A stretch of DNA of 64,000 nucleotides from Phycisphaerales bacterium (GCA_020639075.1 JACKHI010000001.1:2662315-2726314), one strand, 5' to 3'. Shown: positions 1 through 64,000, counted from the stretch's first letter. Program-made: numbers and translations. Notes: a model not told the origin generated them from the sequence alone.

Positions 1-394
1 GACCATCACCAGCCTCCGGATCCTGAAGCCAATTTAGAGTCTACCGCCGACCAACTGGGATGTGTCGGAAAAACGCAGAAGCTGGTCCGCCGCGAACAGC
101 CGCACATGTCGACCTTAAAGGTGAGGCTGTCCGGGAATTCGAGTGAGGATTTCCGATTTGCAGAACCGTCCTAAACGCCAGTGTTTTTAAGGCCAACACA
201 GCTCCGAAGGAGCGACAGTTTTTAGCCACGGGTGGAGCGGAGACCGCATAGCGGTCGGAGCGCAACCCGTGGTTAGCGTTTTTTCCCTCGGGCTTAGCCC
301 TGAAAGGGCGACACAATTCCCGGACAGTCTCACCTTCAGGGTCGGCATGGCACCCTGCGTCAGCCCACTCGATCCCTATGCAAGCAACGCCCAC

Positions 395-1144
395 CTAATC
401 CCCAATCAACGTCCCCACCTTCTGCCCCAGCACTGCCTTCCGCATGTTCCCCGTCTCCATCAGGTTGAACACGAGAATCGGAACGCCGTGCTGCTGGCAC
501 ATGTCGATCGCCGAGACGTCCATCACTTTCAACCGCTTGTCGATCACTTCGTTGTAGTCCAGCTTCGCCAACAGCTTCGCGCCGGCATCCTTTACAGGGT
601 CCGCCGTGTATACGCCGTCGACCTTCGTCGCCTTGCACAACACGTCGGCGCCGATCTCCACGGCGCCCAGCGCCGCCGCCGTGTCCGTCGTCACGAACGG
701 CCGACCGGTGCCCGCCGCCAGGATCACGACGCGTCCCTTCTCCAGGTGCCGGATGCAGCGCCGGCGGATGAAATTCTCGCACGCACTATGAATCGCGATC
801 GACGACTGCACGCGCACGGGCTGCCCCATATCCTCCAGCACGTCCTGCAGCGCGAGGGCGTTGATGACTGTCGCCAGCATGCCCATGTAATGCGCCGTCG
901 CCTCCTGGATCCGCGCCTCGCTCGCAATCGTGGCGCCGCGCAGAAAGTTCCCGCCGCCGACGACGACGGCCACTTCCACACCGATCTCGCGAACGGACAT
1001 GATCTCCTTCGCAATCGCGCGCAGCGCCGTCCCGTCGATGCCCGTCTCGCCCTTCCTGCACAATCCTTCGCCGGAGATCTTCAGCAGCACTCGCTGATAT
1101 TGAGGTTTCTTCTTCGCCGTCCGTGTCGCCTTCTTTGTAGCCAT
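395..1144 (-). CDS. pyrH: UMP kinase
   Basis: Translation MATKKATRTAKKKPQYQRVLLKISGE...GGGNF...VVILAAGTGRPF matches the amino-acid kinase family of UMP kinases. Start ATG at 1144 chosen inside the longer ORF 395..1237. Follows tsf as in the conserved rpsB-tsf-pyrH arrangement. Confidence 0.9.
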   Translation of the reverse strand: MATKKATRTAKKKPQYQRVLLKISGEGLCRKGETGIDGTALRAIAKEIMSVREIGVEVAVVVGGGNFLRGATIASEARIQEATAHYMGMLATVINALALQDVLEDMGQPVRVQSSIAIHSACENFIRRRCIRHLEKGRVVILAAGTGRPFVTTDTAAALGAVEIGADVLCKATKVDGVYTADPVKDAGAKLLAKLDYNEVIDKRLKVMDVSAIDMCQQHGVPILVFNLMETGNMRKAVLGQKVGTLIGD

Positions 1145-1203
1145 TGCATCGTCCGAATGATTGAAATGCCTGTTCTGGTGCGTCGTCCACTCGCCGCACG
1201 CGC

Positions 1204-1231
1204 ATAAAAAAAGCCGCCCGAAAGCGGCTTG
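1204..1231 (-). terminator. Hairpin plus U-run between tsf and pyrH
   Basis: On the minus strand the sequence reads aagccgcTTTCGGgcggctt followed by TTTTTTTTAT, 13 nt after the tsf stop. Confidence 0.5.
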
Positions 1232-1243
1232 ATTCACGAAGCG

Positions 1244-2059
1244 TTATGCCAACGCCCCAACCTCGAACTTCAGGAAGCCCGTTATCTCGAAGCCGTTTTC
1301 TTTGGCATATTCGCCGACGCTCTTCTTGTCGTCCATGACGAACGGCTGCTCGACGAGCACGCGCTCGGCGAACCACTTGTCCATCTTGCCGGCGACAATC
1401 TTGTCGAGGATTTGCGGCGGCTTGCCCGCGGCCTCGGCCGACGCCTTCTCCTTCGCCTCTTTCACTGACGCCGCGTCCACGTCCTCTCGAACGCGGCCCG
1501 CAATGTCGGCCGTCGAAGCGATATGCATGCAAATGCTCTTGCCGGCATCGCCCGGCGCCGTCGTGCACGCGATCGCCGTGCCGATCTGCCCGTTGTGATG
1601 CACGTAGCAGGCGCTCGAACCTTCCATTCGCGCGAGCCGCTTGATCTGCATGTTCTCCTTGATGCGACCGAACGCATCCGTCAGGAAGTCCGTGACGCTC
1701 TGGCCGCTTTCCAGCTTGGAACTCTTGAACTGCTCGACGTCCGTGATGCCGGTCCGTACGCATTGCTCCGCCAGCTTGTCGGCGAGCGAACGGAAATCCG
1801 AGTTCGTCGCGACGAAATCCGTCTCGCAGCGCAGTTCGCATAGGGCGGCGCCCTTCTCGTCGGCGTACACGCCGATGCGGCCGTTGGCGGCCTCTTTCTC
1901 GCCGCGCTCCGACATTTTGCCGGCGAACTTCTTGCGCAGAATCTCCATCGCCGACGCTTCGTCGCCGTTCGCCTCGACCAGTGCGTTCTTCACGTCCATC
2001 ATCGCGAGGCCGGTCTTCGTTCGCAGTTCCTGTACTTGCTTGGCAGATATCGCAGCCAT
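1244..2059 (-). CDS. tsf: Translation elongation factor Ts
   Basis: MAAISAKQVQELRTKTGLAMMDVKNALVEANGD... is the classic EF-Ts N-terminal UBA-like motif. Start at 2059 chosen inside ORF 1244..2152. Confidence 0.9.
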   Translation of the reverse strand: MAAISAKQVQELRTKTGLAMMDVKNALVEANGDEASAMEILRKKFAGKMSERGEKEAANGRIGVYADEKGAALCELRCETDFVATNSDFRSLADKLAEQCVRTGITDVEQFKSSKLESGQSVTDFLTDAFGRIKENMQIKRLARMEGSSACYVHHNGQIGTAIACTTAPGDAGKSICMHIASTADIAGRVREDVDAASVKEAKEKASAEAAGKPPQILDKIVAGKMDKWFAERVLVEQPFVMDDKKSVGEYAKENGFEITGFLKFEVGALA

Positions 2060-2178
2060 GCTCTTCGTCTCTCCTGGGGGTGCTAATCCGGATGTAGAAA
2101 TCGCCGCGGCGGCGACGTTCGCGCCAGCCGCGGCGATCATGTCTTCATACAACTTGATGCCGTGTCAGACCAAGCGGC

Positions 2179-3063
2179 CTACGACACGCCATCCGATACT
2201 TCGGCAGGCCGACTTTCGGCATCCATCGTGGGTGCGGCGCCGGAAACGCTCTCGGCCTCTCCAGCATCGTCGCCCGAATGCTCGCCATCGGCGACGCTCG
2301 ACGTCGATGCACGCTTCGATCGCCGTCGATGGCCGGGACCGCCGGCCGACTGCTCGCCGTCCTTTTCCGCTTCGGCTTGCCGACCGCGCTTGCCCAATTC
2401 GGCTGCATCCGCCAACTGCGAGATGATCAGCTCGATGCCGCGCATGGCGTCGTCGTTGCCCGGAATCAGAATGTCCGCGCCGTCCGGATCGCTGTCCGTG
2501 TCAACAAGGCAGACTGTCGGGATGCGCAGCTTCGCGGCTTCCTTGACAGCAATGTGCTCGCGCTTGATGTCGACCAGCACGATCGCGCCCGGGACCTTCG
2601 TCATCCGACGAATGCCGTCCAGGTTTCGTGCGATCTTCTCGCGCTCCCGCGCGATGCGCGACTGCTCTTTCTTGCTGAAATTCTTGCTTTCGCCCGTCTT
2701 TTCGAGTGTTTCAAGATGCTCCAGGCGACCGAGTCGCGAACGGATCGTCTTGAAGTTTGTGAGGGTACCGCCCAGCCACCGCTCATTCACGTAGTGCATT
2801 CCTACGCGCTCAGCATGCTTTGCCACGGAGTCTCGAGCCTGGCGCTTCGTGCCGACAAACAGCACGTCCTGGCCGGCCGATACGACTGCCGTTACGAATT
2901 TCTTCGCTCGAAGCAGGCCTTTCACGGTCTCGCGGATGTCGATGATGTGAATCGAATTCCGTTTGCCGAAGATGTAGGGACCCATCTTGGGGTTCCACCG
3001 ACTCGCGCGGTGCCCAAAGTGGATGCCCGCATCAATCAACTCACGGACCAACGCTGACGACAA
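2179..3063 (-). CDS. rpsB: 30S ribosomal protein S2
   Basis: LIDAGIHFGHRASRWNPKMGPYIFG...IVLVDIKREHIAVKEAAKLRIPTVCLVDTDSDP matches the S2 family. Apparent TTG start preceded by AGGAGGTG. Acidic low-complexity C-terminal tail. Confidence 0.9.
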   Translation of the reverse strand: MSSALVRELIDAGIHFGHRASRWNPKMGPYIFGKRNSIHIIDIRETVKGLLRAKKFVTAVVSAGQDVLFVGTKRQARDSVAKHAERVGMHYVNERWLGGTLTNFKTIRSRLGRLEHLETLEKTGESKNFSKKEQSRIAREREKIARNLDGIRRMTKVPGAIVLVDIKREHIAVKEAAKLRIPTVCLVDTDSDPDGADILIPGNDDAMRGIELIISQLADAAELGKRGRQAEAEKDGEQSAGGPGHRRRSKRASTSSVADGEHSGDDAGEAESVSGAAPTMDAESRPAEVSDGVS

Positions 3064-3185
3064 ATGTCACCTCCTAAATCAGGGGTTTCCGGGTTCTGCG
3101 CAAAATTGCGCCAAGACTCGTAAGGATAAGTGGATAACGGAAAACCGTCAACGAATGGGCAGCTCCCCATTCCGGCCATCCGACT

Positions 3186-3270
3186 GCCGATTTCGCCGGG
3201 TGCCACTGCCAGGTGCCACTGCTTTCAAGCAGTGCCGGACGCGAACCCGGGTGCCACTGCTCTCAAGCAG
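3186..3270. repeat. Cluster of three REP-like palindromic units (GTGCCACTGCTYTCAAGCAGTGC)
   Basis: Tandem units gggtgccactgc...; each has the stem CACTGCT/AGCAGTG with loop TTCA or CTCA. Intergenic between rpsB and lpxB. The same unit recurs at 4741-4768. Confidence 0.5.
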
Positions 3271-3520
3271 TGCAGGGCGCGAAGAAGTCCAAGTAGTTGA
3301 AAATCGCCAATTCGTCAACAAAATCGCGTTACCTGAATCGCCGCCATCGGGCCATCCGCCCGCCCGCCCCTGTTCGTCGCATCAATCGCCAGAATCCCAT
3401 GCCGAGGTCACGCAATGCCGCGTCCAAATTCCAGAACCCGAAAGTCCGATTCTGAATCGAAGTTTCGCTATTTATCGGACGTCTTGCCGTTCCGCCGTTT
3501 TGCTACCATGCTCCCGCAAA

Positions 3521-4738
3521 ATGACCATGACCGCCGACGATCTCACTTCGACCATGCCGCCCTCCGCCAACGCACAGGCTCCGCGCATTTTCGTCAGCGT
3601 CGCCGAGCAAAGCGCGGATGAGCACGCCGCGATTCTCGTTCGCGCGTTCAAACAATCGCACCCCGACGCCAGATTCAGCGGGCTCGCCGGCCCCGCCCTT
3701 CAGGCCGAGGGCGCAGAGTCCTTTGAGAACCTGACCGGCCAGTCCGCCATGGCTGCCGCCGCATTCAAGAAAATCCCTTGGGCGCTGCGCCTGATGCGTC
3801 GCGTTCGACGCTACCTGAACGCCGAACATTACGACGCCGCCGTCCTCGTCGATTCCCCCGCGCTTCATCTGCCCATGGCGAAGATCTGCCAGAGCCTCGG
3901 CATTCCCGTGCTCTTCTTCATCGCACCGCAGACGTGGGCGTGGGGACCGCCGAATTGGCGCAACCAACGCATCCGCAAGCGCGTCGATCGACTCGCCTGT
4001 ATCTGGCCCTTTGAAGAACCCTACTTTCAAAACGCCGGTATCAACGCCAGATACGTCGGGCATCCCTCATTCGATCGGCTCGCCGCGGTCGACGTCAGCC
4101 AGCAGGCCATCGACGGTCATCGACTCGGCGCCCAGCAGGTCATCTCATTGCTGCCGGGCTCGCGTCCGCACGTCATCAACGAAGTTCTGCCGGGACAGCT
4201 CGAAATCGCCACGGCCCTCGCGCGACGCTTTGCGAAACTCCGCGTCCTCGCCGTCGCAGCGAATGACGACGCGCGAAATCGAATCGAAGAACTGAACAAG
4301 AAACTCGCGCCAAACCTCCCGATCACTTTGCTCCAGGGAGACGACGCACGAGCAGAAGCGATCCGGGCCGCCGATCTCGTCCTCGTCGCGTCGGGCACTG
4401 TCACGCTCGAAGTCGCCTACTGGGCGACGCCCATGATCGTCATGTACAACTCGAATCGCTGGCTCTATCGCCTCATCGGTCGCTGGCTCATCCGCACACC
4501 GTGGCTGTCGATACCAAACATCGTCGCGCAGCGCGATCTGGTTCCGGAGTACATGCCGTACTACACATCGACCGCCCCGATCGCGGCCCAGGCGATCGAC
4601 TGGCTCAGCAATCCCCTCGCGCGACAACGCATCCGCGACGATTTGCGCCGCACGATTCAACCCCTGGTCAAAACCGGCGCCGCCGCCAACGCCGCCGAAG
4701 AACTCCGGCAACTCCTTCAACAATCAAAACGCAAGTAA
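3521..4738 (+). CDS. lpxB: Lipid-A-disaccharide synthase
   Basis: GT19-family hallmarks: RIFVSVAEQSADEHAA, LVDSPALHLPMAKICQSLGIPVLFFIAPQTWAWGP, LLPGSR, VLVASGTVTLE. Start at ATG 3521 (MTMTADDL). The upstream 534 nt of the ORF lie over REP repeats and look non-coding. Confidence 0.8.
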   Translation: MTMTADDLTSTMPPSANAQAPRIFVSVAEQSADEHAAILVRAFKQSHPDARFSGLAGPALQAEGAESFENLTGQSAMAAAAFKKIPWALRLMRRVRRYLNAEHYDAAVLVDSPALHLPMAKICQSLGIPVLFFIAPQTWAWGPPNWRNQRIRKRVDRLACIWPFEEPYFQNAGINARYVGHPSFDRLAAVDVSQQAIDGHRLGAQQVISLLPGSRPHVINEVLPGQLEIATALARRFAKLRVLAVAANDDARNRIEELNKKLAPNLPITLLQGDDARAEAIRAADLVLVASGTVTLEVAYWATPMIVMYNSNRWLYRLIGRWLIRTPWLSIPNIVAQRDLVPEYMPYYTSTAPIAAQAIDWLSNPLARQRIRDDLRRTIQPLVKTGAAANAAEELRQLLQQSKRK

Positions 4739-4740
4739 AA

Positions 4741-4768
4741 CTGGGTGCCACTGCTCTCAAGCAGTGCG
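4741..4768. repeat. REP-like palindrome, same family as 3186-3270
   Basis: ctgggtgccactgctctcaagcagtgcggc lies immediately after the lpxB stop. Confidence 0.4.
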
Positions 4769-4975
4769 GCGCTCGCGGCAACCGCCGCTGGTGCGAGATT
4801 CCCTTCGCTCGGCTGGTGCGAGAATCCCTTCTCGCACCCACTCCCCGCGGGAATCCCTTCCCGCCAAGCTGAGAAACGCACTCCCGCCCGACAAGACCAA
4901 CACCGCATGCGCAATGAAAAAGGACGGAAAATTCCGTCCTTTCTCATACATCCTAATTTTAGACAATCGTCGCAA

Positions 4976-5515
4976 TTACGCCAGCTTCGGCGCCGGCGGA
5001 AAATCAACGACCGTCCCAGCAATATGATTGAAGTAGTTCGTGAACAGGTTGATTGCGATGACCGCCACGATTTCCACGATCTGCTGATCGTTGAAGCCCG
5101 CGTCGCGCAACGCATTCACGTCGCCGTCGCCCACGTTGCCGCGCTTCTCGACGACGTTTTGCGCGAACTTAATCGCGGCCTGCGCATTCGCGTCGCTTGC
5201 CTTGCCCTGTCGCGCCGCGAGCGTGTCATCCTGGCTGAGGCCGAGCGACGTGCCGATCGCCGTGTGAGCGGCCAGGCAGTAATCGCAGGAATTCGCCTGC
5301 CCCACCGCCAGCGCCAACTGCTCCCGCAGCTTGCCCGGCAGCGAAGTCGTCGCCATCGCACCGCTGAATCCCAGGTAAGCCTGCAGCGCCGCCGGTGCGT
5401 GTGCCAGCGTCAGAAAGATATTCGGCGTCTTGCCGAGCTTCTTCTTCACACCATCCAACAGCTCCTTCGCCTTATCGTCAGCATTGTTCGGATCGATCGG
5501 ATTGATTCGCGCCAT
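4976..5515 (-). CDS. Carboxymuconolactone decarboxylase / AhpD-like family protein
   Basis: ALAVGQANSCDYCLAAHTAIG is the AhpD-like CxxC/H core. About 180 aa from ATG 5515 (MARINPIDP). Confidence 0.7.
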   Translation of the reverse strand: MARINPIDPNNADDKAKELLDGVKKKLGKTPNIFLTLAHAPAALQAYLGFSGAMATTSLPGKLREQLALAVGQANSCDYCLAAHTAIGTSLGLSQDDTLAARQGKASDANAQAAIKFAQNVVEKRGNVGDGDVNALRDAGFNDQQIVEIVAVIAINLFTNYFNHIAGTVVDFPPAPKLA

Positions 5516-5699
5516 GTACTGTCTCCTACACTTCTTTCCGACGCGCGACACGCGCATCCACACAGTTCCACTCATACGACGGCGATCGCAAACGCCGCGC
5601 AACACATCAATCGGCGTTCTGACGGGTAGCGCAGCGACCCGACGGACGACGATCCGATACTCTAGCGCCAATAAAACGAATTTGCCCGATTCGGGCGAA

Positions 5700-6290
5700 T
5701 CAACCATTCGCAGCGACAAAACTCGCCAGACATCCGTCGATCGCGGCCATCATTGTCGTGCTGTCGAAAGGCTTCTCGAGGACCTGATCGAATCCTTGCT
5801 GCCGCAGCGCTTCCGGCGATCCTTCGGCGGACCTTTCGACCATCGCGATCAGCGAACAATCCCGCAGATTCGCGATATTGCGAATGCTCCGAACCGTTTC
5901 CCGGCCCGCAAACCCCGGCATCGAGACGTCGACCAGCATCACCTGAGGTCCTTCCGCCTCCGACTTCGCCCCCGCTTCAAACGCGGAGCGAACCAGCGTG
6001 ACCTGGAACCCCGGCGTCTTCTCCAAAACCGTCGTCAACGCGGAACCCAGATCCGCATCCCGCTCCGCAATCAGCACGCGCACGAGCCCCGTATCGAGCC
6101 CCTCCAACGGCATGCTGTGCGCCTTCATGAACCGAACGAGTTGATCGAGCGGAATCCGACGGTCCTTGCTTCCAGGAATCCGATAGCCGCGCAGCTTCCC
6201 GCTGTCGAACCACTTCGACACCGTCCGCGGCGCGACGTTGCAGATTTTCGCGACTTCGCCAGTCGTCAGAACTTCCTTGGGCTGTCGCAT
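5700..6290 (-). CDS. Response regulator with N-terminal MerR/excisionase-type HTH and C-terminal receiver domain
   Basis: N-terminus LTTGEVAKICNVAPRTVSKWFDSGKLRGYRIPGSKDRRIP is an HTH_17/excisionase-type helix-turn-helix. C-terminus RVLIAERDADLG...VMLVDVSMPGFAG...CSLIAMVERS is a CheY-like receiver. Confidence 0.7.
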   Translation of the reverse strand: MRQPKEVLTTGEVAKICNVAPRTVSKWFDSGKLRGYRIPGSKDRRIPLDQLVRFMKAHSMPLEGLDTGLVRVLIAERDADLGSALTTVLEKTPGFQVTLVRSAFEAGAKSEAEGPQVMLVDVSMPGFAGRETVRSIRNIANLRDCSLIAMVERSAEGSPEALRQQGFDQVLEKPFDSTTMMAAIDGCLASFVAANG

Positions 6291-6708
6291 CGAAATCCCC
6301 CCGGACGACGATTCAAGACAAGTACTCGCGATCGTGCGATTCGTCGTGACCTGCGATTCCGCGACGATCCCTACGATCCGAACAACCAACACAATCGAAT
6401 CGGCTCCGCAAACCGCCGCCTTGCGGTCAAACGCCCGTCGCCCCCCCTATCGGACACGACCGATATGAATTGAACACCCCGCAATTTCGCGAACGCACTG
6501 CAACGGCAATGAGCGAAGACACTCGCCCGCAAGGCCGACGGCCTCTGGAATCGATGACCTTCAAATCTATAGGACCTAAAACTCGCTAAAACAAGCGGCA
6601 ATCGTCGGCGCGCCATGGGCGGCCCGCCTTTCGCGGAGGGACATCGAAAACCGTTCGCTCGCAATCGCCCAACGCACAATGAAGCCGACTCATCGAGATA
6701 GAAAATCG

Positions 6709-7434
6709 TCAATCCTCGATTTCTTCATACTCTTCCCCCGGAAGCAGCACGTTCCGCACGGGCGTCGTCAACTTCAGCGCATCGAACGCCAGTGCCAGCC
6801 CGACGGCAAGCAATACCGCGCCAATGGCTGTTCGTACCGGCCAGATCCATCCGCGATGCCCGGCTTCCACCTTCTGAGTTTCGCCTCGCACATCGATCGA
6901 CGCGACGCCGGATTTCGTCACCCATCGCGCATATCCAAGGGCGCCGCCGGGAGGAGACGATTCCGATAGATAGCTCTTGAACCGCTGAACCGACTCCGTC
7001 GACAATTCCGACAGCGCCGCCAGCCGACGCGCCTCGTCCGTTTCCTTCTGCAGAATCACGTTTCGCGCTTTGGAGAACATCGGAGGACGACCGACGCGCC
7101 CACAGAACCACCAGTACTCGGAGTACAGCACACCCGACATACTGATCGCCACCAGCAGCAGGATGCCCACCCAGAGCCGGTGGCGCGACACGGGGCGCGC
7201 GGCCCGCGCGAATCGAAACGCAATGCCGCCCGCAATCAATCCCTCGATGAAAAAACCGAGCAAACCGCTGAAGAACGGCAGCCACAGAAGTGTCCCCAGC
7301 AACACGTCCAGGACCAGTAACAGGATCGCTGCAATCACCAGCGCCCGAAAGAACGCCGCCGGATCGGCCGGCTTCACGATCGGCGCCCCCACGTCCACTG
7401 CATTTCCAGCCTGCTGTTGCGGTTCGTCTGCCAT
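6709..7434 (-). CDS. Hypothetical multi-pass membrane protein
   Basis: Several hydrophobic helices (LVIAAILLLVLDVLLGTLLWLPFFSGLLGFFIEGLIAGGIAF; VGILLLVAISMSGVLY). No recognisable domain. Confidence 0.5.
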   Translation of the reverse strand: MADEPQQQAGNAVDVGAPIVKPADPAAFFRALVIAAILLLVLDVLLGTLLWLPFFSGLLGFFIEGLIAGGIAFRFARAARPVSRHRLWVGILLLVAISMSGVLYSEYWWFCGRVGRPPMFSKARNVILQKETDEARRLAALSELSTESVQRFKSYLSESSPPGGALGYARWVTKSGVASIDVRGETQKVEAGHRGWIWPVRTAIGAVLLAVGLALAFDALKLTTPVRNVLLPGEEYEEIED

Positions 7435-7644
7435 CGGCGCTCCACGATAGGAATCCACGGCCCGCCGATCAAGCGGGGAAATCCGGCGGATTCGCCGACG
7501 CCACACGACGCCGGGCCGAGGGTTCGACGCCGAAATCCCGACATCGTCCAGCCGCCCTGGAATTTGCCGCGCCGCACGTCCCGCCCTACATTACGCGATT
7601 CGCTGGACGCCAACATCACCATCGATTGAATAAGGCTGCTGCAC

Positions 7645-8079
7645 ATGTTGAAGAAGCATCCACTCCAGATAGCGCTCGCGTCGCTCCTCCTGCTGACCTT
7701 CGTACAGGCCGGCTGCTCCAGCAAAAGCAGCTCCGACAAGACGTCCTCACGCAAAGGCGAAGTGAAGTCCATCGATCTCGCCAACCGTGAAGTCGTCATG
7801 ATGTTCACGAAGAAAGACGGTACGCAAACACCGCTAAAAGGCACGTATACCGACGAAACCGTCGTCCGCATCAACGGTCGTGTCATGACCATCAAAGACA
7901 TCAAAGTGGGCGACCAAGTGGAGGTCGTCGGCCGCAAGGAAGGCAGCGGCACCAACCAGCAGTTGATCGCGACCGAAGTCAAAGTGACTCGGATCGAAGG
8001 CGACTGGCAGGAAACGGGGAAAGACGCCAAGCCCGCGGCCAATGTCGCCGACAGTAATACGCCGGAGACCGAAGGCTGA
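7645..8079 (+). CDS. Lipoprotein, hypothetical
   Basis: Signal peptide with lipobox LTFVQAGC. 144 aa. Confidence 0.6.
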   Translation: MLKKHPLQIALASLLLLTFVQAGCSSKSSSDKTSSRKGEVKSIDLANREVVMMFTKKDGTQTPLKGTYTDETVVRINGRVMTIKDIKVGDQVEVVGRKEGSGTNQQLIATEVKVTRIEGDWQETGKDAKPAANVADSNTPETEG

Positions 8080-8167
8080 TTCGCCTGTTTGTTGTGCGAT
8101 ACGATCGATTTGGAACGCATCAACCGGCGAACTTTTGCAACAAGAACGTAACTCGGAGAATCGAACC

Positions 8168-8788
8168 ATGCGACGATTGACTGACATGAACGCTCTGACC
8201 CTGACGGCATGCCTGAGTGTCGCCGTCGCGCTCGGACTCGGCTGCGACGCGACGAAATCCGCGTCGAGCGGCAACTCGAACAACGCCGCGAATTCGGCCA
8301 AGTCGGCATCGGCCGAGCACGCCGAATCGTCCGACGCGCCCAAGTCCGATGTCGAGAGCCACGACAGCCAAGATCACGCCAGCCCAGATGATCCCCACGC
8401 CGACGCCCCTCACGGCGACGTCGTCGGAAACGGCGTTCCAAGTCTCGATGAGAACGGTCTCGTCGATCTGAGCAAGCTCCACATCGAACGCCGCCCCAGC
8501 GGCATCAAGCCGACGAATCGCCGCGATGCGACCGGCGACATGATCTACGCCACGGTCCGCGTCCAAATGGACATCCTCCTCGCGGATCGCAAGGCACTGC
8601 TCGACGCCGGCCACGATGTGACCGACCCGGAAGTTCGACGCAAGGAGGATTCCATCCGCAAGGCGATCGCCCTGCTGACGGAAAATGGCGAGGCAATTGA
8701 ACCGATCGACCCGCCGATCGAGGGTCTTGTCCTGCCGCGCACGGATGCGAATGCGTCGGGAACCACCGACACTGACTACGTACCGTAG
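8168..8788 (+). CDS. Lipoprotein, hypothetical (acidic, His/Asp-rich N-terminal region)
   Basis: GGAG RBS before ATG 8168. Lipobox LGLGC. Followed by a strong terminator. Confidence 0.6.
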   Translation: MRRLTDMNALTLTACLSVAVALGLGCDATKSASSGNSNNAANSAKSASAEHAESSDAPKSDVESHDSQDHASPDDPHADAPHGDVVGNGVPSLDENGLVDLSKLHIERRPSGIKPTNRRDATGDMIYATVRVQMDILLADRKALLDAGHDVTDPEVRRKEDSIRKAIALLTENGEAIEPIDPPIEGLVLPRTDANASGTTDTDYVP

Positions 8789-8810
8789 CCGATCACATCA
8801 CCGACAAAAC

Positions 8811-8856
8811 GCAATTGATCCGGCTCAAGCGACTGTCAACGCAGTCGCTTGAGCCG
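8811..8856 (+). terminator. Rho-independent terminator
   Basis: Perfect 16-bp stem ccggctcaagcgactg / cagtcgcttgagccgg with loop tcaacg, then TTGTCTTT. Confidence 0.6.
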
Positions 8857-8899
8857 GTTGTCTTTACGGAACCGCCGCGATCCGTTGAGATTCCGTCTG

Positions 8900-9604
8900 A
8901 TGACGACTGATGCCGACATCAGACGATATGATCTGACTGATTTCCAGCGCGACCAGGTGCCGCTGCTCGATCGCTTCCTCGGCCTGACGGCCAACACGAT
9001 CGCCGACCTCGGCGCGGGGCTCGGGATTCACGCCCGGCTCATGATCGATCGCAGCCGCATTGTCCACGCCGTCGATCAGTCGCCCACGAACGAACTTCGC
9101 CAACTCGCCGCCGCGAATCCCGACCATTGTCGGATCGTCATTGCCGACGTCGCCGCGCCGCCATTCGACGACGCATCCCTCGACGGCATCTGGGCGTCGC
9201 ATTGCCTTGAGCACTTGACGGACCCGCTCGCCGCGCTCGAACGCTGGCGACGAATGTTGAAACCGAACGCTCGCCTCGCCGTCATCGTGCCGCCGTTCAA
9301 GACGGAAGTCGTGGGGCGACACGTGTTCACCGGCTGGACGATCGGTCAGCTCGCGCTAACGCTTCTGCGTACCGGCTACTGCATTCGCGACGGCGCTTTC
9401 AGGAAAAACGGTTACAACATCTGCGCAATCGTCCGCCCCGATCCCGATCCGCCGACGCTCAAACCCAATGACGAAATCCTCTGCGAACACGCCGATCGCT
9501 TTCCGCCACTGATGCGCCACGAGATTCTTCGCAACAAGCGAACGAATACGTTCGGCGAGACGATCAGCTGTTTTGATGGGGCGTTTGAGAGTGTGGGTTG
9601 GTAG
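8900..9604 (+). CDS. Class I SAM-dependent methyltransferase
   Basis: LGAGLGIHA (motif I glycine-rich loop), IVIADVAAPPFDDASLDGIWASHCLEHL, RMLKPNARLAV: Methyltransf_11-like. Confidence 0.7.
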   Translation: MTTDADIRRYDLTDFQRDQVPLLDRFLGLTANTIADLGAGLGIHARLMIDRSRIVHAVDQSPTNELRQLAAANPDHCRIVIADVAAPPFDDASLDGIWASHCLEHLTDPLAALERWRRMLKPNARLAVIVPPFKTEVVGRHVFTGWTIGQLALTLLRTGYCIRDGAFRKNGYNICAIVRPDPDPPTLKPNDEILCEHADRFPPLMRHEILRNKRTNTFGETISCFDGAFESVGW

Positions 9605-9797
9605 TCGCGATCGGCGCGGCCCCAATCAGAGCCGCGACCGTAAGGGAGCGGAGAGGGCGCCGCAATTCGGCCGCTAGTCGTTTGCCAGAAACGCCGCGTG
9701 CAAGACCGAATCTCCTAGACTACCTGTAGGCGGGTGTTCAAGGCCCCCGGAGCCGCGGCTCACCGGGAGTACGGGCCAGGGGTATGCACGTCGCAGA

Positions 9798-10601
9798 TTA
9801 CGCATGCTCCCAATAATCTGACGGCCTTGGCGGCTTCGAATCGTCGAAACCCTGCGATCTCAATTCGTGCGAAGTCACGACTTTCGTCGGTTCCCCGTGG
9901 ATCATCTTGAATAGCGTTTGGACCAACTCGACGTGGGCGGCCTTTGTGTCAAGGTAGCCTTGCATGATCTTCTTCAACAACTCGATGACTCGCTGGCCGT
10001 CTTCGCCTGCGTCCTCAATCCGCGAATGAAGGAGACCGCTTTCGAGCATACCTGCGGTAGGTGTTGTGGCCTGATGGTAGGAGCGGACGACGGATCGCAT
10101 CAGCATGACGAAGACATAGCGAGATCCGATTTCCTGGGCGGATTCGAAAGGTGGAACGACGCGCAGCTCGAACATCGCCTCCAGGTGTCTGAGCAACTCG
10201 CGATAGTATTCCTCGATGTCTTTGTGGATGTGCTCGCGCGTCGCCAGCAAATAGACATCGATCAAACGTTTCCAATCGTAGTCCCCGCCAGTGACGTCAT
10301 CGAATTGGTAGCCGGCGCCAAATCGACTTGCGGGCGTGACGTCGGACGTCGACTGATGGCGACACCCAAGTCGATACGCGCATGCGACCAACGGATAAAG
10401 GCAAATGGCGGCAAGTACCAAGTAGCCGAGCGACGCCGGATTCGCTGATTGGGCAGCCAGCTGCGCGATCGCCCAGATCTCTGCCGCCGCGAAAATGACG
10501 ACGCCCAGCCTGCAGAGTGAGACATACTGTTGCACCCGATGCCACATGCCGACCCTTTCCTTCTCTCCAGCCCGTCGTTTGACGATCGGCGAACGACTCA
10601 A
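9798..10601 (-). CDS. Hypothetical membrane protein
   Basis: Two N-terminal TM helices then a soluble domain with no recognisable family. Alternative start at 10547. Confidence 0.45.
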   Translation of the reverse strand: MSRSPIVKRRAGEKERVGMWHRVQQYVSLCRLGVVIFAAAEIWAIAQLAAQSANPASLGYLVLAAICLYPLVACAYRLGCRHQSTSDVTPASRFGAGYQFDDVTGGDYDWKRLIDVYLLATREHIHKDIEEYYRELLRHLEAMFELRVVPPFESAQEIGSRYVFVMLMRSVVRSYHQATTPTAGMLESGLLHSRIEDAGEDGQRVIELLKKIMQGYLDTKAAHVELVQTLFKMIHGEPTKVVTSHELRSQGFDDSKPPRPSDYWEHA

Positions 10602-11269
10602 TACGGCGCTTTGATCGGCTCAAATGTCATGTTGTTGAAGTCCTTGAGCATCCGTTCTTCATCAATGCCGTTTACCGTCACTTTTCCAGTGAAGATTGCG
10701 CCACGAGTGCTCCAAAGCAGTCGCCCACGAACGTAGTCCGCCCATTCCCATTCACTTACGTCAACGACTCTCCCTGTTAGCGTCTCTACCAACTCGTGTT
10801 CATCGAAATAGTTGCCCTTTCCTTCGGAATGATCTGTCGTTGCATGCGCGAACTTCCGCAGTACCCAGCTGTCGATGACATCTTTTTCAAAAATTGTGAC
10901 CGCTTGTATACGATTTCGCTGAGTGTTCGGTTCTCCCGTTTCGACGACTCTCCATCCATCTCGCATCAATCTTGGGTAATACACACCCGGGTCTTCGCTT
11001 GACGGGGTGACTCTTCCTTCATGCGAAAAGACGCGTGTCAACTTGTCTGGTCGGCGCATGAGTCGGTCCATTGGATTCTCATGAATCCAATATTCACGAT
11101 TGGAAACAAATAAGCCGCCACCGTTCCATGTGCTGCCATTTCCCCACAGACCAATCGCCTTCAGGTATGGAGCGCATGAGATCGCGGTCCACGAACCCTT
11201 GGTTTCGCTTTCCCATCGACCATTCATGGCAAATAGATCATAAAGCGGCCGTTGGGCGAGAGATCGCAT
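10598..11269 (-). CDS. Hypothetical protein (lower-GC segment)
   Basis: 223-aa ORF with noticeably lower GC than its neighbours. Overlaps by 45 nt with ORF 11224..11463 in another frame. Confidence 0.4.
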   Translation of the reverse strand: MRSLAQRPLYDLFAMNGRWESETKGSWTAISCAPYLKAIGLWGNGSTWNGGGLFVSNREYWIHENPMDRLMRRPDKLTRVFSHEGRVTPSSEDPGVYYPRLMRDGWRVVETGEPNTQRNRIQAVTIFEKDVIDSWVLRKFAHATTDHSEGKGNYFDEHELVETLTGRVVDVSEWEWADYVRGRLLWSTRGAIFTGKVTVNGIDEERMLKDFNNMTFEPIKAPY

Positions 11270-11463
11270 CGGCGCTCACGAATTCGCCCCTTCAGCCATT
11301 GACCAATTACAAACTCGTCGGTTCTCAGATTCCAGCCAATGGTGCAGACCTGCTTTGACGGGCCGCGGCGAATGACGACGGCAAAGGGTTTCTCTCGTGC
11401 CACGAGAACGTGGATCCTTGCCGGTATCGGCGCCCTGCTTTCCTTTCCTTCCGCCATATGCAC
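11224..11463 (-). CDS. Hypothetical; possibly the frameshifted N-terminal part of 10598..11269
   Basis: 79-aa ORF ending inside the start of the next ORF. A frameshift or sequencing error is suspected. Confidence 0.25.
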   Translation of the reverse strand: MHMAEGKESRAPIPARIHVLVAREKPFAVVIRRGPSKQVCTIGWNLRTDEFVIGQWLKGRIRERRCDLSPNGRFMIYLP

Positions 11464-11584
11464 GTTCCTCCGGCCATGGTTCCTTTCACTGTCGTCAATC
11501 TGGCATTGTCGATTTTGCCCACCTCGCCAAGTATGCCGGCGCCGCTGTACCGACTCCCCTACGGTCGCGGCTCTGATCGGCGAT

Positions 11585-11603
11585 TCCGGTGGGCACGGCC
11601 CAC
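11585..11603. repeat. 17-bp palindrome GGTGGGCACGGCCCACC
   Basis: Perfect hairpin immediately downstream of ftcD. Its mirror variant is at 13378-13394 upstream of ftcD. Confidence 0.4.
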
Positions 11604-11621
11604 CCTACGGCGCACGGCGAA

Positions 11622-13319
11622 TTACCCCTTCGTCATCGCCTTCTGCACGCTCGCAAGAATCTCCGCCTCCATCGCCTCCGCCTTGTCCTCGATCTCCTTG
11701 CCACGCGACAGAAACCCATCCCGCGCTGCCGGGTCCTTTAGATCTTTCGCATTGATCCGCACGTTCAGGTACGCCCCCTTTACGGCTGTGCGCGCACACA
11801 GCGCCGCGACGCCCGCGTCCGACGCACTGGCGGACATACCGATCTCTGCCATCTTCCTGGCAACGTCCATGCTCTCCAGCGCAACCTGCATCACGCGCAA
11901 CGGCGTCTCGATCGCGCCGACCGTTGCCGCCTGGATCGCGCGATCGCGGGCCGCATTCTCTTCGTCGTTGCCCTTGGGCAGGCCGAACGCATCCATGATC
12001 CTGTTGAATGCCTGCGTGTCCTCATCGACGAGCCGCAGCAGCTCGTCGTGATGCTTCTTGCCGCGCACGGCCCACTCGCTGAACTCCTCCCAGCGATCGT
12101 CCCAGCCGCGCTTGTGACTCGACAGGTTGGCGACCATCGTCGCCAGGGCCGCGCCGAATGCACCGACGGCCGCAGAGATGCTGCCGCCGCCCGGCGCCGG
12201 GCTTTCCGACGCTGTCTCATGCGTGAAATCCGTCAGCGTCATATCGACGAGCCGTTTCGTCTTGCCCGCGCGGGCCGCAATCGCGTATTCGATGATCTTC
12301 TCTTCCGGCTTGAACGGCGCGAGTTCGTCCATGCCCATGCTCTTGACGGCGATCTTAATCAGCTCCTTGTCGCTGACGCCGAGCGAGCGCTGCTGCTTGC
12401 GCAGGAAATACTCGCCCGCCTCGATCATGCTCTTCAGCGGCAAGAGCCCCACGACTTCGCTGCCCGTCACGCGAATGCCGCGTTCTTCCGCCTTCCTGCA
12501 ACATTCATCAAACGCAACGTGAACGGGCGTTACGCCGATGTTCGTCAGGTTCATCGAAATCTGGGCGACGCCGTATTCTTCGATGAACCAGCCGATCCCC
12601 TTGACGCATTTAAGCGAACCCGGCTCCCACATCGGCTCGCCGTTCGCGTCGTTAACGATCTTGCCCGTGACCGGATCGCCTTCGCGCTTGATGCGCCCCT
12701 TCTCGCGAATGTCGAACGCGATCGCATTCGCGCGCCGCGTGCTCGTCGTATTGAGGTTCACGTTGTAGGCGACGAGAAAGTCACGCGCGCCGACGGCCGT
12801 TGCGCCGCTCCGCGCGTTGAACTTCTCGGGGCCGAAGTCCGGTTTCCACTCCGGCTTCTTCAGCTTGTCGGCGAGCCCTTCGTACTCGCCTGCGCGAACA
12901 GTCGCCAGATTGCGACGCTCCGGCTTTGTGGCCGCGCTCTCGTAGCAATAAATCGTCAGGCCGACTTCCTCGCCGAGTCGTTTCGCGAGTTGCCGCGCGA
13001 ACACCGCCGTCTCGTCCATCGTGATATTCGCGACGGGCACGAGCGGGCAGACGTCCATCGCCCCGAAACGCGGATGCTCGCCGTGGTGTTTCGTCATGTC
13101 GATCAGTTCCGCCGCCTTGCGCCCCGCCCGAACGGCCGCCTCAATCACGGGCGCCGGTTCGCCCACGAACGTCACGACCGTGCGATTCGTCGCCGCGCCC
13201 GGATCGACGTCCAGCAACGTGACGCCGTCGACGCTCTCGATCGCGTCGGTAATCTGCTTCATGACGGCCATGTCGCGGCCTTCGGAAAAGTTGGGAACGC
13301 ATTCAATCAGTTGGGACAT
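11622..13319 (-). CDS. ftcD: Glutamate formimidoyltransferase / formiminotetrahydrofolate cyclodeaminase (bifunctional)
   Basis: N-terminus MSQLIECVPNFSEGRD is a formiminotransferase. C-terminal half (GGGSISAAVGAFGAALATMVANLS...) is the cyclodeaminase domain. Start ATG at 13319. Confidence 0.85.
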   Translation of the reverse strand: MSQLIECVPNFSEGRDMAVMKQITDAIESVDGVTLLDVDPGAATNRTVVTFVGEPAPVIEAAVRAGRKAAELIDMTKHHGEHPRFGAMDVCPLVPVANITMDETAVFARQLAKRLGEEVGLTIYCYESAATKPERRNLATVRAGEYEGLADKLKKPEWKPDFGPEKFNARSGATAVGARDFLVAYNVNLNTTSTRRANAIAFDIREKGRIKREGDPVTGKIVNDANGEPMWEPGSLKCVKGIGWFIEEYGVAQISMNLTNIGVTPVHVAFDECCRKAEERGIRVTGSEVVGLLPLKSMIEAGEYFLRKQQRSLGVSDKELIKIAVKSMGMDELAPFKPEEKIIEYAIAARAGKTKRLVDMTLTDFTHETASESPAPGGGSISAAVGAFGAALATMVANLSSHKRGWDDRWEEFSEWAVRGKKHHDELLRLVDEDTQAFNRIMDAFGLPKGNDEENAARDRAIQAATVGAIETPLRVMQVALESMDVARKMAEIGMSASASDAGVAALCARTAVKGAYLNVRINAKDLKDPAARDGFLSRGKEIEDKAEAMEAEILASVQKAMTKG

Positions 13320-13377
13320 CGTGCTGTTGCTCCGTCCTGCGGTAGGGAAAGTCGGCTTGAATTCGTCACATCGTAAT

Positions 13378-13394
13378 GTGGGCCGTGCCCACCG
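13378..13394. repeat. Palindrome GTGGGCCGTGCCCAC (mirror of 11585-11603)
   Basis: Same stem with the loop inverted, on the opposite side of ftcD. Confidence 0.4.
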
Positions 13395-13487
13395 ATCGTC
13401 CGTTAAGAGCACCGCATCCTACCACGCCGCCAATGGGGCGGGAATCTGCAGGAAATCAGCGGCAAGTCCTAGAATGCTCACGTCGCG

Positions 13488-13540
13488 CCACTGGCGGCTT
13501 GCCACGTGCCACTGGGTGCTTGCCACCCAGTGTTCAGGGC
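13488..13540. repeat. REP-like palindromes (GCCACTGG...CCAGTG family; CCCACTGGGTGCTTGCCACCCAGTG)
   Basis: cgccactggcggcttgccacgtgccactgggtgcttgccacccagtg. The same 25-bp unit recurs at 15397, 16097 and 17712. Confidence 0.45.
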
Positions 13541-13546
13541 GCAGCG

Positions 13547-13800
13547 TCAATCCCACGACCACACGGTCACTCGCGGCCGCGTCGGTGCATTCCTCCCCTC
13601 CTCTTCCGAATACGCCCACCAACTCGACCACTTCCACGCCGAAGGATGATCAACCAGCGAGCGCCGCGTCGGGTTGCGATGAATGTAGTCGATCGTTCGC
13701 CAGATCAGATCAGCACCGCGGATGTTCCGATCGAAACCGGGGCCCTCCTGCCAGAAACGAAAACAGGTTGCACCAGGTCGCTCGCGAATCGTCAGCGCGT
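13547..13800 (-). pseudogene. C-terminal fragment of an IS200-like / REP-associated tyrosine transposase (RAYT)
   Basis: FRFWQEGPGFDRNIRGADLIWRTIDYIHRNPTRRSLVDHPSAWKWSSWWAY matches the Y1-transposase C-terminal signature (WQ.GF.D..IR...DYIH.NP...LV..P.DW.WSS). The HUH/tyrosine N-terminal half is absent. The ORF's apparent first 13 codons are read from the terminus of IS copy A. Confidence 0.45.
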
Positions 13801-13813
13801 AGGTCGGGTCATC

Positions 13814-15354
13814 GACCGAATGGCATGTAGACATAACTTCTTTTACGACGCGCACTTACAAGCGGTTGCGCAATAGATGACCTCCCGTTGCAATGGTGTT
13901 GTCAAGTAAAGGCACCGTTACGACAGGAGGTCGATCATGCGTAGTTTGAGGGTTGCCGCCCGTGGGCTCAAGGGGCTTGTCGATTCCGAATGTCACTTTT
14001 CTCTTATTCCACAGGCGACCATCGATGCGATCAGTCGTGCGGTCGGGTATCGCGGCCGGCGTTGCTTTTGGACGCCGACTGTCATTGTGTGGACCTTCCT
14101 GCGACAGATCCTCGTCAGCAATTGCGCTTGCCGCGAGGCCGTCGCCATGACGATCAGCGGATCTCTCGCTCGCGATATTCAGCGACACGGCGAACCACAA
14201 TGTTCGATATCCGGTGATCCCAGCGCCTATGCACAGGCGCGTGGCAGACTCCCGCTGAAGTGGTTCGAGGCACTCCATCGGCGCATCTCCGACGATGTGT
14301 GCGGTCGCGTGGGCGACACGCTGCGCTGGTGCGGACGTCGCGTTCGCATCATCGACGGCGCGACGATCAGCATGCCGGATACGCCGGCGTTGCAGGCGGC
14401 ATTTCCGCAACCCCATGGTCAGAAGCCCGGCTGCGGTTTTCCACAACTTCGCCTGACGGCGATTTTCTGTCATGCGAGCAGCGCCCTGTTGGATCTGACG
14501 GTCGATGCGCTTCGCGTGCAGGAACTTCCCCTCTTGCGACGCATGCTCCAGCGGTTTGATTCCGGCGATGTCATCGTTGCCGATCGCGCCTATCAAAGCT
14601 ATGCAGACGTGGCGGAATGGCGACGTCACGGCATCGACGTGCTGCTGCGGCTGAATGAAGCACCGCTTCCGAATCTGCGGCCGTTGCGCCGTCTGGACCG
14701 CAACGACACGTTGATCGTGTGGCGTCGGCCGAAGAACCGCATACGACATCTTTCGCCGGAACAATGGGCGGTGTTGCCGGAATCGATGCACGTTCGACGG
14801 GTCGAAACGACTGTGGCTGCGTACGGATTCCGCACGCAGCACATCCAGGTATTGACGACCTTGCTTGACGAGGCGGCCTACTCGGCCGAATCGATTGCCG
14901 CGTTGTATCGTGATCGTTGGATGGCTGAGTTGAACCTGCGGAGCCTGAAGACAACGCTGAACATGGAAGTGCTCCGGGGAAAGTCGCCAGATATCGTTCG
15001 CAAGGAAGTGTACATGTACGCCGTGGCCTACAACCTGATTCGTTCGTTGATGTGGCGCGCGGCGAGGAGTCGCGATGGCGATCCGCGACGACTGAGTTTC
15101 GACGGAGCGCGGCAGCGAATCACAGCGATGGCGCCGTTCCTCGAAATCCTCCACGCACACAGCGATCGTGTCGCCTTGCTACAAAGACTCCTGGAACTCG
15201 TCGCCGCCGACAAGCTCCCGAATCGACCTGACCGAATCGAGCCTCGAGCCGTCAAACGCAGACCCAAGACGTACCTGCGGCTCACCCAATCACGATCCAA
15301 AATCCGCGCAAAACTCCGAAAAACTCACGCGGCTTAGCTTCATGCCATTCGGTC
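13814..15354 (+). mobile_element. IS4-family insertion sequence, copy A (about 1.54 kb)
   Basis: 14-bp perfect terminal inverted repeats GACCGAATGGCATG / CATGCCATTCGGTC. Single transposase ORF. Flanked by ggtcatcgacc on both sides (11-bp target duplication; only the 3-bp ATC overlap is also possible). Confidence 0.85.
13937..15337 (+). CDS. IS4-family DDE transposase
   Basis: 466 aa. VIVADRAYQSY and YRDRWMAELNLRSLK fit the IS4 Y-x2-R-x3-E-x6-K signature exactly. Confidence 0.9.
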   Translation: MRSLRVAARGLKGLVDSECHFSLIPQATIDAISRAVGYRGRRCFWTPTVIVWTFLRQILVSNCACREAVAMTISGSLARDIQRHGEPQCSISGDPSAYAQARGRLPLKWFEALHRRISDDVCGRVGDTLRWCGRRVRIIDGATISMPDTPALQAAFPQPHGQKPGCGFPQLRLTAIFCHASSALLDLTVDALRVQELPLLRRMLQRFDSGDVIVADRAYQSYADVAEWRRHGIDVLLRLNEAPLPNLRPLRRLDRNDTLIVWRRPKNRIRHLSPEQWAVLPESMHVRRVETTVAAYGFRTQHIQVLTTLLDEAAYSAESIAALYRDRWMAELNLRSLKTTLNMEVLRGKSPDIVRKEVYMYAVAYNLIRSLMWRAARSRDGDPRRLSFDGARQRITAMAPFLEILHAHSDRVALLQRLLELVAADKLPNRPDRIEPRAVKRRPKTYLRLTQSRSKIRAKLRKTHAA

Positions 15355-15396
15355 ATCGACCCGACATTCGCCGGAGCGTGCCGATTGCGCATCGTC

Positions 15397-15420
15397 CCAC
15401 TGGGTGCTTGCCACCCAGTG
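15397..15420. repeat. REP-like palindrome CCCACTGGGTGCTTGCCACCCAGTG
   Basis: Located 40 bp outside the right end of IS copy A. Confidence 0.45.
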
Positions 15421-15640
15421 ACACGATGTGGTTGCGCAGTGACACGATGGCAGGCAATGAGTGCACGAAAATACGACGAATCGCCCCCGATTTGGTGTAT
15501 CGAGTGAGGCCGCGGCGTGACATAGTGGATTCGTTCAACTAGAATAAAGAGATCAACTGTCCCTGTTCACGAGCTTGCGTCGACGCCCACAGCGTCGCGG
15601 AGCGTCGCTGCTCGCTCGACAATCCGGCGAGGGAGCGATC

Positions 15641-15997
15641 ATGGCAACGGAACCCCGAAACGACAACGAAAAGGAAGTCGGCGAGATCAGCAGCCTCACG
15701 GTGCTCCTTGGCCGCCTGACATGGATGGTCATCGGCCCCGCTGCCCTTGTCTATGTGATCTACTCCATCGTCTCCAGCGGAGACGGCTGGTTCACGCCAT
15801 GGGATTTCGCATTCGTGATTATCGCCGCACTCATGATCGGCGGACGCTGGATCGAACAGCGCTCCGGCGGCGCGATGACAGTCATGGGGCACCGCTCGAC
15901 GAGCGAACACTTCGCGCGCTACGTCCGCATTCTTCTTCCCGCCGCAATCGGCGCGTGGATCGTTGCGAATGTCGTCGGGAATCACTTGCTGACGTGA
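15641..15997 (+). CDS. Small hypothetical membrane protein (118 aa), bracketed by the two IS copies
   Basis: GGGAG RBS then ATG 15641. Two or three TM helices (LTWMVIGPAALVYVIYSIV; FAFVIIAALMIGG; LLPAAIGAWIVANVV). Confidence 0.5.
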   Translation: MATEPRNDNEKEVGEISSLTVLLGRLTWMVIGPAALVYVIYSIVSSGDGWFTPWDFAFVIIAALMIGGRWIEQRSGGAMTVMGHRSTSEHFARYVRILLPAAIGAWIVANVVGNHLLT

Positions 15998-16096
15998 CGC
16001 CAGTCGGGCCCGTTAGTATCAGGCAACGCGACGAACAAGAAAGCGCGTTCGCGCAAGCGACTTCCTAAATTGTGCCACCGCGTGCGCACTTCGTCC

Positions 16097-16120
16097 CACT
16101 GGGTGCTTGCCACCCAGTGC
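16097..16120. repeat. REP-like palindrome CCCACTGGGTGCTTGCCACCCAGTG
   Basis: Directly abuts the palindromic target just outside the left end of IS copy B. Confidence 0.45.
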
Positions 16121-16135
16121 GTAGGTCGGGTCATC

Positions 16136-17677
16136 GACCGAATGGCATGAAGCTAAGCCGCGTGAGTTTTTCGGAGTTTTGCGCGGATTTTGGATCGTGA
16201 TTGGGTGAGCCGCAGGTACGTCTTGGGTCTGCGTTTGACGGCTCGAGGCTCGATTCGGTCAGGTCGATTCGGGAGCTTGTCGGCGGCGACGAGTTCCAGG
16301 AGTCTTTGTAGCAAGGCGACACGATCGCTGTGTGCGTGGAGGATTTCGAGGAACGGCGCCATCGCTGTGATTCGCTGCCGCGCTCCGTCGAAACTCAGTC
16401 GTCGCGGATCGCCATCGCGACTCCTCGCCGCGCGCCACATCAACGAACGAATCAGGTTGTAGGCCACGGCGTACATGTACACTTCCTTGCGAACGATATC
16501 TGGCGACTTTCCCCGGAGCACTTCCATGTTCAGCGTTGTCTTCAGGCTCCGCAGGTTCAACTCAGCCATCCAACGATCACGATACAACGCGGCAATCGAT
16601 TCGGCCGAGTAGGCCGCCTCGTCAAGCAAGGTCGTCAATACCTGGATGTGCTGCGTGCGGAATCCGTACGCAGCCACAGTCGTTTCGACCCGTCGAACGT
16701 GCATCGATTCCGGCAACACCGCCCATTGTTCCGGCGAAAGATGTCGTATGCGGTTCTTCGGCCGACGCCACACGATCAACGTGTCGTTGCGGTCCAGACG
16801 GCGCAACGGCCGCAGATTCGGAAGCGGTGCTTCATTCAGCCGCAGCAGCACGTCGATGCCGTGACGTCGCCATTCCGCCACGTCTGCATAGCTTTGATAG
16901 GCGCGATCGGCAACGATGACATCGCCGGAATCAAACCGCTGGAGCATGCGTCGCAAGAGGGGAAGTTCCTGCACGCGAAGCGCATCGACCGTCAGATCCA
17001 ACAGGGCGCTGCTCGCATGACAGAAAATCGCCGTCAGGCGAAGTTGTGGAAAACCGCAGCCGGGCTTCTGACCATGGGGTTGCGGAAATGCCGCCTGCAA
17101 CGCCGGCGTATCCGGCATGCTGATCGTCGCGCCGTCGATGATGCGAACGCGACGTCCGCACCAGCGCAGCGTGTCGCCCACGCGACCGCACACATCGTCG
17201 GAGATGCGCCGATGGAGTGCCTCGAACCACTTCAGCGGGAGTCTGCCACGCGCCTGTGCATAGGCGCTGGGATCACCGGATATCGAACATTGTGGTTCGC
17301 CGTGTCGCTGAATATCGCGAGCGAGAGATCCGCTGATCGTCATGGCGACGGCCTCGCGGCAAGCGCAATTGCTGACGAGGATCTGTCGCAGGAAGGTCCA
17401 CACAATGACAGTCGGCGTCCAAAAGCAACGCCGGCCGCGATACCCGACCGCACGACTGATCGCATCGATGGTCGCCTGTGGAATAAGAGAAAAGTGACAT
17501 TCGGAATCGACAAGCCCCTTGAGCCCGCGGGCGGCAACCCTCAAACTACGCATGATCGACCTCCTGTCGTAACGGTGCCTTTACTTGACAACACCATTGC
17601 AACGGGAGGTCATCTATTGCGCAACCGCTTGTAAGTGCGCGTCGTAAAAGAAGTTATGTCTACATGCCATTCGGTCA
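16136..17677 (-). mobile_element. IS4-family insertion sequence, copy B (inverted relative to A)
   Basis: Interior is the reverse complement of copy A with a single nucleotide difference (the paired antisense shadow ORFs 13856-15160 and 16330-17634 differ T vs A, and the overlapping 65-aa shadow ORFs V vs A; the 466-aa transposase proteins are identical). Same 14-bp IRs and identical flanking target sequence. Confidence 0.85.
16153..17553 (-). CDS. IS4-family DDE transposase (copy B)
   Basis: Protein identical to 13937..15337. Confidence 0.9.
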   Translation of the reverse strand: MRSLRVAARGLKGLVDSECHFSLIPQATIDAISRAVGYRGRRCFWTPTVIVWTFLRQILVSNCACREAVAMTISGSLARDIQRHGEPQCSISGDPSAYAQARGRLPLKWFEALHRRISDDVCGRVGDTLRWCGRRVRIIDGATISMPDTPALQAAFPQPHGQKPGCGFPQLRLTAIFCHASSALLDLTVDALRVQELPLLRRMLQRFDSGDVIVADRAYQSYADVAEWRRHGIDVLLRLNEAPLPNLRPLRRLDRNDTLIVWRRPKNRIRHLSPEQWAVLPESMHVRRVETTVAAYGFRTQHIQVLTTLLDEAAYSAESIAALYRDRWMAELNLRSLKTTLNMEVLRGKSPDIVRKEVYMYAVAYNLIRSLMWRAARSRDGDPRRLSFDGARQRITAMAPFLEILHAHSDRVALLQRLLELVAADKLPNRPDRIEPRAVKRRPKTYLRLTQSRSKIRAKLRKTHAA

Positions 17678-17711
17678 TCGACCCGACATTCGCGGGCGCG
17701 TACCGATTGCG

Positions 17712-17735
17712 CATCGTCCCACTGGGTGCTTGCCC
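17712..17735. repeat. Truncated REP-like palindrome (CCCACTGGGTGCTTGCCCGAAGC)
   Basis: Same spacing from the right end of IS B as 15397-15420 from the right end of IS A. The 3' arm is degenerate. Confidence 0.35.
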
Positions 17736-18044
17736 GAAGCTGCTCTCAAATCCTCCTCCTTCGAAACTCGCATTCGATAAAGACACTCGCCCGGGGGGTA
17801 TGCGCTCATTGCCAGGGACTTCAGTCCCTGGAGGGAGTTTTCGTCCAATTGCCGCCCGACACGGCGGACGTCGCCATCGAAACAACAGTCGCCGCACGTC
17901 ACGAACTCCACGCACAGCGACCGGCCAATCTACAGGGCACGCAACGCGTTACCCCTCACGGAACCACGATCAAGGACTGCAACGTCATGCTGCGCAAAAA
18001 AACAACGACAGCCCCACAACAAACTCCGGACGCGCAAGCTGAAA

Positions 18045-18094
18045 TTTGCGAGCGTTTGCGACACTTTGCGACACTTTGCGACTGTTTGCACAGG
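18045..18094. repeat. Five phased 10-bp tandem repeats TTTGCGACAC
   Basis: aaaTTTGCGAgcgTTTGCGAcacTTTGCGAcacTTTGCGActgTTTGCAcagg. Exact 10-bp periodicity, about 300 bp upstream of the esterase gene. Confidence 0.6.
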
Positions 18095-18394
18095 CGTTTT
18101 TTTCAACAACCAAAGCGAACTCCCGCCGGGAAGGGGATTTATCGCTTGAATTCAATACTGCACGACAATCGACGCCCCAAACAAGCCCGACGCCCATCTG
18201 CAACTCCGCCTCATGGCAGCCCGAAGGGAAAATCCAGACAAATTTCAGAGACACTTCCGAGATTCCCCGATCACCCGGCAATACGCAACGATTTGCCCCG
18301 TTTGTCCTGCATCGGGACGGCCTGCGCCGACAAAAATCGGTCTGGCACGACCCGACACCGACCCGACTGCCTGCATGACAATTGGAGAATCCGG

Positions 18395-19561
18395 ATGCCC
18401 CCTCGCCCACAGCTCGCCGCGCTGGTCGCGATCGCTTCGCTCATCGCTGTCGACTCGATCCGCGCCCAACCCGTCACGCCCGCTTTCAACGATGTATCGA
18501 TCGGCATCGTCCCGACGGACGACGGCGGAACGTATGAGCTGCATACAGACATCTATCACGCGACTGTCGGAGCGGGACCTCGACCCATCGTCATCTGGAT
18601 TCACGGCGGCGGCTGGCAGAGCGGCACGTATCAGAACTTCGCACAGGCGGCGCGACCGCTGCTGGCACGCGGCATTCATGTCGCGACGGCCGACTATCGA
18701 CTCAGCGGCCAGGCGATCTTCCCGGCGCAGATTCACGACGTGAAAGGGCTCGTTCGGCACCTGCGCGCAAATGCCGCAACGTACAACATCGATCCCGATC
18801 GAATCGGTGCGTGGGGCTCCTCCGCAGGTGGTCACTTGACGGCGCTGCTGGCGACGTCGGGCGGCGTTGTCGAACTCGAAGGCGCGTCGGGCGGAAACTC
18901 GACGTATTCGAGTCGAGTGCAGGCGGCCGTCGACTATTTCGGACCAACGAATCTGTTGACGATGAACGACGACGTGACAGATCCGCCCGGCAGCGGCATC
19001 GATCACGACGCCGCGGACTCACCGGAATCGCGATTGATCGGCTTCGACGGCGCTGGCGAGGGGATCGGCGTGCTGCGCGCGAACATCGACAACCCGGCGC
19101 CGCCCTTTCCGGAGAAGCGCGCGCTCGCGGCGCTCGTCAGTCCGATGACGCACGCCGGCGCTGACGATCCGGCGCTTTTGATCTGCCATGGACTCGAAGA
19201 TCGATCGGTGCCGTTTTATCAGAGCGTTCGGTTGTTTCAAGCGTTGGCGCCGCTTAGCGTGGATGTTGCTCTTCGGCCCGTGCCCGGCTTCGGCCACGGC
19301 GCGCTCGGCAACGAGACGGACGAGGCGGCGCGGGAGTTCCTGGTGCGCCGACTCCTGCCGCGGACGCCGGGCGACATGGATTGCGATGGTGTTGTGGATG
19401 CGGCCGATATCGTCCCGTTCGCCCGCCTGCTCGTTCGACCCGCGTGGTATGCAGTCAACTTTCCCGCATGCAATGCCGCGAACGGTGACTTCAATGATGA
19501 TGACGAAATCGACGGAGGCGACGTCGCCGGGTTTGTGGACGCCTTGTTGGCAAACCCCTAA
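18395..19561 (+). CDS. Secreted alpha/beta-hydrolase (esterase/lipase) with C-terminal dockerin-like repeats
   Basis: Signal peptide. HGGGW oxyanion motif and GSSAGG nucleophile elbow. C-terminal GDMDCDGVVDAADIVPF...NGDFNDDDEIDGGDVAGFVDALL repeats. GGAG RBS before ATG 18395. Confidence 0.75.
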   Translation: MPPRPQLAALVAIASLIAVDSIRAQPVTPAFNDVSIGIVPTDDGGTYELHTDIYHATVGAGPRPIVIWIHGGGWQSGTYQNFAQAARPLLARGIHVATADYRLSGQAIFPAQIHDVKGLVRHLRANAATYNIDPDRIGAWGSSAGGHLTALLATSGGVVELEGASGGNSTYSSRVQAAVDYFGPTNLLTMNDDVTDPPGSGIDHDAADSPESRLIGFDGAGEGIGVLRANIDNPAPPFPEKRALAALVSPMTHAGADDPALLICHGLEDRSVPFYQSVRLFQALAPLSVDVALRPVPGFGHGALGNETDEAAREFLVRRLLPRTPGDMDCDGVVDAADIVPFARLLVRPAWYAVNFPACNAANGDFNDDDEIDGGDVAGFVDALLANP

Positions 19562-19734
19562 GTCGCTTGGACGCCGCGACAAGCCATGTGCGTGACACAA
19601 TGAAAGAACGATGATTTTATCCGAGAGCGATTTGAGCGTTGAGCCCCTGAAGAGAGACTGGACCTTCTTGCCCCCACTCGATACGCGTCACTCATCTCTC
19701 GAAACTCGATACTCAACCATCGGTAAAAAGAGGA

Positions 19735-19772
19735 AGGCGGGACCGAGCCTTAGCCCAATCCCGCCCTACTCC
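19735..19772 (-). terminator. Putative terminator downstream of flagellin
   Basis: On the minus strand ggcgggattgggctaaggctcggtcccgcc is followed by TTCCTCTTTTTAC. Confidence 0.45.
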
Positions 19773-19837
19773 GTTCCCCACCAGGCCGAAGCCTGCCGAA
19801 AAGAGTCTGGTCCGAAATGTCCTGCCCCGCCGCGTTG

Positions 19838-21238
19838 TTACCGCAGCAGCGAGAGAACCTGCGATGTCTGCTGACCCGCGACGCCGAGCAGCGAGATCGA
19901 CGACTGGAGCAGCGTGTTCTGACGCGAGAGCTCGGCCGTTTCCACGGCGAAGTCCACATCGTTGATCAGGCTTCGAGCGGACTCGAGCGAGATCTTGGTT
20001 GCGTTGAGTGAGTTGATCGATGTCTCCACCTGGAACTTCTGGAAGCCGCCGATGCGTCCTCGCTGAGTCGCAACCTGGTTGATCGCGCTCTTGGCGATCA
20101 GCACGGCGTTGTTCGCATTGGTGGAAAGATCGTTCGCGCCACCGCTCTTCAGTTCACTGAGGAAGCCGGTGTTCGTGTCGCCGAGTTCGTGGGCGAAGAT
20201 GGAGCTGATGCCCACAGTCGCCTGCGTATTGCTGGCCGTTCCAAGCTGGAAGGTCAGACCGCCGCCGGCGATATTCAGCGTACCGACGGAACCCGACGTC
20301 GTGTTGCCCGTCGCCGTCAGAGAGAATTCGCCGCTGGATCCGTTGGAGTTAAAGCTGACGCGAAGGCCATCGACGAACGCCTGCTGACCGTTAACAGTCA
20401 CAGACGCGTCGGTTCCTGTCGTCTGCTGAACGCCAGCGGCAAAGTCCGTGTCACCGCTGATGAACGTCGAGCCGACAAACGCGTTCGTGCCGTACTCGCG
20501 GCTCTGAATGTGAAGCTCGGTGCCGCTGACGGAAGCCGAGACGCCTGTCTCGCTCGCCGCGGCGATAATTTTGTCGCGAATATCCGTGATCGCGTCCGAT
20601 GCGGCGACGGTGATCGTCGCCGTGCCGGCTGTACCCGTCACAGTAAACTCGGCAGCGCTGATCGACACGCCGAGGTCGGCAACCGTCGCGGACGCGACGG
20701 TGCCTGCGGACTCGACGCTGACTGCGAAGCTCTGGCTCGAGTTCGATGTCGGTCGCGAGTAGAGCTTGACGTCGGTCACAAGCGTCGGTGACGACGCCGT
20801 CGCGCGGATGCCCTGCTGTCCGTCGAGCAGTCGTTTGCCGTTAAACGTCGTCGTCTGGACGATCCGGTTAATGGCATCGATCGCGTTATCAATCTGCGCC
20901 TGGTTCGCGGAGATTTCGGCGGCGCTGAGACCGCCGGAGCTGGTGCTCTGAGCGGCGAGGGTCTCGATTTCAGAGAGAAGGCTGCCGATTTCACCGAGCG
21001 ATGCGTCGGCAACGTCCAATACGGAGTTGGCGCGTTGGCCGTTGTTGATGGCGGCATCGACCGCGGTGAGTTCAGCGGACAAGCTCTGAACGGCGATCAA
21101 GCCCGCCGGATCATCCGAGCCCTTGTTGATCTTGAAACCGGTCGACAGCTTCGTCAGTGACGCTGACTGCTTTGCGGACGTCTGATTCAAGATGTTCAGA
21201 AGCGACAGTGTGTTGACATTGTTGACTGTAAGACCCAT
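19838..21238 (-). CDS. fliC: Flagellin
   Basis: Conserved flagellin N-terminal domain (LSLLNILNQTSAKQSASLTKLSTGFKINKGSDDPAGLIAVQ) and C-terminal domain (ETAELSRQNTLLQSSISLLGVAGQQTSQVLSLLR). Ser/Thr/Gly-rich variable centre. Confidence 0.9.
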   Translation of the reverse strand: MGLTVNNVNTLSLLNILNQTSAKQSASLTKLSTGFKINKGSDDPAGLIAVQSLSAELTAVDAAINNGQRANSVLDVADASLGEIGSLLSEIETLAAQSTSSGGLSAAEISANQAQIDNAIDAINRIVQTTTFNGKRLLDGQQGIRATASSPTLVTDVKLYSRPTSNSSQSFAVSVESAGTVASATVADLGVSISAAEFTVTGTAGTATITVAASDAITDIRDKIIAAASETGVSASVSGTELHIQSREYGTNAFVGSTFISGDTDFAAGVQQTTGTDASVTVNGQQAFVDGLRVSFNSNGSSGEFSLTATGNTTSGSVGTLNIAGGGLTFQLGTASNTQATVGISSIFAHELGDTNTGFLSELKSGGANDLSTNANNAVLIAKSAINQVATQRGRIGGFQKFQVETSINSLNATKISLESARSLINDVDFAVETAELSRQNTLLQSSISLLGVAGQQTSQVLSLLR

Positions 21239-21583
21239 GACTCTTTCCCTTCTTCAGCCGGTGAGGAACTTTTCACACCAGGCCGGGTAATGCTGCCGGT
21301 CGCAGCTGTTGCCCATATCAATGCTGGCAACAGGGATTTCGTGACATCACGGGGTAAAGGTAAGATATAACAAACTTCGAGTGGTTTTTTTCAGTCGATG
21401 CAAATCACTGCCATAAGCTACTAAGAACCATGAGCTTACGACAGCAGTCCGAATAGCTTCGGCGTCCGTTTTTCGACAGTTGTCTGTATTGGCGGGTCGC
21501 GGTCCGCAATTTGCCAAAACCGCTCGGGAATCGGATGTGCTCGAACGTCCGATCAAGTGATCGACATGCCGTTGCGGGTTTGA

Positions 21584-22192
21584 TTAGGGTGTCGGCGTGT
21601 CAGAGGTGTTTGCGGCTGCCGAGGCCGCGGCACGCATCCTGGCTTCATGTGCTTCGATTTGTTCGACGGCGTCACGTGTAATCGGGCGGATCTTGAGGCG
21701 TCCCCCCTCCTTGCCGACGACGAGGCGGATGACGTTCCCCGCGTACTCGTTCACGGCGGCAATCTTCTTTTCGAGGTCGAACTCGGCGACGATCAGCCAT
21801 GTCGGCCCCTCGAACTGCTTGAGATCCGGTAATCGCCGGAGTTGGGTAATCCGAGCTTCCTTGAGGACGTTAAAGGTAGACTCAAACCTGGCGGGCGGGA
21901 TTTCCTGGCCAGGCTGGCTTGTATACATCAGCTTGAACTCGCTGTACTTGCCTTCCCCACAGATGCGGAAGAACCGATCAATGAATCGATTGACTTCGAG
22001 GTCCGTCGTGCGGAGTTCGTCCGGGAACTTGAACTTGGGAATGAGCTCCGGATCCGGATGCACGACTTCGGGGAATATGTCCTCGGTTGAATAGTCCGGA
22101 TCCTCATCGCGCATGACGACGACGACCACGGTCGTACCGAGTACGACGGCAGCAACCGCAAGGAGGAACAACGGGTTCTTGATGCCACGCAA
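21584..22192 (-). CDS. Hypothetical N-terminally membrane-anchored protein
   Basis: Single N-terminal TM helix (LFLLAVAAVVLGTTVVVVV), then a soluble domain of unknown family. Confidence 0.5.
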   Translation of the reverse strand: MRGIKNPLFLLAVAAVVLGTTVVVVVMRDEDPDYSTEDIFPEVVHPDPELIPKFKFPDELRTTDLEVNRFIDRFFRICGEGKYSEFKLMYTSQPGQEIPPARFESTFNVLKEARITQLRRLPDLKQFEGPTWLIVAEFDLEKKIAAVNEYAGNVIRLVVGKEGGRLKIRPITRDAVEQIEAHEARMRAAASAAANTSDTPTP

Positions 22193-22307
22193 GAGTCGGT
22201 CTCCAGATCCCAGAATGCCGTATCACGTTACCGGATCAGCGTAAAAGCCACCAGTCGCGACGATACTCCAGTTGATGGGGGTAACGGGAATCGATCACGC
22301 ATCGGGC

Positions 22308-22793
22308 CTAGAGACCACCACGACGGACGGCGCGCTGCATGTCACGTGTGTCCTGCTTCTTCCGGGCATCCTGACGTTTGTCGTGAAGCTTCTTGCCGAT
22401 GGCGAGCGCGAGCTCAATCTTGGCGCGTCCGGATTCATTGAAGTAAACCCGAAGCGGAATAAGTGTCTGCCCCTTGATTTTGACTTTCTTTTCGAACTTG
22501 CCAATTTCTCGCTTGTGGAGCAAGAGGGTCTTAATGCGCTTGGAATCGTGGTTGAAATGGGTGGCCTGCTCGTACGGCTGTATTTGGAAGTTATGGAGCG
22601 TGGCCTTGCCGCCATCGATTCGGGCGTAGGCCTCCCCGAGACTTGCCTGGCCGAGCCGTAAACTCTTTACCTCACTGCCTTTAAGCTCCATTCCAGCCTC
22701 GATTGTCTCGAGGATCTGATATTCGAAGCGGGCCTTGCGATTTAATATTTCCGCCGCGTGGCCGCCTCGCGAGTTTTTCTTAATATTCGACAT
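22308..22793 (-). CDS. smpB: SsrA-binding protein
   Basis: NRKARFEYQILETIEAGMELKGSEVKSLR...LLLHKREI...KGQTLIPLRVYF matches the SmpB family. Confidence 0.9.
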   Translation of the reverse strand: MSNIKKNSRGGHAAEILNRKARFEYQILETIEAGMELKGSEVKSLRLGQASLGEAYARIDGGKATLHNFQIQPYEQATHFNHDSKRIKTLLLHKREIGKFEKKVKIKGQTLIPLRVYFNESGRAKIELALAIGKKLHDKRQDARKKQDTRDMQRAVRRGGL

Positions 22794-22875
22794 TACAATA
22801 CTTTACGTCACAGTCCTTACGTCGGCAATGGATTTACTGGGTTGCAGCCTTGGGGAAGCCGTAAAGTATAATAGG

Positions 22876-23520
22876 ATGTCGACAATGAACGGGGAAGCAG
22901 ACTCAAGCCGGCTGACGCAGCTCGAAGAGCGGCGTCTCATCGAACGCGCGCAACGCGGTTGCGAAACGAGCGCGCATCGGTTGATCGCTGCGCACCAGGA
23001 TCGGCTTCACGCATTCGTCTGGCGAATGGTCCGCCGCGATCCCGACGCGGAGGAGATCTGCCAGGACGCATTTCTTCGCGCGTTCCAGGCGTTGGACAAG
23101 TTCGACTTCGCGTATCGGTTCAGCACGTGGCTGTTCACGATCGGTTATCGGCTTTGCCTGAACACGATGCGTCGCCGGAAGGACTATTCGGGCGAGACGG
23201 ATTTCTCGGCCCTGCCGGGGGATGGCCGTGGCGAGCCTGAGCCGGATATCTCCGAGCAGTTCGCGAACAGCGACGAAGCAATCCGGCTGAAAAAAGTTAT
23301 CTGGGATTCAGTGGAAAATCTGACACCACCGCAGCGCGCGGCGGTATTACTGTTCTATAGAGAGTCCCTGAGTTGTCATGAGATCGGGGACATCCTCGAG
23401 ATGCCCGCCGCGACGGTGAAGAGCCATCTCCATCGAGCGCGAACGCGATTAAAGGGCATGCTCGAGAAACAACTGGTGGAGGACTGGTCGGCGGTCAGGT
23501 TCGGCGAGGCGTCGGCATGA
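22876..23520 (+). CDS. ECF (sigma-70 family) RNA polymerase sigma factor
   Basis: Region 2 (FVWRMVRRDPDAEEICQDAFLRAFQALDKFD...FSTWLFTIGYRLCLNTMRRR) and region 4 (LTPPQRAAVLLFYRESLSCHEIGDILEMPAATVKSHLHRAR). Divergent from smpB. Confidence 0.85.
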   Translation: MSTMNGEADSSRLTQLEERRLIERAQRGCETSAHRLIAAHQDRLHAFVWRMVRRDPDAEEICQDAFLRAFQALDKFDFAYRFSTWLFTIGYRLCLNTMRRRKDYSGETDFSALPGDGRGEPEPDISEQFANSDEAIRLKKVIWDSVENLTPPQRAAVLLFYRESLSCHEIGDILEMPAATVKSHLHRARTRLKGMLEKQLVEDWSAVRFGEASA

Positions 23521-23559
23521 TCGAAGGATTCGAGCAGTCAAACGTAAAGGGGTGATCGC

Positions 23560-24201
23560 GTGTTATTGACGTGTCGCCATGTGAATGAACAGCGGGACTT
23601 GTACCTGGACGGCGAGTTGTCGCCGAGCCTGACGGCTGAGGTGCATGCACATCTGCTTCAATGTCCGGCCTGTCAGCAGCAGTTCGAGATGATGCGCGCC
23701 TGCGGCGATCTGATCGCAAAGGACGCCGCCGAACCGGTGCTGGACGCCGGCTTCGCCAGCCGCGTCGTCGCGTCGTTGCCGAAGCGATCGGCCACATCCG
23801 TACTCGTGACGCGCCGCGACAATCGGCAACGGTTCATGAAGATCTTCGCCGGGGCCGGCTTGCCTGCGGCGGCCGCGTTGTTGTTCCTGTCCGTGCTGAT
23901 CTGGCCGACGCCGGAAAAACCGAGCGGCATCGTTCTGGATAAGACCGCGACGAATCTCACTCCGGTCGATGAGCTTGTCAGTCCGGCGATAAACGTATTG
24001 GGCGAGACACGCGACACGATTCGTGACGTCACGAAGGCCGTTCAGAAATCGGTGGACAACGCCGAGTTGGCGTCCGTGCCGTCCAACGATGGAACGACGA
24101 CCCAGCCGTCGCTATTGGATGCATTTCTGTCGCCGTTCAAGAACGCCCTGACACCGCCCGCCGACGACACGGAATCCGACAAGGAGGTCGTGCGATTCTG
24201 A
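23560..24201 (+). CDS. Anti-sigma factor (zf-HC2 type, single TM)
   Basis: Immediately follows the ECF sigma gene. HAHLLQCPACQ zinc-finger motif. One TM helix (LPAAAALLFLSVLIW). GTG start. Confidence 0.65.
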   Translation: MLLTCRHVNEQRDLYLDGELSPSLTAEVHAHLLQCPACQQQFEMMRACGDLIAKDAAEPVLDAGFASRVVASLPKRSATSVLVTRRDNRQRFMKIFAGAGLPAAAALLFLSVLIWPTPEKPSGIVLDKTATNLTPVDELVSPAINVLGETRDTIRDVTKAVQKSVDNAELASVPSNDGTTTQPSLLDAFLSPFKNALTPPADDTESDKEVVRF

Positions 24202-24206
24202 TTGCC

Positions 24207-26240
24207 ATGCAGAACGGCCAGTCAAGATCAATTTCCAGCCGTCGCACTCTCGCGGCGGCTTTTTTTGTCGCTGCGCACTTCATCGCAGGCGCACATAACG
24301 GCAGCGGTGTCGCACGCGCGGAGCAGTCGGCCAACGCGCCGACGATCGACTTCGCACGGATCGTCCCGGGCGACGCGGATTTCTACGTCGAAGTCTCGAA
24401 CCTGTCGGAATTGCGCGCCTCGTTTCAATCGCTGGGCATCTGGCAGGCGTTGCGTGAGACGCTCGAGGGCGATGTTCCATCGACGCAGCCCTGGCAGAAT
24501 CGATCAGAGCAACTGCTCGGCATGTCGTCGGAGGAACTGATCGTCCGTGTCCTCGGCAAGCGGGCCGCCCTGTTTGCGAAACGATCGGACGACTGGCAAA
24601 ACGGCGTCCTCATCGCGGAGATCGAATCCCAACTATCGCTACGAGTGCTCCTTCAGGATTGGCGAGCTCGCCCACTGGCCGACGAAGGCGCCGTGCGACG
24701 CTACCTGTTGCGCGGAAACCTCCTGTGCGCGGTACTTGACCGAACGATCCTGCTCGGACCGCCGGACGATCCCGATGGCCTGTGGGGTCGATCGGTCCTG
24801 CTGATGACGGGGCGCGGACCGCATCTCGCCGGGCAGTCGGCATTCGCTTCACTTCGATCGAGATTGACGAGCGAGCCCGACGCCATGGTCTTTGCACGAT
24901 GGCCGGATGATTACCCATACGCGTTTGCGAATTGCGAGCGCCTGATGCTCTCGATGCAGTTCGACGGCGCGAAAACGTCTTGCTCGCTCTATGGCAGACG
25001 ACGAACGCCGAAGCACGATGAGCCCAGGATCAACTCGGATATCCTGCGCCGTGCGTCGGGCTCCGCGATCGCGCTTTGGGCGGGTGCGCTCAATGAAGCC
25101 AGCACTTCGCCTTCGGACGATACACTCGCACCGACAGGCCCCGGCGAATTCCTTCATCAGATCATCGCCAAGCTCCCCGCCTGGCGATCAACGGGACCGT
25201 CGTTACTCGCTTCGATTGATCCATGCGTACTGCTGCAACTGGGATCGTTGAAGACAGATGACTTCCACTTCCCCACACTCACGCTGACGATGCGATCGGA
25301 GGAAGCCGCGAGCATCGTTCGTCAATTGGATCCAGTCCTGGTTCTGTTCACGCAGATGATCGCCATTTTCGCCACGTCAACGGGGGGGACGACTGACATG
25401 CCAGATGTGGAACACATCGAGGCGGCCGGCGCTGATCTGCGTCGGATCGATCTCGGTCGCGTCCTTGCGCGGCGGAGCGGATTGGCGTTTCTGCGTCCCA
25501 TGAAGCTGGCGTGGACGGCGGACGGCAAGGACGTCATCATCGGCACCTCCGCGGAATCGGTTACGGAGTCGATCCAGGCGAGGCACAACCCCGGCAACTC
25601 GACATCGCCCATCCAAGCGGCCCTTCGGGAACTCCATAACGACAACGAAGAGTCCATGGCGGAATTCGGGTACATCCGCGGCGAATCAGTCTCGGAGATG
25701 TTGAATTCGTGGATCACGTTCGCCGAGCAGCGGCATCCGGAAGTCGTCGACAACGGCTGGTGGCAGGTTTGGATCGCCAGCAAGCTGGCCGAGGAATCGA
25801 GACTCGGCGTGGGCATGGTTGATGACGAAACCGCACCGGGACGAGCGATTGTCAAGGAAATCTCACCGACGTCGCCGGCGGCACTTTTTCTGCGCGAAAA
25901 TGACGTTGTCGTCGGTATTTTCGGCAAGCCGCTGGACGCAAAGCACGCCGCCCGATCCGTCGCGGATCGATACGAACGGCGCGGTGACGCCGACGTCCTT
26001 TCGCTCGATGTCATTCGAGACGGGAACAGAATTCAGCTCGACATTCCGGTTCCCAAGCCGCCGAAACTGACGTCGCTCAACATACGGCCAGTGACGGCGT
26101 TGCGTCGTTTGGCGGGACTTTTGAGCGGCATCGAAAGCGCTTCGTACGTTCGGGTTTCGAATGATCCGTCGAATCTCGACGTGCGCGTGGTCGTTCGCTG
26201 GTCGGCCAGGGGCGCCGAACAATCAACCACATCCCGATAA
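24207..26240 (+). CDS. Secreted protein with C-terminal PDZ domain, co-operonic with the sigma/anti-sigma pair
   Basis: ATG 6 nt after the anti-sigma stop. N-terminal signal peptide. C-terminal GVGMVDDETAPGRAIVKEISPTSPAALFLRENDVVVGIFGKP is PDZ-like. Confidence 0.6.
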   Translation: MQNGQSRSISSRRTLAAAFFVAAHFIAGAHNGSGVARAEQSANAPTIDFARIVPGDADFYVEVSNLSELRASFQSLGIWQALRETLEGDVPSTQPWQNRSEQLLGMSSEELIVRVLGKRAALFAKRSDDWQNGVLIAEIESQLSLRVLLQDWRARPLADEGAVRRYLLRGNLLCAVLDRTILLGPPDDPDGLWGRSVLLMTGRGPHLAGQSAFASLRSRLTSEPDAMVFARWPDDYPYAFANCERLMLSMQFDGAKTSCSLYGRRRTPKHDEPRINSDILRRASGSAIALWAGALNEASTSPSDDTLAPTGPGEFLHQIIAKLPAWRSTGPSLLASIDPCVLLQLGSLKTDDFHFPTLTLTMRSEEAASIVRQLDPVLVLFTQMIAIFATSTGGTTDMPDVEHIEAAGADLRRIDLGRVLARRSGLAFLRPMKLAWTADGKDVIIGTSAESVTESIQARHNPGNSTSPIQAALRELHNDNEESMAEFGYIRGESVSEMLNSWITFAEQRHPEVVDNGWWQVWIASKLAEESRLGVGMVDDETAPGRAIVKEISPTSPAALFLRENDVVVGIFGKPLDAKHAARSVADRYERRGDADVLSLDVIRDGNRIQLDIPVPKPPKLTSLNIRPVTALRRLAGLLSGIESASYVRVSNDPSNLDVRVVVRWSARGAEQSTTSR

Positions 26241-26255
26241 GTCGCCGACAATACG

Positions 26256-27281
26256 TCAGCCTTTGAGTGCCGCGATCTGGGCGTCGAGGCTTTCGTGGGC
26301 AGCGGCGACGACTTCCTTCATAACTTCCTGCAGGGGCTTGTTTCGAATTCGCACACCGGCCGCGTGCGCGTGGCCGCCGCCGTGAAACTTCTGCGCCAAT
26401 TCGACGACGCGTACGCCGCCTTCGCCGCGCAGGTTGATACGAACGACGCCGGGCTCACCTTCGGTGAACAGCATTGCCATATGGACGCCCTTGAGGGCAA
26501 GCGGAATCGCGACTTGATCGTCGATATCCTCGGGTCTCGCGCCGGCGGCCAGAAAGTCCTGGTGCGTCAGGTGGCTATAGGCAATCCGCTGGTCGTCCGT
26601 CACAACTGTGTTGTCGTAAACGCGTCGAAGCAATTCGAAATCGGAGCGAACCTGGGATCGGCAGAGCTGCTCGCCGACGAACGCCACATCCGCACCGCAT
26701 CGGAGCAGCGTAGCGGCCGTCTCCATCGTGTCCGGCGACGTGCTCGGCAGACTGAAACCGGCCGTATCGCCGTAGATGCCGGCGTAAAGCAATGAGGCAA
26801 CGCTGGGCGAGACTTTCCAACCCAGCTTCTCGATCAACCTGGCGACGAGTTCGCAGGTGCTGGAGGCCTTCGCATCGATCCAGTTGTACCGGCCGAATGC
26901 CGTATTGGACACATGATGGTCGATGTTGAAGACGTCGATATGTCCATCCAACGGCAGCCCGGGCTCCATGTTGATTCGGTTGGCCCCGGCCGTATCGAGC
27001 ACAATAAACCCATCGTAGCCGTCGTCGGCGGACCAGGAGTCTGCACAAGGCGTATCGGAGACGAGACGCAGCAGGAAATCGAGCTTCTTGGCAACCGTCG
27101 AAGCCGGCAGCCCGCAGACGGCGTGGATACCCTGGGCGCGCATGGCAGTCGCCAGGCCGAGGGACGAACCTATGGCGTCGGCATCCGGCGTCACGTGGCC
27201 CACGACGAACACTCGGCGGCGACTTCGAAGCGCCGCCAGGAGTTCATCACTTGGTAAGAAGTTACTTGCATTCAAAGTCAT
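26256..27281 (-). CDS. DHH/DHHA1 phosphoesterase (NrnA-like oligoribonuclease/pAp phosphatase)
   Basis: VFVVGHVTPDADAIGSSLG, IVLDTAG, DHH (IDHHVSN), and C-terminal GGGHAHAAG DHHA1 motif. Confidence 0.8.
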   Translation of the reverse strand: MTLNASNFLPSDELLAALRSRRRVFVVGHVTPDADAIGSSLGLATAMRAQGIHAVCGLPASTVAKKLDFLLRLVSDTPCADSWSADDGYDGFIVLDTAGANRINMEPGLPLDGHIDVFNIDHHVSNTAFGRYNWIDAKASSTCELVARLIEKLGWKVSPSVASLLYAGIYGDTAGFSLPSTSPDTMETAATLLRCGADVAFVGEQLCRSQVRSDFELLRRVYDNTVVTDDQRIAYSHLTHQDFLAAGARPEDIDDQVAIPLALKGVHMAMLFTEGEPGVVRINLRGEGGVRVVELAQKFHGGGHAHAAGVRIRNKPLQEVMKEVVAAAHESLDAQIAALKG

Positions 27282-27656
27282 GAAACCTGTGCCCCCCAGA
27301 AAACAAGAGAGTCGCTGAATCGCCATGCGTACCGGCTAAGCGACTCCGGCACGAACTTCGCATGTCGACGCCGATGTCCAAACCCGACATGCCGAATGAC
27401 GAGGCAGACAGAATACGCGACGACGTTCGTCCGGGCCAGTACAGGTGTGGATTCACTGGATTGCGACGTAAGAAGGCGGCCAGGGTTCGGGTGCGTGCTG
27501 GGGGGAAACACGCGGGGCGCCGAAGCCCTGACCGCGGCGGACATCGTATTCACGGGCCCATATGTTTCAAGCGAAAAGCGAGCGAAGGTGCACGCAATTG
27601 TGGCGCGTACAAACATATTCGGTCGCGCAGTTTTTGCGTGTACAGGATTGGATGTG

Positions 27657-28448
27657 TCAGGACGCCAGCAGGAACGCCAGCAATCGCGACGCCGCGCCGG
27701 CGAGCAACGCAGTGATCGCGATCACGAACAGGAAGAAAAACGGTCGTCTCGCAAGAAAGAGGATCACGAGCTGCTTGAGGTAGAGCATTTGCTGACGCGC
27801 CGTGAGTTTGCTCTCCCCTGCGTGTCGATCGACGAAGTGAATCGGAATCTCGCGTACGCGTCGGCATCCGGATCGAACGAAGACCTCGAGACCGATCTTG
27901 TAACCGATGGCCAGCATGCCGTTGCGTCGGGCATTGTCGAAGGTCTCTCGTCGAATGCAGAAGTAGCCGGCCATCGGATCGCATGCATTCATCAGAGGCC
28001 TCGCGAGCCACGTCGCGACTTTCGAATTCAGCCGTCGAAGGAAGCCCCAATCCTCACTCGTTCGGCCTCCGCTGACATAGCGGGAACCGATGCAGAAGTC
28101 GGTTTCGTTGCGGGCGACGGGGTTGATGATGTCCACGAGTTTCTCGGGCGGATGCGACAAATCGGCGTCCATGCAGACCAGCAGGTCGCGATCGGATTCG
28201 TCAAAGCCGCGAATGACGGCGGACGACAGGCCGCGTTCTCCCCGCCTCGTGATCAATCGAACGGCGTACTTCTTCGACAATTCCGCAACGACGTCGACCG
28301 TGGCGTCCGGGCTGTCATCATCCACGATGATGAGTTCGGCATCGAATCCCGCGCTTCGCGTCGCCGCAAACACGCGCTCGCACATCGGCCGGAGGTTCTC
28401 CGCTTCGCAATACGTCGGGACCACGATGGATACGCGAACAACCTGCAT
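27657..28448 (-). CDS. GT2 glycosyltransferase (polyprenol-phosphate mannose/glucose synthase, Dpm1-like)
   Basis: VSIVVPTYCEAENL, IIVDDDSPDAT, CMDADLSHPPE, MAGYF, and two C-terminal TM helices. Confidence 0.8.
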   Translation of the reverse strand: MQVVRVSIVVPTYCEAENLRPMCERVFAATRSAGFDAELIIVDDDSPDATVDVVAELSKKYAVRLITRRGERGLSSAVIRGFDESDRDLLVCMDADLSHPPEKLVDIINPVARNETDFCIGSRYVSGGRTSEDWGFLRRLNSKVATWLARPLMNACDPMAGYFCIRRETFDNARRNGMLAIGYKIGLEVFVRSGCRRVREIPIHFVDRHAGESKLTARQQMLYLKQLVILFLARRPFFFLFVIAITALLAGAASRLLAFLLAS

Positions 28449-28722
28449 CGGATTCGATTCTATCGCCTGGGGCGAGAGACCGGCACGAGCCTTCTGCGGT
28501 CTCGTCGTCACATAGGTCGTGGTCGTCGTTCCCATAACACTGCCCCATACCGCGTCGGCGCAGCGAATCGCAAACGCCTCGCCGGTTCACCATCTATTGA
28601 GTCGGGTTCCGCCGGTTCGGCGGTAAGGATGAGTCGACGGAAAGATCGAAGCTCGGAACAGCGGCCGGTAATGATCGGCTGCGGGACGCTGCTGTCGCCA
28701 GCGGGTACACTCCGCGGCCTAT

Positions 28723-29706
28723 ATGACCTCAGACGCGATCGGACAATTGTGCGCACTGACGGCGGCGATGACGTGGGCATTGGCGCTGATCTTTTTCAGG
28801 AAGAGCGGCGAGCGCATTCATCCGCTCGCGCTGAATCTCTTCAAGAACGTCGTCGGAATTGTGATGATCCTGATCGCCCTGGTGATCCTGGAAGCACTCG
28901 GCGCAGCGGACTTCGGATTCGACACGTCCAGCGAGGTGGGCTGGCGGCAAACGGCGCCGGCGTCGGACTACTACCTTCTGATCATCAGCGGTTTTCTGGG
29001 CATCGCGATCGCCGATACGCTGCTGTTCAAGTGTCTGAATCTCGTCGGTGTAAGCATGTTCGTGATCGTCGAGTGCACGTACAGCCCGATCACGCTGCTC
29101 GTCGCCTGGTGGGTGCTTGCGGAGAAGATCGAGTGGCCTCACATCGTGGGCGGCATACTGATCCTGATTGCCATCCTGCTGACGGTCAAAGCGCGACCGC
29201 CGGCGGATCGCACGCGACAAGAGATCTTCGTCGGCTTCGTGCTCGGGATTCTCTATATCTTCCTGATGGCGATCGGCATCGTGCTGGCAAAGCCTGTGTT
29301 CACGACGGACCGATTCCCGTTGCTTGAAGCGACGGTGCTTCGCCTGATCGCAGGCACGGTCGCGCTGGCGCTGATGGCGGCGGCCTCGCCGAAGCGAAGG
29401 GAACTATTCGGCGTCTTTCGACCGACGCGGTACTGGAAGTACACGTTCCCCGGGGCGCTGCTCGGCGGCTTTCTGTCGATGGTGTTCTGGATCGCGGGCT
29501 TCAAGTACACGGAAACGGGGATCGCTGCGATATTGAACCAGACGTCCGTCGTGTTCGCGGCGGTCTTCGCAGTCATTTTTCTCCGCGAGCACATTTCGCG
29601 GCGAAAGCTCATTTCCATCGCGCTTGCGTTTGCGGGCGTGCTGCTGGTTCGGCTGGGGCCGTCGCTGTCCCGCCAAATCGAAGCCGTTATGCACAATGCA
29701 CAATGA
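28723..29706 (+). CDS. EamA/DMT-family transporter
   Basis: About ten TM helices in two repeated halves. No hydrophilic domains. Confidence 0.75.
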   Translation: MTSDAIGQLCALTAAMTWALALIFFRKSGERIHPLALNLFKNVVGIVMILIALVILEALGAADFGFDTSSEVGWRQTAPASDYYLLIISGFLGIAIADTLLFKCLNLVGVSMFVIVECTYSPITLLVAWWVLAEKIEWPHIVGGILILIAILLTVKARPPADRTRQEIFVGFVLGILYIFLMAIGIVLAKPVFTTDRFPLLEATVLRLIAGTVALALMAAASPKRRELFGVFRPTRYWKYTFPGALLGGFLSMVFWIAGFKYTETGIAAILNQTSVVFAAVFAVIFLREHISRRKLISIALAFAGVLLVRLGPSLSRQIEAVMHNAQ

Positions 29707-30091
29707 TCTCGCGATTATGTGGATCGCGGCGATGCTCCCACAGGTACACGCCCTGCCAGGTTCCGAGCGAGAGTGAACCATTCACAATCGGAATCGACAG
29801 AGAGGTCGACGTGAGGATCGCCTTGATGTGCGACGGCATGTCGTCGGGGCCCTCGGCGGTATGGGTGTAGAGCCGGTCATTTTCGGGAACGAGTCGATTG
29901 AGCCAGGTCTCGAGATCGCGGCGCGCGGATGGATCGGCGTTTTCCTGGATGGTGAGACTGGCGGACGTATGCCGAACGAAGACGGTGCAGAGACCTTCGA
30001 TGACGTTCGCGCGGCGCACGATGTTGTGAAGTTGCGGCGTGAATTCGCAGAGTCCCTGTTTCGTCGTTCGGATCTGAAGTGTTTCGACCAT
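29687..30091 (-). CDS. YjbQ/UPF0047 family protein (secondary thiamine-phosphate synthase-like)
   Basis: MVETLQIRTTKQGLCEFTPQL...CTVFVRHTSASLTIQENADP...HIKAILTSTSLSIPIVNGSLSLGTWQGVYLWEH matches YjbQ. The ORF's upstream 280 codons overlap the tRNA and look non-coding. Confidence 0.8.
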   Translation of the reverse strand: MVETLQIRTTKQGLCEFTPQLHNIVRRANVIEGLCTVFVRHTSASLTIQENADPSARRDLETWLNRLVPENDRLYTHTAEGPDDMPSHIKAILTSTSLSIPIVNGSLSLGTWQGVYLWEHRRDPHNREIIVHCA

Positions 30092-30507
30092 GGACGAATC
30101 TCCCGGGCGATCGATCAAATTGACACGTGTCTGTATTGCGCGCAACTGCGATCGTTTATTCGACAAAAACATTGTATTTCGCTTGACTCCCAATGACTGC
30201 GGTGTATATTTCCTAATGAAAACGAGGGGCCGGCGCGGTTTCTCTATCGACACAGTTTTGAAAGACTCACTGGGAGCGGTTATCGAGTGACAGGCGTAAG
30301 ACGACAGACCGGAATGCCGACGATGTGGCGAACGCCATGCATCGCAGGGATTGCGCAGTCGTATTCCGCACTGCGCGCGCGATGCATAACCCTCGGTTCG
30401 TTCAGCATTTGCAAAGGCGATTGCCTTAGCGACGCCGTGTTCGGCGCCGGCAAGAACGAAGAGGATTGCGCGAGGACTGGCCCTCCCGAATGAGGTCTTG
30501 GGTGTAT

Positions 30508-30556
30508 TGAACCCCAAAGCCCCGGAAGCGGCCCTCGCTTCCGGGGCTTTTTTTTT
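30508..30556 (+). terminator. Hairpin plus T-run
   Basis: aagccccggaagcg-gccct-cgcttccggggctt followed by TTTTTTTTGG. Confidence 0.45.
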
Positions 30557-30868
30557 GGCCGATGCGGTTCGGGCCGCCGCGGCATGCAGACAAACGTCGA
30601 TTTTGACGTCGCGAGAAACGAAGGGTCTCGCGGCAACGGACATGGTGCGCGCACGCAAGGCGTGCGCGTCTGAGAAATGGAGATTTCGTGATGGTTCGAT
30701 GGACTCGTCAAGCGCGAACGATTGCGGACGAGGACCTGGAGCGCTGGCACATTCGCATCGCTCCTTACACATGGATCGGGGATCAGTCGGTGTACCGCCG
30801 GCGGCGCGCGGGGCGTCAAGTGACTGGTTTCCGCGCGTACCGCGAACGGCTTCAACAGCACCGGTTCG

Positions 30869-30944
30869 CTTGTGGTAGCTCAATGGAAAGAGCATCAGGC
30901 TGAAAACCTGAACGTTGCCGGTTCGAATCCGGCCCACTCCGCCA
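30869..30944 (+). tRNA. tRNA-Phe (GAA) with non-canonical 5' acceptor strand (possibly defective)
   Basis: D-arm GCTC-AATGGAAA-GAGC. Anticodon arm TCAGG-CTGAAAA-CCTGA (anticodon GAA). T-arm GCCGG-TTCGAAT-CCGGC, then CCACTCC-G-CCA. Only 4 of 7 acceptor pairs form (5' CTTGTGG vs 3' CCACTCC). Confidence 0.55.
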
Positions 30945-31435
30945 GGAGCCCGTTTCGACGGGCAAGCCCAGGTCGGGGGAAACCGACCACCAGACTGTCA
31001 CTCTGGCAAGGAACGGGTCGAGGGATCGATTCACTGGATTTGCCGGTCGCACCGGCGAGGCGGTCAGCGTCGAAACATCGACGCGATCGCCAAACCGTTA
31101 CGACACTGTTCGCACGGCTCAGCCGCCGGGTGGATACCGTCGAGACAAACAGGGTCGACCGTCGTCGCTCGCGCAAATCAGGGAACGCGGCGGCGCGGTT
31201 CACGCACTGTCACTGACTCGGCTCAAACCCGGCGCCGCCGATGCGGGCGGGGCCAACCAGCGAATCGCCCCTCGGCCCGAACATTGAAGTGAAATCGCGC
31301 GGCGCCGTTGAGTCGCCGTGCGTAGGCGATAGACGAACGATGGGTGCCAACCATACAAGCACGCCGACGATGGGCGTCGGCCCGGCACCCGTAAATGAAC
31401 AGACAGGTTACGTATTGATGAAGGGAGGTAACCCG

Positions 31436-32566
31436 ATGTTGATGTTCAAAACGTGGCGAATCGGTAAGCACGAACGGGGCCTCTGGTTCCGACATGGAGA
31501 CTTCCAGGGGATTCTGCGCCCGGGGAAGCATCGGTTCTGGAATTGGCCGTTGCTGCGCCGAGCGAACTGGGTACAGACCGTCAACACGCTGGTCACAAAG
31601 TTCGAACACACGCTGCTCGACATGATCGTCCGCGATCCGCGGGCGCGCGACGAACTGCTGGTGCTGGACCTCGGTGACAGCGAGCGGGCGTTCGTCTGGA
31701 AGAACGACCGGCTGGCGTACGTGCTCGAGCCAGGTCGGCACGTGTTCTGGCGCGAGCCGGCTGAGCTCACTGTCGAAACCTACAACGTGAGCGAATTCCG
31801 TTTCGATCACGCGCGGTTGGAGACGATCGTCGGCATGGCGGACGCGCGCAAGCACCTGCTGATCGTCGATGTCGAGCCGCACGAAACCGTGTTGCTGCTG
31901 CGCGACGGACAGATCGTCGACACGCTCGGGGAAGGCCGCTACGCCTACTGGCGCGCGGCCGGTCGACTCGAGGCGCGCAAAGTGGACCGGCGCGAGCAGG
32001 TTCTGGATGTCGCGGGCCAGGAGATCATGACCCACGACAAGGTCACGCTGCGTGTCAACCTGCTGGTGATGTGGAGCGTTACGGATCCGGTCAAGATGGC
32101 GACGCTGGTCAAGGACGCGGACCAGGCGCTGTACCGCGACGCGCAGCTCGCGCTGCGGGCGGCAATCGGAACGCGCAAGCTCGAGACGCTGCTGGCGAAC
32201 AAGGATGCCGTGGGCGACGAGCTGCGCGAGGCGATGGTCAAGCGCGCCGAGCACATGGGGATCGCGATCCACACGGTGGGCCTGAAGGACATCATTCTGC
32301 CGGGCGAGATGAAGGCGATCCTGAACCGCGTCATCGAGGCGGAAAAGCAGGCGGAAGCGAACCTGATTCGTCGACGCGAGGAGACGGCGACGGTCCGCAG
32401 CCAGCTCAACACGGCGAAGCTGATTGCGGAGACGCCGCACCTGGCGCGCGAGCGCGAGCTCGAGCTATTGGGTGAGATTCTCCGCGGAACCAAGGCGACG
32501 ATCGTTCTCGGCCAGGGAGACGTGGCCGAGCAGATCCGCGGAATGGTGAGTAGCCTGGAGAGCTGA
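31436..32566 (+). CDS. SPFH/band-7 (stomatin-prohibitin-like) domain protein
   Basis: TKDKVTLRVNLLVMWSVTDPVKMA...LALRAAIGTRKLETLLANKD...GIAIHTVGLKDIILPGEMKAILNRVIEAEKQAEANLIRRREE. Strong RBS GGGAGGT before ATG 31436. Confidence 0.8.
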   Translation: MLMFKTWRIGKHERGLWFRHGDFQGILRPGKHRFWNWPLLRRANWVQTVNTLVTKFEHTLLDMIVRDPRARDELLVLDLGDSERAFVWKNDRLAYVLEPGRHVFWREPAELTVETYNVSEFRFDHARLETIVGMADARKHLLIVDVEPHETVLLLRDGQIVDTLGEGRYAYWRAAGRLEARKVDRREQVLDVAGQEIMTHDKVTLRVNLLVMWSVTDPVKMATLVKDADQALYRDAQLALRAAIGTRKLETLLANKDAVGDELREAMVKRAEHMGIAIHTVGLKDIILPGEMKAILNRVIEAEKQAEANLIRRREETATVRSQLNTAKLIAETPHLARERELELLGEILRGTKATIVLGQGDVAEQIRGMVSSLES

Positions 32567-33113
32567 AAGATCTGCGAATCGCATTTTGTTTCTCGTTCGG
32601 CGTCGACGCGGGAATGGCGATTCGCACACAGCGAAAATTGTCGTAACTCTCAGCCGGAGAGCTGCGGCAATCGGCCATGGCAACGAGCCGATTGTCGCGA
32701 TTCGAAGTCGTTGCCTGATTGGTATGGAATTGAATCAGAAAGGAGGTGATGCCAGAGCGTGATGGTCGCTGACTGCGCGGCGCCGCGCGGTCGGCGTCCG
32801 TCACGACGCTTTGTTTAGCCGCAACGATCGGGCAATGGCTCGATCGATTCGATCGATTTGCGTACTTATTTGCTGCAGCTTGGGGGCGGTCCACGATGGG
32901 TCGCTCCCATGATGGTCCCAGCGTGATGGCCTCCTCGTGGCGGGACTGGATTCGACAGACATCACGAGAAACCGCGAGCACCCCGTGAGTCGCCGGCTGG
33001 TCGCGCCGGCGCCGCTCTTATATGGCGGTCGCGCAAGAGGTTCGATTCCTCCTCACGGGAGATCAGATCGCATTCGGCTCATCGACTCGATCGGTTCGGA
33101 AGCTACCGTCGTG

Positions 33114-34052
33114 CTACATTGCGGCAGCAAGTTCACGAGGCTTGGCCGGCTCAGACGCCGGTTCGGGCCGCTTCGATTCGGGCTGACACGGACCTTCCGT
33201 CGAAGGTACGTCGATCAACGTCGAATCTGTGAAGAAGTTGGCGCCGTCGAGCAACATCAGGAGTTCCGATTCGTCCTTCAACTGGGCGATGCCCGTAAAG
33301 AGCGCGGACTGTCCGAGCCGATCGGGAAGCGGTTGAATCTGGTCGGGCTGGATTCGCACGACGGAGTCCACGGAGTCAACCTGAACGCCGAGCTGTCGGT
33401 TGTCCGATTCCAGAACAATGATCAGCGGCTTACGCAACGAATGAAGCAATTCGCGAATCTGGCCCAGGAGCGACATCATCGTGCCGAGCTCCTGCTGACT
33501 CGTCTGGTCGATGATCCTGTGCGCGGCGTCCGTATCACCATCGCGCATGAATCGCGTCACTTTGTCGGCGATGGAGTGAATCGTCTTGTGCGGCGTATCG
33601 AGTTGCCCGATCAGCCTGTAAAGCGTGAAGTTCGAGTTCGTGAGTTTCTGAAGGCGCCCTTCATCGGAAACGAGTGCGTCGTACCATTTGCCAAACGCGC
33701 ACTTGTGCGGATCTCGCGCAAGTGTGAACTCGCGGTTCTCATTGACGGAGCGCTTGAGTTCATCGATCCATTTGATGTGATCCTGTTCGCGGGCTTCGAG
33801 GAGTTGGATGATTTCCTTGGTTTCCGCGTCCAGAGAGTTGAGACCGATCATTGTTCGAAGGTCGCGCACAGCAATCACTCTGCCACGCAAGCTGAGCGCC
33901 CCGACGACATGCTCGGGCGTCTGCGGAAGCTGACGGATTTCATGATCACGAGACGGCGTCAGTTCCCGGACCCCCGCGACATGAACGGCATACTTCTGGT
34001 CAGAAAGCGTAAATACGAGCCACTGATTGGACGTTCCGTGCTGCTGAGTCAT
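33114..34052 (-). CDS. CheW-like chemotaxis coupling protein with central CZB (chemoreceptor zinc-binding) domain
   Basis: Two CheW-like domains (QWLVFTLSDQKYAVHVAGVREL...; PLIIVLESDNRQLGVQVDSVDSV...) flank HKCAFGKWYD (H-x3-C-x-F-G-x-W, the CZB zinc motif). Confidence 0.7.
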   Translation of the reverse strand: MTQQHGTSNQWLVFTLSDQKYAVHVAGVRELTPSRDHEIRQLPQTPEHVVGALSLRGRVIAVRDLRTMIGLNSLDAETKEIIQLLEAREQDHIKWIDELKRSVNENREFTLARDPHKCAFGKWYDALVSDEGRLQKLTNSNFTLYRLIGQLDTPHKTIHSIADKVTRFMRDGDTDAAHRIIDQTSQQELGTMMSLLGQIRELLHSLRKPLIIVLESDNRQLGVQVDSVDSVVRIQPDQIQPLPDRLGQSALFTGIAQLKDESELLMLLDGANFFTDSTLIDVPSTEGPCQPESKRPEPASEPAKPRELAAAM

Positions 34053-34272
34053 GGATAACCACCCCTTCTTGTCTTCTATCATCGGATCAACGCGACTCGT
34101 ATCGTTGTACGAACCTCTGGACCGCTGCCGATAATCGATTGGCGAGGGTGTAGAAAAACAGGCCGGCGCCGACAATTTGTTGAGAATTCCGGTAAGGCAA
34201 TAGGCGGATCACTCATGCGGGAATGCTCCAGTCATGGGCTTCGAGGCGGAGCACGGATCAAGGGCCTGTTGC

Positions 34273-35637
34273 ATGACAAAGAGCAACAAGGCCCCAGATT
34301 CATGTCGCCTCGACACTCCGAACGCTAGCGTCACTGGTCGCAAGATCCCATGGGTTCCACTCCTGCCCTATCAAAAGGCGGCGATCGAGCGCAGCGACCG
34401 ATTCACGTGGAACTGCTGGTCCCGGCAGACGGGGAAGAGCTTCACATTCAGTCTTCGCCGCTTGATTCGCGGTCTCCATCGGCGGCGCAATCAGATCATC
34501 CTCTCCGCAGGCGAACGACAGAGCCGCGAAGTCATGCACAAGGTGCGGATGCACTGCCATGCAATGCAGATTCATGCAAGTTGGACCGGCAGTTCGATCA
34601 TGAACGGGGCGACATTCAAATCCCTGGAGGCGACGCTCCCGAACGGGGTGCGAATCCTGGCATTACCCGCCAACCCGATGACGGCGCGTGGGTTCACGGG
34701 CGACGTATTTCTCGACGAGTTTGCAATGCATCGCGACGATGCGGAAATCTGGGCGGCGCTGTTTCCGACGTTATTGCGCGGCGATGGCGAATTGGACGTT
34801 GCATCAACGCCCCGAGGAAAAGGAAACCTGTTCTATCGGATGCGCGACAATCCGCAATTCGCAACGTCGCTCGTGACGCTTCGGGATGCGATCGATCAGG
34901 GGCTCCAGGCGAATGAGAGCGAGTTGCGAGACGGCATCGGCGATGAATTCGCATGGCGACAGGAGTTCTGTTGCGAGTTCCTTGACGAGGCCTATGCGTT
35001 CATGCCGCTGGACATGATCCACAATTGCGAGTCCCGCGATGCATCGGTCGCGATCAACTGGGACCTGTTGCGGCTGCACGGCGTGGAGGTTTTTGTCGGC
35101 ATCGACATCGGTCGGTTTCGCGATCTGACAGCGATCTGGCTATGGCGTCGCGACGGCGCAACGTACACAACGATCGGCGTCGAAACGCTCGAGAACACGC
35201 CGTTTGACGAACAGGAAGCGATGATCGCGGAAGTCCTCTCGCAACGGGCAGTGCGGCGATGTTGCATCGATGCATCGGGAATCGGTCTGCATCTGTCCGA
35301 GCGACTCGTCGAGCGATTCGGCGCCCACAGCGTCGAACCCGTTGTGTTCACGCTCGCGGCAAAGAGCCGTATGGCTTCGACGCTTCGAATTCAGGCCGAG
35401 CGCGGCGCGCTTCAGATTCCAAGCGATCGGGCCATCGTCGAGGACTGGCATTCCGTAACGCGCACGGCGAGCGCAGGCGGCAGCGTTCGTTTCGAGGCGG
35501 ATCGCAACAAGAACGGCCACGCCGATCGATTCTGGGCGGCGGCTCTTGGATTGACCGCGGCCGAGGGATGCGGACCGATGGGCGCGGACTTCGCCACGGA
35601 CGGTCGACTCCGCTTCGGCGGCGCCGGGATCTGGTAG
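34273..35637 (+). CDS. Phage terminase large subunit (Mu gp28-like)
   Basis: PLLPYQKAAIERSDRFTWNCWSRQTGKSF is the Walker-A-like ATPase motif. C-terminal nuclease-like region with conserved acidic residues (DIGRFRD, DASGIG). Lies upstream of the portal gene. Confidence 0.8.
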   Translation: MTKSNKAPDSCRLDTPNASVTGRKIPWVPLLPYQKAAIERSDRFTWNCWSRQTGKSFTFSLRRLIRGLHRRRNQIILSAGERQSREVMHKVRMHCHAMQIHASWTGSSIMNGATFKSLEATLPNGVRILALPANPMTARGFTGDVFLDEFAMHRDDAEIWAALFPTLLRGDGELDVASTPRGKGNLFYRMRDNPQFATSLVTLRDAIDQGLQANESELRDGIGDEFAWRQEFCCEFLDEAYAFMPLDMIHNCESRDASVAINWDLLRLHGVEVFVGIDIGRFRDLTAIWLWRRDGATYTTIGVETLENTPFDEQEAMIAEVLSQRAVRRCCIDASGIGLHLSERLVERFGAHSVEPVVFTLAAKSRMASTLRIQAERGALQIPSDRAIVEDWHSVTRTASAGGSVRFEADRNKNGHADRFWAAALGLTAAEGCGPMGADFATDGRLRFGGAGIW

Positions 35638-35768
35638 CGGCGTACGCGCTCGAAATCACCTCACGAGTGCAATCGCGCCGGGCCGGAACACCGGGCAAGT
35701 TCGGAACAGAGAATTCGCGATTGTCGCGGTGCGACGACCGGACCGCGCCGAAAACAGGGAGCCATGCC

Positions 35769-37091
35769 ATGCAATTCTTCGATCGAATCGTCAATTCGCT
35801 GCGTCGAGCCCGTCCGTCTGTTCCGCGCCCCGGGGTCCTCGTGGGCCGGCAGTCAAATGAGCTCTGGCGCGAGTATCCGGCTGACGGTCTGACGCCGCAG
35901 AAGCTGGTCGCGATCATGCGTGAAGCGGACTCGGGCGATCTGGCCGCCCAGATGGCCCTCTTCGAGCAAATGGAAGAACGCGATGCGCATCTCTTCAGCG
36001 TCGCCAACACGCGGCGGCTTGCGATTACCGGTCTTCCGTGGGAAGTCGTGTCGGCGACGGAGATGCCGGGCTGGCGAAGCGCTCCGATCGGACCGGCCGG
36101 CGACAAATCGTTGGCGGACGAAGCGGCGGCCTTCTGCGATGAGACGTTGCGCGGGCTTTGCGAATTCGACGACGCACTTGCGCATCTGTCGCTGGCGTTT
36201 GGTCGGAACATATCAATCGTCGAGCTCGTCTGGGAACCGGGCGCGGGCGGCGTACGACTTGCCGGTATGGTCCCGATTGCGTTCGACCGGCTCATGATCA
36301 ACGACGCGGGGGAGACGCGGATCCTGACGGACGAGGAGCGATTCAAGGGGATCGCCCTGCCGCCGGACAAGTTCATCGTGCATTCGCCGCACGCGCGGAG
36401 CGGTCATGCGATGCGCGGCGGGCTGTTGCGCGTAACGGCGCTGGCGTACCTCGCGAAGCACTTCGCCATCAAGGACTGGATGATCTTCGCCGAAGTCTTC
36501 GGCATGCCGGTTCGCATCGCGCGATACGCGCCGAATGCGACGGAGCGCGAGAAGCGCGAACTGCTGTCGATGTTGAAGCAGCTCGGAGCGGATGCGACGG
36601 GGATTTTCTCGAAGGCCGTCGATGTCGAGATCGTGCAGTCGCGGCTGCCCGGGGAGACGAATCTCTACGAGAATCTGTGTCTCTACTTCGATCGAGAGAT
36701 CAGCAAGGCGTGGCTCGGGCAGACGCTGACGACGGATACGATCCGGACGCGCGCGAGCGCGGGGGCCGCAGCCGTACACGATCGAGTGCGGCGCGATTTG
36801 CGCGACGACGATCTGCGCCGGGAGTCGGCGACGCTGCGTCGCGATGTCCTGGGGCCATTGACGCGGCTTCGATTCGGCCCCGACGCGCCGGTGCCGCATT
36901 TCCGGAGGATTCCGGATCTGACGCTGGAGCCGGAGCGGCTGGCGGCACTGCTGGACACGGCGGTCAACCGGCTCGGCGCGCGTGTGCCACGGCGATGGGC
37001 GCATGCAGCATTGGGAATACCCGAGGCGAACGCCTCCGAGGAAACCGTGCGGGGGCGAGGTAGCAACCTGTCTGTTCCTCGCACGAATTGA
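35769..37091 (+). CDS. Phage portal protein (DUF935, Mu gp29-like)
   Basis: 440 aa from ATG 35769 (AGGGAG RBS). Conserved DUF935 stretches DLAAQMALFEQMEERDAHLFSVANTRRLAITGLPWEV and AFGRNISIVELVW. Confidence 0.8.
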   Translation: MQFFDRIVNSLRRARPSVPRPGVLVGRQSNELWREYPADGLTPQKLVAIMREADSGDLAAQMALFEQMEERDAHLFSVANTRRLAITGLPWEVVSATEMPGWRSAPIGPAGDKSLADEAAAFCDETLRGLCEFDDALAHLSLAFGRNISIVELVWEPGAGGVRLAGMVPIAFDRLMINDAGETRILTDEERFKGIALPPDKFIVHSPHARSGHAMRGGLLRVTALAYLAKHFAIKDWMIFAEVFGMPVRIARYAPNATEREKRELLSMLKQLGADATGIFSKAVDVEIVQSRLPGETNLYENLCLYFDREISKAWLGQTLTTDTIRTRASAGAAAVHDRVRRDLRDDDLRRESATLRRDVLGPLTRLRFGPDAPVPHFRRIPDLTLEPERLAALLDTAVNRLGARVPRRWAHAALGIPEANASEETVRGRGSNLSVPRTN

Positions 37092-37277
37092 CGGCCGCCG
37101 CCGCCATGAACGGCACGCCTCCGCGACCGACTCGATGGCTTTGACGAAATACCTGCCAATATGCGTACAGAATCCGCGTTGCATCCGGCCTGATTCCAGA
37201 CACTATTGAAACCCGTTGCACGACAAAAGCGATTCTGGTTTCATGGTCATTGTCCGGCGATCAGAAGGACGCACGTC

Positions 37278-38480
37278 ATGGCGAACAGCACGGCCCAGAT
37301 TCCGTACACTTATCCGTCGCATGCGCGGTATCGACAGAAGCGCATTCGAATGCAACGGCTGGGCCCACCTGCGTCCATAGCGATCTCGGCGATCGTCTTC
37401 GCGTTGATTGCCGTTCCCGTCTCACAGGTGATCGCGCCCATGGTCGCGAGCATTTCCAACTGGTATTCAATCCTCGCGGCGAGCTCATTCGTGCTCGTTG
37501 CCTGGATGGCAGTCAGTCTTGCAGTCTCGTACGTGCTCGCCCGCTGCACTTACTACGTGTGTCGATATCGGACGATTTCCATCCCGGTGTCATCGTGCGA
37601 TCACTGTCAATATGACCTTTCGAATAACATCAGTGGCAAATGTCCCGAGTGCGGACATGAGATATCAACGCTTCCAACCGAGGAACTTCGTTCCACTCGA
37701 CTGGGCCGCCGCGCTGTTCGATTTGTCGGGATTGTCTCCGCATTCATGGCTGTTGTCGTTCTCGCGACGCTTGCCGTCGGCTGGATCGGTATACGCTTTG
37801 CATCAGTTATTCCGATGCGCCCCGCGCCGGTCACGGCGCCGGTCGGCCAGCCGTCGCTTGCGACGATTTCCGATTCGCAAGGGACGATTACCGTCGCAGC
37901 GGCGACGACCAAGTCGTCGAGCGGCATTCGAGGCAGTGTTCAGTTCGCCGACGAATCGTCAGCCAGTCCGACTGCCGTCGCGAACTGCGTCGTGTACATC
38001 AGGAATGGTCCTGCGACGGGTGCACCCGCGAACACGACGCCATTTGTTTTCGACCTCGTACCGAACGGATTCAGCACGATGCAGGTGTGCATTCAGGCAG
38101 GTCAGCCGATGATCGTGCGTAACCTCGATAGCGTCGGCCGGCAATTCCAGTCGGGCAGACGTCGCCCTGCCAATCCACCCCAGATGCGCGCACTTCCCCA
38201 ATCCGGAATGCAGTTCACCACAAGCTTCGCAATTCCGGAACGAGACATTGCGATCTTCGATACGATTTATGCGCGGGCGGGTACCGTCCGCATGCACGTG
38301 TTCGGTCATCCGTATTTCACGATGACGGATTCGACGGGGGCGTTTGCCCTTCCGATGCTGCCGGCCGGCACATACGAACTCGTCTGCGAAAGCGAGCGCT
38401 ACGGGCGAGTCACGGGCGACATTGTGGTAACGGATTCTTCGCCGTTGGCCATCGAAGTCGTTTACGATGATCTGCGCTAG
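37278..38480 (+). CDS. Membrane protein with zinc-ribbon and C-terminal carboxypeptidase-regulatory-like beta domain (not a known phage function)
   Basis: Two or three TM helices. CDHCQYDL...CPECGHE zinc ribbon. C-terminal GTYELVCESERYGRVTGDIVVTDSSPLAIEVVY beta-sandwich motif. Confidence 0.5.
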   Translation: MANSTAQIPYTYPSHARYRQKRIRMQRLGPPASIAISAIVFALIAVPVSQVIAPMVASISNWYSILAASSFVLVAWMAVSLAVSYVLARCTYYVCRYRTISIPVSSCDHCQYDLSNNISGKCPECGHEISTLPTEELRSTRLGRRAVRFVGIVSAFMAVVVLATLAVGWIGIRFASVIPMRPAPVTAPVGQPSLATISDSQGTITVAAATTKSSSGIRGSVQFADESSASPTAVANCVVYIRNGPATGAPANTTPFVFDLVPNGFSTMQVCIQAGQPMIVRNLDSVGRQFQSGRRRPANPPQMRALPQSGMQFTTSFAIPERDIAIFDTIYARAGTVRMHVFGHPYFTMTDSTGAFALPMLPAGTYELVCESERYGRVTGDIVVTDSSPLAIEVVYDDLR

Positions 38481-38688
38481 CGATCCCCGCCCCCAAAGCC
38501 AGCAGGAAATCGGGCCATCTTGGGGCTTGCGGGCTTGAAGTATTCCACACATTTAGGTAGTTTGATTCCTGGGCGCCGGGGGGGATCGAGCCTTTCCGGC
38601 AGATTTTCATCGTCAGACGCGGCGGGCCCGCTTTGGCAAACACAATTCAGTCATTACGAACCAAGCGGAAGCGATTCTGGGGAGAATC

Positions 38689-41600
38689 ATGAACCGATTC
38701 AACATCCTGGCCGGTGGATTGATCTGTCTGTTCGGATTTGTCAGTATCACGGGCGGCGCAACGCTGTCGCCGGTGATTGACGGGTATGTCTCGAACACCG
38801 TAGCGAACGGTCCGTTTATCAACGTCAATACAACGGGCGATTCCGCGCTTGCGCTGGTCCAGTCGAGCCACGAGGATCGAGCGATCTTCGAATTTGATGT
38901 TCGAAGCTACGGCAGCGGCGCTGTGATTGACAGTCTGTCGTTTCGCTTTCGCATTGTGGCGTCAAACTCCAGCAGTCAAGGGCCGCACACGATCAACTTC
39001 TATGCTTACTCCGGAGACGGCGCGATCACAGCTGCCGATGCGACGGTATCTGGGACATTGATCGGTTCGTTGGTCGCTCCCGATCTCGGAGTGATGGAGA
39101 TTGCCGTTGACGGCGCGACGATCGAGGCATTGATTCAGTCGTCGGACTACCTGGGAATCCGCATTCAATCGACGGGTCCCGGCGGCATTTTCGTCGGAAC
39201 GACGGAGCATTTCGTTGCGGAATTCAGGCCGACGCTCTCGCTGTTGCCGGATCGCGTGTGGCATGTCAATGACGATGCAGCGCCCGGCGGCGACGGTCTG
39301 ACCTGGGCGACGGCTTTCAACGACCTCCAGATGGCAATGGACAGCGCCCAGCCCGGTGAGGAAATCTGGGTGGCGGAAGGCGTCTATCGCCCGACCAAAC
39401 GCACGATTGCAGCGGACCCGCGATCGGCGACATTCGAACTGCGTAACGGCACACGGCTCTACGGCGGTTTTCACGGATTCGAAACAACGCGCCGAATCCG
39501 GCATCCGTTCGAAATCAAGTCGACGCTGCACGGCGACCTGCTTGCTGACGACGTCGGGTTTTCGAATCGCGGAGACAACGCGTATCACGTCGTCAGCGCG
39601 TTGTTCGGCACGACGGATGCAGTCATCGACGGATTCGATATCACTCGCGGCAATGCCTCGGGTGCAACGCCGGATCGGCAGATCGGCGCAGGGTTCTACG
39701 CCAGCTCGGGGACGCCATACGTCCGTAACTGCACGATTCGAGACAACAGTGCGAGCAACCAGGGCGACGGCGCGTATTGCTCCAATTCGTCGGGCAATAC
39801 CTACTTCATCAATTGCATCTTCGATCAACATACATCGGGGGAAGCGCTTCGACTTTCCGGCTCAACGACGAATGCCACGATCCTGAACTGCCTGTTCACG
39901 CGATACGATCGTGGATTGATCACGGGTACGGCAACGGCACATGTGACCAATTCGATCTTCAAAGCCAACACGGGGTTTACGACATTCGAATCCGACCATA
40001 TCAGCGGCAACATCATCATCAATCGTTCGTGCGTTCAAAATTGGACGGGGAACTTCGGCGGCCAGGGGAACTTCGGCGATGATCCGATGCTCGTCTCATT
40101 CGGCACGAGTGGATCGGATTATCACACGCTGCCGGGCTCACCTTGCCGGGACGCGGGCGACGCATCCGATTTCCCGCCGGACATCGACGATTTGGACGAG
40201 GACGGCGACTTCGACGAACCGATGCCGATCGATCTGAGCGGTCAGACCCGAATTGCCGACGACACATGCCAGGCGGATACCGGCGTTCCGGATGCCGGCG
40301 GCGCAGTCATCGACATCGGTCCATACGAGTATTCCCCGACGCAGCCGGCGCCGACGACGAGTCGATTGTATGTGGACCCAATGGCGATGGGCGCAAACAA
40401 CGGTACGAGTTGGTCGGACGCCTTCGTCGAGCTGCGCGATGCGATGGATGCGGCGTATTACCATCCGTGCGCAGGCGTCGAGGAAATCTGGGTCGTGTCG
40501 GGAACTTATCTGCCGTCGGATGCGGCCGATCGATTCGCGAGTTTCAAGCTGTCCGACGATGTGAAAGTCTACGGAGGGTTCAGCGGCGGCGAGAATGCGC
40601 TCGAACAGCGCAATGCAGATCCGATGACGAACGGGTCCATACTCAGCGGAAACATCGGAGACGCAAACGCGACGGACAACGTGTACACTGTCGTCGACGT
40701 GACTCGATCGAGCGCGCTGGCGACGCTGGACGGCTTCACGATCACCGGCGGATATGCCGATCAACGCTCGTCGACATCGCCTCGCGGAACGGGCGGCGGG
40801 ATCTTCGGGCTCGAATCCAACTTGCATCTTCGGAATCTGCGAATCACAGACAATATCGCGTACGTCGGCGGCGGCGTGAATATTGACGACGGCAATCCCG
40901 TGTTTGAGGACTGCACGATCGACTCAAACACACTCTTCGAGAACGTCAATGTCAACCGCGCGGCGGGCGTGAACATCGGCATCGGCCTGCGACCCGAGTT
41001 TCGTCGCTGCCGATTCCTCAACAACCAACGAGAGACGGCGATCGGCGGCGCCCTGTCGTTTCGTGGATCCGTCGGGCGAATACCGATTGTGGACTGTGAT
41101 TTCGAGGACAACATCGCAGGCATCGGCGGCGCGATCAGCTACGACCTGAACGCATCCGTGGATATCGTGAATTGCCGGTTCAGGAACAATCGCGGATACG
41201 TCGAGAGTTTCCCCAACTCGCACAGCGGCGCGCTCTTCCTTCTGGGAGGCGACGTCACGTTGACCAATTGCGAATTCGTCGGGAACGTCGGCCGCAATTT
41301 CGGCGGCGCGATCGTTTCGGGCTACCTGTCGAATCTAGAGATCTCGAATTGCACTTTCACCGACAACCATACAGACGGAAATGGCGGCGGGATCATTGCG
41401 ATCGCATCCACGATCACGATTCGCAACAGCATCCTCTGGGGCAATACGGACAACGGCGGCGCGAACGGCGACGCAGGCGCACAGATATACGATGAGTCCT
41501 CTGACGGACCGAACACGATCACGATGGAGTACAGTTGCGTGCAGGACGGCAACCCCGGCGACGGAAGCGTCTATGTTGGGGCAGGAAACATCGATGTGGA

Positions 41601-42252
41601 TCCCCAGTTCGTCGGGGTGGATGATGTACATCTGTCGATGACATCGCCGTGCCTCGATGCTGGTGACAACACCGGCGTTGCGCCCGACGTGCTCGATATC
41701 GATGGCAATGCCGATACCGCGGAACCCATTCCGTATGATCTGGACGGCGTCGCACGTTTCAGTGACGCGCCCGCCGTGGATACGGGCAATCCTGACGGTG
41801 TTCATCCCATCGTGGATATGGGTGCGTATGAACTGGTCTCGAGTTTCGTCGCGCGCCTGGGCGACATGAACTGCGATACGCTCGTGGATGGGCGGGATGT
41901 CGAGCCGTTTATCTTGGCGATGACCGATCCGCTGGAATTCATGGCACGCTATCCCGACTGCAATGCGGCAAACGGCGACATCGACGAGAACAGCGTTCTG
42001 GAACTGGCGGACCTGCCAGGCTTCATCTACCTCCTGCTCGATCGCTCGGTTGAATTTCGCCCGGGCGACATGAATTGTGATGGTTTGGTGAACGGCATCG
42101 ACGTCGGCGCGTTCGCCCTGGCTGTGACGGACCCGGCGCATTTTGAGTCGACATTCCCGAACTGCTCGTTGTTGAACGGGGATTTGAGCGGCGATCAAAC
42201 GGTACAGCTTGACGATCTGCCGTTCTTCGTGGACCTGCTGCTCGCTGACTAG
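38689..42252 (+). CDS. Large secreted right-handed beta-helix (pectate-lyase fold) protein with three C-terminal dockerin-like repeats
   Basis: 1187 aa. Signal peptide. Two pectin-lyase-fold regions with the N..T..N/IRDN repeats. C-terminal GDMNCDTLVDGRDVEPF..., GDMNCDGLVNGIDVGAF... repeats, the same module as the esterase at 18395-19561. Confidence 0.7.
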   Translation: MNRFNILAGGLICLFGFVSITGGATLSPVIDGYVSNTVANGPFINVNTTGDSALALVQSSHEDRAIFEFDVRSYGSGAVIDSLSFRFRIVASNSSSQGPHTINFYAYSGDGAITAADATVSGTLIGSLVAPDLGVMEIAVDGATIEALIQSSDYLGIRIQSTGPGGIFVGTTEHFVAEFRPTLSLLPDRVWHVNDDAAPGGDGLTWATAFNDLQMAMDSAQPGEEIWVAEGVYRPTKRTIAADPRSATFELRNGTRLYGGFHGFETTRRIRHPFEIKSTLHGDLLADDVGFSNRGDNAYHVVSALFGTTDAVIDGFDITRGNASGATPDRQIGAGFYASSGTPYVRNCTIRDNSASNQGDGAYCSNSSGNTYFINCIFDQHTSGEALRLSGSTTNATILNCLFTRYDRGLITGTATAHVTNSIFKANTGFTTFESDHISGNIIINRSCVQNWTGNFGGQGNFGDDPMLVSFGTSGSDYHTLPGSPCRDAGDASDFPPDIDDLDEDGDFDEPMPIDLSGQTRIADDTCQADTGVPDAGGAVIDIGPYEYSPTQPAPTTSRLYVDPMAMGANNGTSWSDAFVELRDAMDAAYYHPCAGVEEIWVVSGTYLPSDAADRFASFKLSDDVKVYGGFSGGENALEQRNADPMTNGSILSGNIGDANATDNVYTVVDVTRSSALATLDGFTITGGYADQRSSTSPRGTGGGIFGLESNLHLRNLRITDNIAYVGGGVNIDDGNPVFEDCTIDSNTLFENVNVNRAAGVNIGIGLRPEFRRCRFLNNQRETAIGGALSFRGSVGRIPIVDCDFEDNIAGIGGAISYDLNASVDIVNCRFRNNRGYVESFPNSHSGALFLLGGDVTLTNCEFVGNVGRNFGGAIVSGYLSNLEISNCTFTDNHTDGNGGGIIAIASTITIRNSILWGNTDNGGANGDAGAQIYDESSDGPNTITMEYSCVQDGNPGDGSVYVGAGNIDVDPQFVGVDDVHLSMTSPCLDAGDNTGVAPDVLDIDGNADTAEPIPYDLDGVARFSDAPAVDTGNPDGVHPIVDMGAYELVSSFVARLGDMNCDTLVDGRDVEPFILAMTDPLEFMARYPDCNAANGDIDENSVLELADLPGFIYLLLDRSVEFRPGDMNCDGLVNGIDVGAFALAVTDPAHFESTFPNCSLLNGDLSGDQTVQLDDLPFFVDLLLAD

Positions 42253-42623
42253 GGATGTGAAGCGGCGTCGCGCGAGCAACGCACGATGGCTCCGCAGTCG
42301 GCTGCTGAAACCAATGCCGGATCGACCGTGCGATGGTCACAATCGGCCCGGATTCACGGAACGGAATCGACCCCGCGGATTGGTCGGCCGAGCCGACTGG
42401 CCCTCGGCGATCATACTAACGCAACGCCATATGATTCAGTGATTTATGTCACGCCGCCCGCGCGCAATCCGGCCTGAGGGCGGTTCTCGCCAAGGGTGCC
42501 GATAGGCGAGCGCGGATCGTTGAATCCCGTCCGAAAACTCGATATCATAGCTGACTGAGACGCGCGGATTGCGCGCCTGGGAAAGTAGCAAGTCTCTCGT
42601 CTCGAAGAAGGGAATAAAGAAGC

Positions 42624-43340
42624 ATGTTCAATCGACGACATCAAACGGCGGTCGCGGCTTTGGCGATCGTCGCGCTCTTTGCGACGCTGCCGGCAACGGC
42701 TGCGGAAATAGAAGTCGGCTCAGCCATGGGAACGGTCACACTGAACAGCGACACCGTCGGAACCGTTGATCCGATCGCCGGGACGGATGCGTTCCAGTGG
42801 ACCGGCAACATGACGAACTCGACGATGGGCTGGGGGCTCACGTGGGATCTGACGATCGATCCGGACCCCGGAATCTCCGGCGTTGCGGCGTTCACGAATC
42901 TGACCGGCGTCACGATGAACTTCACGTATAACGTGTCGGCGCTCTCGACGATTGCGATCGGCAGCCCGACGGTATTCGGCTCATCGGCGATTACCGTGAC
43001 TGACGGCGTATCGCTCGGCGGTGCGACGATGTCGGCGTTGACGGGCGACTCGATCTACAACGCGTTTATCAATGCGGCGACGCAGGGAACGTTGTTCAAC
43101 GATCCCTATTCGCTCGTCGCCCCACAGTTCGGATCCAACTCCGACAACGCGAGCTGGGGACCGCAGGCGGCGACTGGACCGCTGGCCATCGGCGACACGT
43201 TCGGCATCAATCACGACTTCAGCCTGACGCCGGGCGACCAGGCGACGGTCAACAGCAATTTCTTCATCATTCCGGAACCGGCGACGCTGGGCTTGCTCGC
43301 GTTCGGCGGCATCGTCATGCTTCGACGCCGCAGTCGCTGA
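42624..43340 (+). CDS. PEP-CTERM sorting-domain protein
   Basis: Signal peptide, Thr/Gly-rich body, C-terminal IPEPATLGLLAFGGIVMLRRRSR (PEP motif, TM helix, basic tail). Confidence 0.75.
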   Translation: MFNRRHQTAVAALAIVALFATLPATAAEIEVGSAMGTVTLNSDTVGTVDPIAGTDAFQWTGNMTNSTMGWGLTWDLTIDPDPGISGVAAFTNLTGVTMNFTYNVSALSTIAIGSPTVFGSSAITVTDGVSLGGATMSALTGDSIYNAFINAATQGTLFNDPYSLVAPQFGSNSDNASWGPQAATGPLAIGDTFGINHDFSLTPGDQATVNSNFFIIPEPATLGLLAFGGIVMLRRRSR

Positions 43341-43373
43341 ATCATACGGAATCACCTGATTAGACAAGAAGGC

Positions 43374-43405
43374 CGATCGCGTTTGCGATCGGTCTTTTTT
43401 TGTGT
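43374..43405 (+). terminator. Rho-independent terminator
   Basis: ggccgatcgc-gttt-gcgatcggtc followed by TTTTTTTGTG. Confidence 0.6.
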
Positions 43406-43499
43406 TCTTCACGCATTTGCGAGACGACACCCTGTATTCGTCCCTGCCCCTCAGAACTTTGGGCAGCAAGGCTCTTGACGACCATTGAAGCCCCGAAAA

Positions 43500-43800
43500 A
43501 AGTGGTCCATCACTGAATATCGTGAAGCTCCGTTGGCATCTGCGGTAGCGCAAGTACCGCGTCCCGATAGGGACGCGCTGAGAATAGCCCAGCCTTTCAA
43601 GGCTGGGATTGATAGTTGGTTACTACCATCGCCGTGCCGTAGGTACGGCGCGACTCCGCGCATCAAGCTCATCCCGTCCTGCTGGGCAACGCCGTGAACT
43701 GAACACAGCTGCGGCAGCACCAGTCAGAGAAACTATGAGCGTGTTCCCCCGGTTGGGATAATTGACCCAAGTTGTTAGAGACGGGTTTGGTTATCTCACG
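43500..43800 (+). ncRNA. Candidate IS110 bridge/seeker RNA in the element's 5' leader
   Basis: Stable hairpins: gcggta-gcgcaag-taccgc (43542-43560), cgcgtccc-gata-gggacgcg (43558-43577), cccagcc-tttcaa-ggctggg (43588-43607), gccgtgcc-gta-ggtacggc (43631-43649). Confidence 0.35.
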
Positions 43801-43816
43801 AACGGAGGAACTCACA

Positions 43817-44848
43817 ATGTTATATGTTGGCATGGACGTACATCTGTTGTCTACCACGATTTGCATTTTTGATCCGACGGCGGACGAACGGCGTCGATAT
43901 CGCACGGTGAAGGTCCCGACGACCGCCGAGGCGATTCGTGGAGTGCTCGAGCCGCTGAACGGGGATTGCAAGGCCGTTTTCGAGATCGGTCCTCATGCCC
44001 AGGCGATCATGGCCATTGTCAAACCCCTGGCCGCCGACGTTCTGGTCGCCAACCCATCCCTGATCCCGTGGCTCTTTCGCGACGGTCGCAAGAACGACAA
44101 GATCGACGCACGCAAGTTGGTGACGTTGCTCTATCTGAACCAGGTGCCGACGGTGCATCTGCCGAGGGCCGACATCGCCGCGTGGCGGGCGCTGATCAAC
44201 CATCGCCGCACCGTGGTGAAGCGTCGCACCAGGGTCAAGAACCAGATTCGCTCGATCCTCCGCGCCTACCTGTACCGCTGCCCGCACAGGAGTTGCTGGA
44301 CGCGAGTCGGACGAATCTGGCTCTCGTCGCTGGCCTTCGACGAACTTCGTCAGTTCATGGTCGAATCGCAGACGGCGGAACTGGACGGGCTCGACGAGAA
44401 GCTGAACGACATTCATCGCCAACTCGATCGGATCGCCAGGCTGCATTCGGACGTGGCGCTGCTACAGACGATTCCCGGCGTGGGACCGCGCACTGCAGAA
44501 GCCGTCGTTGCCTTTACCGACGGCGTCAAACGCTTCCGCGATGGCAAACAGTTCTCGAGTAACTTCGGGGTCGTGCCGACGCTGGATGTCTCGGATGGTC
44601 GCGGCCGCGAAGGATGTATATCGCGGCGCGGCGCCAGCGTGGTGCGTTGGCTGGTCGTCGAGGCGGCGCATGTGGTGATCCGACGCAACCCCGAAATGCG
44701 CGCCTTCTTCGAGCGAGTCCATCGCGGCAGGAAGGATCGGTACAAGAAGGCCATCGTCGCGACGGCTCGCAAGTTGTTGGTGATCGCGTATGCGATGATG
44801 CGGGATCAATCGAAATTCGCACCACAGCGCGTGAGTGCGGCCGCATGA
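43817..44848 (+). CDS. IS110-family transposase (DEDD N-terminal domain plus Transposase_20 C-terminal domain)
   Basis: N-terminus MLYVGMDVH...EIGPHAQ (DEDD_Tnp_IS110). C-terminus LLQTIPGVGPRTAEAVVAFTDGVKRFRDGKQFSSNFGVVPTLDVSDGR. RBS ACGGAGGAA. Confidence 0.85.
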   Translation: MLYVGMDVHLLSTTICIFDPTADERRRYRTVKVPTTAEAIRGVLEPLNGDCKAVFEIGPHAQAIMAIVKPLAADVLVANPSLIPWLFRDGRKNDKIDARKLVTLLYLNQVPTVHLPRADIAAWRALINHRRTVVKRRTRVKNQIRSILRAYLYRCPHRSCWTRVGRIWLSSLAFDELRQFMVESQTAELDGLDEKLNDIHRQLDRIARLHSDVALLQTIPGVGPRTAEAVVAFTDGVKRFRDGKQFSSNFGVVPTLDVSDGRGREGCISRRGASVVRWLVVEAAHVVIRRNPEMRAFFERVHRGRKDRYKKAIVATARKLLVIAYAMMRDQSKFAPQRVSAAA

Positions 44849-45448
44849 TCCGACCGTCGCGAGGCCTCCGATTGGGTGAAGGCCCCGCGATCGGTCGAAT
44901 CATGCTGAGGGTGTAAGACGAAAAAGTGCCGGCGACTGGCGTTGAAAAGGTCGCGGCGGACAGGAGCGTGAAACGGGTCAAGAACGACGGGATGAATTGG
45001 AGTGAGCCCGAACGTGGCGGCTTGATCGTCGAACGGTTGAAAGAACCGCCGGCAGATCGATTCCAGAGAATGGGCCACTCCCCCTGCAAAATCTCATGTG
45101 CCCCGGCCGCATCGAAAGCTACGGAAGGTGAGCACGAATCAGAAGCCTGGAACATTATCCGTCAAAAAATCCCGCCCCTTGACAAACACACGCTCATAGA
45201 AGCCGCCGTGTCCTCACGGCGGAGTCATGCCCATGTACGCTGGATGATTCGCCACGCTGAGACGGTGAGGCACTGATTAGAGCATTCAGTTCACGGCGTT
45301 GCCCGCTGGGACGGGACCTGAAAAACGGCCGCCAACCCCCCGTTGCAGACGGGGGGCCATTCTCATGTGATCCCTGCGGGATCCGGAGTGGATACATCTG
45401 TCGCTCTTGTACCAAGACACCGAATCATCCCGATTTTCCGTGATGAAC

Positions 45449-45491
45449 CAAAAAAGAGCAGCTTGGCCATCCATCGATAACCAAGCTGCTC
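45449..45491 (-). terminator. Rho-independent terminator after 45540..45968
   Basis: Minus strand gagcagcttgg-(14-nt loop)-ccaagctgctc followed by TTTTTTGG. Confidence 0.5.
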
Positions 45492-45539
45492 TCAACTGAC
45501 TTCTGCGGCCGGCGCGCCGGCCGTCAGGCTGATTCGTGA

Positions 45540-45968
45540 TTATTCGACGATTTGCTGAAACCAATCCTCCGTGATCAGTACATCGCGACTGTCGTAGGCC
45601 TCCAGCGTGAATGTGATATCCCTGTCAAGTGCGAAGGTATCGACCGGCACGCTGCCGAACAGGCATTGTTTCTCATCATCGTCCTTACGGACCGACATTT
45701 TGTAGGACTTGTCGTTCACGGTGATCATGCCACGTGCGGGCAGCATGTCTTCCGGAAACTCGGCCATCGGAGTGATTTTGAAAACAGCGGAACCATCCTT
45801 CCAGACCTGATACTCGTAGAGCATGGGCTGATCAAGCGGCCCAGCGTCCGACTCACTCGTCAGTACGGGTTTCTCTGACCAGTTCATCGAACCTGCGATT
45901 GCGGAGATCGAGGTCATCGCCAGGACTGCAATGATTGATCCAATGGCGAGGTGTTTTCGAGCCTTCAT
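45540..45968 (-). CDS. Small secreted protein (142 aa), paralog of 52054..52473
   Basis: Signal peptide. About 50% identical to 52054..52473 (shared W.E.PV..TS..AG..DQP..YE..VWKDGSA..K.TPM.E.PE.MLPA.G.I.VND..YKM.VRKD....QCL.G..PV). No known family. Confidence 0.55.
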   Translation of the reverse strand: MKARKHLAIGSIIAVLAMTSISAIAGSMNWSEKPVLTSESDAGPLDQPMLYEYQVWKDGSAVFKITPMAEFPEDMLPARGMITVNDKSYKMSVRKDDDEKQCLFGSVPVDTFALDRDITFTLEAYDSRDVLITEDWFQQIVE

Positions 45969-46323
45969 CACCTGTCTCCCTTTGTCGTGCGCGGCACTCG
46001 GCCTCTTGAGGATCGCTGCCCGAGCCCCCTTTCCGCTGTGCATATGAAAATAGCAGAGATTGTGGCCATCCTGCAACAATAATATGCAGCATCTCCACAC
46101 ACTGCCGCGTGACTCTCGAATTCTAGCAGAAGGCCGCCATACCTCTGACGCTTCCATCGGGGCTCCACGATTCGAAATACTCCCAATTCACTACTGCGCG
46201 GCACTCCCGGATCGAGTTGCCATGCCGGCGAGAATTCTGAAATCGCCTCCACTTCGCGGAACACCGGTCAAGGATGAGTCCCGAATTGCACGAGTGAATT
46301 CGGCCATATTTCGGGAGGTCAAC

Positions 46324-47391
46324 ATGACAAGTTCAATGGTCCATTCAGCGGAGCGAGCGCGGCCGCAGGAATGCGAGCGGATCGCGCTTGAGGCGACACA
46401 AGTGTGTCACAGTGAGCAAATATCGGCGCCGCCGGTGCGCGTTCTGATCGTGCCCTGGGGTGAAGTCCGCAGCGCTTCCGGAGACTTCGTCGTCGATGCC
46501 GACGGCGCGGCACAGGCGATTGCGGCGTTCTCGGCGCACGGCGCGGATCTGCCGGTAGACTACGAACATCAGACGCTCGGTGGAACCTACGCGTCGCCAA
46601 ACGGACAAGCCCCCGCCGCCGGTTGGATCACGGGGCTTCGTGTCGTGACGCCAAGCGGCGATCGCGCGCCCGGCGCATCCGCAATCAACTCAGCCTTGTC
46701 GGACGAGACCGACTCGCACAGCTTGAGCGTCAACGACGACGGTTCCGGAACATCCCGACCGGCACCGGGCATCTGGGCGGACGTATCCTGGACGGACGAC
46801 GCAAAGCAGCATCTCGCGGCGCGGCGCTATCGCTATCTCTCGCCGGTCGCGCTGGTACGCAAGGCCGATCGCAAATTGATCGGCGTGCACTCCGTTGCGC
46901 TGACGAACAAGCCGGCGATCGTGGGCATGACGCCGGTCGTGAATCGGTCGGCGACGATCGAAGCGGAGTCGCTGGATCTCGCGCCGCTGAAGTCGGTGCT
47001 GCGCCTCGACGACTCGGCGTCGGCGACGGCGATCGTCGCGGGGGCAGTGTCTCGCGTGCGCGAACTCGAGCGGCGGGAGACCGAGCGAGAGGCGGCGCGA
47101 CGCGTCGAGGAGGCGTGCCGGTCCGGCAAGCTCGCGGCGCCGCAGCGCGACTGGGCGTTCGCATTGGCCCTGAAGGATGCCGCGGAGTTCGATCGCTGGC
47201 TGGCAAGTGCGCCTGTCGTCGTTCCGCTCGGGCGTTCGACGGCGCCGGGCCCGGGATCTGCATCGCACGCCGGCTTTCAACGCTCCGCGGCTTCATCGGC
47301 GAAAGCCGAGTGGCAGGCGAATCGTGCATTCCTGGAGCGTCTCTGCACGGAAGAGGCGTATGTCGCGACGGCGCTGCGCGACGTGAACTAA
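46324..47391 (+). CDS. Mu-like prophage protein I (head maturation protease/scaffold, gp32-like)
   Basis: VRVLIVPWGEVRSASGDFVVDADGAAQAIAAFSAHGADLPVDYEHQT resembles the Mu I N-terminal domain. Coiled-coil C-terminal region. GGGAGG RBS before ATG 46324. Confidence 0.7.
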   Translation: MTSSMVHSAERARPQECERIALEATQVCHSEQISAPPVRVLIVPWGEVRSASGDFVVDADGAAQAIAAFSAHGADLPVDYEHQTLGGTYASPNGQAPAAGWITGLRVVTPSGDRAPGASAINSALSDETDSHSLSVNDDGSGTSRPAPGIWADVSWTDDAKQHLAARRYRYLSPVALVRKADRKLIGVHSVALTNKPAIVGMTPVVNRSATIEAESLDLAPLKSVLRLDDSASATAIVAGAVSRVRELERRETEREAARRVEEACRSGKLAAPQRDWAFALALKDAAEFDRWLASAPVVVPLGRSTAPGPGSASHAGFQRSAASSAKAEWQANRAFLERLCTEEAYVATALRDVN

Positions 47392-47557
47392 CGCGCTCGC
47401 GAATCGGTTGGCGACATGCGGGCTGATCGATCGACACCCATCCATTGAGTAATCACGGGCGTTATGTCGCGAGCCCCGGTGTCAGTTCGGCTACGCCGCA
47501 TTGATTCGCATCTGACGTCCGATTGAACATCAACAAGAACATCGGAAGGAGAACATT

Positions 47558-48313
47558 GTGGCGCTAACGGCAAATCGGGAATTGAATCGGTATGTGGATC
47601 AGGAGCTGCGATCTTTCGGCGTCGCGGCGAGCGAGCACATTTACAAAGGCGCACTGGTCGGATTCGATCGTACGTCGGGATTTGTGCGGCCCTATGCTGC
47701 AGGCGATACGTTCGCAGGGATCGCCTACGAAGAGATCGACAACAGTGCCGGCCAGGGCGGCGATCTGTCGATCCGGCTGTACACGCAGGGGGATTTCATT
47801 CTCACCGTCAACGGCGCCGTGCAGAATCTCGCGGGGGCTGCGGTCTATGCATCGAACGATGATCTGATGACGGCCGTTCCGAGCGGGAATCTGACGCCGG
47901 CGGGCATTCTGATCGCCGTCGTCGGATCGAATCTCGGAATCGTGCGGATCCGACCGTTCCTGGCGTCGTCGATCGAGCACGTGGTGCAGACGTCGATCGC
48001 CGGTTCTACATCGGCGGCGACGACTCACGTCGTGTTGACGACGCAACACGCGATCCGAATCGTCAGCGTGCAGGTTCTGTATCTCACGCCGCCGGACCAG
48101 GGCGCCCTGGACGTCGGCTTTTCAGTCGCGGACCCCGACGACATCGTCAACAACTTCAATCTGGCGACGCTGTCCGCGAACGCGATCCAGGCGATGACGC
48201 TTGCGGGGCGCGACGTGACGGCGGGCGTTTCGCTGCTGGCTCGCGTGGGGCAGGCTTCGTCGAACGCGGGTGCGGGCGGCATCGTGACGATCCGGTACGT
48301 CGAACTGCCGTGA
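47558..48313 (+). CDS. Phage head-module protein, unknown (occupies the Mu Z scaffold position)
   Basis: GTG start with GGAAGGAG RBS. Lies between the protease and major-head genes. No recognisable domain. Confidence 0.5.
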   Translation: MALTANRELNRYVDQELRSFGVAASEHIYKGALVGFDRTSGFVRPYAAGDTFAGIAYEEIDNSAGQGGDLSIRLYTQGDFILTVNGAVQNLAGAAVYASNDDLMTAVPSGNLTPAGILIAVVGSNLGIVRIRPFLASSIEHVVQTSIAGSTSAATTHVVLTTQHAIRIVSVQVLYLTPPDQGALDVGFSVADPDDIVNNFNLATLSANAIQAMTLAGRDVTAGVSLLARVGQASSNAGAGGIVTIRYVELP

Positions 48314-48414
48314 CGATCGGAATGACAGCCGTTTCTTTCTGAGATTAGGCGTCGCGCGGCATCCGATTGTCGTGACGCGTTGAATAACAACCACAGCCAC
48401 AGGAGTGCTGACAA

Positions 48415-49329
48415 ATGGCCATTATCAATACGGGGCTATTGACGAAGGGGCTCAAGAGCGAATTCTTCAATCGGCTCGAAGCAACGAAGACGCATTACCA
48501 GGATTTGTCGACGCGCGTGACGTCGACGACGGATCGCGAGACGTATCGCTGGCTCGGCACCGTTCCGCAGGTTCGCGAATGGGGCACGGGCCGACTCGCG
48601 AAGGGGTTGCGCAACGAGAGCTACTCCATCGAAAATCTCAAGTATGAGTCGACGCTGGAAGTCGATCGCGACGAAATCAGCGACGACCAGACGGGGCAGA
48701 TACGATTGCGCGTGGCGGAACTGGCCGAACGCGCAGCGACGCACAAGGACTTCCTCATTGCGCAATTGCTGGCCAATGGCGAGATGGCGGGGAACGACGG
48801 CTACGACGGCGTCAGTTTCATCAATGCCAATCACGTTTCGGGCGCATCCGGGACGCAAAGCAACCTGATGTCATTCGACGCCGCCGATGTCGCCGAGCCG
48901 ACGGTCGATGAGTTCAAGGAGGCGCTCAAGGCGGCGATCAGCCAAATGCTCGGATTCAAGGACGACCAGGGCGAGCCGATGATGACGACGGCGAGCGGTC
49001 TGACCTGCGTCGTACCAACGACGATGTTGTTCACCGCGTCGGAGGCGATCAACTCCACGGTCATCGACAATTCGACGAACGTGCTGCACGGCATCGCGCG
49101 GGTGATCGCCTTTCCGTGGCTGACCGACCTCTCCAAATGGTACCTGTTGAAGACCGACGGGGTCGTGCGGCCCTTCATTTTCCAGGATCGCGAGCCGATT
49201 GAGTTCAACGCATTGACCGAAGATTCGGACGAGGGCTTCCGGCGCGAGAAGTTCCTGTTCGGCGTGCGGGCGCGGTATCGCATGGCCTATGGCTACTGGC
49301 AATTCGCCGTGCGGACGGACTTCATCTAA
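48415..49329 (+). CDS. Mu-like major head subunit (gpT family)
   Basis: MAIINTGLLTKGLKSEFFNRLEATKTHYQDLSTRVTSTTDRETYRWLGTVPQVREWGTGRLAKGL matches the gpT/PF10124 N-terminus. Confidence 0.8.
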   Translation: MAIINTGLLTKGLKSEFFNRLEATKTHYQDLSTRVTSTTDRETYRWLGTVPQVREWGTGRLAKGLRNESYSIENLKYESTLEVDRDEISDDQTGQIRLRVAELAERAATHKDFLIAQLLANGEMAGNDGYDGVSFINANHVSGASGTQSNLMSFDAADVAEPTVDEFKEALKAAISQMLGFKDDQGEPMMTTASGLTCVVPTTMLFTASEAINSTVIDNSTNVLHGIARVIAFPWLTDLSKWYLLKTDGVVRPFIFQDREPIEFNALTEDSDEGFRREKFLFGVRARYRMAYGYWQFAVRTDFI

Positions 49330-49500
49330 AGCCGGCGCACGGATGTCCCATCTCCGAGTGGGCACGGGGATGGGGCATTCTGCGCTTGTTGAAGATCTCA
49401 GCCCCAGTATCCGCGCAATAGGTTTGACGCCCGACCCGATCCGTCCAAGCCCGACATCAGGCGCGGGGTACGGTGTCTTTCATCAGAGAGGAAAACTGTC

Positions 49501-49944
49501 ATGGCATACGTATCAAATGCGGACATACAGGCGCTGCTCGGAACAGCGGCGACGATCGAGCTGACGGACGACGCGGGGAGCGGGACGATCAACGCGTCGA
49601 TTCTGACGACGGCCCGAATCGGCGCCGAAGGCGAGGCCAACAGCTACTTCGCGACACGCTATCGGGTTCCGGTCGAACTATCGAACGAAGCCGAAGTTGC
49701 GGCCGTGATTCAGACATTCGTCCTTGATCTGGCGGTCTATCGGCTGCACAGCCGCAAGCCACCGATCCCCGATGACATCGTCCGCCGGCGACAGGAGGCG
49801 GTTGCCTGGCTATCGCGCGTGGCGGATGGTCGTGTGCGCCTGCCGTCCATCGCATTGCTGCAAGACAACGACGCGGCAGGGTTGATCGGCAAGGCGACAG
49901 GGCCCACACGAACCATGACGCGCGAGTCATTGGACGACATCTGA
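49501..49944 (+). CDS. Mu gp36-like head-tail connector protein (DUF1320)
   Basis: MAYVSNADIQALLG...LTDDAGSGTINASILTTARIGAEGEANSYFATRYRVPVE fits the DUF1320 pattern. Confidence 0.7.
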   Translation: MAYVSNADIQALLGTAATIELTDDAGSGTINASILTTARIGAEGEANSYFATRYRVPVELSNEAEVAAVIQTFVLDLAVYRLHSRKPPIPDDIVRRRQEAVAWLSRVADGRVRLPSIALLQDNDAAGLIGKATGPTRTMTRESLDDI

Positions 49945-50054
49945 GAAACGTGAGGGCGACGACGTGACGCAGCGAACCGGGTAACGGCACGATTGCGCCG
50001 TCGAATCGGGTGTCGGCGTCACGTTCGCCAACGACTCCGGGAAAGAGGATCCAC

Positions 50055-50882
50055 ATGTCTCGACTGGGCGACATCGAATCAACCATCGTTTCTCGACTCT
50101 CAACAGCAACCGTGGCTGGCAGCCCGGCATATGCGACGATCGAAGGCGTCAGCGGCGGCAATCGAGCCGCGCTCCGCGAGGCACTGCGACGTGAACGAAT
50201 GCCGGCGGCCTACGTCTCCTTCGTCGATGAACCGTTGGCGCCGGAGGTGCGAGAGGCGATTCGCGGCTCGAGGTTTGCGGTGCTCGTCGCCGATCGAACG
50301 TTGCGACCGGCGTCGGATCCGAGGCTGGGTGACGAGTCGACGCCCGGAACATTCGCCCTGCTGGATGCGGCCCAGGCCGTACTGGACGACTTCTCTCCGG
50401 CGGCGGGGACTCGTCTTGTCGCTATTCAGGCGCGATTCGTCGAGGCGGATGATCGCGTCGGCATGTATGAACTGCTCTATCGCGCGTGGCCGATCGACGA
50501 GGTCGCACCAAGCGTGCTGGAATTCGATGGAAGCACGATCGCCGGCGCGCTCAGCGAATTGCGTGCGGACATCGGAAGTTTTCGCGTCGTGCCCGAGGAT
50601 CCGGAGGCCGATCCGCCTTGGACGTATGTCAACACGTCGCGCCCCATCGTCTGGCGCGGAGAGATTCGCTCGACGACCCATGCGGCGATGTGGGCGATCG
50701 AAGACAACATCGAGGCGCTCATCGCGGCGCGAACCGTCGCAACGCTCAAAAGCGTCCACGGTCAAAACCTCGACGACTGCCTGATCGAGCGGTACGAGCG
50801 CGTCGGGGCGCGGCGGATCGTCGGGACGCGCATTACGCAGCCCGCGGCGATTCACTTCTCGCAGTTGACGCCGGTGCCGTAG
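50055..50882 (+). CDS. Mu gp37-like protein (DUF1834-like), last phage-type gene of the module
   Basis: Position after the gp36-like gene. GAAAGAGGA RBS before ATG 50055. Its last 250 bp are duplicated at 56238-56492. Confidence 0.5.
   Translation: MSRLGDIESTIVSRLSTATVAGSPAYATIEGVSGGNRAALREALRRERMPAAYVSFVDEPLAPEVREAIRGSRFAVLVADRTLRPASDPRLGDESTPGTFALLDAAQAVLDDFSPAAGTRLVAIQARFVEADDRVGMYELLYRAWPIDEVAPSVLEFDGSTIAGALSELRADIGSFRVVPEDPEADPPWTYVNTSRPIVWRGEIRSTTHAAMWAIEDNIEALIAARTVATLKSVHGQNLDDCLIERYERVGARRIVGTRITQPAAIHFSQLTPVP
50632..50882. repeat. Direct repeat copy 1 (3' end of the gp37-like gene including its stop)
   Basis: Near-identical (about 5 mismatches in 250 bp) to 56238-56492. Confidence 0.8.
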
Positions 50883-50973
50883 CTGCGCGGCGGCGATTGA
50901 TGATCTGTCCGGCCATTCGGGTTTGGCGGCAATCCCCGAGCGAGCGAGACCTCGCACGAACTGCGGCGGGATG

Positions 50974-51879
50974 TCAAGGAACCGATTGCCGCAAATTGTC
51001 GGGCAGATGCAGGTCGTTGCGCGGCGCCTCGCGACCGGCTGGCGGCGGAATTGTGCCGAGATAATCCGGTCGGGGGCCGGACTCAGTCGTCTGCGGTTCA
51101 CTCAGTCGTACGCGCCGCGCGAAACGCGCGGGTTGCCACTGCGCCGGATCCGGAGTCAAGAAAATCGCAACCTGCCGTCTGTTCAATCCATCCCAATCGA
51201 CGCCGCGCGCGGAATAGATGCCCACGACGCAGACCCGGCCGTCGGCCCCCAGGACGGCCACGGGGCCGCCCGACATCCCGGCCGTGTCCGTCGGCGGCAC
51301 GACCGCTCGTTTGACGCGCGGGCCGTCGCCCGCTCTTGGCGCAATGATTCGCCCCATGATGATTTTCGGCGATCGCGCCTGAAGCGCCGCCTCCGCGTCA
51401 CCGCCCGTCGCCCCCGTTGTAAAACCGCCGATGAAGACGGCCTCCCCGATTTGGAAATCGTGGTCCGGGTCGAGGTCGTTGTAATGCCAGCAATCCGTCA
51501 TACACGCCAGCACGGCCCAGTCGTCGGCGCGCGCGCGATGCGGGTCAGCCGCCTGCGCGGTCCGCAGAAATGGGTACATCCGTCGCCCTGCGACCGTCGC
51601 AAAGTCGGCATCATTCAACACGTGCGCCGCGCAAACGACGTTGCGCGGGTGCGTCGGGAATCCGGAGCCCCAAATCCCCGTGCGCACCGGAAGAACGATG
51701 AGCTGCCGGCGCACCTCGCGAATTGCGGCCGCATCCTGCTCGGGACCTGGCGCAATACACCTGGTCGTGGACGCCAGCATCACAAACAGCGTGAGGTAAA
51801 TACCGGTTCGCGGCAGTTTGTCCGGCGCCGATCGTCGTCGTGTCTGTGTTCGGTTGCTGCCAGTGGGTTCGCCGCGCAT
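50974..51879 (-). CDS. Trypsin-like S1 serine peptidase (paralog A), secreted
   Basis: Catalytic motifs VVCAAHVLND (His), DDWAVL (Asp), GMSGGPV (Ser). Signal peptide. Start 51879 (the ORF extends to 51990). Confidence 0.7.
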   Translation of the reverse strand: MRGEPTGSNRTQTRRRSAPDKLPRTGIYLTLFVMLASTTRCIAPGPEQDAAAIREVRRQLIVLPVRTGIWGSGFPTHPRNVVCAAHVLNDADFATVAGRRMYPFLRTAQAADPHRARADDWAVLACMTDCWHYNDLDPDHDFQIGEAVFIGGFTTGATGGDAEAALQARSPKIIMGRIIAPRAGDGPRVKRAVVPPTDTAGMSGGPVAVLGADGRVCVVGIYSARGVDWDGLNRRQVAIFLTPDPAQWQPARFARRVRLSEPQTTESGPRPDYLGTIPPPAGREAPRNDLHLPDNLRQSVP

Positions 51880-52053
51880 TGGCAGTGCGTTATACGCCTG
51901 CACCGCCACCGGATCAACGACGGCGGTGTAGGCCGCGAATGTCGGCAGTCGGAAAAGGCAACGGAACGCAAAAGGCGGTCCATGCGGCATTGAGCCGCAT
52001 GTACCGCCGCTGGCTTCTGGAATGGATGACAGACCAATCCCGCGCTCGCGAGA

Positions 52054-52473
52054 CTACTCCACAACATTGGATGCGTAGTCGTTGAAAATACGCTTGTCGC
52101 GATAGTCGTACGCCGTTGCCGTGTAGACAATGGTCTCGTTCAGCGTCAGGGTGCCGACGGGCAGGCAGCCGTAGAGACACTGGCGGCCTTCGCTGTCTTT
52201 CCGCACGGCCATCTTGTATTCCGTATCGTTGACTCTTATCGAGCCGTATGCCGGCAGCATCTCTTCCGGCAGCTCTGTCATGGGTGTGAGCTTGAGCTCT
52301 GCGGAACCATCTTTCCAGACGCGGGTCTCGTAGCGGATCGGCTGATCCCAATAGCCCGCCTCGCCACTCGTCTCAATCACCGGATTTTCGGACCACGCGA
52401 TCGAACCGGCAAATGCGCTGAGGGTGGAAACGACTGCCAACGCGGCCAGCACGAATGCAATTCGGGGTTTCAT
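52054..52473 (-). CDS. Small secreted protein (139 aa), paralog of 45540..45968; candidate partner of the S1 peptidases
   Basis: Signal peptide MKPRIAFVLAALAVVSTLSAFA. Conserved core shared with 45540..45968. Located between the two peptidase genes. Confidence 0.6.
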   Translation of the reverse strand: MKPRIAFVLAALAVVSTLSAFAGSIAWSENPVIETSGEAGYWDQPIRYETRVWKDGSAELKLTPMTELPEEMLPAYGSIRVNDTEYKMAVRKDSEGRQCLYGCLPVGTLTLNETIVYTATAYDYRDKRIFNDYASNVVE

Positions 52474-52861
52474 TGAAGTCTCCTGCGCTGGTCATTATGA
52501 CATTGGTGCTTGTTCATTTCACGCTCTCATCCGTACAGTTGGCAACAACGGTCCGAAAGCACTTCGAGAACGACGCCCCGACCGAAGGCGCTCAGTAGAA
52601 ATCGTTCCGGGCCGAGTGCTTCCCGCAAAATACCATACATGTGTCGCCCCAAGGTGACATTTGACTGGGGCCCGATGGCCGCCGCGGTCATCGGGGGCGA
52701 GTAGCCAATTACGGGATCCACCGCATCGACGTTCGCAAGTGCACATCAAATAGCGAGCCGTGAGTTTCGAGTTTCGATGGACTTGACTGGCGGAGAACTT
52801 GCAGTCGGCAAGATGGCGCCGAACTCAACCACTGTCGCCCTGCAGCGCTTTGCCCGCTCAG

Positions 52862-53725
52862 TTAGCGCCTCCCCGTGGCCTGGCTACGCAGGTATTCCGG
52901 CAGGAACAAATCGCCGTCCATCGGATTCGCACCCAATGGCGGAAAGGTCCCATCGAAGCTCTTGCGATGCACAATCTTTTCGGGCGCATGGCCCGAATCG
53001 AACATGTCGAAGCAGGCCCGGCCCCACTGCTGTTTCGTCGGCACGATGAATGCACATAGCTGTTTTCGAGCCAGCGGGCTCCAATACGATGCGCCGCCGA
53101 CTGCTACGCCGATCACCTTGACCCGACCATCTGCGCCAATAACCGCCACCGGGCCGCCGGAAATCCCGGAGTGGTCCCGCCACGGCACATGCGCCCGATA
53201 GAGTGGGCCAGCGTCGCCGGATCGGCGAGGAAACACGGCACCGGAGAACACGCCGGGGGCTGCGGCCCGCGCCCCGTTCGTATACCCGCCGAAATAGACC
53301 GTGTCGCCCGCCGACAATGCGACTTCCGGCTCGATGTCGTTGCAGTGCCAGAGATTCTCGGCAACGCCGAGGATTGCCCAGTCCTCGCTGCGCGGCCGAT
53401 CGGGATCCATACAGTACGACTTGCGTGAAAGCGGTTCCGTCGTGTGGCCGGCGACGTCGACGGTCGCCTGTGCGTCGACGATGTGCGCGGCTGTGATGAG
53501 GTTGCGGCGACTCGTTGGAAAGCACGAGCCGTATGTGCCATCGGGGTTCCTGATCGGCAGAACGATCAGTTGGTCTCGAACGCGACTGATTCCGGCGGAA
53601 TCCTGGATAGGATCGACCACCGGGGCGCAACCGAGCACGCCTGTCATTGCGGCGGAGAGCGTGGCGGCCCACGCCCATTGGCGCGCTAATAGTCTGATTC
53701 GACTGTGTTGTGTCACCGCCGGCAT
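52862..53725 (-). CDS. Trypsin-like S1 serine peptidase (paralog B), lipoprotein
   Basis: LITAAHIVDA (His), EDWAIL (Asp), GISGGPVAV (Ser). Lipobox LGC. About 40% identical to paralog A. Confidence 0.7.
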   Translation of the reverse strand: MPAVTQHSRIRLLARQWAWAATLSAAMTGVLGCAPVVDPIQDSAGISRVRDQLIVLPIRNPDGTYGSCFPTSRRNLITAAHIVDAQATVDVAGHTTEPLSRKSYCMDPDRPRSEDWAILGVAENLWHCNDIEPEVALSAGDTVYFGGYTNGARAAAPGVFSGAVFPRRSGDAGPLYRAHVPWRDHSGISGGPVAVIGADGRVKVIGVAVGGASYWSPLARKQLCAFIVPTKQQWGRACFDMFDSGHAPEKIVHRKSFDGTFPPLGANPMDGDLFLPEYLRSQATGRR

Positions 53726-53856
53726 CCGCAACTCGCCCGCCGTCTGAGGAAATACTGCCCCGCCGCGCCGGCAGGCGAGCATTGACCCTAACGAAACGTG
53801 CGTGCGCCAGCAACCTGGCGCACGCACGACCAACTCACATTACGGTATGGCGGCTG

Positions 53857-54639
53857 CTAGAGGCTGAACTTCATGCTGACCTCGCCATCCTTGTATAGTA
53901 GGATGGTGTCAAAGTCGTCGTAGGGGCCGTTGAGCCCGAGGCTATACTTCGTGCCGCCGGTCTCGAAATCAAGCGACTTCACTCCCAGGCGCCCCAGCAC
54001 CTCGATCGTTTGTCCAAGGGTCGCCTGGTTGACTTGCACCATGAGGGCGGGCTCCGCGGAATCCGCCAGGGGGACGTCATAGATCTCTATTCTGTCTTCG
54101 CCAATTGCAGTCAACAATTCGGGAACTTGCTCCCACGGGAGCGCCCAATGTCGGTCGCAGACGACAAAGAATGTCAATCGGTCGCCGCTGGACAGCTTGC
54201 CGGGCGAAACTGGCGCGTATGCGTATGCACTGACCATAAGGTGAAGGTTGCCGTATTCGTCTGGGTCAAGCCCGTACTCGCTTCGCGTCGATGAACCCGA
54301 CGTGATCGGGGGATATTTATCCGGGTCGAAACCCGGCCATTGGGTTGGGTTTCTTGGCTTTCCATTCTCATCGAAACCGAGGCACTTCGGCGGTGTCACG
54401 CCTTCCGCGCACCACTCCCGATTGCCGTTTCGGTCGAAGACCCAGGTAATTCCTGTATTTGGGTCGTAGCTTCGCACTTTGGCGCGGGGCTCGCCCACAG
54501 CATGGGCCGGGCGAGGCACATCGTCCGATTCGCGTTCGTTCGTATTGCCCTCGTACTCGCTTCCGGGGTTGATGCACCCGGCCAGTAATGGTGCAACGAC
54601 CAATGCCAATACCAGCGTTGTCAGCTTTCTCTGTTTCAT
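53857..54639 (-). CDS. Lipoprotein, hypothetical
   Basis: Signal peptide with lipobox LLAGC. No recognisable domain. Confidence 0.55.
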   Translation of the reverse strand: MKQRKLTTLVLALVVAPLLAGCINPGSEYEGNTNERESDDVPRPAHAVGEPRAKVRSYDPNTGITWVFDRNGNREWCAEGVTPPKCLGFDENGKPRNPTQWPGFDPDKYPPITSGSSTRSEYGLDPDEYGNLHLMVSAYAYAPVSPGKLSSGDRLTFFVVCDRHWALPWEQVPELLTAIGEDRIEIYDVPLADSAEPALMVQVNQATLGQTIEVLGRLGVKSLDFETGGTKYSLGLNGPYDDFDTILLYKDGEVSMKFSL

Positions 54640-55070
54640 GCTCTCGGCTCCAATCGTTAACGCGACCGCCTATTCGGCCGCGCAGTCACTGAGTACGCAA
54701 TGGAGCGGTAATTTGCAAGCATTTTTTTGGGGATTACCGCCGGAATGGCATCGATTGTCATTGGATTGCCACCCGTGTGGCATTGCAATCGTAGCGCGTG
54801 GCACCGGCCCGCGAACCGCCCGCGGACGGGGACTATTTTGCAATTGGGCCCAGATGTTCCGCAATTCCGCGTCTCGCCAATCGAATTTCCATTTTTGAAT
54901 GCGGTCGCGCGCTCGGATTCGGCGTCGCAGTTCTGGATACGTGTTCCACCGAGGCACCGGCGCCCTAGCGCATTTTTTTGTCTCGAGCGCGTATTGGGCG
55001 TACCCCGGGAGCGGGCCGGTCGGCAGGAACGGCTGTAGCGCGATTAGGGGCGTTTCGCAGCGGAATCCGC

Positions 55071-55760
55071 CTATCCCCCCACCGTCGCGGACGCGACAGC
55101 CGAAAGCGGGCCGCGTTCGCCGCGCGTGTTCACCCACCGTAAGACATAGCTTGCCGTCTTACCGCCATCGGCGCCGCCGAACTCCACCACCGCCGGCGTG
55201 CGCGTGGCCAGATTCACGAAACCGAATGGTGCAAGGGATCCGGTGGACGGTGGATCGATTGACGGGGTAGCGCCCCCAACATGGACCCAGATCTCCGCGC
55301 CGATGACGCCCTTCGGCTTCGCCCGCCGTGTCGGCATCCGCGAATCGGCGAAATGCAAAGTATGACGCAGCCGCTCCGACGTATCGACTGAGATCAACGG
55401 CACGCTTGTCGGGACATCCGACGGCGTGAGGACAGAGTCACGAATCGTGATTCCTAACGCCGCGCGCATGGCATCGCTCGTCGACTCAGCATCCTGAATC
55501 CGCGCGACAAGCGACCGGACTTGCGACTTCAGTGCCTTCATCGCGAGCGCCTTCGCTGAAGCGGCCTCCGCATAGGCGGCGCGCGCTGCGGCCAGACCGG
55601 CATAGTGCTTCTGCCACGTGACGCTCTGTTCCTGCAGCTTTTCGACATCCCCATCCGAAAGGCCCAGCGCTTTCGAATGTGCGACGGCGTAGGCGACAAA
55701 GTTCTCCTGCCACGCATCGAATGCGCCGCCGGCATCGGGCATGAAATCGGTGGTTCGCAT
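55071..55760 (-). CDS. Hypothetical protein, first gene of the antisense cassette
   Basis: 229-aa ORF with coding-like composition. N-terminal half alpha-helical and Ala-rich. Confidence 0.4.
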   Translation of the reverse strand: MRTTDFMPDAGGAFDAWQENFVAYAVAHSKALGLSDGDVEKLQEQSVTWQKHYAGLAAARAAYAEAASAKALAMKALKSQVRSLVARIQDAESTSDAMRAALGITIRDSVLTPSDVPTSVPLISVDTSERLRHTLHFADSRMPTRRAKPKGVIGAEIWVHVGGATPSIDPPSTGSLAPFGFVNLATRTPAVVEFGGADGGKTASYVLRWVNTRGERGPLSAVASATVGG

Positions 55761-56237
55761 TGCTCGGCCCTCCCCTGCCGATTTTGTCGGGCATCTTCGC
55801 CTGATGATTCAATGGGCGGCACGCCAATACACCGTTCTCGGAAACTGCGAACGCAAACCGAATTTCGCCGGTGCCACCGTCATGTCGTTGTACCGCGCAC
55901 CGACCCGCAATCAGGTCCGATCAGTCGTTACCACGGGCCGCCCGGCGCGAGAGGGCGCATTACCAACACGCAATGCCGTTGGATTGCACGAGAGTAGCGA
56001 ATTTATAGGCGACCGGCGCGCGGGAATGAGCCCCGCTCCCCCGGCGCGGCGCGCCGGGGATCCGGCACACCGCGCCGGAATACCGGAATGAAACAACGGA
56101 TGTCTGTCGCGCCATCACAGAGCCCCGGCGCGCCAATGCACTTCGGCGGCGCGCCATGGCGGACATCTGCGGCGCAACCACAGCGGACTGCCGCGCCCGT
56201 ACGGAGACGCTGCCGCCGGGCCCCCCGCCGACAGGCG

Positions 56238-56492
56238 GAATGCGCGTCGCGCCCCATCATCTGGCGCGGAGAGATTCGCTCGACGACCCATGCGGCGATG
56301 TGGGCGATCGAAGACAACATCGAGGCGCTCATCGCGGCGCGAACCGTCGCAACGCTCAAAAGCGTCCACGGTCAGAACCTCGACGACTGCCTGATCGAGC
56401 GGTACGAGCGCGTCGGGGCGCGGCGGATCGTCGGGACGCGCATCACGCAACCCGCGGCGATTCACTTCTCGCAGTTGACGCCGGTGCCGTAG
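56238..56492 (+). pseudogene. Truncated duplicate of the gp37-like 3' end (direct repeat copy 2)
   Basis: Encodes ...RPIIWRGEIRSTTHAAMWAIEDNIEALIAARTVATLKSVHGQNLDDCLIERYERVGARRIVGTRITQPAAIHFSQLTPVP*, identical to the C-terminus of 50055..50882 apart from a few SNPs. No start codon or N-terminal region. Confidence 0.75.
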
Positions 56493-56642
56493 TGCACTAT
56501 CTCAGACTTGCGCGTTGTTCAATACCTGGAGAATTCGGGCTCCGAAGCCGACACTCCCCTACTTAGTAACCACCCAACTGAGTCGCGATCGAGTCGTCAT
56601 TGGCGGCGTTGGGGTTCTCGTGCGATCGGCTACAATGTCGGC

Positions 56643-57515
56643 ATGGCGATCAACCCCACAGTTGGCGAATCTCGGGACCTCACCGGCGGCGGCATGTTGC
56701 TGGCGCGCGAGATTCGTTTTTCGATCGATCGCGACTGGGCGGCGGCGGCGCACGGCGAAGACGGGTTTGGCAGCGCGCATCCCATCACGAATTCCTGGGG
56801 CGGCTGGCCGTCCGCCGTCGGGATCGCTCCCTATCTCGTGCTTCGTATTGAGGTGGTCGGCACGCCCGACACCGTGACGGGATACCTCGTCAATATCATG
56901 GAGCTCGATCGGCTGTTGCGCAATCACGCGCTGCCGCAAGCGGCGCGCAAGTTGCGCGAGCGCGGCGTGCACCTGACGGGCGAGTTGCTGATTCGCGGCA
57001 TCTGGGAGGAACTGTCCGGGCGCGAAGCCGAGGCCTGGTCGATGCGGGCGCTGACGTTGTGGACGACGCCGCATCTGTCGTATGCGATTCGCGCGGGAGA
57101 CGCTGACATGACGGAACTAACGCAGTGCTTCGAGTTTTCTGCCTCGCATCGACTGCACGTGGCGTCGATGAGCGATGAAGACAATCGTCAATACTTCGGA
57201 AAGTGCAACAACCTGAACGGCCACGGCCACAACTATCGCGTCGAAGTCACGATCGGCCGGGAATCGCTGGACTCCGCCGGACGCGTCGCAGCGATCCCGA
57301 AGTTTGAATCCGTCGTCCAACACGAAGTCATCGATCGGCTCGATCACAAGCATCTCAATGCCGACGTCCCCGAGTTTCGCGACGTCAACCCATCCGTCGA
57401 GAACATCGCTCGAACCGTCTGGTCATATCTGCAAGGCAAGCTGGAGCCGGCCCGCCTCGTTCGGGTTCGCGTCTGGGAAACGGCCAAGACTTATGCCGAA
57501 TACCGCGGCGAATGA
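56643..57515 (+). CDS. 6-pyruvoyl-tetrahydropterin synthase / QueD-family protein (about twice the usual length)
   Basis: Catalytic triad region CNNLNGHGHNYRVEVTI...HKHLN...PSVENIA in the C-terminal half. The N-terminal half is a second PTPS-like repeat. Confidence 0.7.
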   Translation: MAINPTVGESRDLTGGGMLLAREIRFSIDRDWAAAAHGEDGFGSAHPITNSWGGWPSAVGIAPYLVLRIEVVGTPDTVTGYLVNIMELDRLLRNHALPQAARKLRERGVHLTGELLIRGIWEELSGREAEAWSMRALTLWTTPHLSYAIRAGDADMTELTQCFEFSASHRLHVASMSDEDNRQYFGKCNNLNGHGHNYRVEVTIGRESLDSAGRVAAIPKFESVVQHEVIDRLDHKHLNADVPEFRDVNPSVENIARTVWSYLQGKLEPARLVRVRVWETAKTYAEYRGE

Positions 57516-57642
57516 CGCCAGTCGAGTATGCATTAAGTAGATCTCCCTCAACGAAAACACCCTGCTCGCCGGCAATCATCCTACCGCCGGATCGACGCGC
57601 CAATCGCAATCTCTCCGTTGCGCGTGGAATCCCGACGCGCAA

Positions 57643-58107
57643 TCAGCGCGCTTTCGCAGCGCTCGTATCGGGAAACGAACGAGATCTGAGTAATTCGATG
57701 CCGGCCATGGCTCGGCGCTTGAGGGGCGTAAAGGAAAGGCTGTCAATCCAACGACCGGCGTGCCGGTCGAAAACCTCCTCGTCGAAGAAGATCAGCATCG
57801 GAGACGGCAGGTTGACGCCGCGTGCGAAGAGTTTCAGGACGAAACGATCTCGAAAGCCGATCCCCATCTTGCGAAGAATCATGTCGAACAAGCGAACGGG
57901 GTGATTATGTTCATTCTCCGTGCTGCGCCCGACTGAGATTCTACGTGCAATCACCCAAATCAGGGCAATCGCGATGACGCATCCGAACAGGATGAAGAAG
58001 CCGGTGATATCCGTCGGGTCGGTCTTCCGATCGTCGAATGCACCGCGCAGGCCCTCGAGCCGATTCTGATACGGCGTCTGCGCCAAGATGGAGAGGATCG
58101 GCATCAC
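57643..58107 (-). CDS. Hypothetical membrane protein
   Basis: One TM helix (ITGFFILFGCVIAIALIWVIA). The 4-nt overlap with the downstream HEAT gene suggests translational coupling. Confidence 0.4.
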   Translation of the reverse strand: MMPILSILAQTPYQNRLEGLRGAFDDRKTDPTDITGFFILFGCVIAIALIWVIARRISVGRSTENEHNHPVRLFDMILRKMGIGFRDRFVLKLFARGVNLPSPMLIFFDEEVFDRHAGRWIDSLSFTPLKRRAMAGIELLRSRSFPDTSAAKAR

Positions 58108-60053
58108 GATGTCGCTCCCGCACCCGTGCTTGGTGCTTTCTTCGGATTGGCTTGGGACAGGCGTTTCGCAACGTGCTCGGCAATTCGTGCAATGCGAGCA
58201 TCCGGATCAATCTCGGCGATCTGGCGGATACGCGCTTCGAGGGTATACAGCTTGAGTTGGTCGACGATCCACAGGGCCGAGCATCGGTGATCGGGACGCG
58301 GGTCGATCAGCATTTTCATCAGGGATCGTGCTGCCTCGGGTACGCGTTGACGAAGCAGGCAGCGTGTCGCGGCGGCGCGGACGTCGGCGTCTTCGCTGTC
58401 GGTCAGCGGCTCTACGAGCGTACGGGCATTCGGGAGTTGAAGGGCTTCGACTGAATCGATGGCCGCCGCCCGAACCTCCGGGGCTTCGTCGACGAGGGAT
58501 CGCTCGAGGATTCGACGCGTTGTCTCGCCTTCGATCTGTCCGAGCGTCGCGACGGCCGTGCGTCGAATTTCGGTATCGGCGTCGTTGGTCGCGGTGTAGA
58601 CGTCTTTTTCAAACTTGGCGCCGAGCGAGAGCGTACGCACGATTCGCATCGCGCGGAGTCTGTCGGCGGGCGACTTCGCAAGCAGCTTTGTCTGCAGGCG
58701 CATTGCGAAATTCGTGATGAATGTGAGGGCATGCGGACCGGCCTTGCCTGCGAGCCCTGCGTCGAGTCGTTCAAAGTTCTGCCAGACGCTCTCGAACTCT
58801 TCCGAGACGCCAGCGCTCTGGAGCAGCGTCGCCCAATCCTCGGGGCGCGTCTTGAGCGAACGCGGGACGGGTGCGCGATGACGGCCTCGATCGCGACGAT
58901 CCAGCTCAATGCGTGCGATCCGACGGACTTCTTCCCGATCGTGATCAAGCAATCCCTGCATGGCCGTTGTGCAATCCGGCGAGTCGATGCGCGTGAGGGC
59001 CCAGACTGCGGCGCGATTGGCATCGACGTCATCGAGAATCAGCAGGTTCAGTAGCAGCGAGATTTTCTGGCCGACTGGGATGCCGAGCGGCAGCAGCCAC
59101 GACGGCGCTGCGGCCGCGACGTCGGCGGGCAGATTGAAGGTCGTTTCGAAGCCGTCGTTGAGCCATGTCAGTTGCCGAATCGCCGCCAGGTGCTTGCGGA
59201 TATTCGGATCGCGACCGACCCAGTGCCAACGGATGAACTCACAGAAGAAGGCGTTGTCCCGGCAACGGCCGAGGATCGCCACGACCTTTCGTCGCAATTC
59301 CGGAAAGGCCATCGCGACGTACACAAACGGCGCGTGCTCGGGCAGAAGGCGATCGGAGAGAATCTCCTCGATTGCGTGCGAGAGTTTTCCGCGCTTGATC
59401 GTGCTCTGCTTGAGCAATGAAGGTTCCAGATCCAGCGCGAAGGGCATGGCGGCCTCAACGACTTCTGGTCGATGATGGCTCTCATAATGTTCAAGCGCCT
59501 CGCCAAGCGCGTTGACGATATATTCGCGCCTGGATGCAACGCCGTGCAGCGTGGCGGCGAGCTCCCGGCAGGAAGCGGCGTCCGCAGTATTTGCGGGATC
59601 CAGCGCCGTGATGACGCGGCGCGTGTCTTCGAGTTGACGGCGCGAGAGGCGCAGCAGCGTGGCGGCGGCGTGCGATCGAATGCGCGGCGAGCCGTCATGG
59701 ATCGCATGCGCGGCGAGGTATGCCAGGCGAGCGTCACCGCTCTCCGAGATGATCTCAAGGGAGTTTTGTCGAGTCTGGGCGTTGCTGCTTCGTGCGCACG
59801 TTCGTAGCGCCGAAAAGAGCCGGTCCGAGTTTTCGATCACAAGGCGTCGCGCGGCCGGCTCGAGCTTGCCCATGAGCGGCGGCAAACCCTGAAGCCCAAC
59901 GGGCTGTGCGCGGTCGATCAATAGCCGGACGATCTCAATCTGTCGCATGGGCGAGACGACGGTGAGCGCAGACAACAACGTCCGATCGGGCGCGTCGCCC
60001 TCCATGTCGGTCATGATGTCCAGAATCGCGAGGCGCGCCGTCATGCATTCCAC
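58104..60053 (-). CDS. HEAT-repeat protein
   Basis: Repeated alpha-helical pairs with PEVR/DVR motifs (DEAPEVRAAAIDSVEAL, DSEDADVRAAATRCLL). Confidence 0.65.
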   Translation of the reverse strand: MECMTARLAILDIMTDMEGDAPDRTLLSALTVVSPMRQIEIVRLLIDRAQPVGLQGLPPLMGKLEPAARRLVIENSDRLFSALRTCARSSNAQTRQNSLEIISESGDARLAYLAAHAIHDGSPRIRSHAAATLLRLSRRQLEDTRRVITALDPANTADAASCRELAATLHGVASRREYIVNALGEALEHYESHHRPEVVEAAMPFALDLEPSLLKQSTIKRGKLSHAIEEILSDRLLPEHAPFVYVAMAFPELRRKVVAILGRCRDNAFFCEFIRWHWVGRDPNIRKHLAAIRQLTWLNDGFETTFNLPADVAAAAPSWLLPLGIPVGQKISLLLNLLILDDVDANRAAVWALTRIDSPDCTTAMQGLLDHDREEVRRIARIELDRRDRGRHRAPVPRSLKTRPEDWATLLQSAGVSEEFESVWQNFERLDAGLAGKAGPHALTFITNFAMRLQTKLLAKSPADRLRAMRIVRTLSLGAKFEKDVYTATNDADTEIRRTAVATLGQIEGETTRRILERSLVDEAPEVRAAAIDSVEALQLPNARTLVEPLTDSEDADVRAAATRCLLRQRVPEAARSLMKMLIDPRPDHRCSALWIVDQLKLYTLEARIRQIAEIDPDARIARIAEHVAKRLSQANPKKAPSTGAGATS

Positions 60054-60223
60054 CCGTGGGAATTGAAATGAAACCCCTATCTGAATCGGGATTCTCGGTC
60101 TCGAGGGTTAGGTTTGACGCCACACGTCGGGCAATCCCGGCCGCCAACGGCCTGGTGCGTCACAATTAGCCGGCAAATGCTGCGCAAACGTCGGATAACA
60201 CGAAAGGGCCGCACCAGCCAAAT

Positions 60224-61948
60224 TTACCTGCGAGAGGATCTCGCGAGGGTGTGCAGTTTGTCGGCGTCGAATGGACCAAACGTCTGAGACGTTCCGTCAG
60301 TCCATCGGACCGTTACGGCATCGACGCGCTTCAGCGGTCCGAGGCCGACATGGACGCGAGGATCATTGGCGGCACAGAAGCTATAGACCGACTCAACGGA
60401 ACGGGCGAAGGTCCGATCGCCCGCTCGGATTGTGAGACGCGCGTTCAGGGCGTCGCGTCGCTTTTCGTCGAGCACTTTGAATGTGATGAAATGGTTGCCT
60501 TGCTTGTTCGCAATGTTCCGGAGCAGCCGAACCGGGCCGTCCGACTCAACGACAAGGACGTCGACATCACCGTCGTTGTCAATGTCGCCGAAGGCGGCGG
60601 ACCGACTTGTTCCGACGACGGGTTTTGCCGTACCGCCGATCGGACTGACCTCCTGAAACGCGCCGTTGCTGACACCGCGCATGAGCTGATTCGGATCCAC
60701 ATAGGGGTCTTTCATGCCTGCGGGATCGGCAACACCGTCGAGCGTCACCTTTCCGTTGGCGATGTAGAGATCGAGACGGCCGTCGTGATCGAAATCCGCA
60801 AAACCGACGCCGAAGGCGGTGAATCGAATGCTGGGCGCGGCCAGCCCGAGTTGCGCCGTCTTATCGTCGAAGACGCCGCCGTTGTTGATATAGAGCGTAT
60901 TCGATTCGTTTCGAAGGTGAGTCATGAAGAGGTCGAGATCGCCGTCGGGCTCCACATCAAACACAGCGACGCCCATTCCGGCTTCGGCGGCGCCCTGGGA
61001 ATTCACTGCGCATCCGGCGAGCAACGCGTCGTTTTCGAATCGATTTCCACCGAGATTCAACCACAGCTGATTCGGGTTTCCATCGTTGGCGACATACACG
61101 TCCGTCCGTCCATCATCGTTGAAGTCGCCAAATACCAGGCCGAGACCGTTGCCGAAGGCGGCGTCGATCCCGGCGGTTCGCGTCGCGTCGGTGAACGTGC
61201 CGTCGCCGTTGTTCAGGTAGAATACGTCACGTGCCGGCGCATCATAGTTCTCTGGGTTGCAATAATCCCGCTCCCCGGAAGTTCGACTGCAAGTCAGTTC
61301 GCTATCCGCTCGCCAGTTGATGTAATTGACGACGAAGAGATCGAGATCACCGTCATTATCCGCGTCGAAGAACCCGGCGCTCGTGCCCCATCCGGCATCG
61401 CCCGTGCCGCTTTGAGCGGTAACATCGGAGAATGACCCGTCGCCGTTATTTCGATAGAGCACATTCGCGCCGTAGTTGGTCACGTACAGATCGTTGTCGC
61501 CGTCCGAATCGTAATCTCCGACGGCGCATCCCATCCCATACCCTTGATCGCCGACGCCGGCGAACTTGGTGATGTCCTCAAACGTGCCGTCGCCTCGATT
61601 GCGAAAAAGCTGATTCGCCGGCCGGGACGACGGGGCTGCCCGAAGATCCCCCGCCTGGACGAAGTACACATCCAGATCGCCGTCACCATCGGCATCGAAG
61701 AGCGCAGCGCCGCCGGCAATCGTCTCGGGGAAGTCATACCGACGGGGCCCGATCGAATGCGTGAATGCAAGTCCGGCTTCGGCCGCGACCTCTTCGAACC
61801 AGATCCCTGACTGCGGCGGCGCCGAAGTCTCACTGCCGCGAGCATCCTGGGGAACGCTCTCGGATCGACAGCTCGCGTGGACAACGAGCGTCATCCAGAT
61901 TGCGATCATCGCCGCGTGCCTTATGGCGCGAAACAAAGATGCCTGCAT
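60224..61948 (-). CDS. Secreted FG-GAP/VCBS repeat protein (CRTAC1 family)
   Basis: Signal peptide. Repeated FxDxDxDGDxDL and NxGDGTF motifs (FDADGDGDLDVYFV; DYDSDGDNDLYVTNYG; NNGDGSFSDV). Confidence 0.7.
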   Translation of the reverse strand: MQASLFRAIRHAAMIAIWMTLVVHASCRSESVPQDARGSETSAPPQSGIWFEEVAAEAGLAFTHSIGPRRYDFPETIAGGAALFDADGDGDLDVYFVQAGDLRAAPSSRPANQLFRNRGDGTFEDITKFAGVGDQGYGMGCAVGDYDSDGDNDLYVTNYGANVLYRNNGDGSFSDVTAQSGTGDAGWGTSAGFFDADNDGDLDLFVVNYINWRADSELTCSRTSGERDYCNPENYDAPARDVFYLNNGDGTFTDATRTAGIDAAFGNGLGLVFGDFNDDGRTDVYVANDGNPNQLWLNLGGNRFENDALLAGCAVNSQGAAEAGMGVAVFDVEPDGDLDLFMTHLRNESNTLYINNGGVFDDKTAQLGLAAPSIRFTAFGVGFADFDHDGRLDLYIANGKVTLDGVADPAGMKDPYVDPNQLMRGVSNGAFQEVSPIGGTAKPVVGTSRSAAFGDIDNDGDVDVLVVESDGPVRLLRNIANKQGNHFITFKVLDEKRRDALNARLTIRAGDRTFARSVESVYSFCAANDPRVHVGLGPLKRVDAVTVRWTDGTSQTFGPFDADKLHTLARSSRR

Positions 61949-61974
61949 GAGATCGCCTCCCCGACAGCGCGTGG

Positions 61975-63465
61975 CTACTGTCGCTGTACCATTTGAAGGC
62001 GTTGTCTCAGAGCGGCCGTTTGCGGGTCATCCGGACCCAGTGCATCCGCACGGGCAAATGCGCGAACGGCCGTATCGATTGCCCCATGCTGCAAGGCGAC
62101 GGCGCACAGGTTGACGTGCGCGACGAACAGGTCCGGCTGCAGGGCCACTGCGTCCTGAAGGTATCGAATCGACTCATCGAACCGATTCACTTTCCCGCAA
62201 AGGCGTCCCATGGCAACAAGGACTTGCGCGTTTGCCGGCGCCAGCTCGTGGGCGCGCTGGTAGGACGCCAGCGCGCCGTCGATGTCCTTTGCAACGGACA
62301 GCGCATCGCCAAGTGCGATGTGGCACTGTGAGACGTGCGAGCCGCGCGCAACGGCTTCGCGTGCGTAAACAATCGCATCGGCATACTGATGGAGTTGAAT
62401 AGAGCAGAACGACATGTTGATGAAAGGACCGAACAGTCGATCGTCGGACGCTACGACTTCCTTGAGGATTTTCATCGCATCCTCGTGGCGCTTAGAATCG
62501 ATCAGGACGGCCGCGAGGTTGTTCAGAACGGCGACGTCATCCGGATAATCAACGGCCAGCTTTCTCAGGATCGCCTCGGATCCGGCGAGATCGCCCCGAT
62601 CGCACAACCTGACGGCGCGACCGAGCCGACCGATTCGGGAAATCCCGAGTTCTATCGAACGTTCGGAAAGAGGATCGGGCAACGATCGCGTCTCGGCGCC
62701 GAGACCCAGCTGCAACTCGCGCTTGGCGGCATCGCGATCGCCGGCGCCGCGCAGGGCCAATCCGAGTTGATAGTGCGCAACGACATACTGCGGGTCCAGT
62801 TTCAGGGCTTTTTCGGAAACCGTGCGCGCCTTCTCGAATCGGCTCTGTCGATTGAAGATGTCGGCCAGGGCGACAAGCGGTTCGGGGCGGTTCGGCGATT
62901 GAGCTGCCGCTTTTTCAAACGCGACCGCCGCGCCTTCCAGATCTCCGTCGCCGGCACGAGCGACGCCGAGTTCGAAGTAGATCGCCGGAAATGCCTCCGC
63001 GCGCATAGCCAGTTCGGCGAGCAACGCGGTGGCTTCACCTGTTTCACCGATCTGCCGCATGGCCATGGCTCTTCTGAACGGCCAGACGAGGTTGCCGGAA
63101 TCGAGGGACTCCGCATGTTCGAAACAGGCGATCGCTTCTTGATGAAACCCATTCTCGGAATAAAGCAGTCCCAAATCGCCATGGGCGCTTGCCTCCCCTG
63201 AATGGGCGGCGACATTCGCGATCAAGTCATCAATGGCCGTTAGAAGTCGTGCATTGGCCTTCGTTGGATCGAGGGGACGTACGGGGGGAATTGACGGAGC
63301 TCGCGAAACGTACGCTATGCCTGCGACCACGAGAACGACCACGACGCTGCCGATCCAAACCGGCAACCGGCGTCGAGAAGAGCCCCTGCGATCCGACCCG
63401 CCAGAGCGCGCACGCCTAGACGGTTGCGCGCGATGACGCAGCTTTCGCTTCTTTGACATGTGCAC
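61975..63465 (-). CDS. TPR-repeat protein with N-terminal TM anchor
   Basis: One TM helix (VWIGSVVVVLVVAGIAYV), then many 34-residue TPR units (AIACFEHAESLD..., AHYQLGLALRGAGDRDAAKRELQ...). Confidence 0.7.
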   Translation of the reverse strand: MHMSKKRKLRHRAQPSRRARSGGSDRRGSSRRRLPVWIGSVVVVLVVAGIAYVSRAPSIPPVRPLDPTKANARLLTAIDDLIANVAAHSGEASAHGDLGLLYSENGFHQEAIACFEHAESLDSGNLVWPFRRAMAMRQIGETGEATALLAELAMRAEAFPAIYFELGVARAGDGDLEGAAVAFEKAAAQSPNRPEPLVALADIFNRQSRFEKARTVSEKALKLDPQYVVAHYQLGLALRGAGDRDAAKRELQLGLGAETRSLPDPLSERSIELGISRIGRLGRAVRLCDRGDLAGSEAILRKLAVDYPDDVAVLNNLAAVLIDSKRHEDAMKILKEVVASDDRLFGPFINMSFCSIQLHQYADAIVYAREAVARGSHVSQCHIALGDALSVAKDIDGALASYQRAHELAPANAQVLVAMGRLCGKVNRFDESIRYLQDAVALQPDLFVAHVNLCAVALQHGAIDTAVRAFARADALGPDDPQTAALRQRLQMVQRQ

Positions 63466-63661
63466 TCGCCTCAGAACTGATTCGCCCGGTCGGGGGCGGC
63501 CGCCTCAATGCGACATTACAAACCGACGGCGCCGCCTCAGAAAAAAAGCGGAGTCGTCAATACGCGAGCTAAGAACTACTTAGAAGAACCTTCCCAAAGT
63601 TCCCGATGTAGCATTCTACCAGCGCGCCGTTCCGGATTCAATTGATTTCAGACCGTTGGAG

Positions 63662-63979
63662 TCAAGGTCGCAATCGACGCCGAAACTCGTCCTGATCGCG
63701 ATTTCGCGTTTGACGGTCCGTCAGATGGGCCTTGTTCTTTCCGCCGTCATCAAGCGGCGGATAGGCCGTCATGCCGTGCCACGGCAGTGGGCCGACGGTC
63801 TTTCCCGTCGCGGAATTGAGGTCGCCGTCCTTCAGCCAGCCATCCGTATGGACAATAAAGTCACGCGTCCAGCCGTCGGGAAGCGGCGGCACTTGCCCGG
63901 CGTCGAACGACATGAGCACTTCATCACCCGCGCCGACAATGACATAGTCATCGTCGACAGCGAGCAGCGCGTTCGTCAC
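63662..63979 (-). CDS. Hypothetical protein, C-terminal part (N-terminus may lie beyond the window)
   Basis: Open frame to near the window edge. No confident family assignment. Confidence 0.3.
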   Translation of the reverse strand: MTNALLAVDDDYVIVGAGDEVLMSFDAGQVPPLPDGWTRDFIVHTDGWLKDGDLNSATGKTVGPLPWHGMTAYPPLDDGGKNKAHLTDRQTRNRDQDEFRRRLRP

Positions 63980-64000
63980 GTCGCCGATGGCCGAGTAGCC

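Follow-up and report, generated by a model that had tools for sequence, protein, structure and literature searches.

Elements that insert in the 3' end of a gene and supply a replacement end include e14 and phage 21 in the icd gene of E. coli, islands in tRNA genes and the integrase-less CIMEs of streptococci. In prophages and satellites, accessory genes also gather at hotspots that lie between conserved genes, such as the defence hotspots of P2 and P4. The locus described here lies in a 64-kb stretch of DNA from a Phycisphaerales bacterium, referred to below as the window, and shares features with both. Like the 3'-end elements, it combines an intact target gene and an orphan 3' end on the far side of an insert with empty sites in relatives, but no integrase is found in or beside the inserted cassette, the insert has co-diverged with its host since before a species split, and the identity of the repeat has been maintained secondarily. 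Like the P2/P4 hotspots, it is a fixed junction of two conserved genes with variable cargo (nothing, peptidases, a TIR protein or a seven-gene block), but the carrier is not a mobile prophage but a chromosomal module that appears to be vertically inherited, and the cargo in the window consists of secreted proteases and lipoproteins rather than known defence genes. The locus also resembles cases of concerted evolution by gene conversion, such as the tuf duplicates and gene/pseudogene pairs, in that copies within the genome are closer than orthologs while their flanks are orthologous, and in that the homogenised tract ends where homology ends. Here, however, one partner is a 248-nt stub truncated at its 5' end, and the two are direct repeats 5.4 kb apart between which deletion of the intervening genes has not become fixed.

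The repeated sequence is the 3' end of a gene whose product is identical to the NCBI protein P0164, a 'DUF1834 family protein', and matches Pfam PF08873 (Phage_Mu_Gp37; 32.4 bits, cut-off 25). Its AlphaFold2 model (mean pLDDT 85) gave the phage Mu tail terminator 9khy as the best Foldseek match in the PDB (E 2e-5), followed by T5 p142, lambda gpU and T4 gp15, so that both family match and fold place it among the phage tail terminators (Mu gp37/DUF1834). Members of the gp37 family swap their C-terminal domains, with FN3 in this position in 249-aa forms; a search of IMG/VR gave no relative of the family.

A repeat finder identified the last 82 codons and the stop codon of this gene (copy A) a second time in the same orientation (copy B), with a start-to-start spacing of 5610 nt and no longer direct repeat anywhere in the window. 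Compared base by base, the copies differ at 4 of the 248 positions (98% identity), namely at repeat offsets 15, 131, 200 and 206 (G/A, A/G, T/C and G/A); three of the differences are synonymous and one exchanges Val and Ile. The last base of each copy is the G of the TAG stop, and the flanks are unrelated on either side. The preliminary description of this DNA had reported a near-identical duplication of the gp37-like 3' end that includes the stop codon and ends at 56492, all of which agrees with the alignment, while its start for the second copy, 56238, was 7 nt too far to the left. Such a match cannot be due to chance. The repeat is real and is supported by the raw data: Logan unitigs from two runs (SRR12358675 and SRR12358676) end 30-45 nt into it from three sides, and the two left-hand junctions differ in the allele at the first mismatch. 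Moreover, the stub, the hypothetical protein (hyp) and gp37 are each represented by three NCBI accessions with identical spacing, which points to a single gene order shared by three assemblies, of which one has the locus on a 5.63-Mb contig.

Table. Features of the gp37–PTPS region (positions counted from the first nucleotide of the window)
Feature	Position	Strand	Remarks
gp37-like gene, 275 aa	50055..50882	+	N-terminal tail-terminator-fold domain and family-specific C-terminal domain
Repeat copy A, working last 82 codons and TAG of gp37	50635..50882	+	in frame
Peptidase A, trypsin-like serine peptidase, probably secreted	50974..51990	-	Pfam Trypsin_2, 32.4 bits (cut-off 27.6)
Small secreted protein, 139 aa	52054..52473	-	signal-peptide-like N-terminus
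Peptidase B, 261 aa (NCBI call)	52862..53647	-	peptidase A paralog; lipobox-like LGC motif
Terminator-like 14-bp GC-rich hairpin followed by T's	53797..53828	-	just downstream of lipoprotein gene
Lipoprotein, 260 aa	53857..54639	-	lipobox LLAGC in translation
Hypothetical protein (hyp), 229 aa	55071..55760	-	long helical hairpin and C-terminal FN3 domain
Region upstream of hyp, 484 nt	55761..56244	.	abuts the truncated gp37 end at its right edge
Repeat copy B, orphaned 5'-truncated gp37 3' end (stub)	56245..56492	+	
Spacer between copy B and PTPS	56493..56642	+	
PTPS/QueD-like gene	56643..57515	+	conserved right-hand neighbour of module; Pfam PF01242, E 3e-36

Between the copies lie five genes on the minus strand, all as previously described: two trypsin-like peptidases, a lipoprotein, a small secreted protein and hyp. 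AAH, DW and G(M/I)SGGP motifs are present in the translations of both peptidases (in peptidase A as AAHV, DWAVL and GMSGGP for His, Asp and Ser), and these are predicted to be S1 (trypsin-like) serine peptidases. Peptidase B, for which the gene limits were taken from L034, is 39% identical to peptidase A and also matched a PHROG protease and the protease domains of RT-Protease models in PADLOC. Neither the lipoprotein nor the small secreted protein matched a family in Pfam, NCBIfam, PHROG or PADLOC; the latter has a 52% identical paralog upstream of the protease/scaffold gene (45540-46157, minus strand). The Logan unitigs break also at the terminator-like hairpin. For hyp, 81 homologs were found, each of about 220 aa and without a Pfam domain, and its AlphaFold2 model (mean pLDDT 92.8) matched FN3 domains only; the modelled fold is not that of a recombinase. 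With no match to a recombinase family in Pfam, NCBIfam, PHROG or PADLOC for any of the five proteins, the cassette encodes no recognisable recombinase.

Copy B begins at the second base of codon 194, and 64 aa of it are annotated at NCBI as H6819_10490. The frame is open for a further 157 nt upstream, which do not look like coding sequence since GC content is flat across the codon positions (0.71/0.73/0.69). In the region between hyp and the stub, the first ~310 nt contain blocks conserved in the relatives L002, L037 and L039, and the distal part is GC-rich with a 32-nt imperfect inverted repeat (56048-56134). The last ~40 nt of the spacer on the other side of the stub (..GTTGGGGTTCTCGTGCGATCGGCTACAATGTCGGCATG) are conserved upstream of PTPS in L035, L036, L038 and L039. 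A stub is also present in a second lineage, where the 84-aa protein P0136 and copy B begin at one and the same gp37 codon; P0136 matches the C-terminus of a full-length gp37, P0162, with 89% identity.

We also compared the gp37–PTPS gap among relatives. Empty sites, in which gp37 is followed directly by PTPS, were found in L035, L036, L037 and L038, which are among the closest relatives sampled and belong to the window's own clade, and in the more distant L006/L024; the gaps without a cassette measure 208, 58, 5 and 113 nt in L035 to L038, respectively. The empty-site configuration, for which the preliminary description had proposed to search, exists in these relatives. In L002 the gap holds a different insert of 4.8 kb that includes homologs of peptidases A and B (59% identity for A), begins within about 10 nt of the stop codon and has no repeat, and its close sister L036 has the empty site. 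In L012 there are three copies of a gp37 end with both edges shared and with mixed substitution types; between them lie two unlike cassettes, of which one encodes a TIR defence-like protein, and this repeat sits elsewhere in the gene than that of the window. The location of cassette genes around the module also varies from one genome to another. The gp37–PTPS gap is a hotspot with variable insertions.

A conserved block of seven genes of unknown function occupies the gap in ten other relatives. The earlier expectation that tail genes should stand here is half right, given this block and the tail-terminator fold of the gp37-like protein, but the cassette displaced no such block, since it is absent also from the empty-site relatives of the window's clade. 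The earlier description had phage-type genes ending at the second copy and an unrelated PTPS gene beginning; the switch to PTPS is real but PTPS is not an unrelated neighbour, for it is syntenic in about 20 relatives, and PTPS, a 154-aa protein and a HEAT-repeat protein follow the module in nearly every one. The suggestion that the repeat pair is a substrate for deletion is plausible, and recombination could also delete the enclosed genes because the direct repeats are only 5.4 kb apart. Simple repeat-by-repeat deletion does not, however, link the filled and empty states: the empty L038 carries the type of spacer found after copy A, not that found after copy B (local alignment of ~17 nt after the copy A stop, 50883-50899, with the spacer after the L038 gp37 stop).

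The closest relative is L039 (94% amino acid identity for the HEAT protein and 92% for PTPS in global alignments), a different species with dS values of 0.5-1.3 to the window in flanking genes. Its gene order is hyp on the minus strand, the spacer, gp37 codons 195-275 with TAG, then TGCACT.. and PTPS. The left junction is common to the two genomes (..CCCCCCGCCGA[C/A]AGGCGGAA.., followed across the junction by CGTCGCGCCCC), as is the right flank of the stub in the alignment, and blocks of the spacer are 76-82% identical; hyp and the spacer show about the divergence of the host genes. The stub loci are orthologous, and from the same structure and orthologous junctions in L039 it follows that the duplication is older than the split between the two. 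The two copies in the window, in contrast, have a dS of only 0.049, whereas identity between copy B and its L039 ortholog is 85.5% (dS 0.40, dN 0.094), with differences of 9:7:20 over the three codon positions. Of the 36 sites that separate copy B from L039, copy A agrees with copy B at 34, and the four differences between A and B, when polarised by L039, split 2:2, with both changes in copy A synonymous. Paralogs that are far closer than orthologs, at loci that are orthologous by flanks and junctions, indicate concerted evolution, that is, recombination of the copies with each other; this is demonstrated in one lineage only, as the L039 contig stops just beyond hyp, short of its full-length gp37 and of the remaining cassette. 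The preliminary description had attributed the near-identity to recent insertion or recombination. Recombination is borne out, as the homogenised copies show, but insertion is not recent: L039 has the same succession of hyp, spacer, truncated gp37 end and PTPS, and the 98% identity reflects homogenisation.

We consider it likely that copy B is an orphaned gp37 stub from an old duplicative recombination at the gp37–PTPS junction that has since been homogenised with copy A. An antisense accessory block, ending with hyp and its ~480-nt upstream region, would have lodged at the junction by duplicative recombination before the split from the L039 organism and left a gp37 3' stub beside PTPS; thereafter the stub and the working gene end would have been homogenised repeatedly by recombination between them. 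Gene conversion would be the simplest form of this process, and the same pattern would be left by repeated excision and re-integration by way of the repeat. Homogenisation explains why only 4 of the 248 positions differ. The left edge of the repeat is sharp because homology stops at the truncation junction, and the right edge because the spacers beyond the stop codon were never alike. The duplication itself may have arisen by single-crossover integration of a circle carrying the gene end, or by one-ended homologous plus illegitimate joining. A site-specific mechanism fits better than random illegitimate joining in view of the shared edges in L012 and of the codon at which P0136 and copy B both begin. 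Although the stub itself is probably without function, its frame has been kept open in three lineages, which leaves room for a function of its own.

The cassette might instead be an integrase-less, site-specific integrative element of the cis-mobilisable kind that targets the gp37 3' region and brings a surrogate gene end, the two copies being attL and attR, the recombinase being encoded elsewhere and the near-identity reflecting recent movement within the species. We regard this as doubtful. Target-derived direct repeats lie at both ends, with the cassette-proximal copy restoring the gene and the orphan copy on the far side, and relatives have empty sites; the truncation point of the stub is the same in the window, L039 and P0136, the three identical-edged copies in L012 bracket two cassettes, and the placement of cassette genes around the module varies among genomes. 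Yet no integrase or recombinase was found within the cassette or beside the module in the window (Pfam, NCBIfam, PHROGs, PADLOC and the model of hyp), where the only transposases, an IS110-family gene and two DDE genes, lie elsewhere. Since the L012 repeat lies in another part of the gene, the two repeats share no core site; in L002 the homologs of peptidases A and B sit at the same hotspot without a repeat, and hyp and the spacer, shared with L039, co-diverge with the host genes, which fits vertical descent.

It is decidedly unlikely that the stub is kept for its own sake, either as a stand-alone protein of the gp37 C-terminal domain or as a silent donor that varies the gp37 C-terminus in the manner of pilS and pilE. 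The frame is open over 134 codons in the window, 97 aa in L039 and 84 aa in P0136, where an ATG stands at the junction; dN/dS between copy B and its L039 ortholog is about 0.23, the same domain occurs free as the 137-aa protein P0147, and the gp37 family is prone to domain swapping at this end. On the other hand, the predicted C-terminal domain is covered by the repeat over only about two thirds of its length, and no coding signature is seen ahead of the junction. Both the open frame and the low dN/dS are sufficiently explained by conversion from copy A, which is under selection, and the single Val/Ile difference leaves no variation to donate. Diversity-generating retroelements likewise have a nearly identical copy of the final ~100-250 nt of a phage structural gene within a few kb of it, but they were rejected since none of the genes tested between 46 and 60 kb matched RVT and since the mismatches, in L012 as in the window, affect more than the adenines of a single copy.

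That the cassette inserted recently, with the 1.6% divergence between copies as the time elapsed, is very improbable: the high identity and the empty site in the sister lineage L038 agree with it, but L039 has the same junctions at dS values of 0.4-0.8, which contradicts it unless the structure in L039 had an independent origin, and for peptidases A and B and hyp the dS to homologs in L002 and L039 is at least 0.66. An assembly artefact, or a chimera of strains with and without the cassette, is scarcely credible even for a metagenome-assembled genome in which a k=31 graph breaks within the repeat and cannot phase it, as the junction of the hyp spacer with the middle of gp37 occurs in unitigs of both runs and in another species, the three assemblies agree, and mismatches at most 116 nt apart could probably be phased by reads of ordinary length or large k-mers.

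What surrounds the repeat is a chromosomal Mu-like head module with a tail-terminator-like gp37. It contains genes for terL (terminase), portal, protease I/scaffold, a decoration-like protein, gpT (major head), gp36 and gp37, with no recognisable tail genes beyond the tail terminator, and is flanked by CheW, tRNA, PTPS and HEAT genes. The module lacks the marks of a transposable Mu-like prophage, as neither transposase A/B nor a repressor, lysis genes or a complete tail module were found beside the head genes. Synteny with PTPS, the 154-aa protein and the HEAT protein extends over about 20 loci across Planctomycetota, and gpT is under strong purifying selection (dN/dS about 0.04-0.06). The module looks domesticated. 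In its phage structural genes at a conserved chromosomal position across a phylum-level group, its strong purifying selection and the lack of adjoining integrase, replication or lysis genes it resembles gene transfer agents, but it comprises only head genes and a tail terminator.

A wider reading seems to us unlikely, namely that in a domesticated Mu-like particle cluster spread across Planctomycetota the gp37 3' end serves as a site dedicated to the capture of integrase-less cassettes. Cassettes with a copy of the gene end, such as the peptidases here or the TIR defence-like gene in L012, would then be gained and lost through recombination at that end. If true, the repeat would be the working att-like site of a cassette-exchange system not yet described, and the particle itself might carry cassettes between cells.

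The longest direct repeat of the 64-kb window, as given by the repeat finder, is a pair of 248-nt copies located 5610 nt apart. The first, copy A, lies in the gp37-like gene, and the second, copy B, is an orphaned, 5'-truncated end of gp37 (a stub) located beside a QueD-like gene (PTPS). The preliminary description of a long, near-identical direct repeat that includes a TAG stop was borne out by a base-by-base alignment of the copies with their flanks. The copies differ by 4 mismatches, at offsets 15, 131, 200 and 206, which read G-A-T-G in copy A and A-G-C-A in copy B. One results in a Val/Ile exchange and three are synonymous, identity switches on and off abruptly at both edges, and the last base of both copies is the G of the TAG codon. 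Copy B starts at the second base of gp37 codon 194, and the open frame that leads into it has GC contents of 0.71, 0.73 and 0.69 at the three codon positions, with no coding signature.

The evidence speaks against an assembly artefact as the source of the repeat. Where contig JACKHJ010000015.1 (NCBI assembly GCA_020639055.1) overlaps the window, the two are 100% identical. Independent raw-read unitigs (k=31) from two runs, SRR12358675 and SRR12358676, extend 30-45 nt into the repeat and end there. They enter it from three directions: from the gp37 5' part, from peptidase A and from the spacer next to hyp, a 229-aa protein encoded nearest copy B. At the first mismatch, the alleles of the two left-hand junctions differ. 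Moreover, the stub protein, hyp and gp37 have three NCBI accessions each with equal spacing, which indicates that three assemblies share this gene order; in one of these, the genes are on a contig of 5.63 Mb.

Coordinates of the repeat copies and associated features in the window and in related loci
Feature	Sequence	Position	Strand	Remark
Repeat, copy A	window	50635-50882		
Repeat, copy B	window	56245-56492		
gp37-like gene	window	50055-50882	+	275 codons; copy A is its in-frame end
Open frame leading into copy B	window	from 56088		
Mu-like head module	window	34234-50882	+	
Insertion of 9 kb	window	37092-46323		between portal and protease I
IS110-family element	window	43672-45316		transposase 43772-44848
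33-nt inverted matches	window	43672-43703 and 45285-45316		bound the IS110-family element
Paralog of small secreted protein	window	45540-46157	-	inside the 9-kb insertion
tRNA-Ile	window	32982-33060		anticodon TAT
DDE-transposase elements	window	13796-15371 and 16119-17694		inverted copies of 1576 nt
Seven-gene block	L004	8738-14781	+	also L003, L005, L007, L013, L014, L018, L019, L021, L023
Copies of the last 27 gp37 codons	L012	5275-5354, 7174-7253, 8289-8368		
hyp next to truncated gpT	L002	2252-2700		
hyp next to truncated gpT	L037	388-900		
hyp homolog and FN3 protein	L040	1669-2370 and 4591-5004		second genome of the same samples

The age of the duplication was assessed by comparison with L039, a contig from another sequencing run (SRR12009706) that was found through its hyp homolog and represents the closest relative, of a different species. 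Identities to the window proteins are 94% for the HEAT-repeat protein, 92% for PTPS and 76% for hyp. In the orientation of the window, L039 contains hyp on the minus strand, a spacer, gp37 codons 195-275, the TAG codon and PTPS, and it has the left junction and the right-hand spacer in common with the window, which makes the stub loci of the two species orthologous. The dS values for flanking genes were 0.5-1.3. Within the repeat, copy B and the L039 stub share 85.5% identity (dS 0.40, dN 0.094), whereas copies B and A are 98% identical (dS 0.049). Copy A carries the base of copy B at 34 of the 36 positions at which copy B and L039 differ. The orthology of the stub and the likeness of the copies within the genome together indicate that the duplication is old and that the copies were homogenised after the species split. 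With L039 as reference, two changes have accumulated per copy since the last homogenisation, both of which are synonymous in the functional copy. A search with the L039 stub recovered no full-length gp37 from that organism.

The claim of a recent insertion is thus not supported: the duplication predates the split from L039, and judging from these alignments the 98% identity marks recombination between the copies. Dating the insertion by repeat identity would here be off by about tenfold. The long, near-perfect repeat mimics a fresh insertion, and comparison with one relative exposes an old structure that recombination between its copies makes look young. The repeat is real and biologically maintained. 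Its sharp left edge is explained by homology ending at the truncation junction, and its sharp right edge by the different spacers, since conversion acts only where the loci are alike and ends at the stop codon. Immediately beyond copy A, about 17 nt are similar to the sequence that follows the gp37 stop in L038, a locus from the same clade, and copy B is followed by the spacer that also occurs in L039. We therefore dropped the idea that copy B is the original end of the host and copy A an import; with these spacer matches, neither copy can confidently be called the import.

The five minus-strand genes between the copies, reported earlier and confirmed by gene and family analysis, encode two paralogous trypsin-like peptidases, a lipoprotein, a small secreted protein and hyp. 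Catalytic motifs are present in the translations of both peptidases. None of the five proteins matched a recombinase family in four libraries, and hyp as a hidden recombinase was rejected since its predicted fold consists of a long helical hairpin and an FN3 domain. A known defence system was likewise rejected, as PADLOC matches were confined to the protease domains. In L040, a hyp homolog with 58% identity is located beside an HD-domain protein, away from any head module, and a separate 137-aa protein matches only the FN3 half of hyp.

Comparison with related loci shows that the gap between gp37 and PTPS is a variable cargo slot, or hotspot. Empty sites occur in the clade of the window, where PTPS follows gp37 after 113 (L038), 5 (L037), 58 (L036) and 208 nt (L035). 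No empty site was found from the same species, the nearest gp37 in the genome and metagenome scans being ≤70% identical. A different insert of 4.8 kb with homologs of peptidases A and B is present in L002, beginning no more than about 10 nt from the stop codon, while in L036, a close sister of L002, the gap is empty. In L012, the last 27 gp37 codons are present in three copies, 86-88% identical and with equal edges, that bracket two cassettes, one with a TIR-domain protein (ThsB-like PADLOC matches) and one with a 207-aa protein; among 26 other loci, a second copy of the gp37 end was found only here. The gap of ten relatives contains a conserved plus-strand block of seven genes (~727, 169, 275, 229, 170, 266 and 117 aa) that is missing from the clade of the window and from the whole window. 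Pfam and PHROGs gave no informative match to the block, and profile searches with the first two of its proteins gave no significant sequence match in the PDB. The block is located where tail genes would come after a tail terminator.

The structure of the duplication fits either of two routes: a circle with the gene end and the cassette could have integrated by a single crossover, or one-ended homologous recombination could have been combined with an illegitimate joint within the resident gene. Joints beside hyp have cut head genes more than once, as indicated by L002 and L037, in which hyp and a conserved upstream region of about 310 nt abut a gpT gene truncated at about codon 38. This junction is equal in the two loci, the truncated gpT is 84-88% identical to that of the window, and neither contig contains a protease or decoration gene upstream. 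A serious rival is a site-specific process, for which the three equal-edged copies in L012 speak, as does a third stub protein (P0136, 84 aa; 89% identical to the end of the full-length gp37 P0162) whose starting codon is that of copy B. P0136 is encoded on a 33,246-nt Logan contig that, to judge by its length, probably also carries the hyp homolog P0058. A structured RNA was rejected because Rfam gave no match at E≤1 across 44-58 kb, a diversity-generating retroelement because no reverse transcriptase matched among the genes analysed from 46 to 60 kb and the mismatches are not adenine-specific, and a tRNA-linked island because the only tRNA in the window is 17 kb distant. Between this tRNA and the terminase gene, which follows 1.2 kb downstream, lies a CheW/CZB gene; no tRNA was found on the loci of ten relatives.

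The head module contains the terminase large subunit gene (terL), portal, a 9-kb insertion, protease/scaffold I, a decoration-like protein, the major head protein gpT, gp36 and the gp37-like gene. The structure model of gp37 (mean pLDDT 85) had its best match in the tail terminator of phage Mu, ahead of the T5, lambda and T4 terminators, and includes an additional C-terminal domain, conserved within the gp37 family. Elsewhere, the N-terminal terminator domain is joined to other C-terminal domains, in 249-aa forms with FN3 and in 330-358-aa forms (P0037-P0053; L010, L028, L029), and giant proteins of 1000-2500 aa contain 3-5 repeated stretches that match the initial ~50 residues of the domain encoded by the repeat. 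The 9-kb insertion separates genes that are neighbours in relatives and encodes proteins of 424 and 1187 aa, the latter a beta-helix protein with dockerin-like repeats, as well as a PEP-CTERM protein and an IS110-family element, at the right end of which a raw-read unitig breaks; no end-duplications were found to flank it. Elsewhere in the window, two DDE-transposase elements (99% identical, 466-aa ORFs) are separated by 747 nt with a 140-aa ORF, a layout like that of a composite transposon.

The related loci were sampled from assemblies and metagenomes of Phycisphaerae and other Planctomycetota. On all contigs of sufficient length, PTPS, a 154-aa protein and the HEAT-repeat protein are encoded downstream of the head genes. 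The upstream side is not conserved. With dN/dS ratios of about 0.04-0.06 for gpT and 0.1-0.2 for gp36 and gp37, the module is under strong purifying selection. The window revealed no genes for an integrase, replication or lysis beside it and no recognisable tail genes, no relatives of the gp37 family were found among the 2.9 million contigs of IMG/VR, and the searchable literature yielded no description of the module; we know of no domesticated phage-derived machine in Planctomycetota. On the sequence evidence, what looks like a phage is a conserved chromosomal module, possibly domesticated, and the cassette appears to be long-resident cargo in its hotspot.

The feature itself is a further case of what is already known, combining an orphaned gene end with concerted evolution and hotspot cargo. 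The parts worth following are the recurring duplication of the gp37 end and the surrounding module. The head and terminator genes are conserved across Phycisphaerae and other Planctomycetota, fixed beside PTPS and the HEAT-repeat gene and provided with a variable cargo slot, in which many genomes have seven unknown genes in the tail position; they represent a candidate domesticated phage-derived machine of the Planctomycetota.
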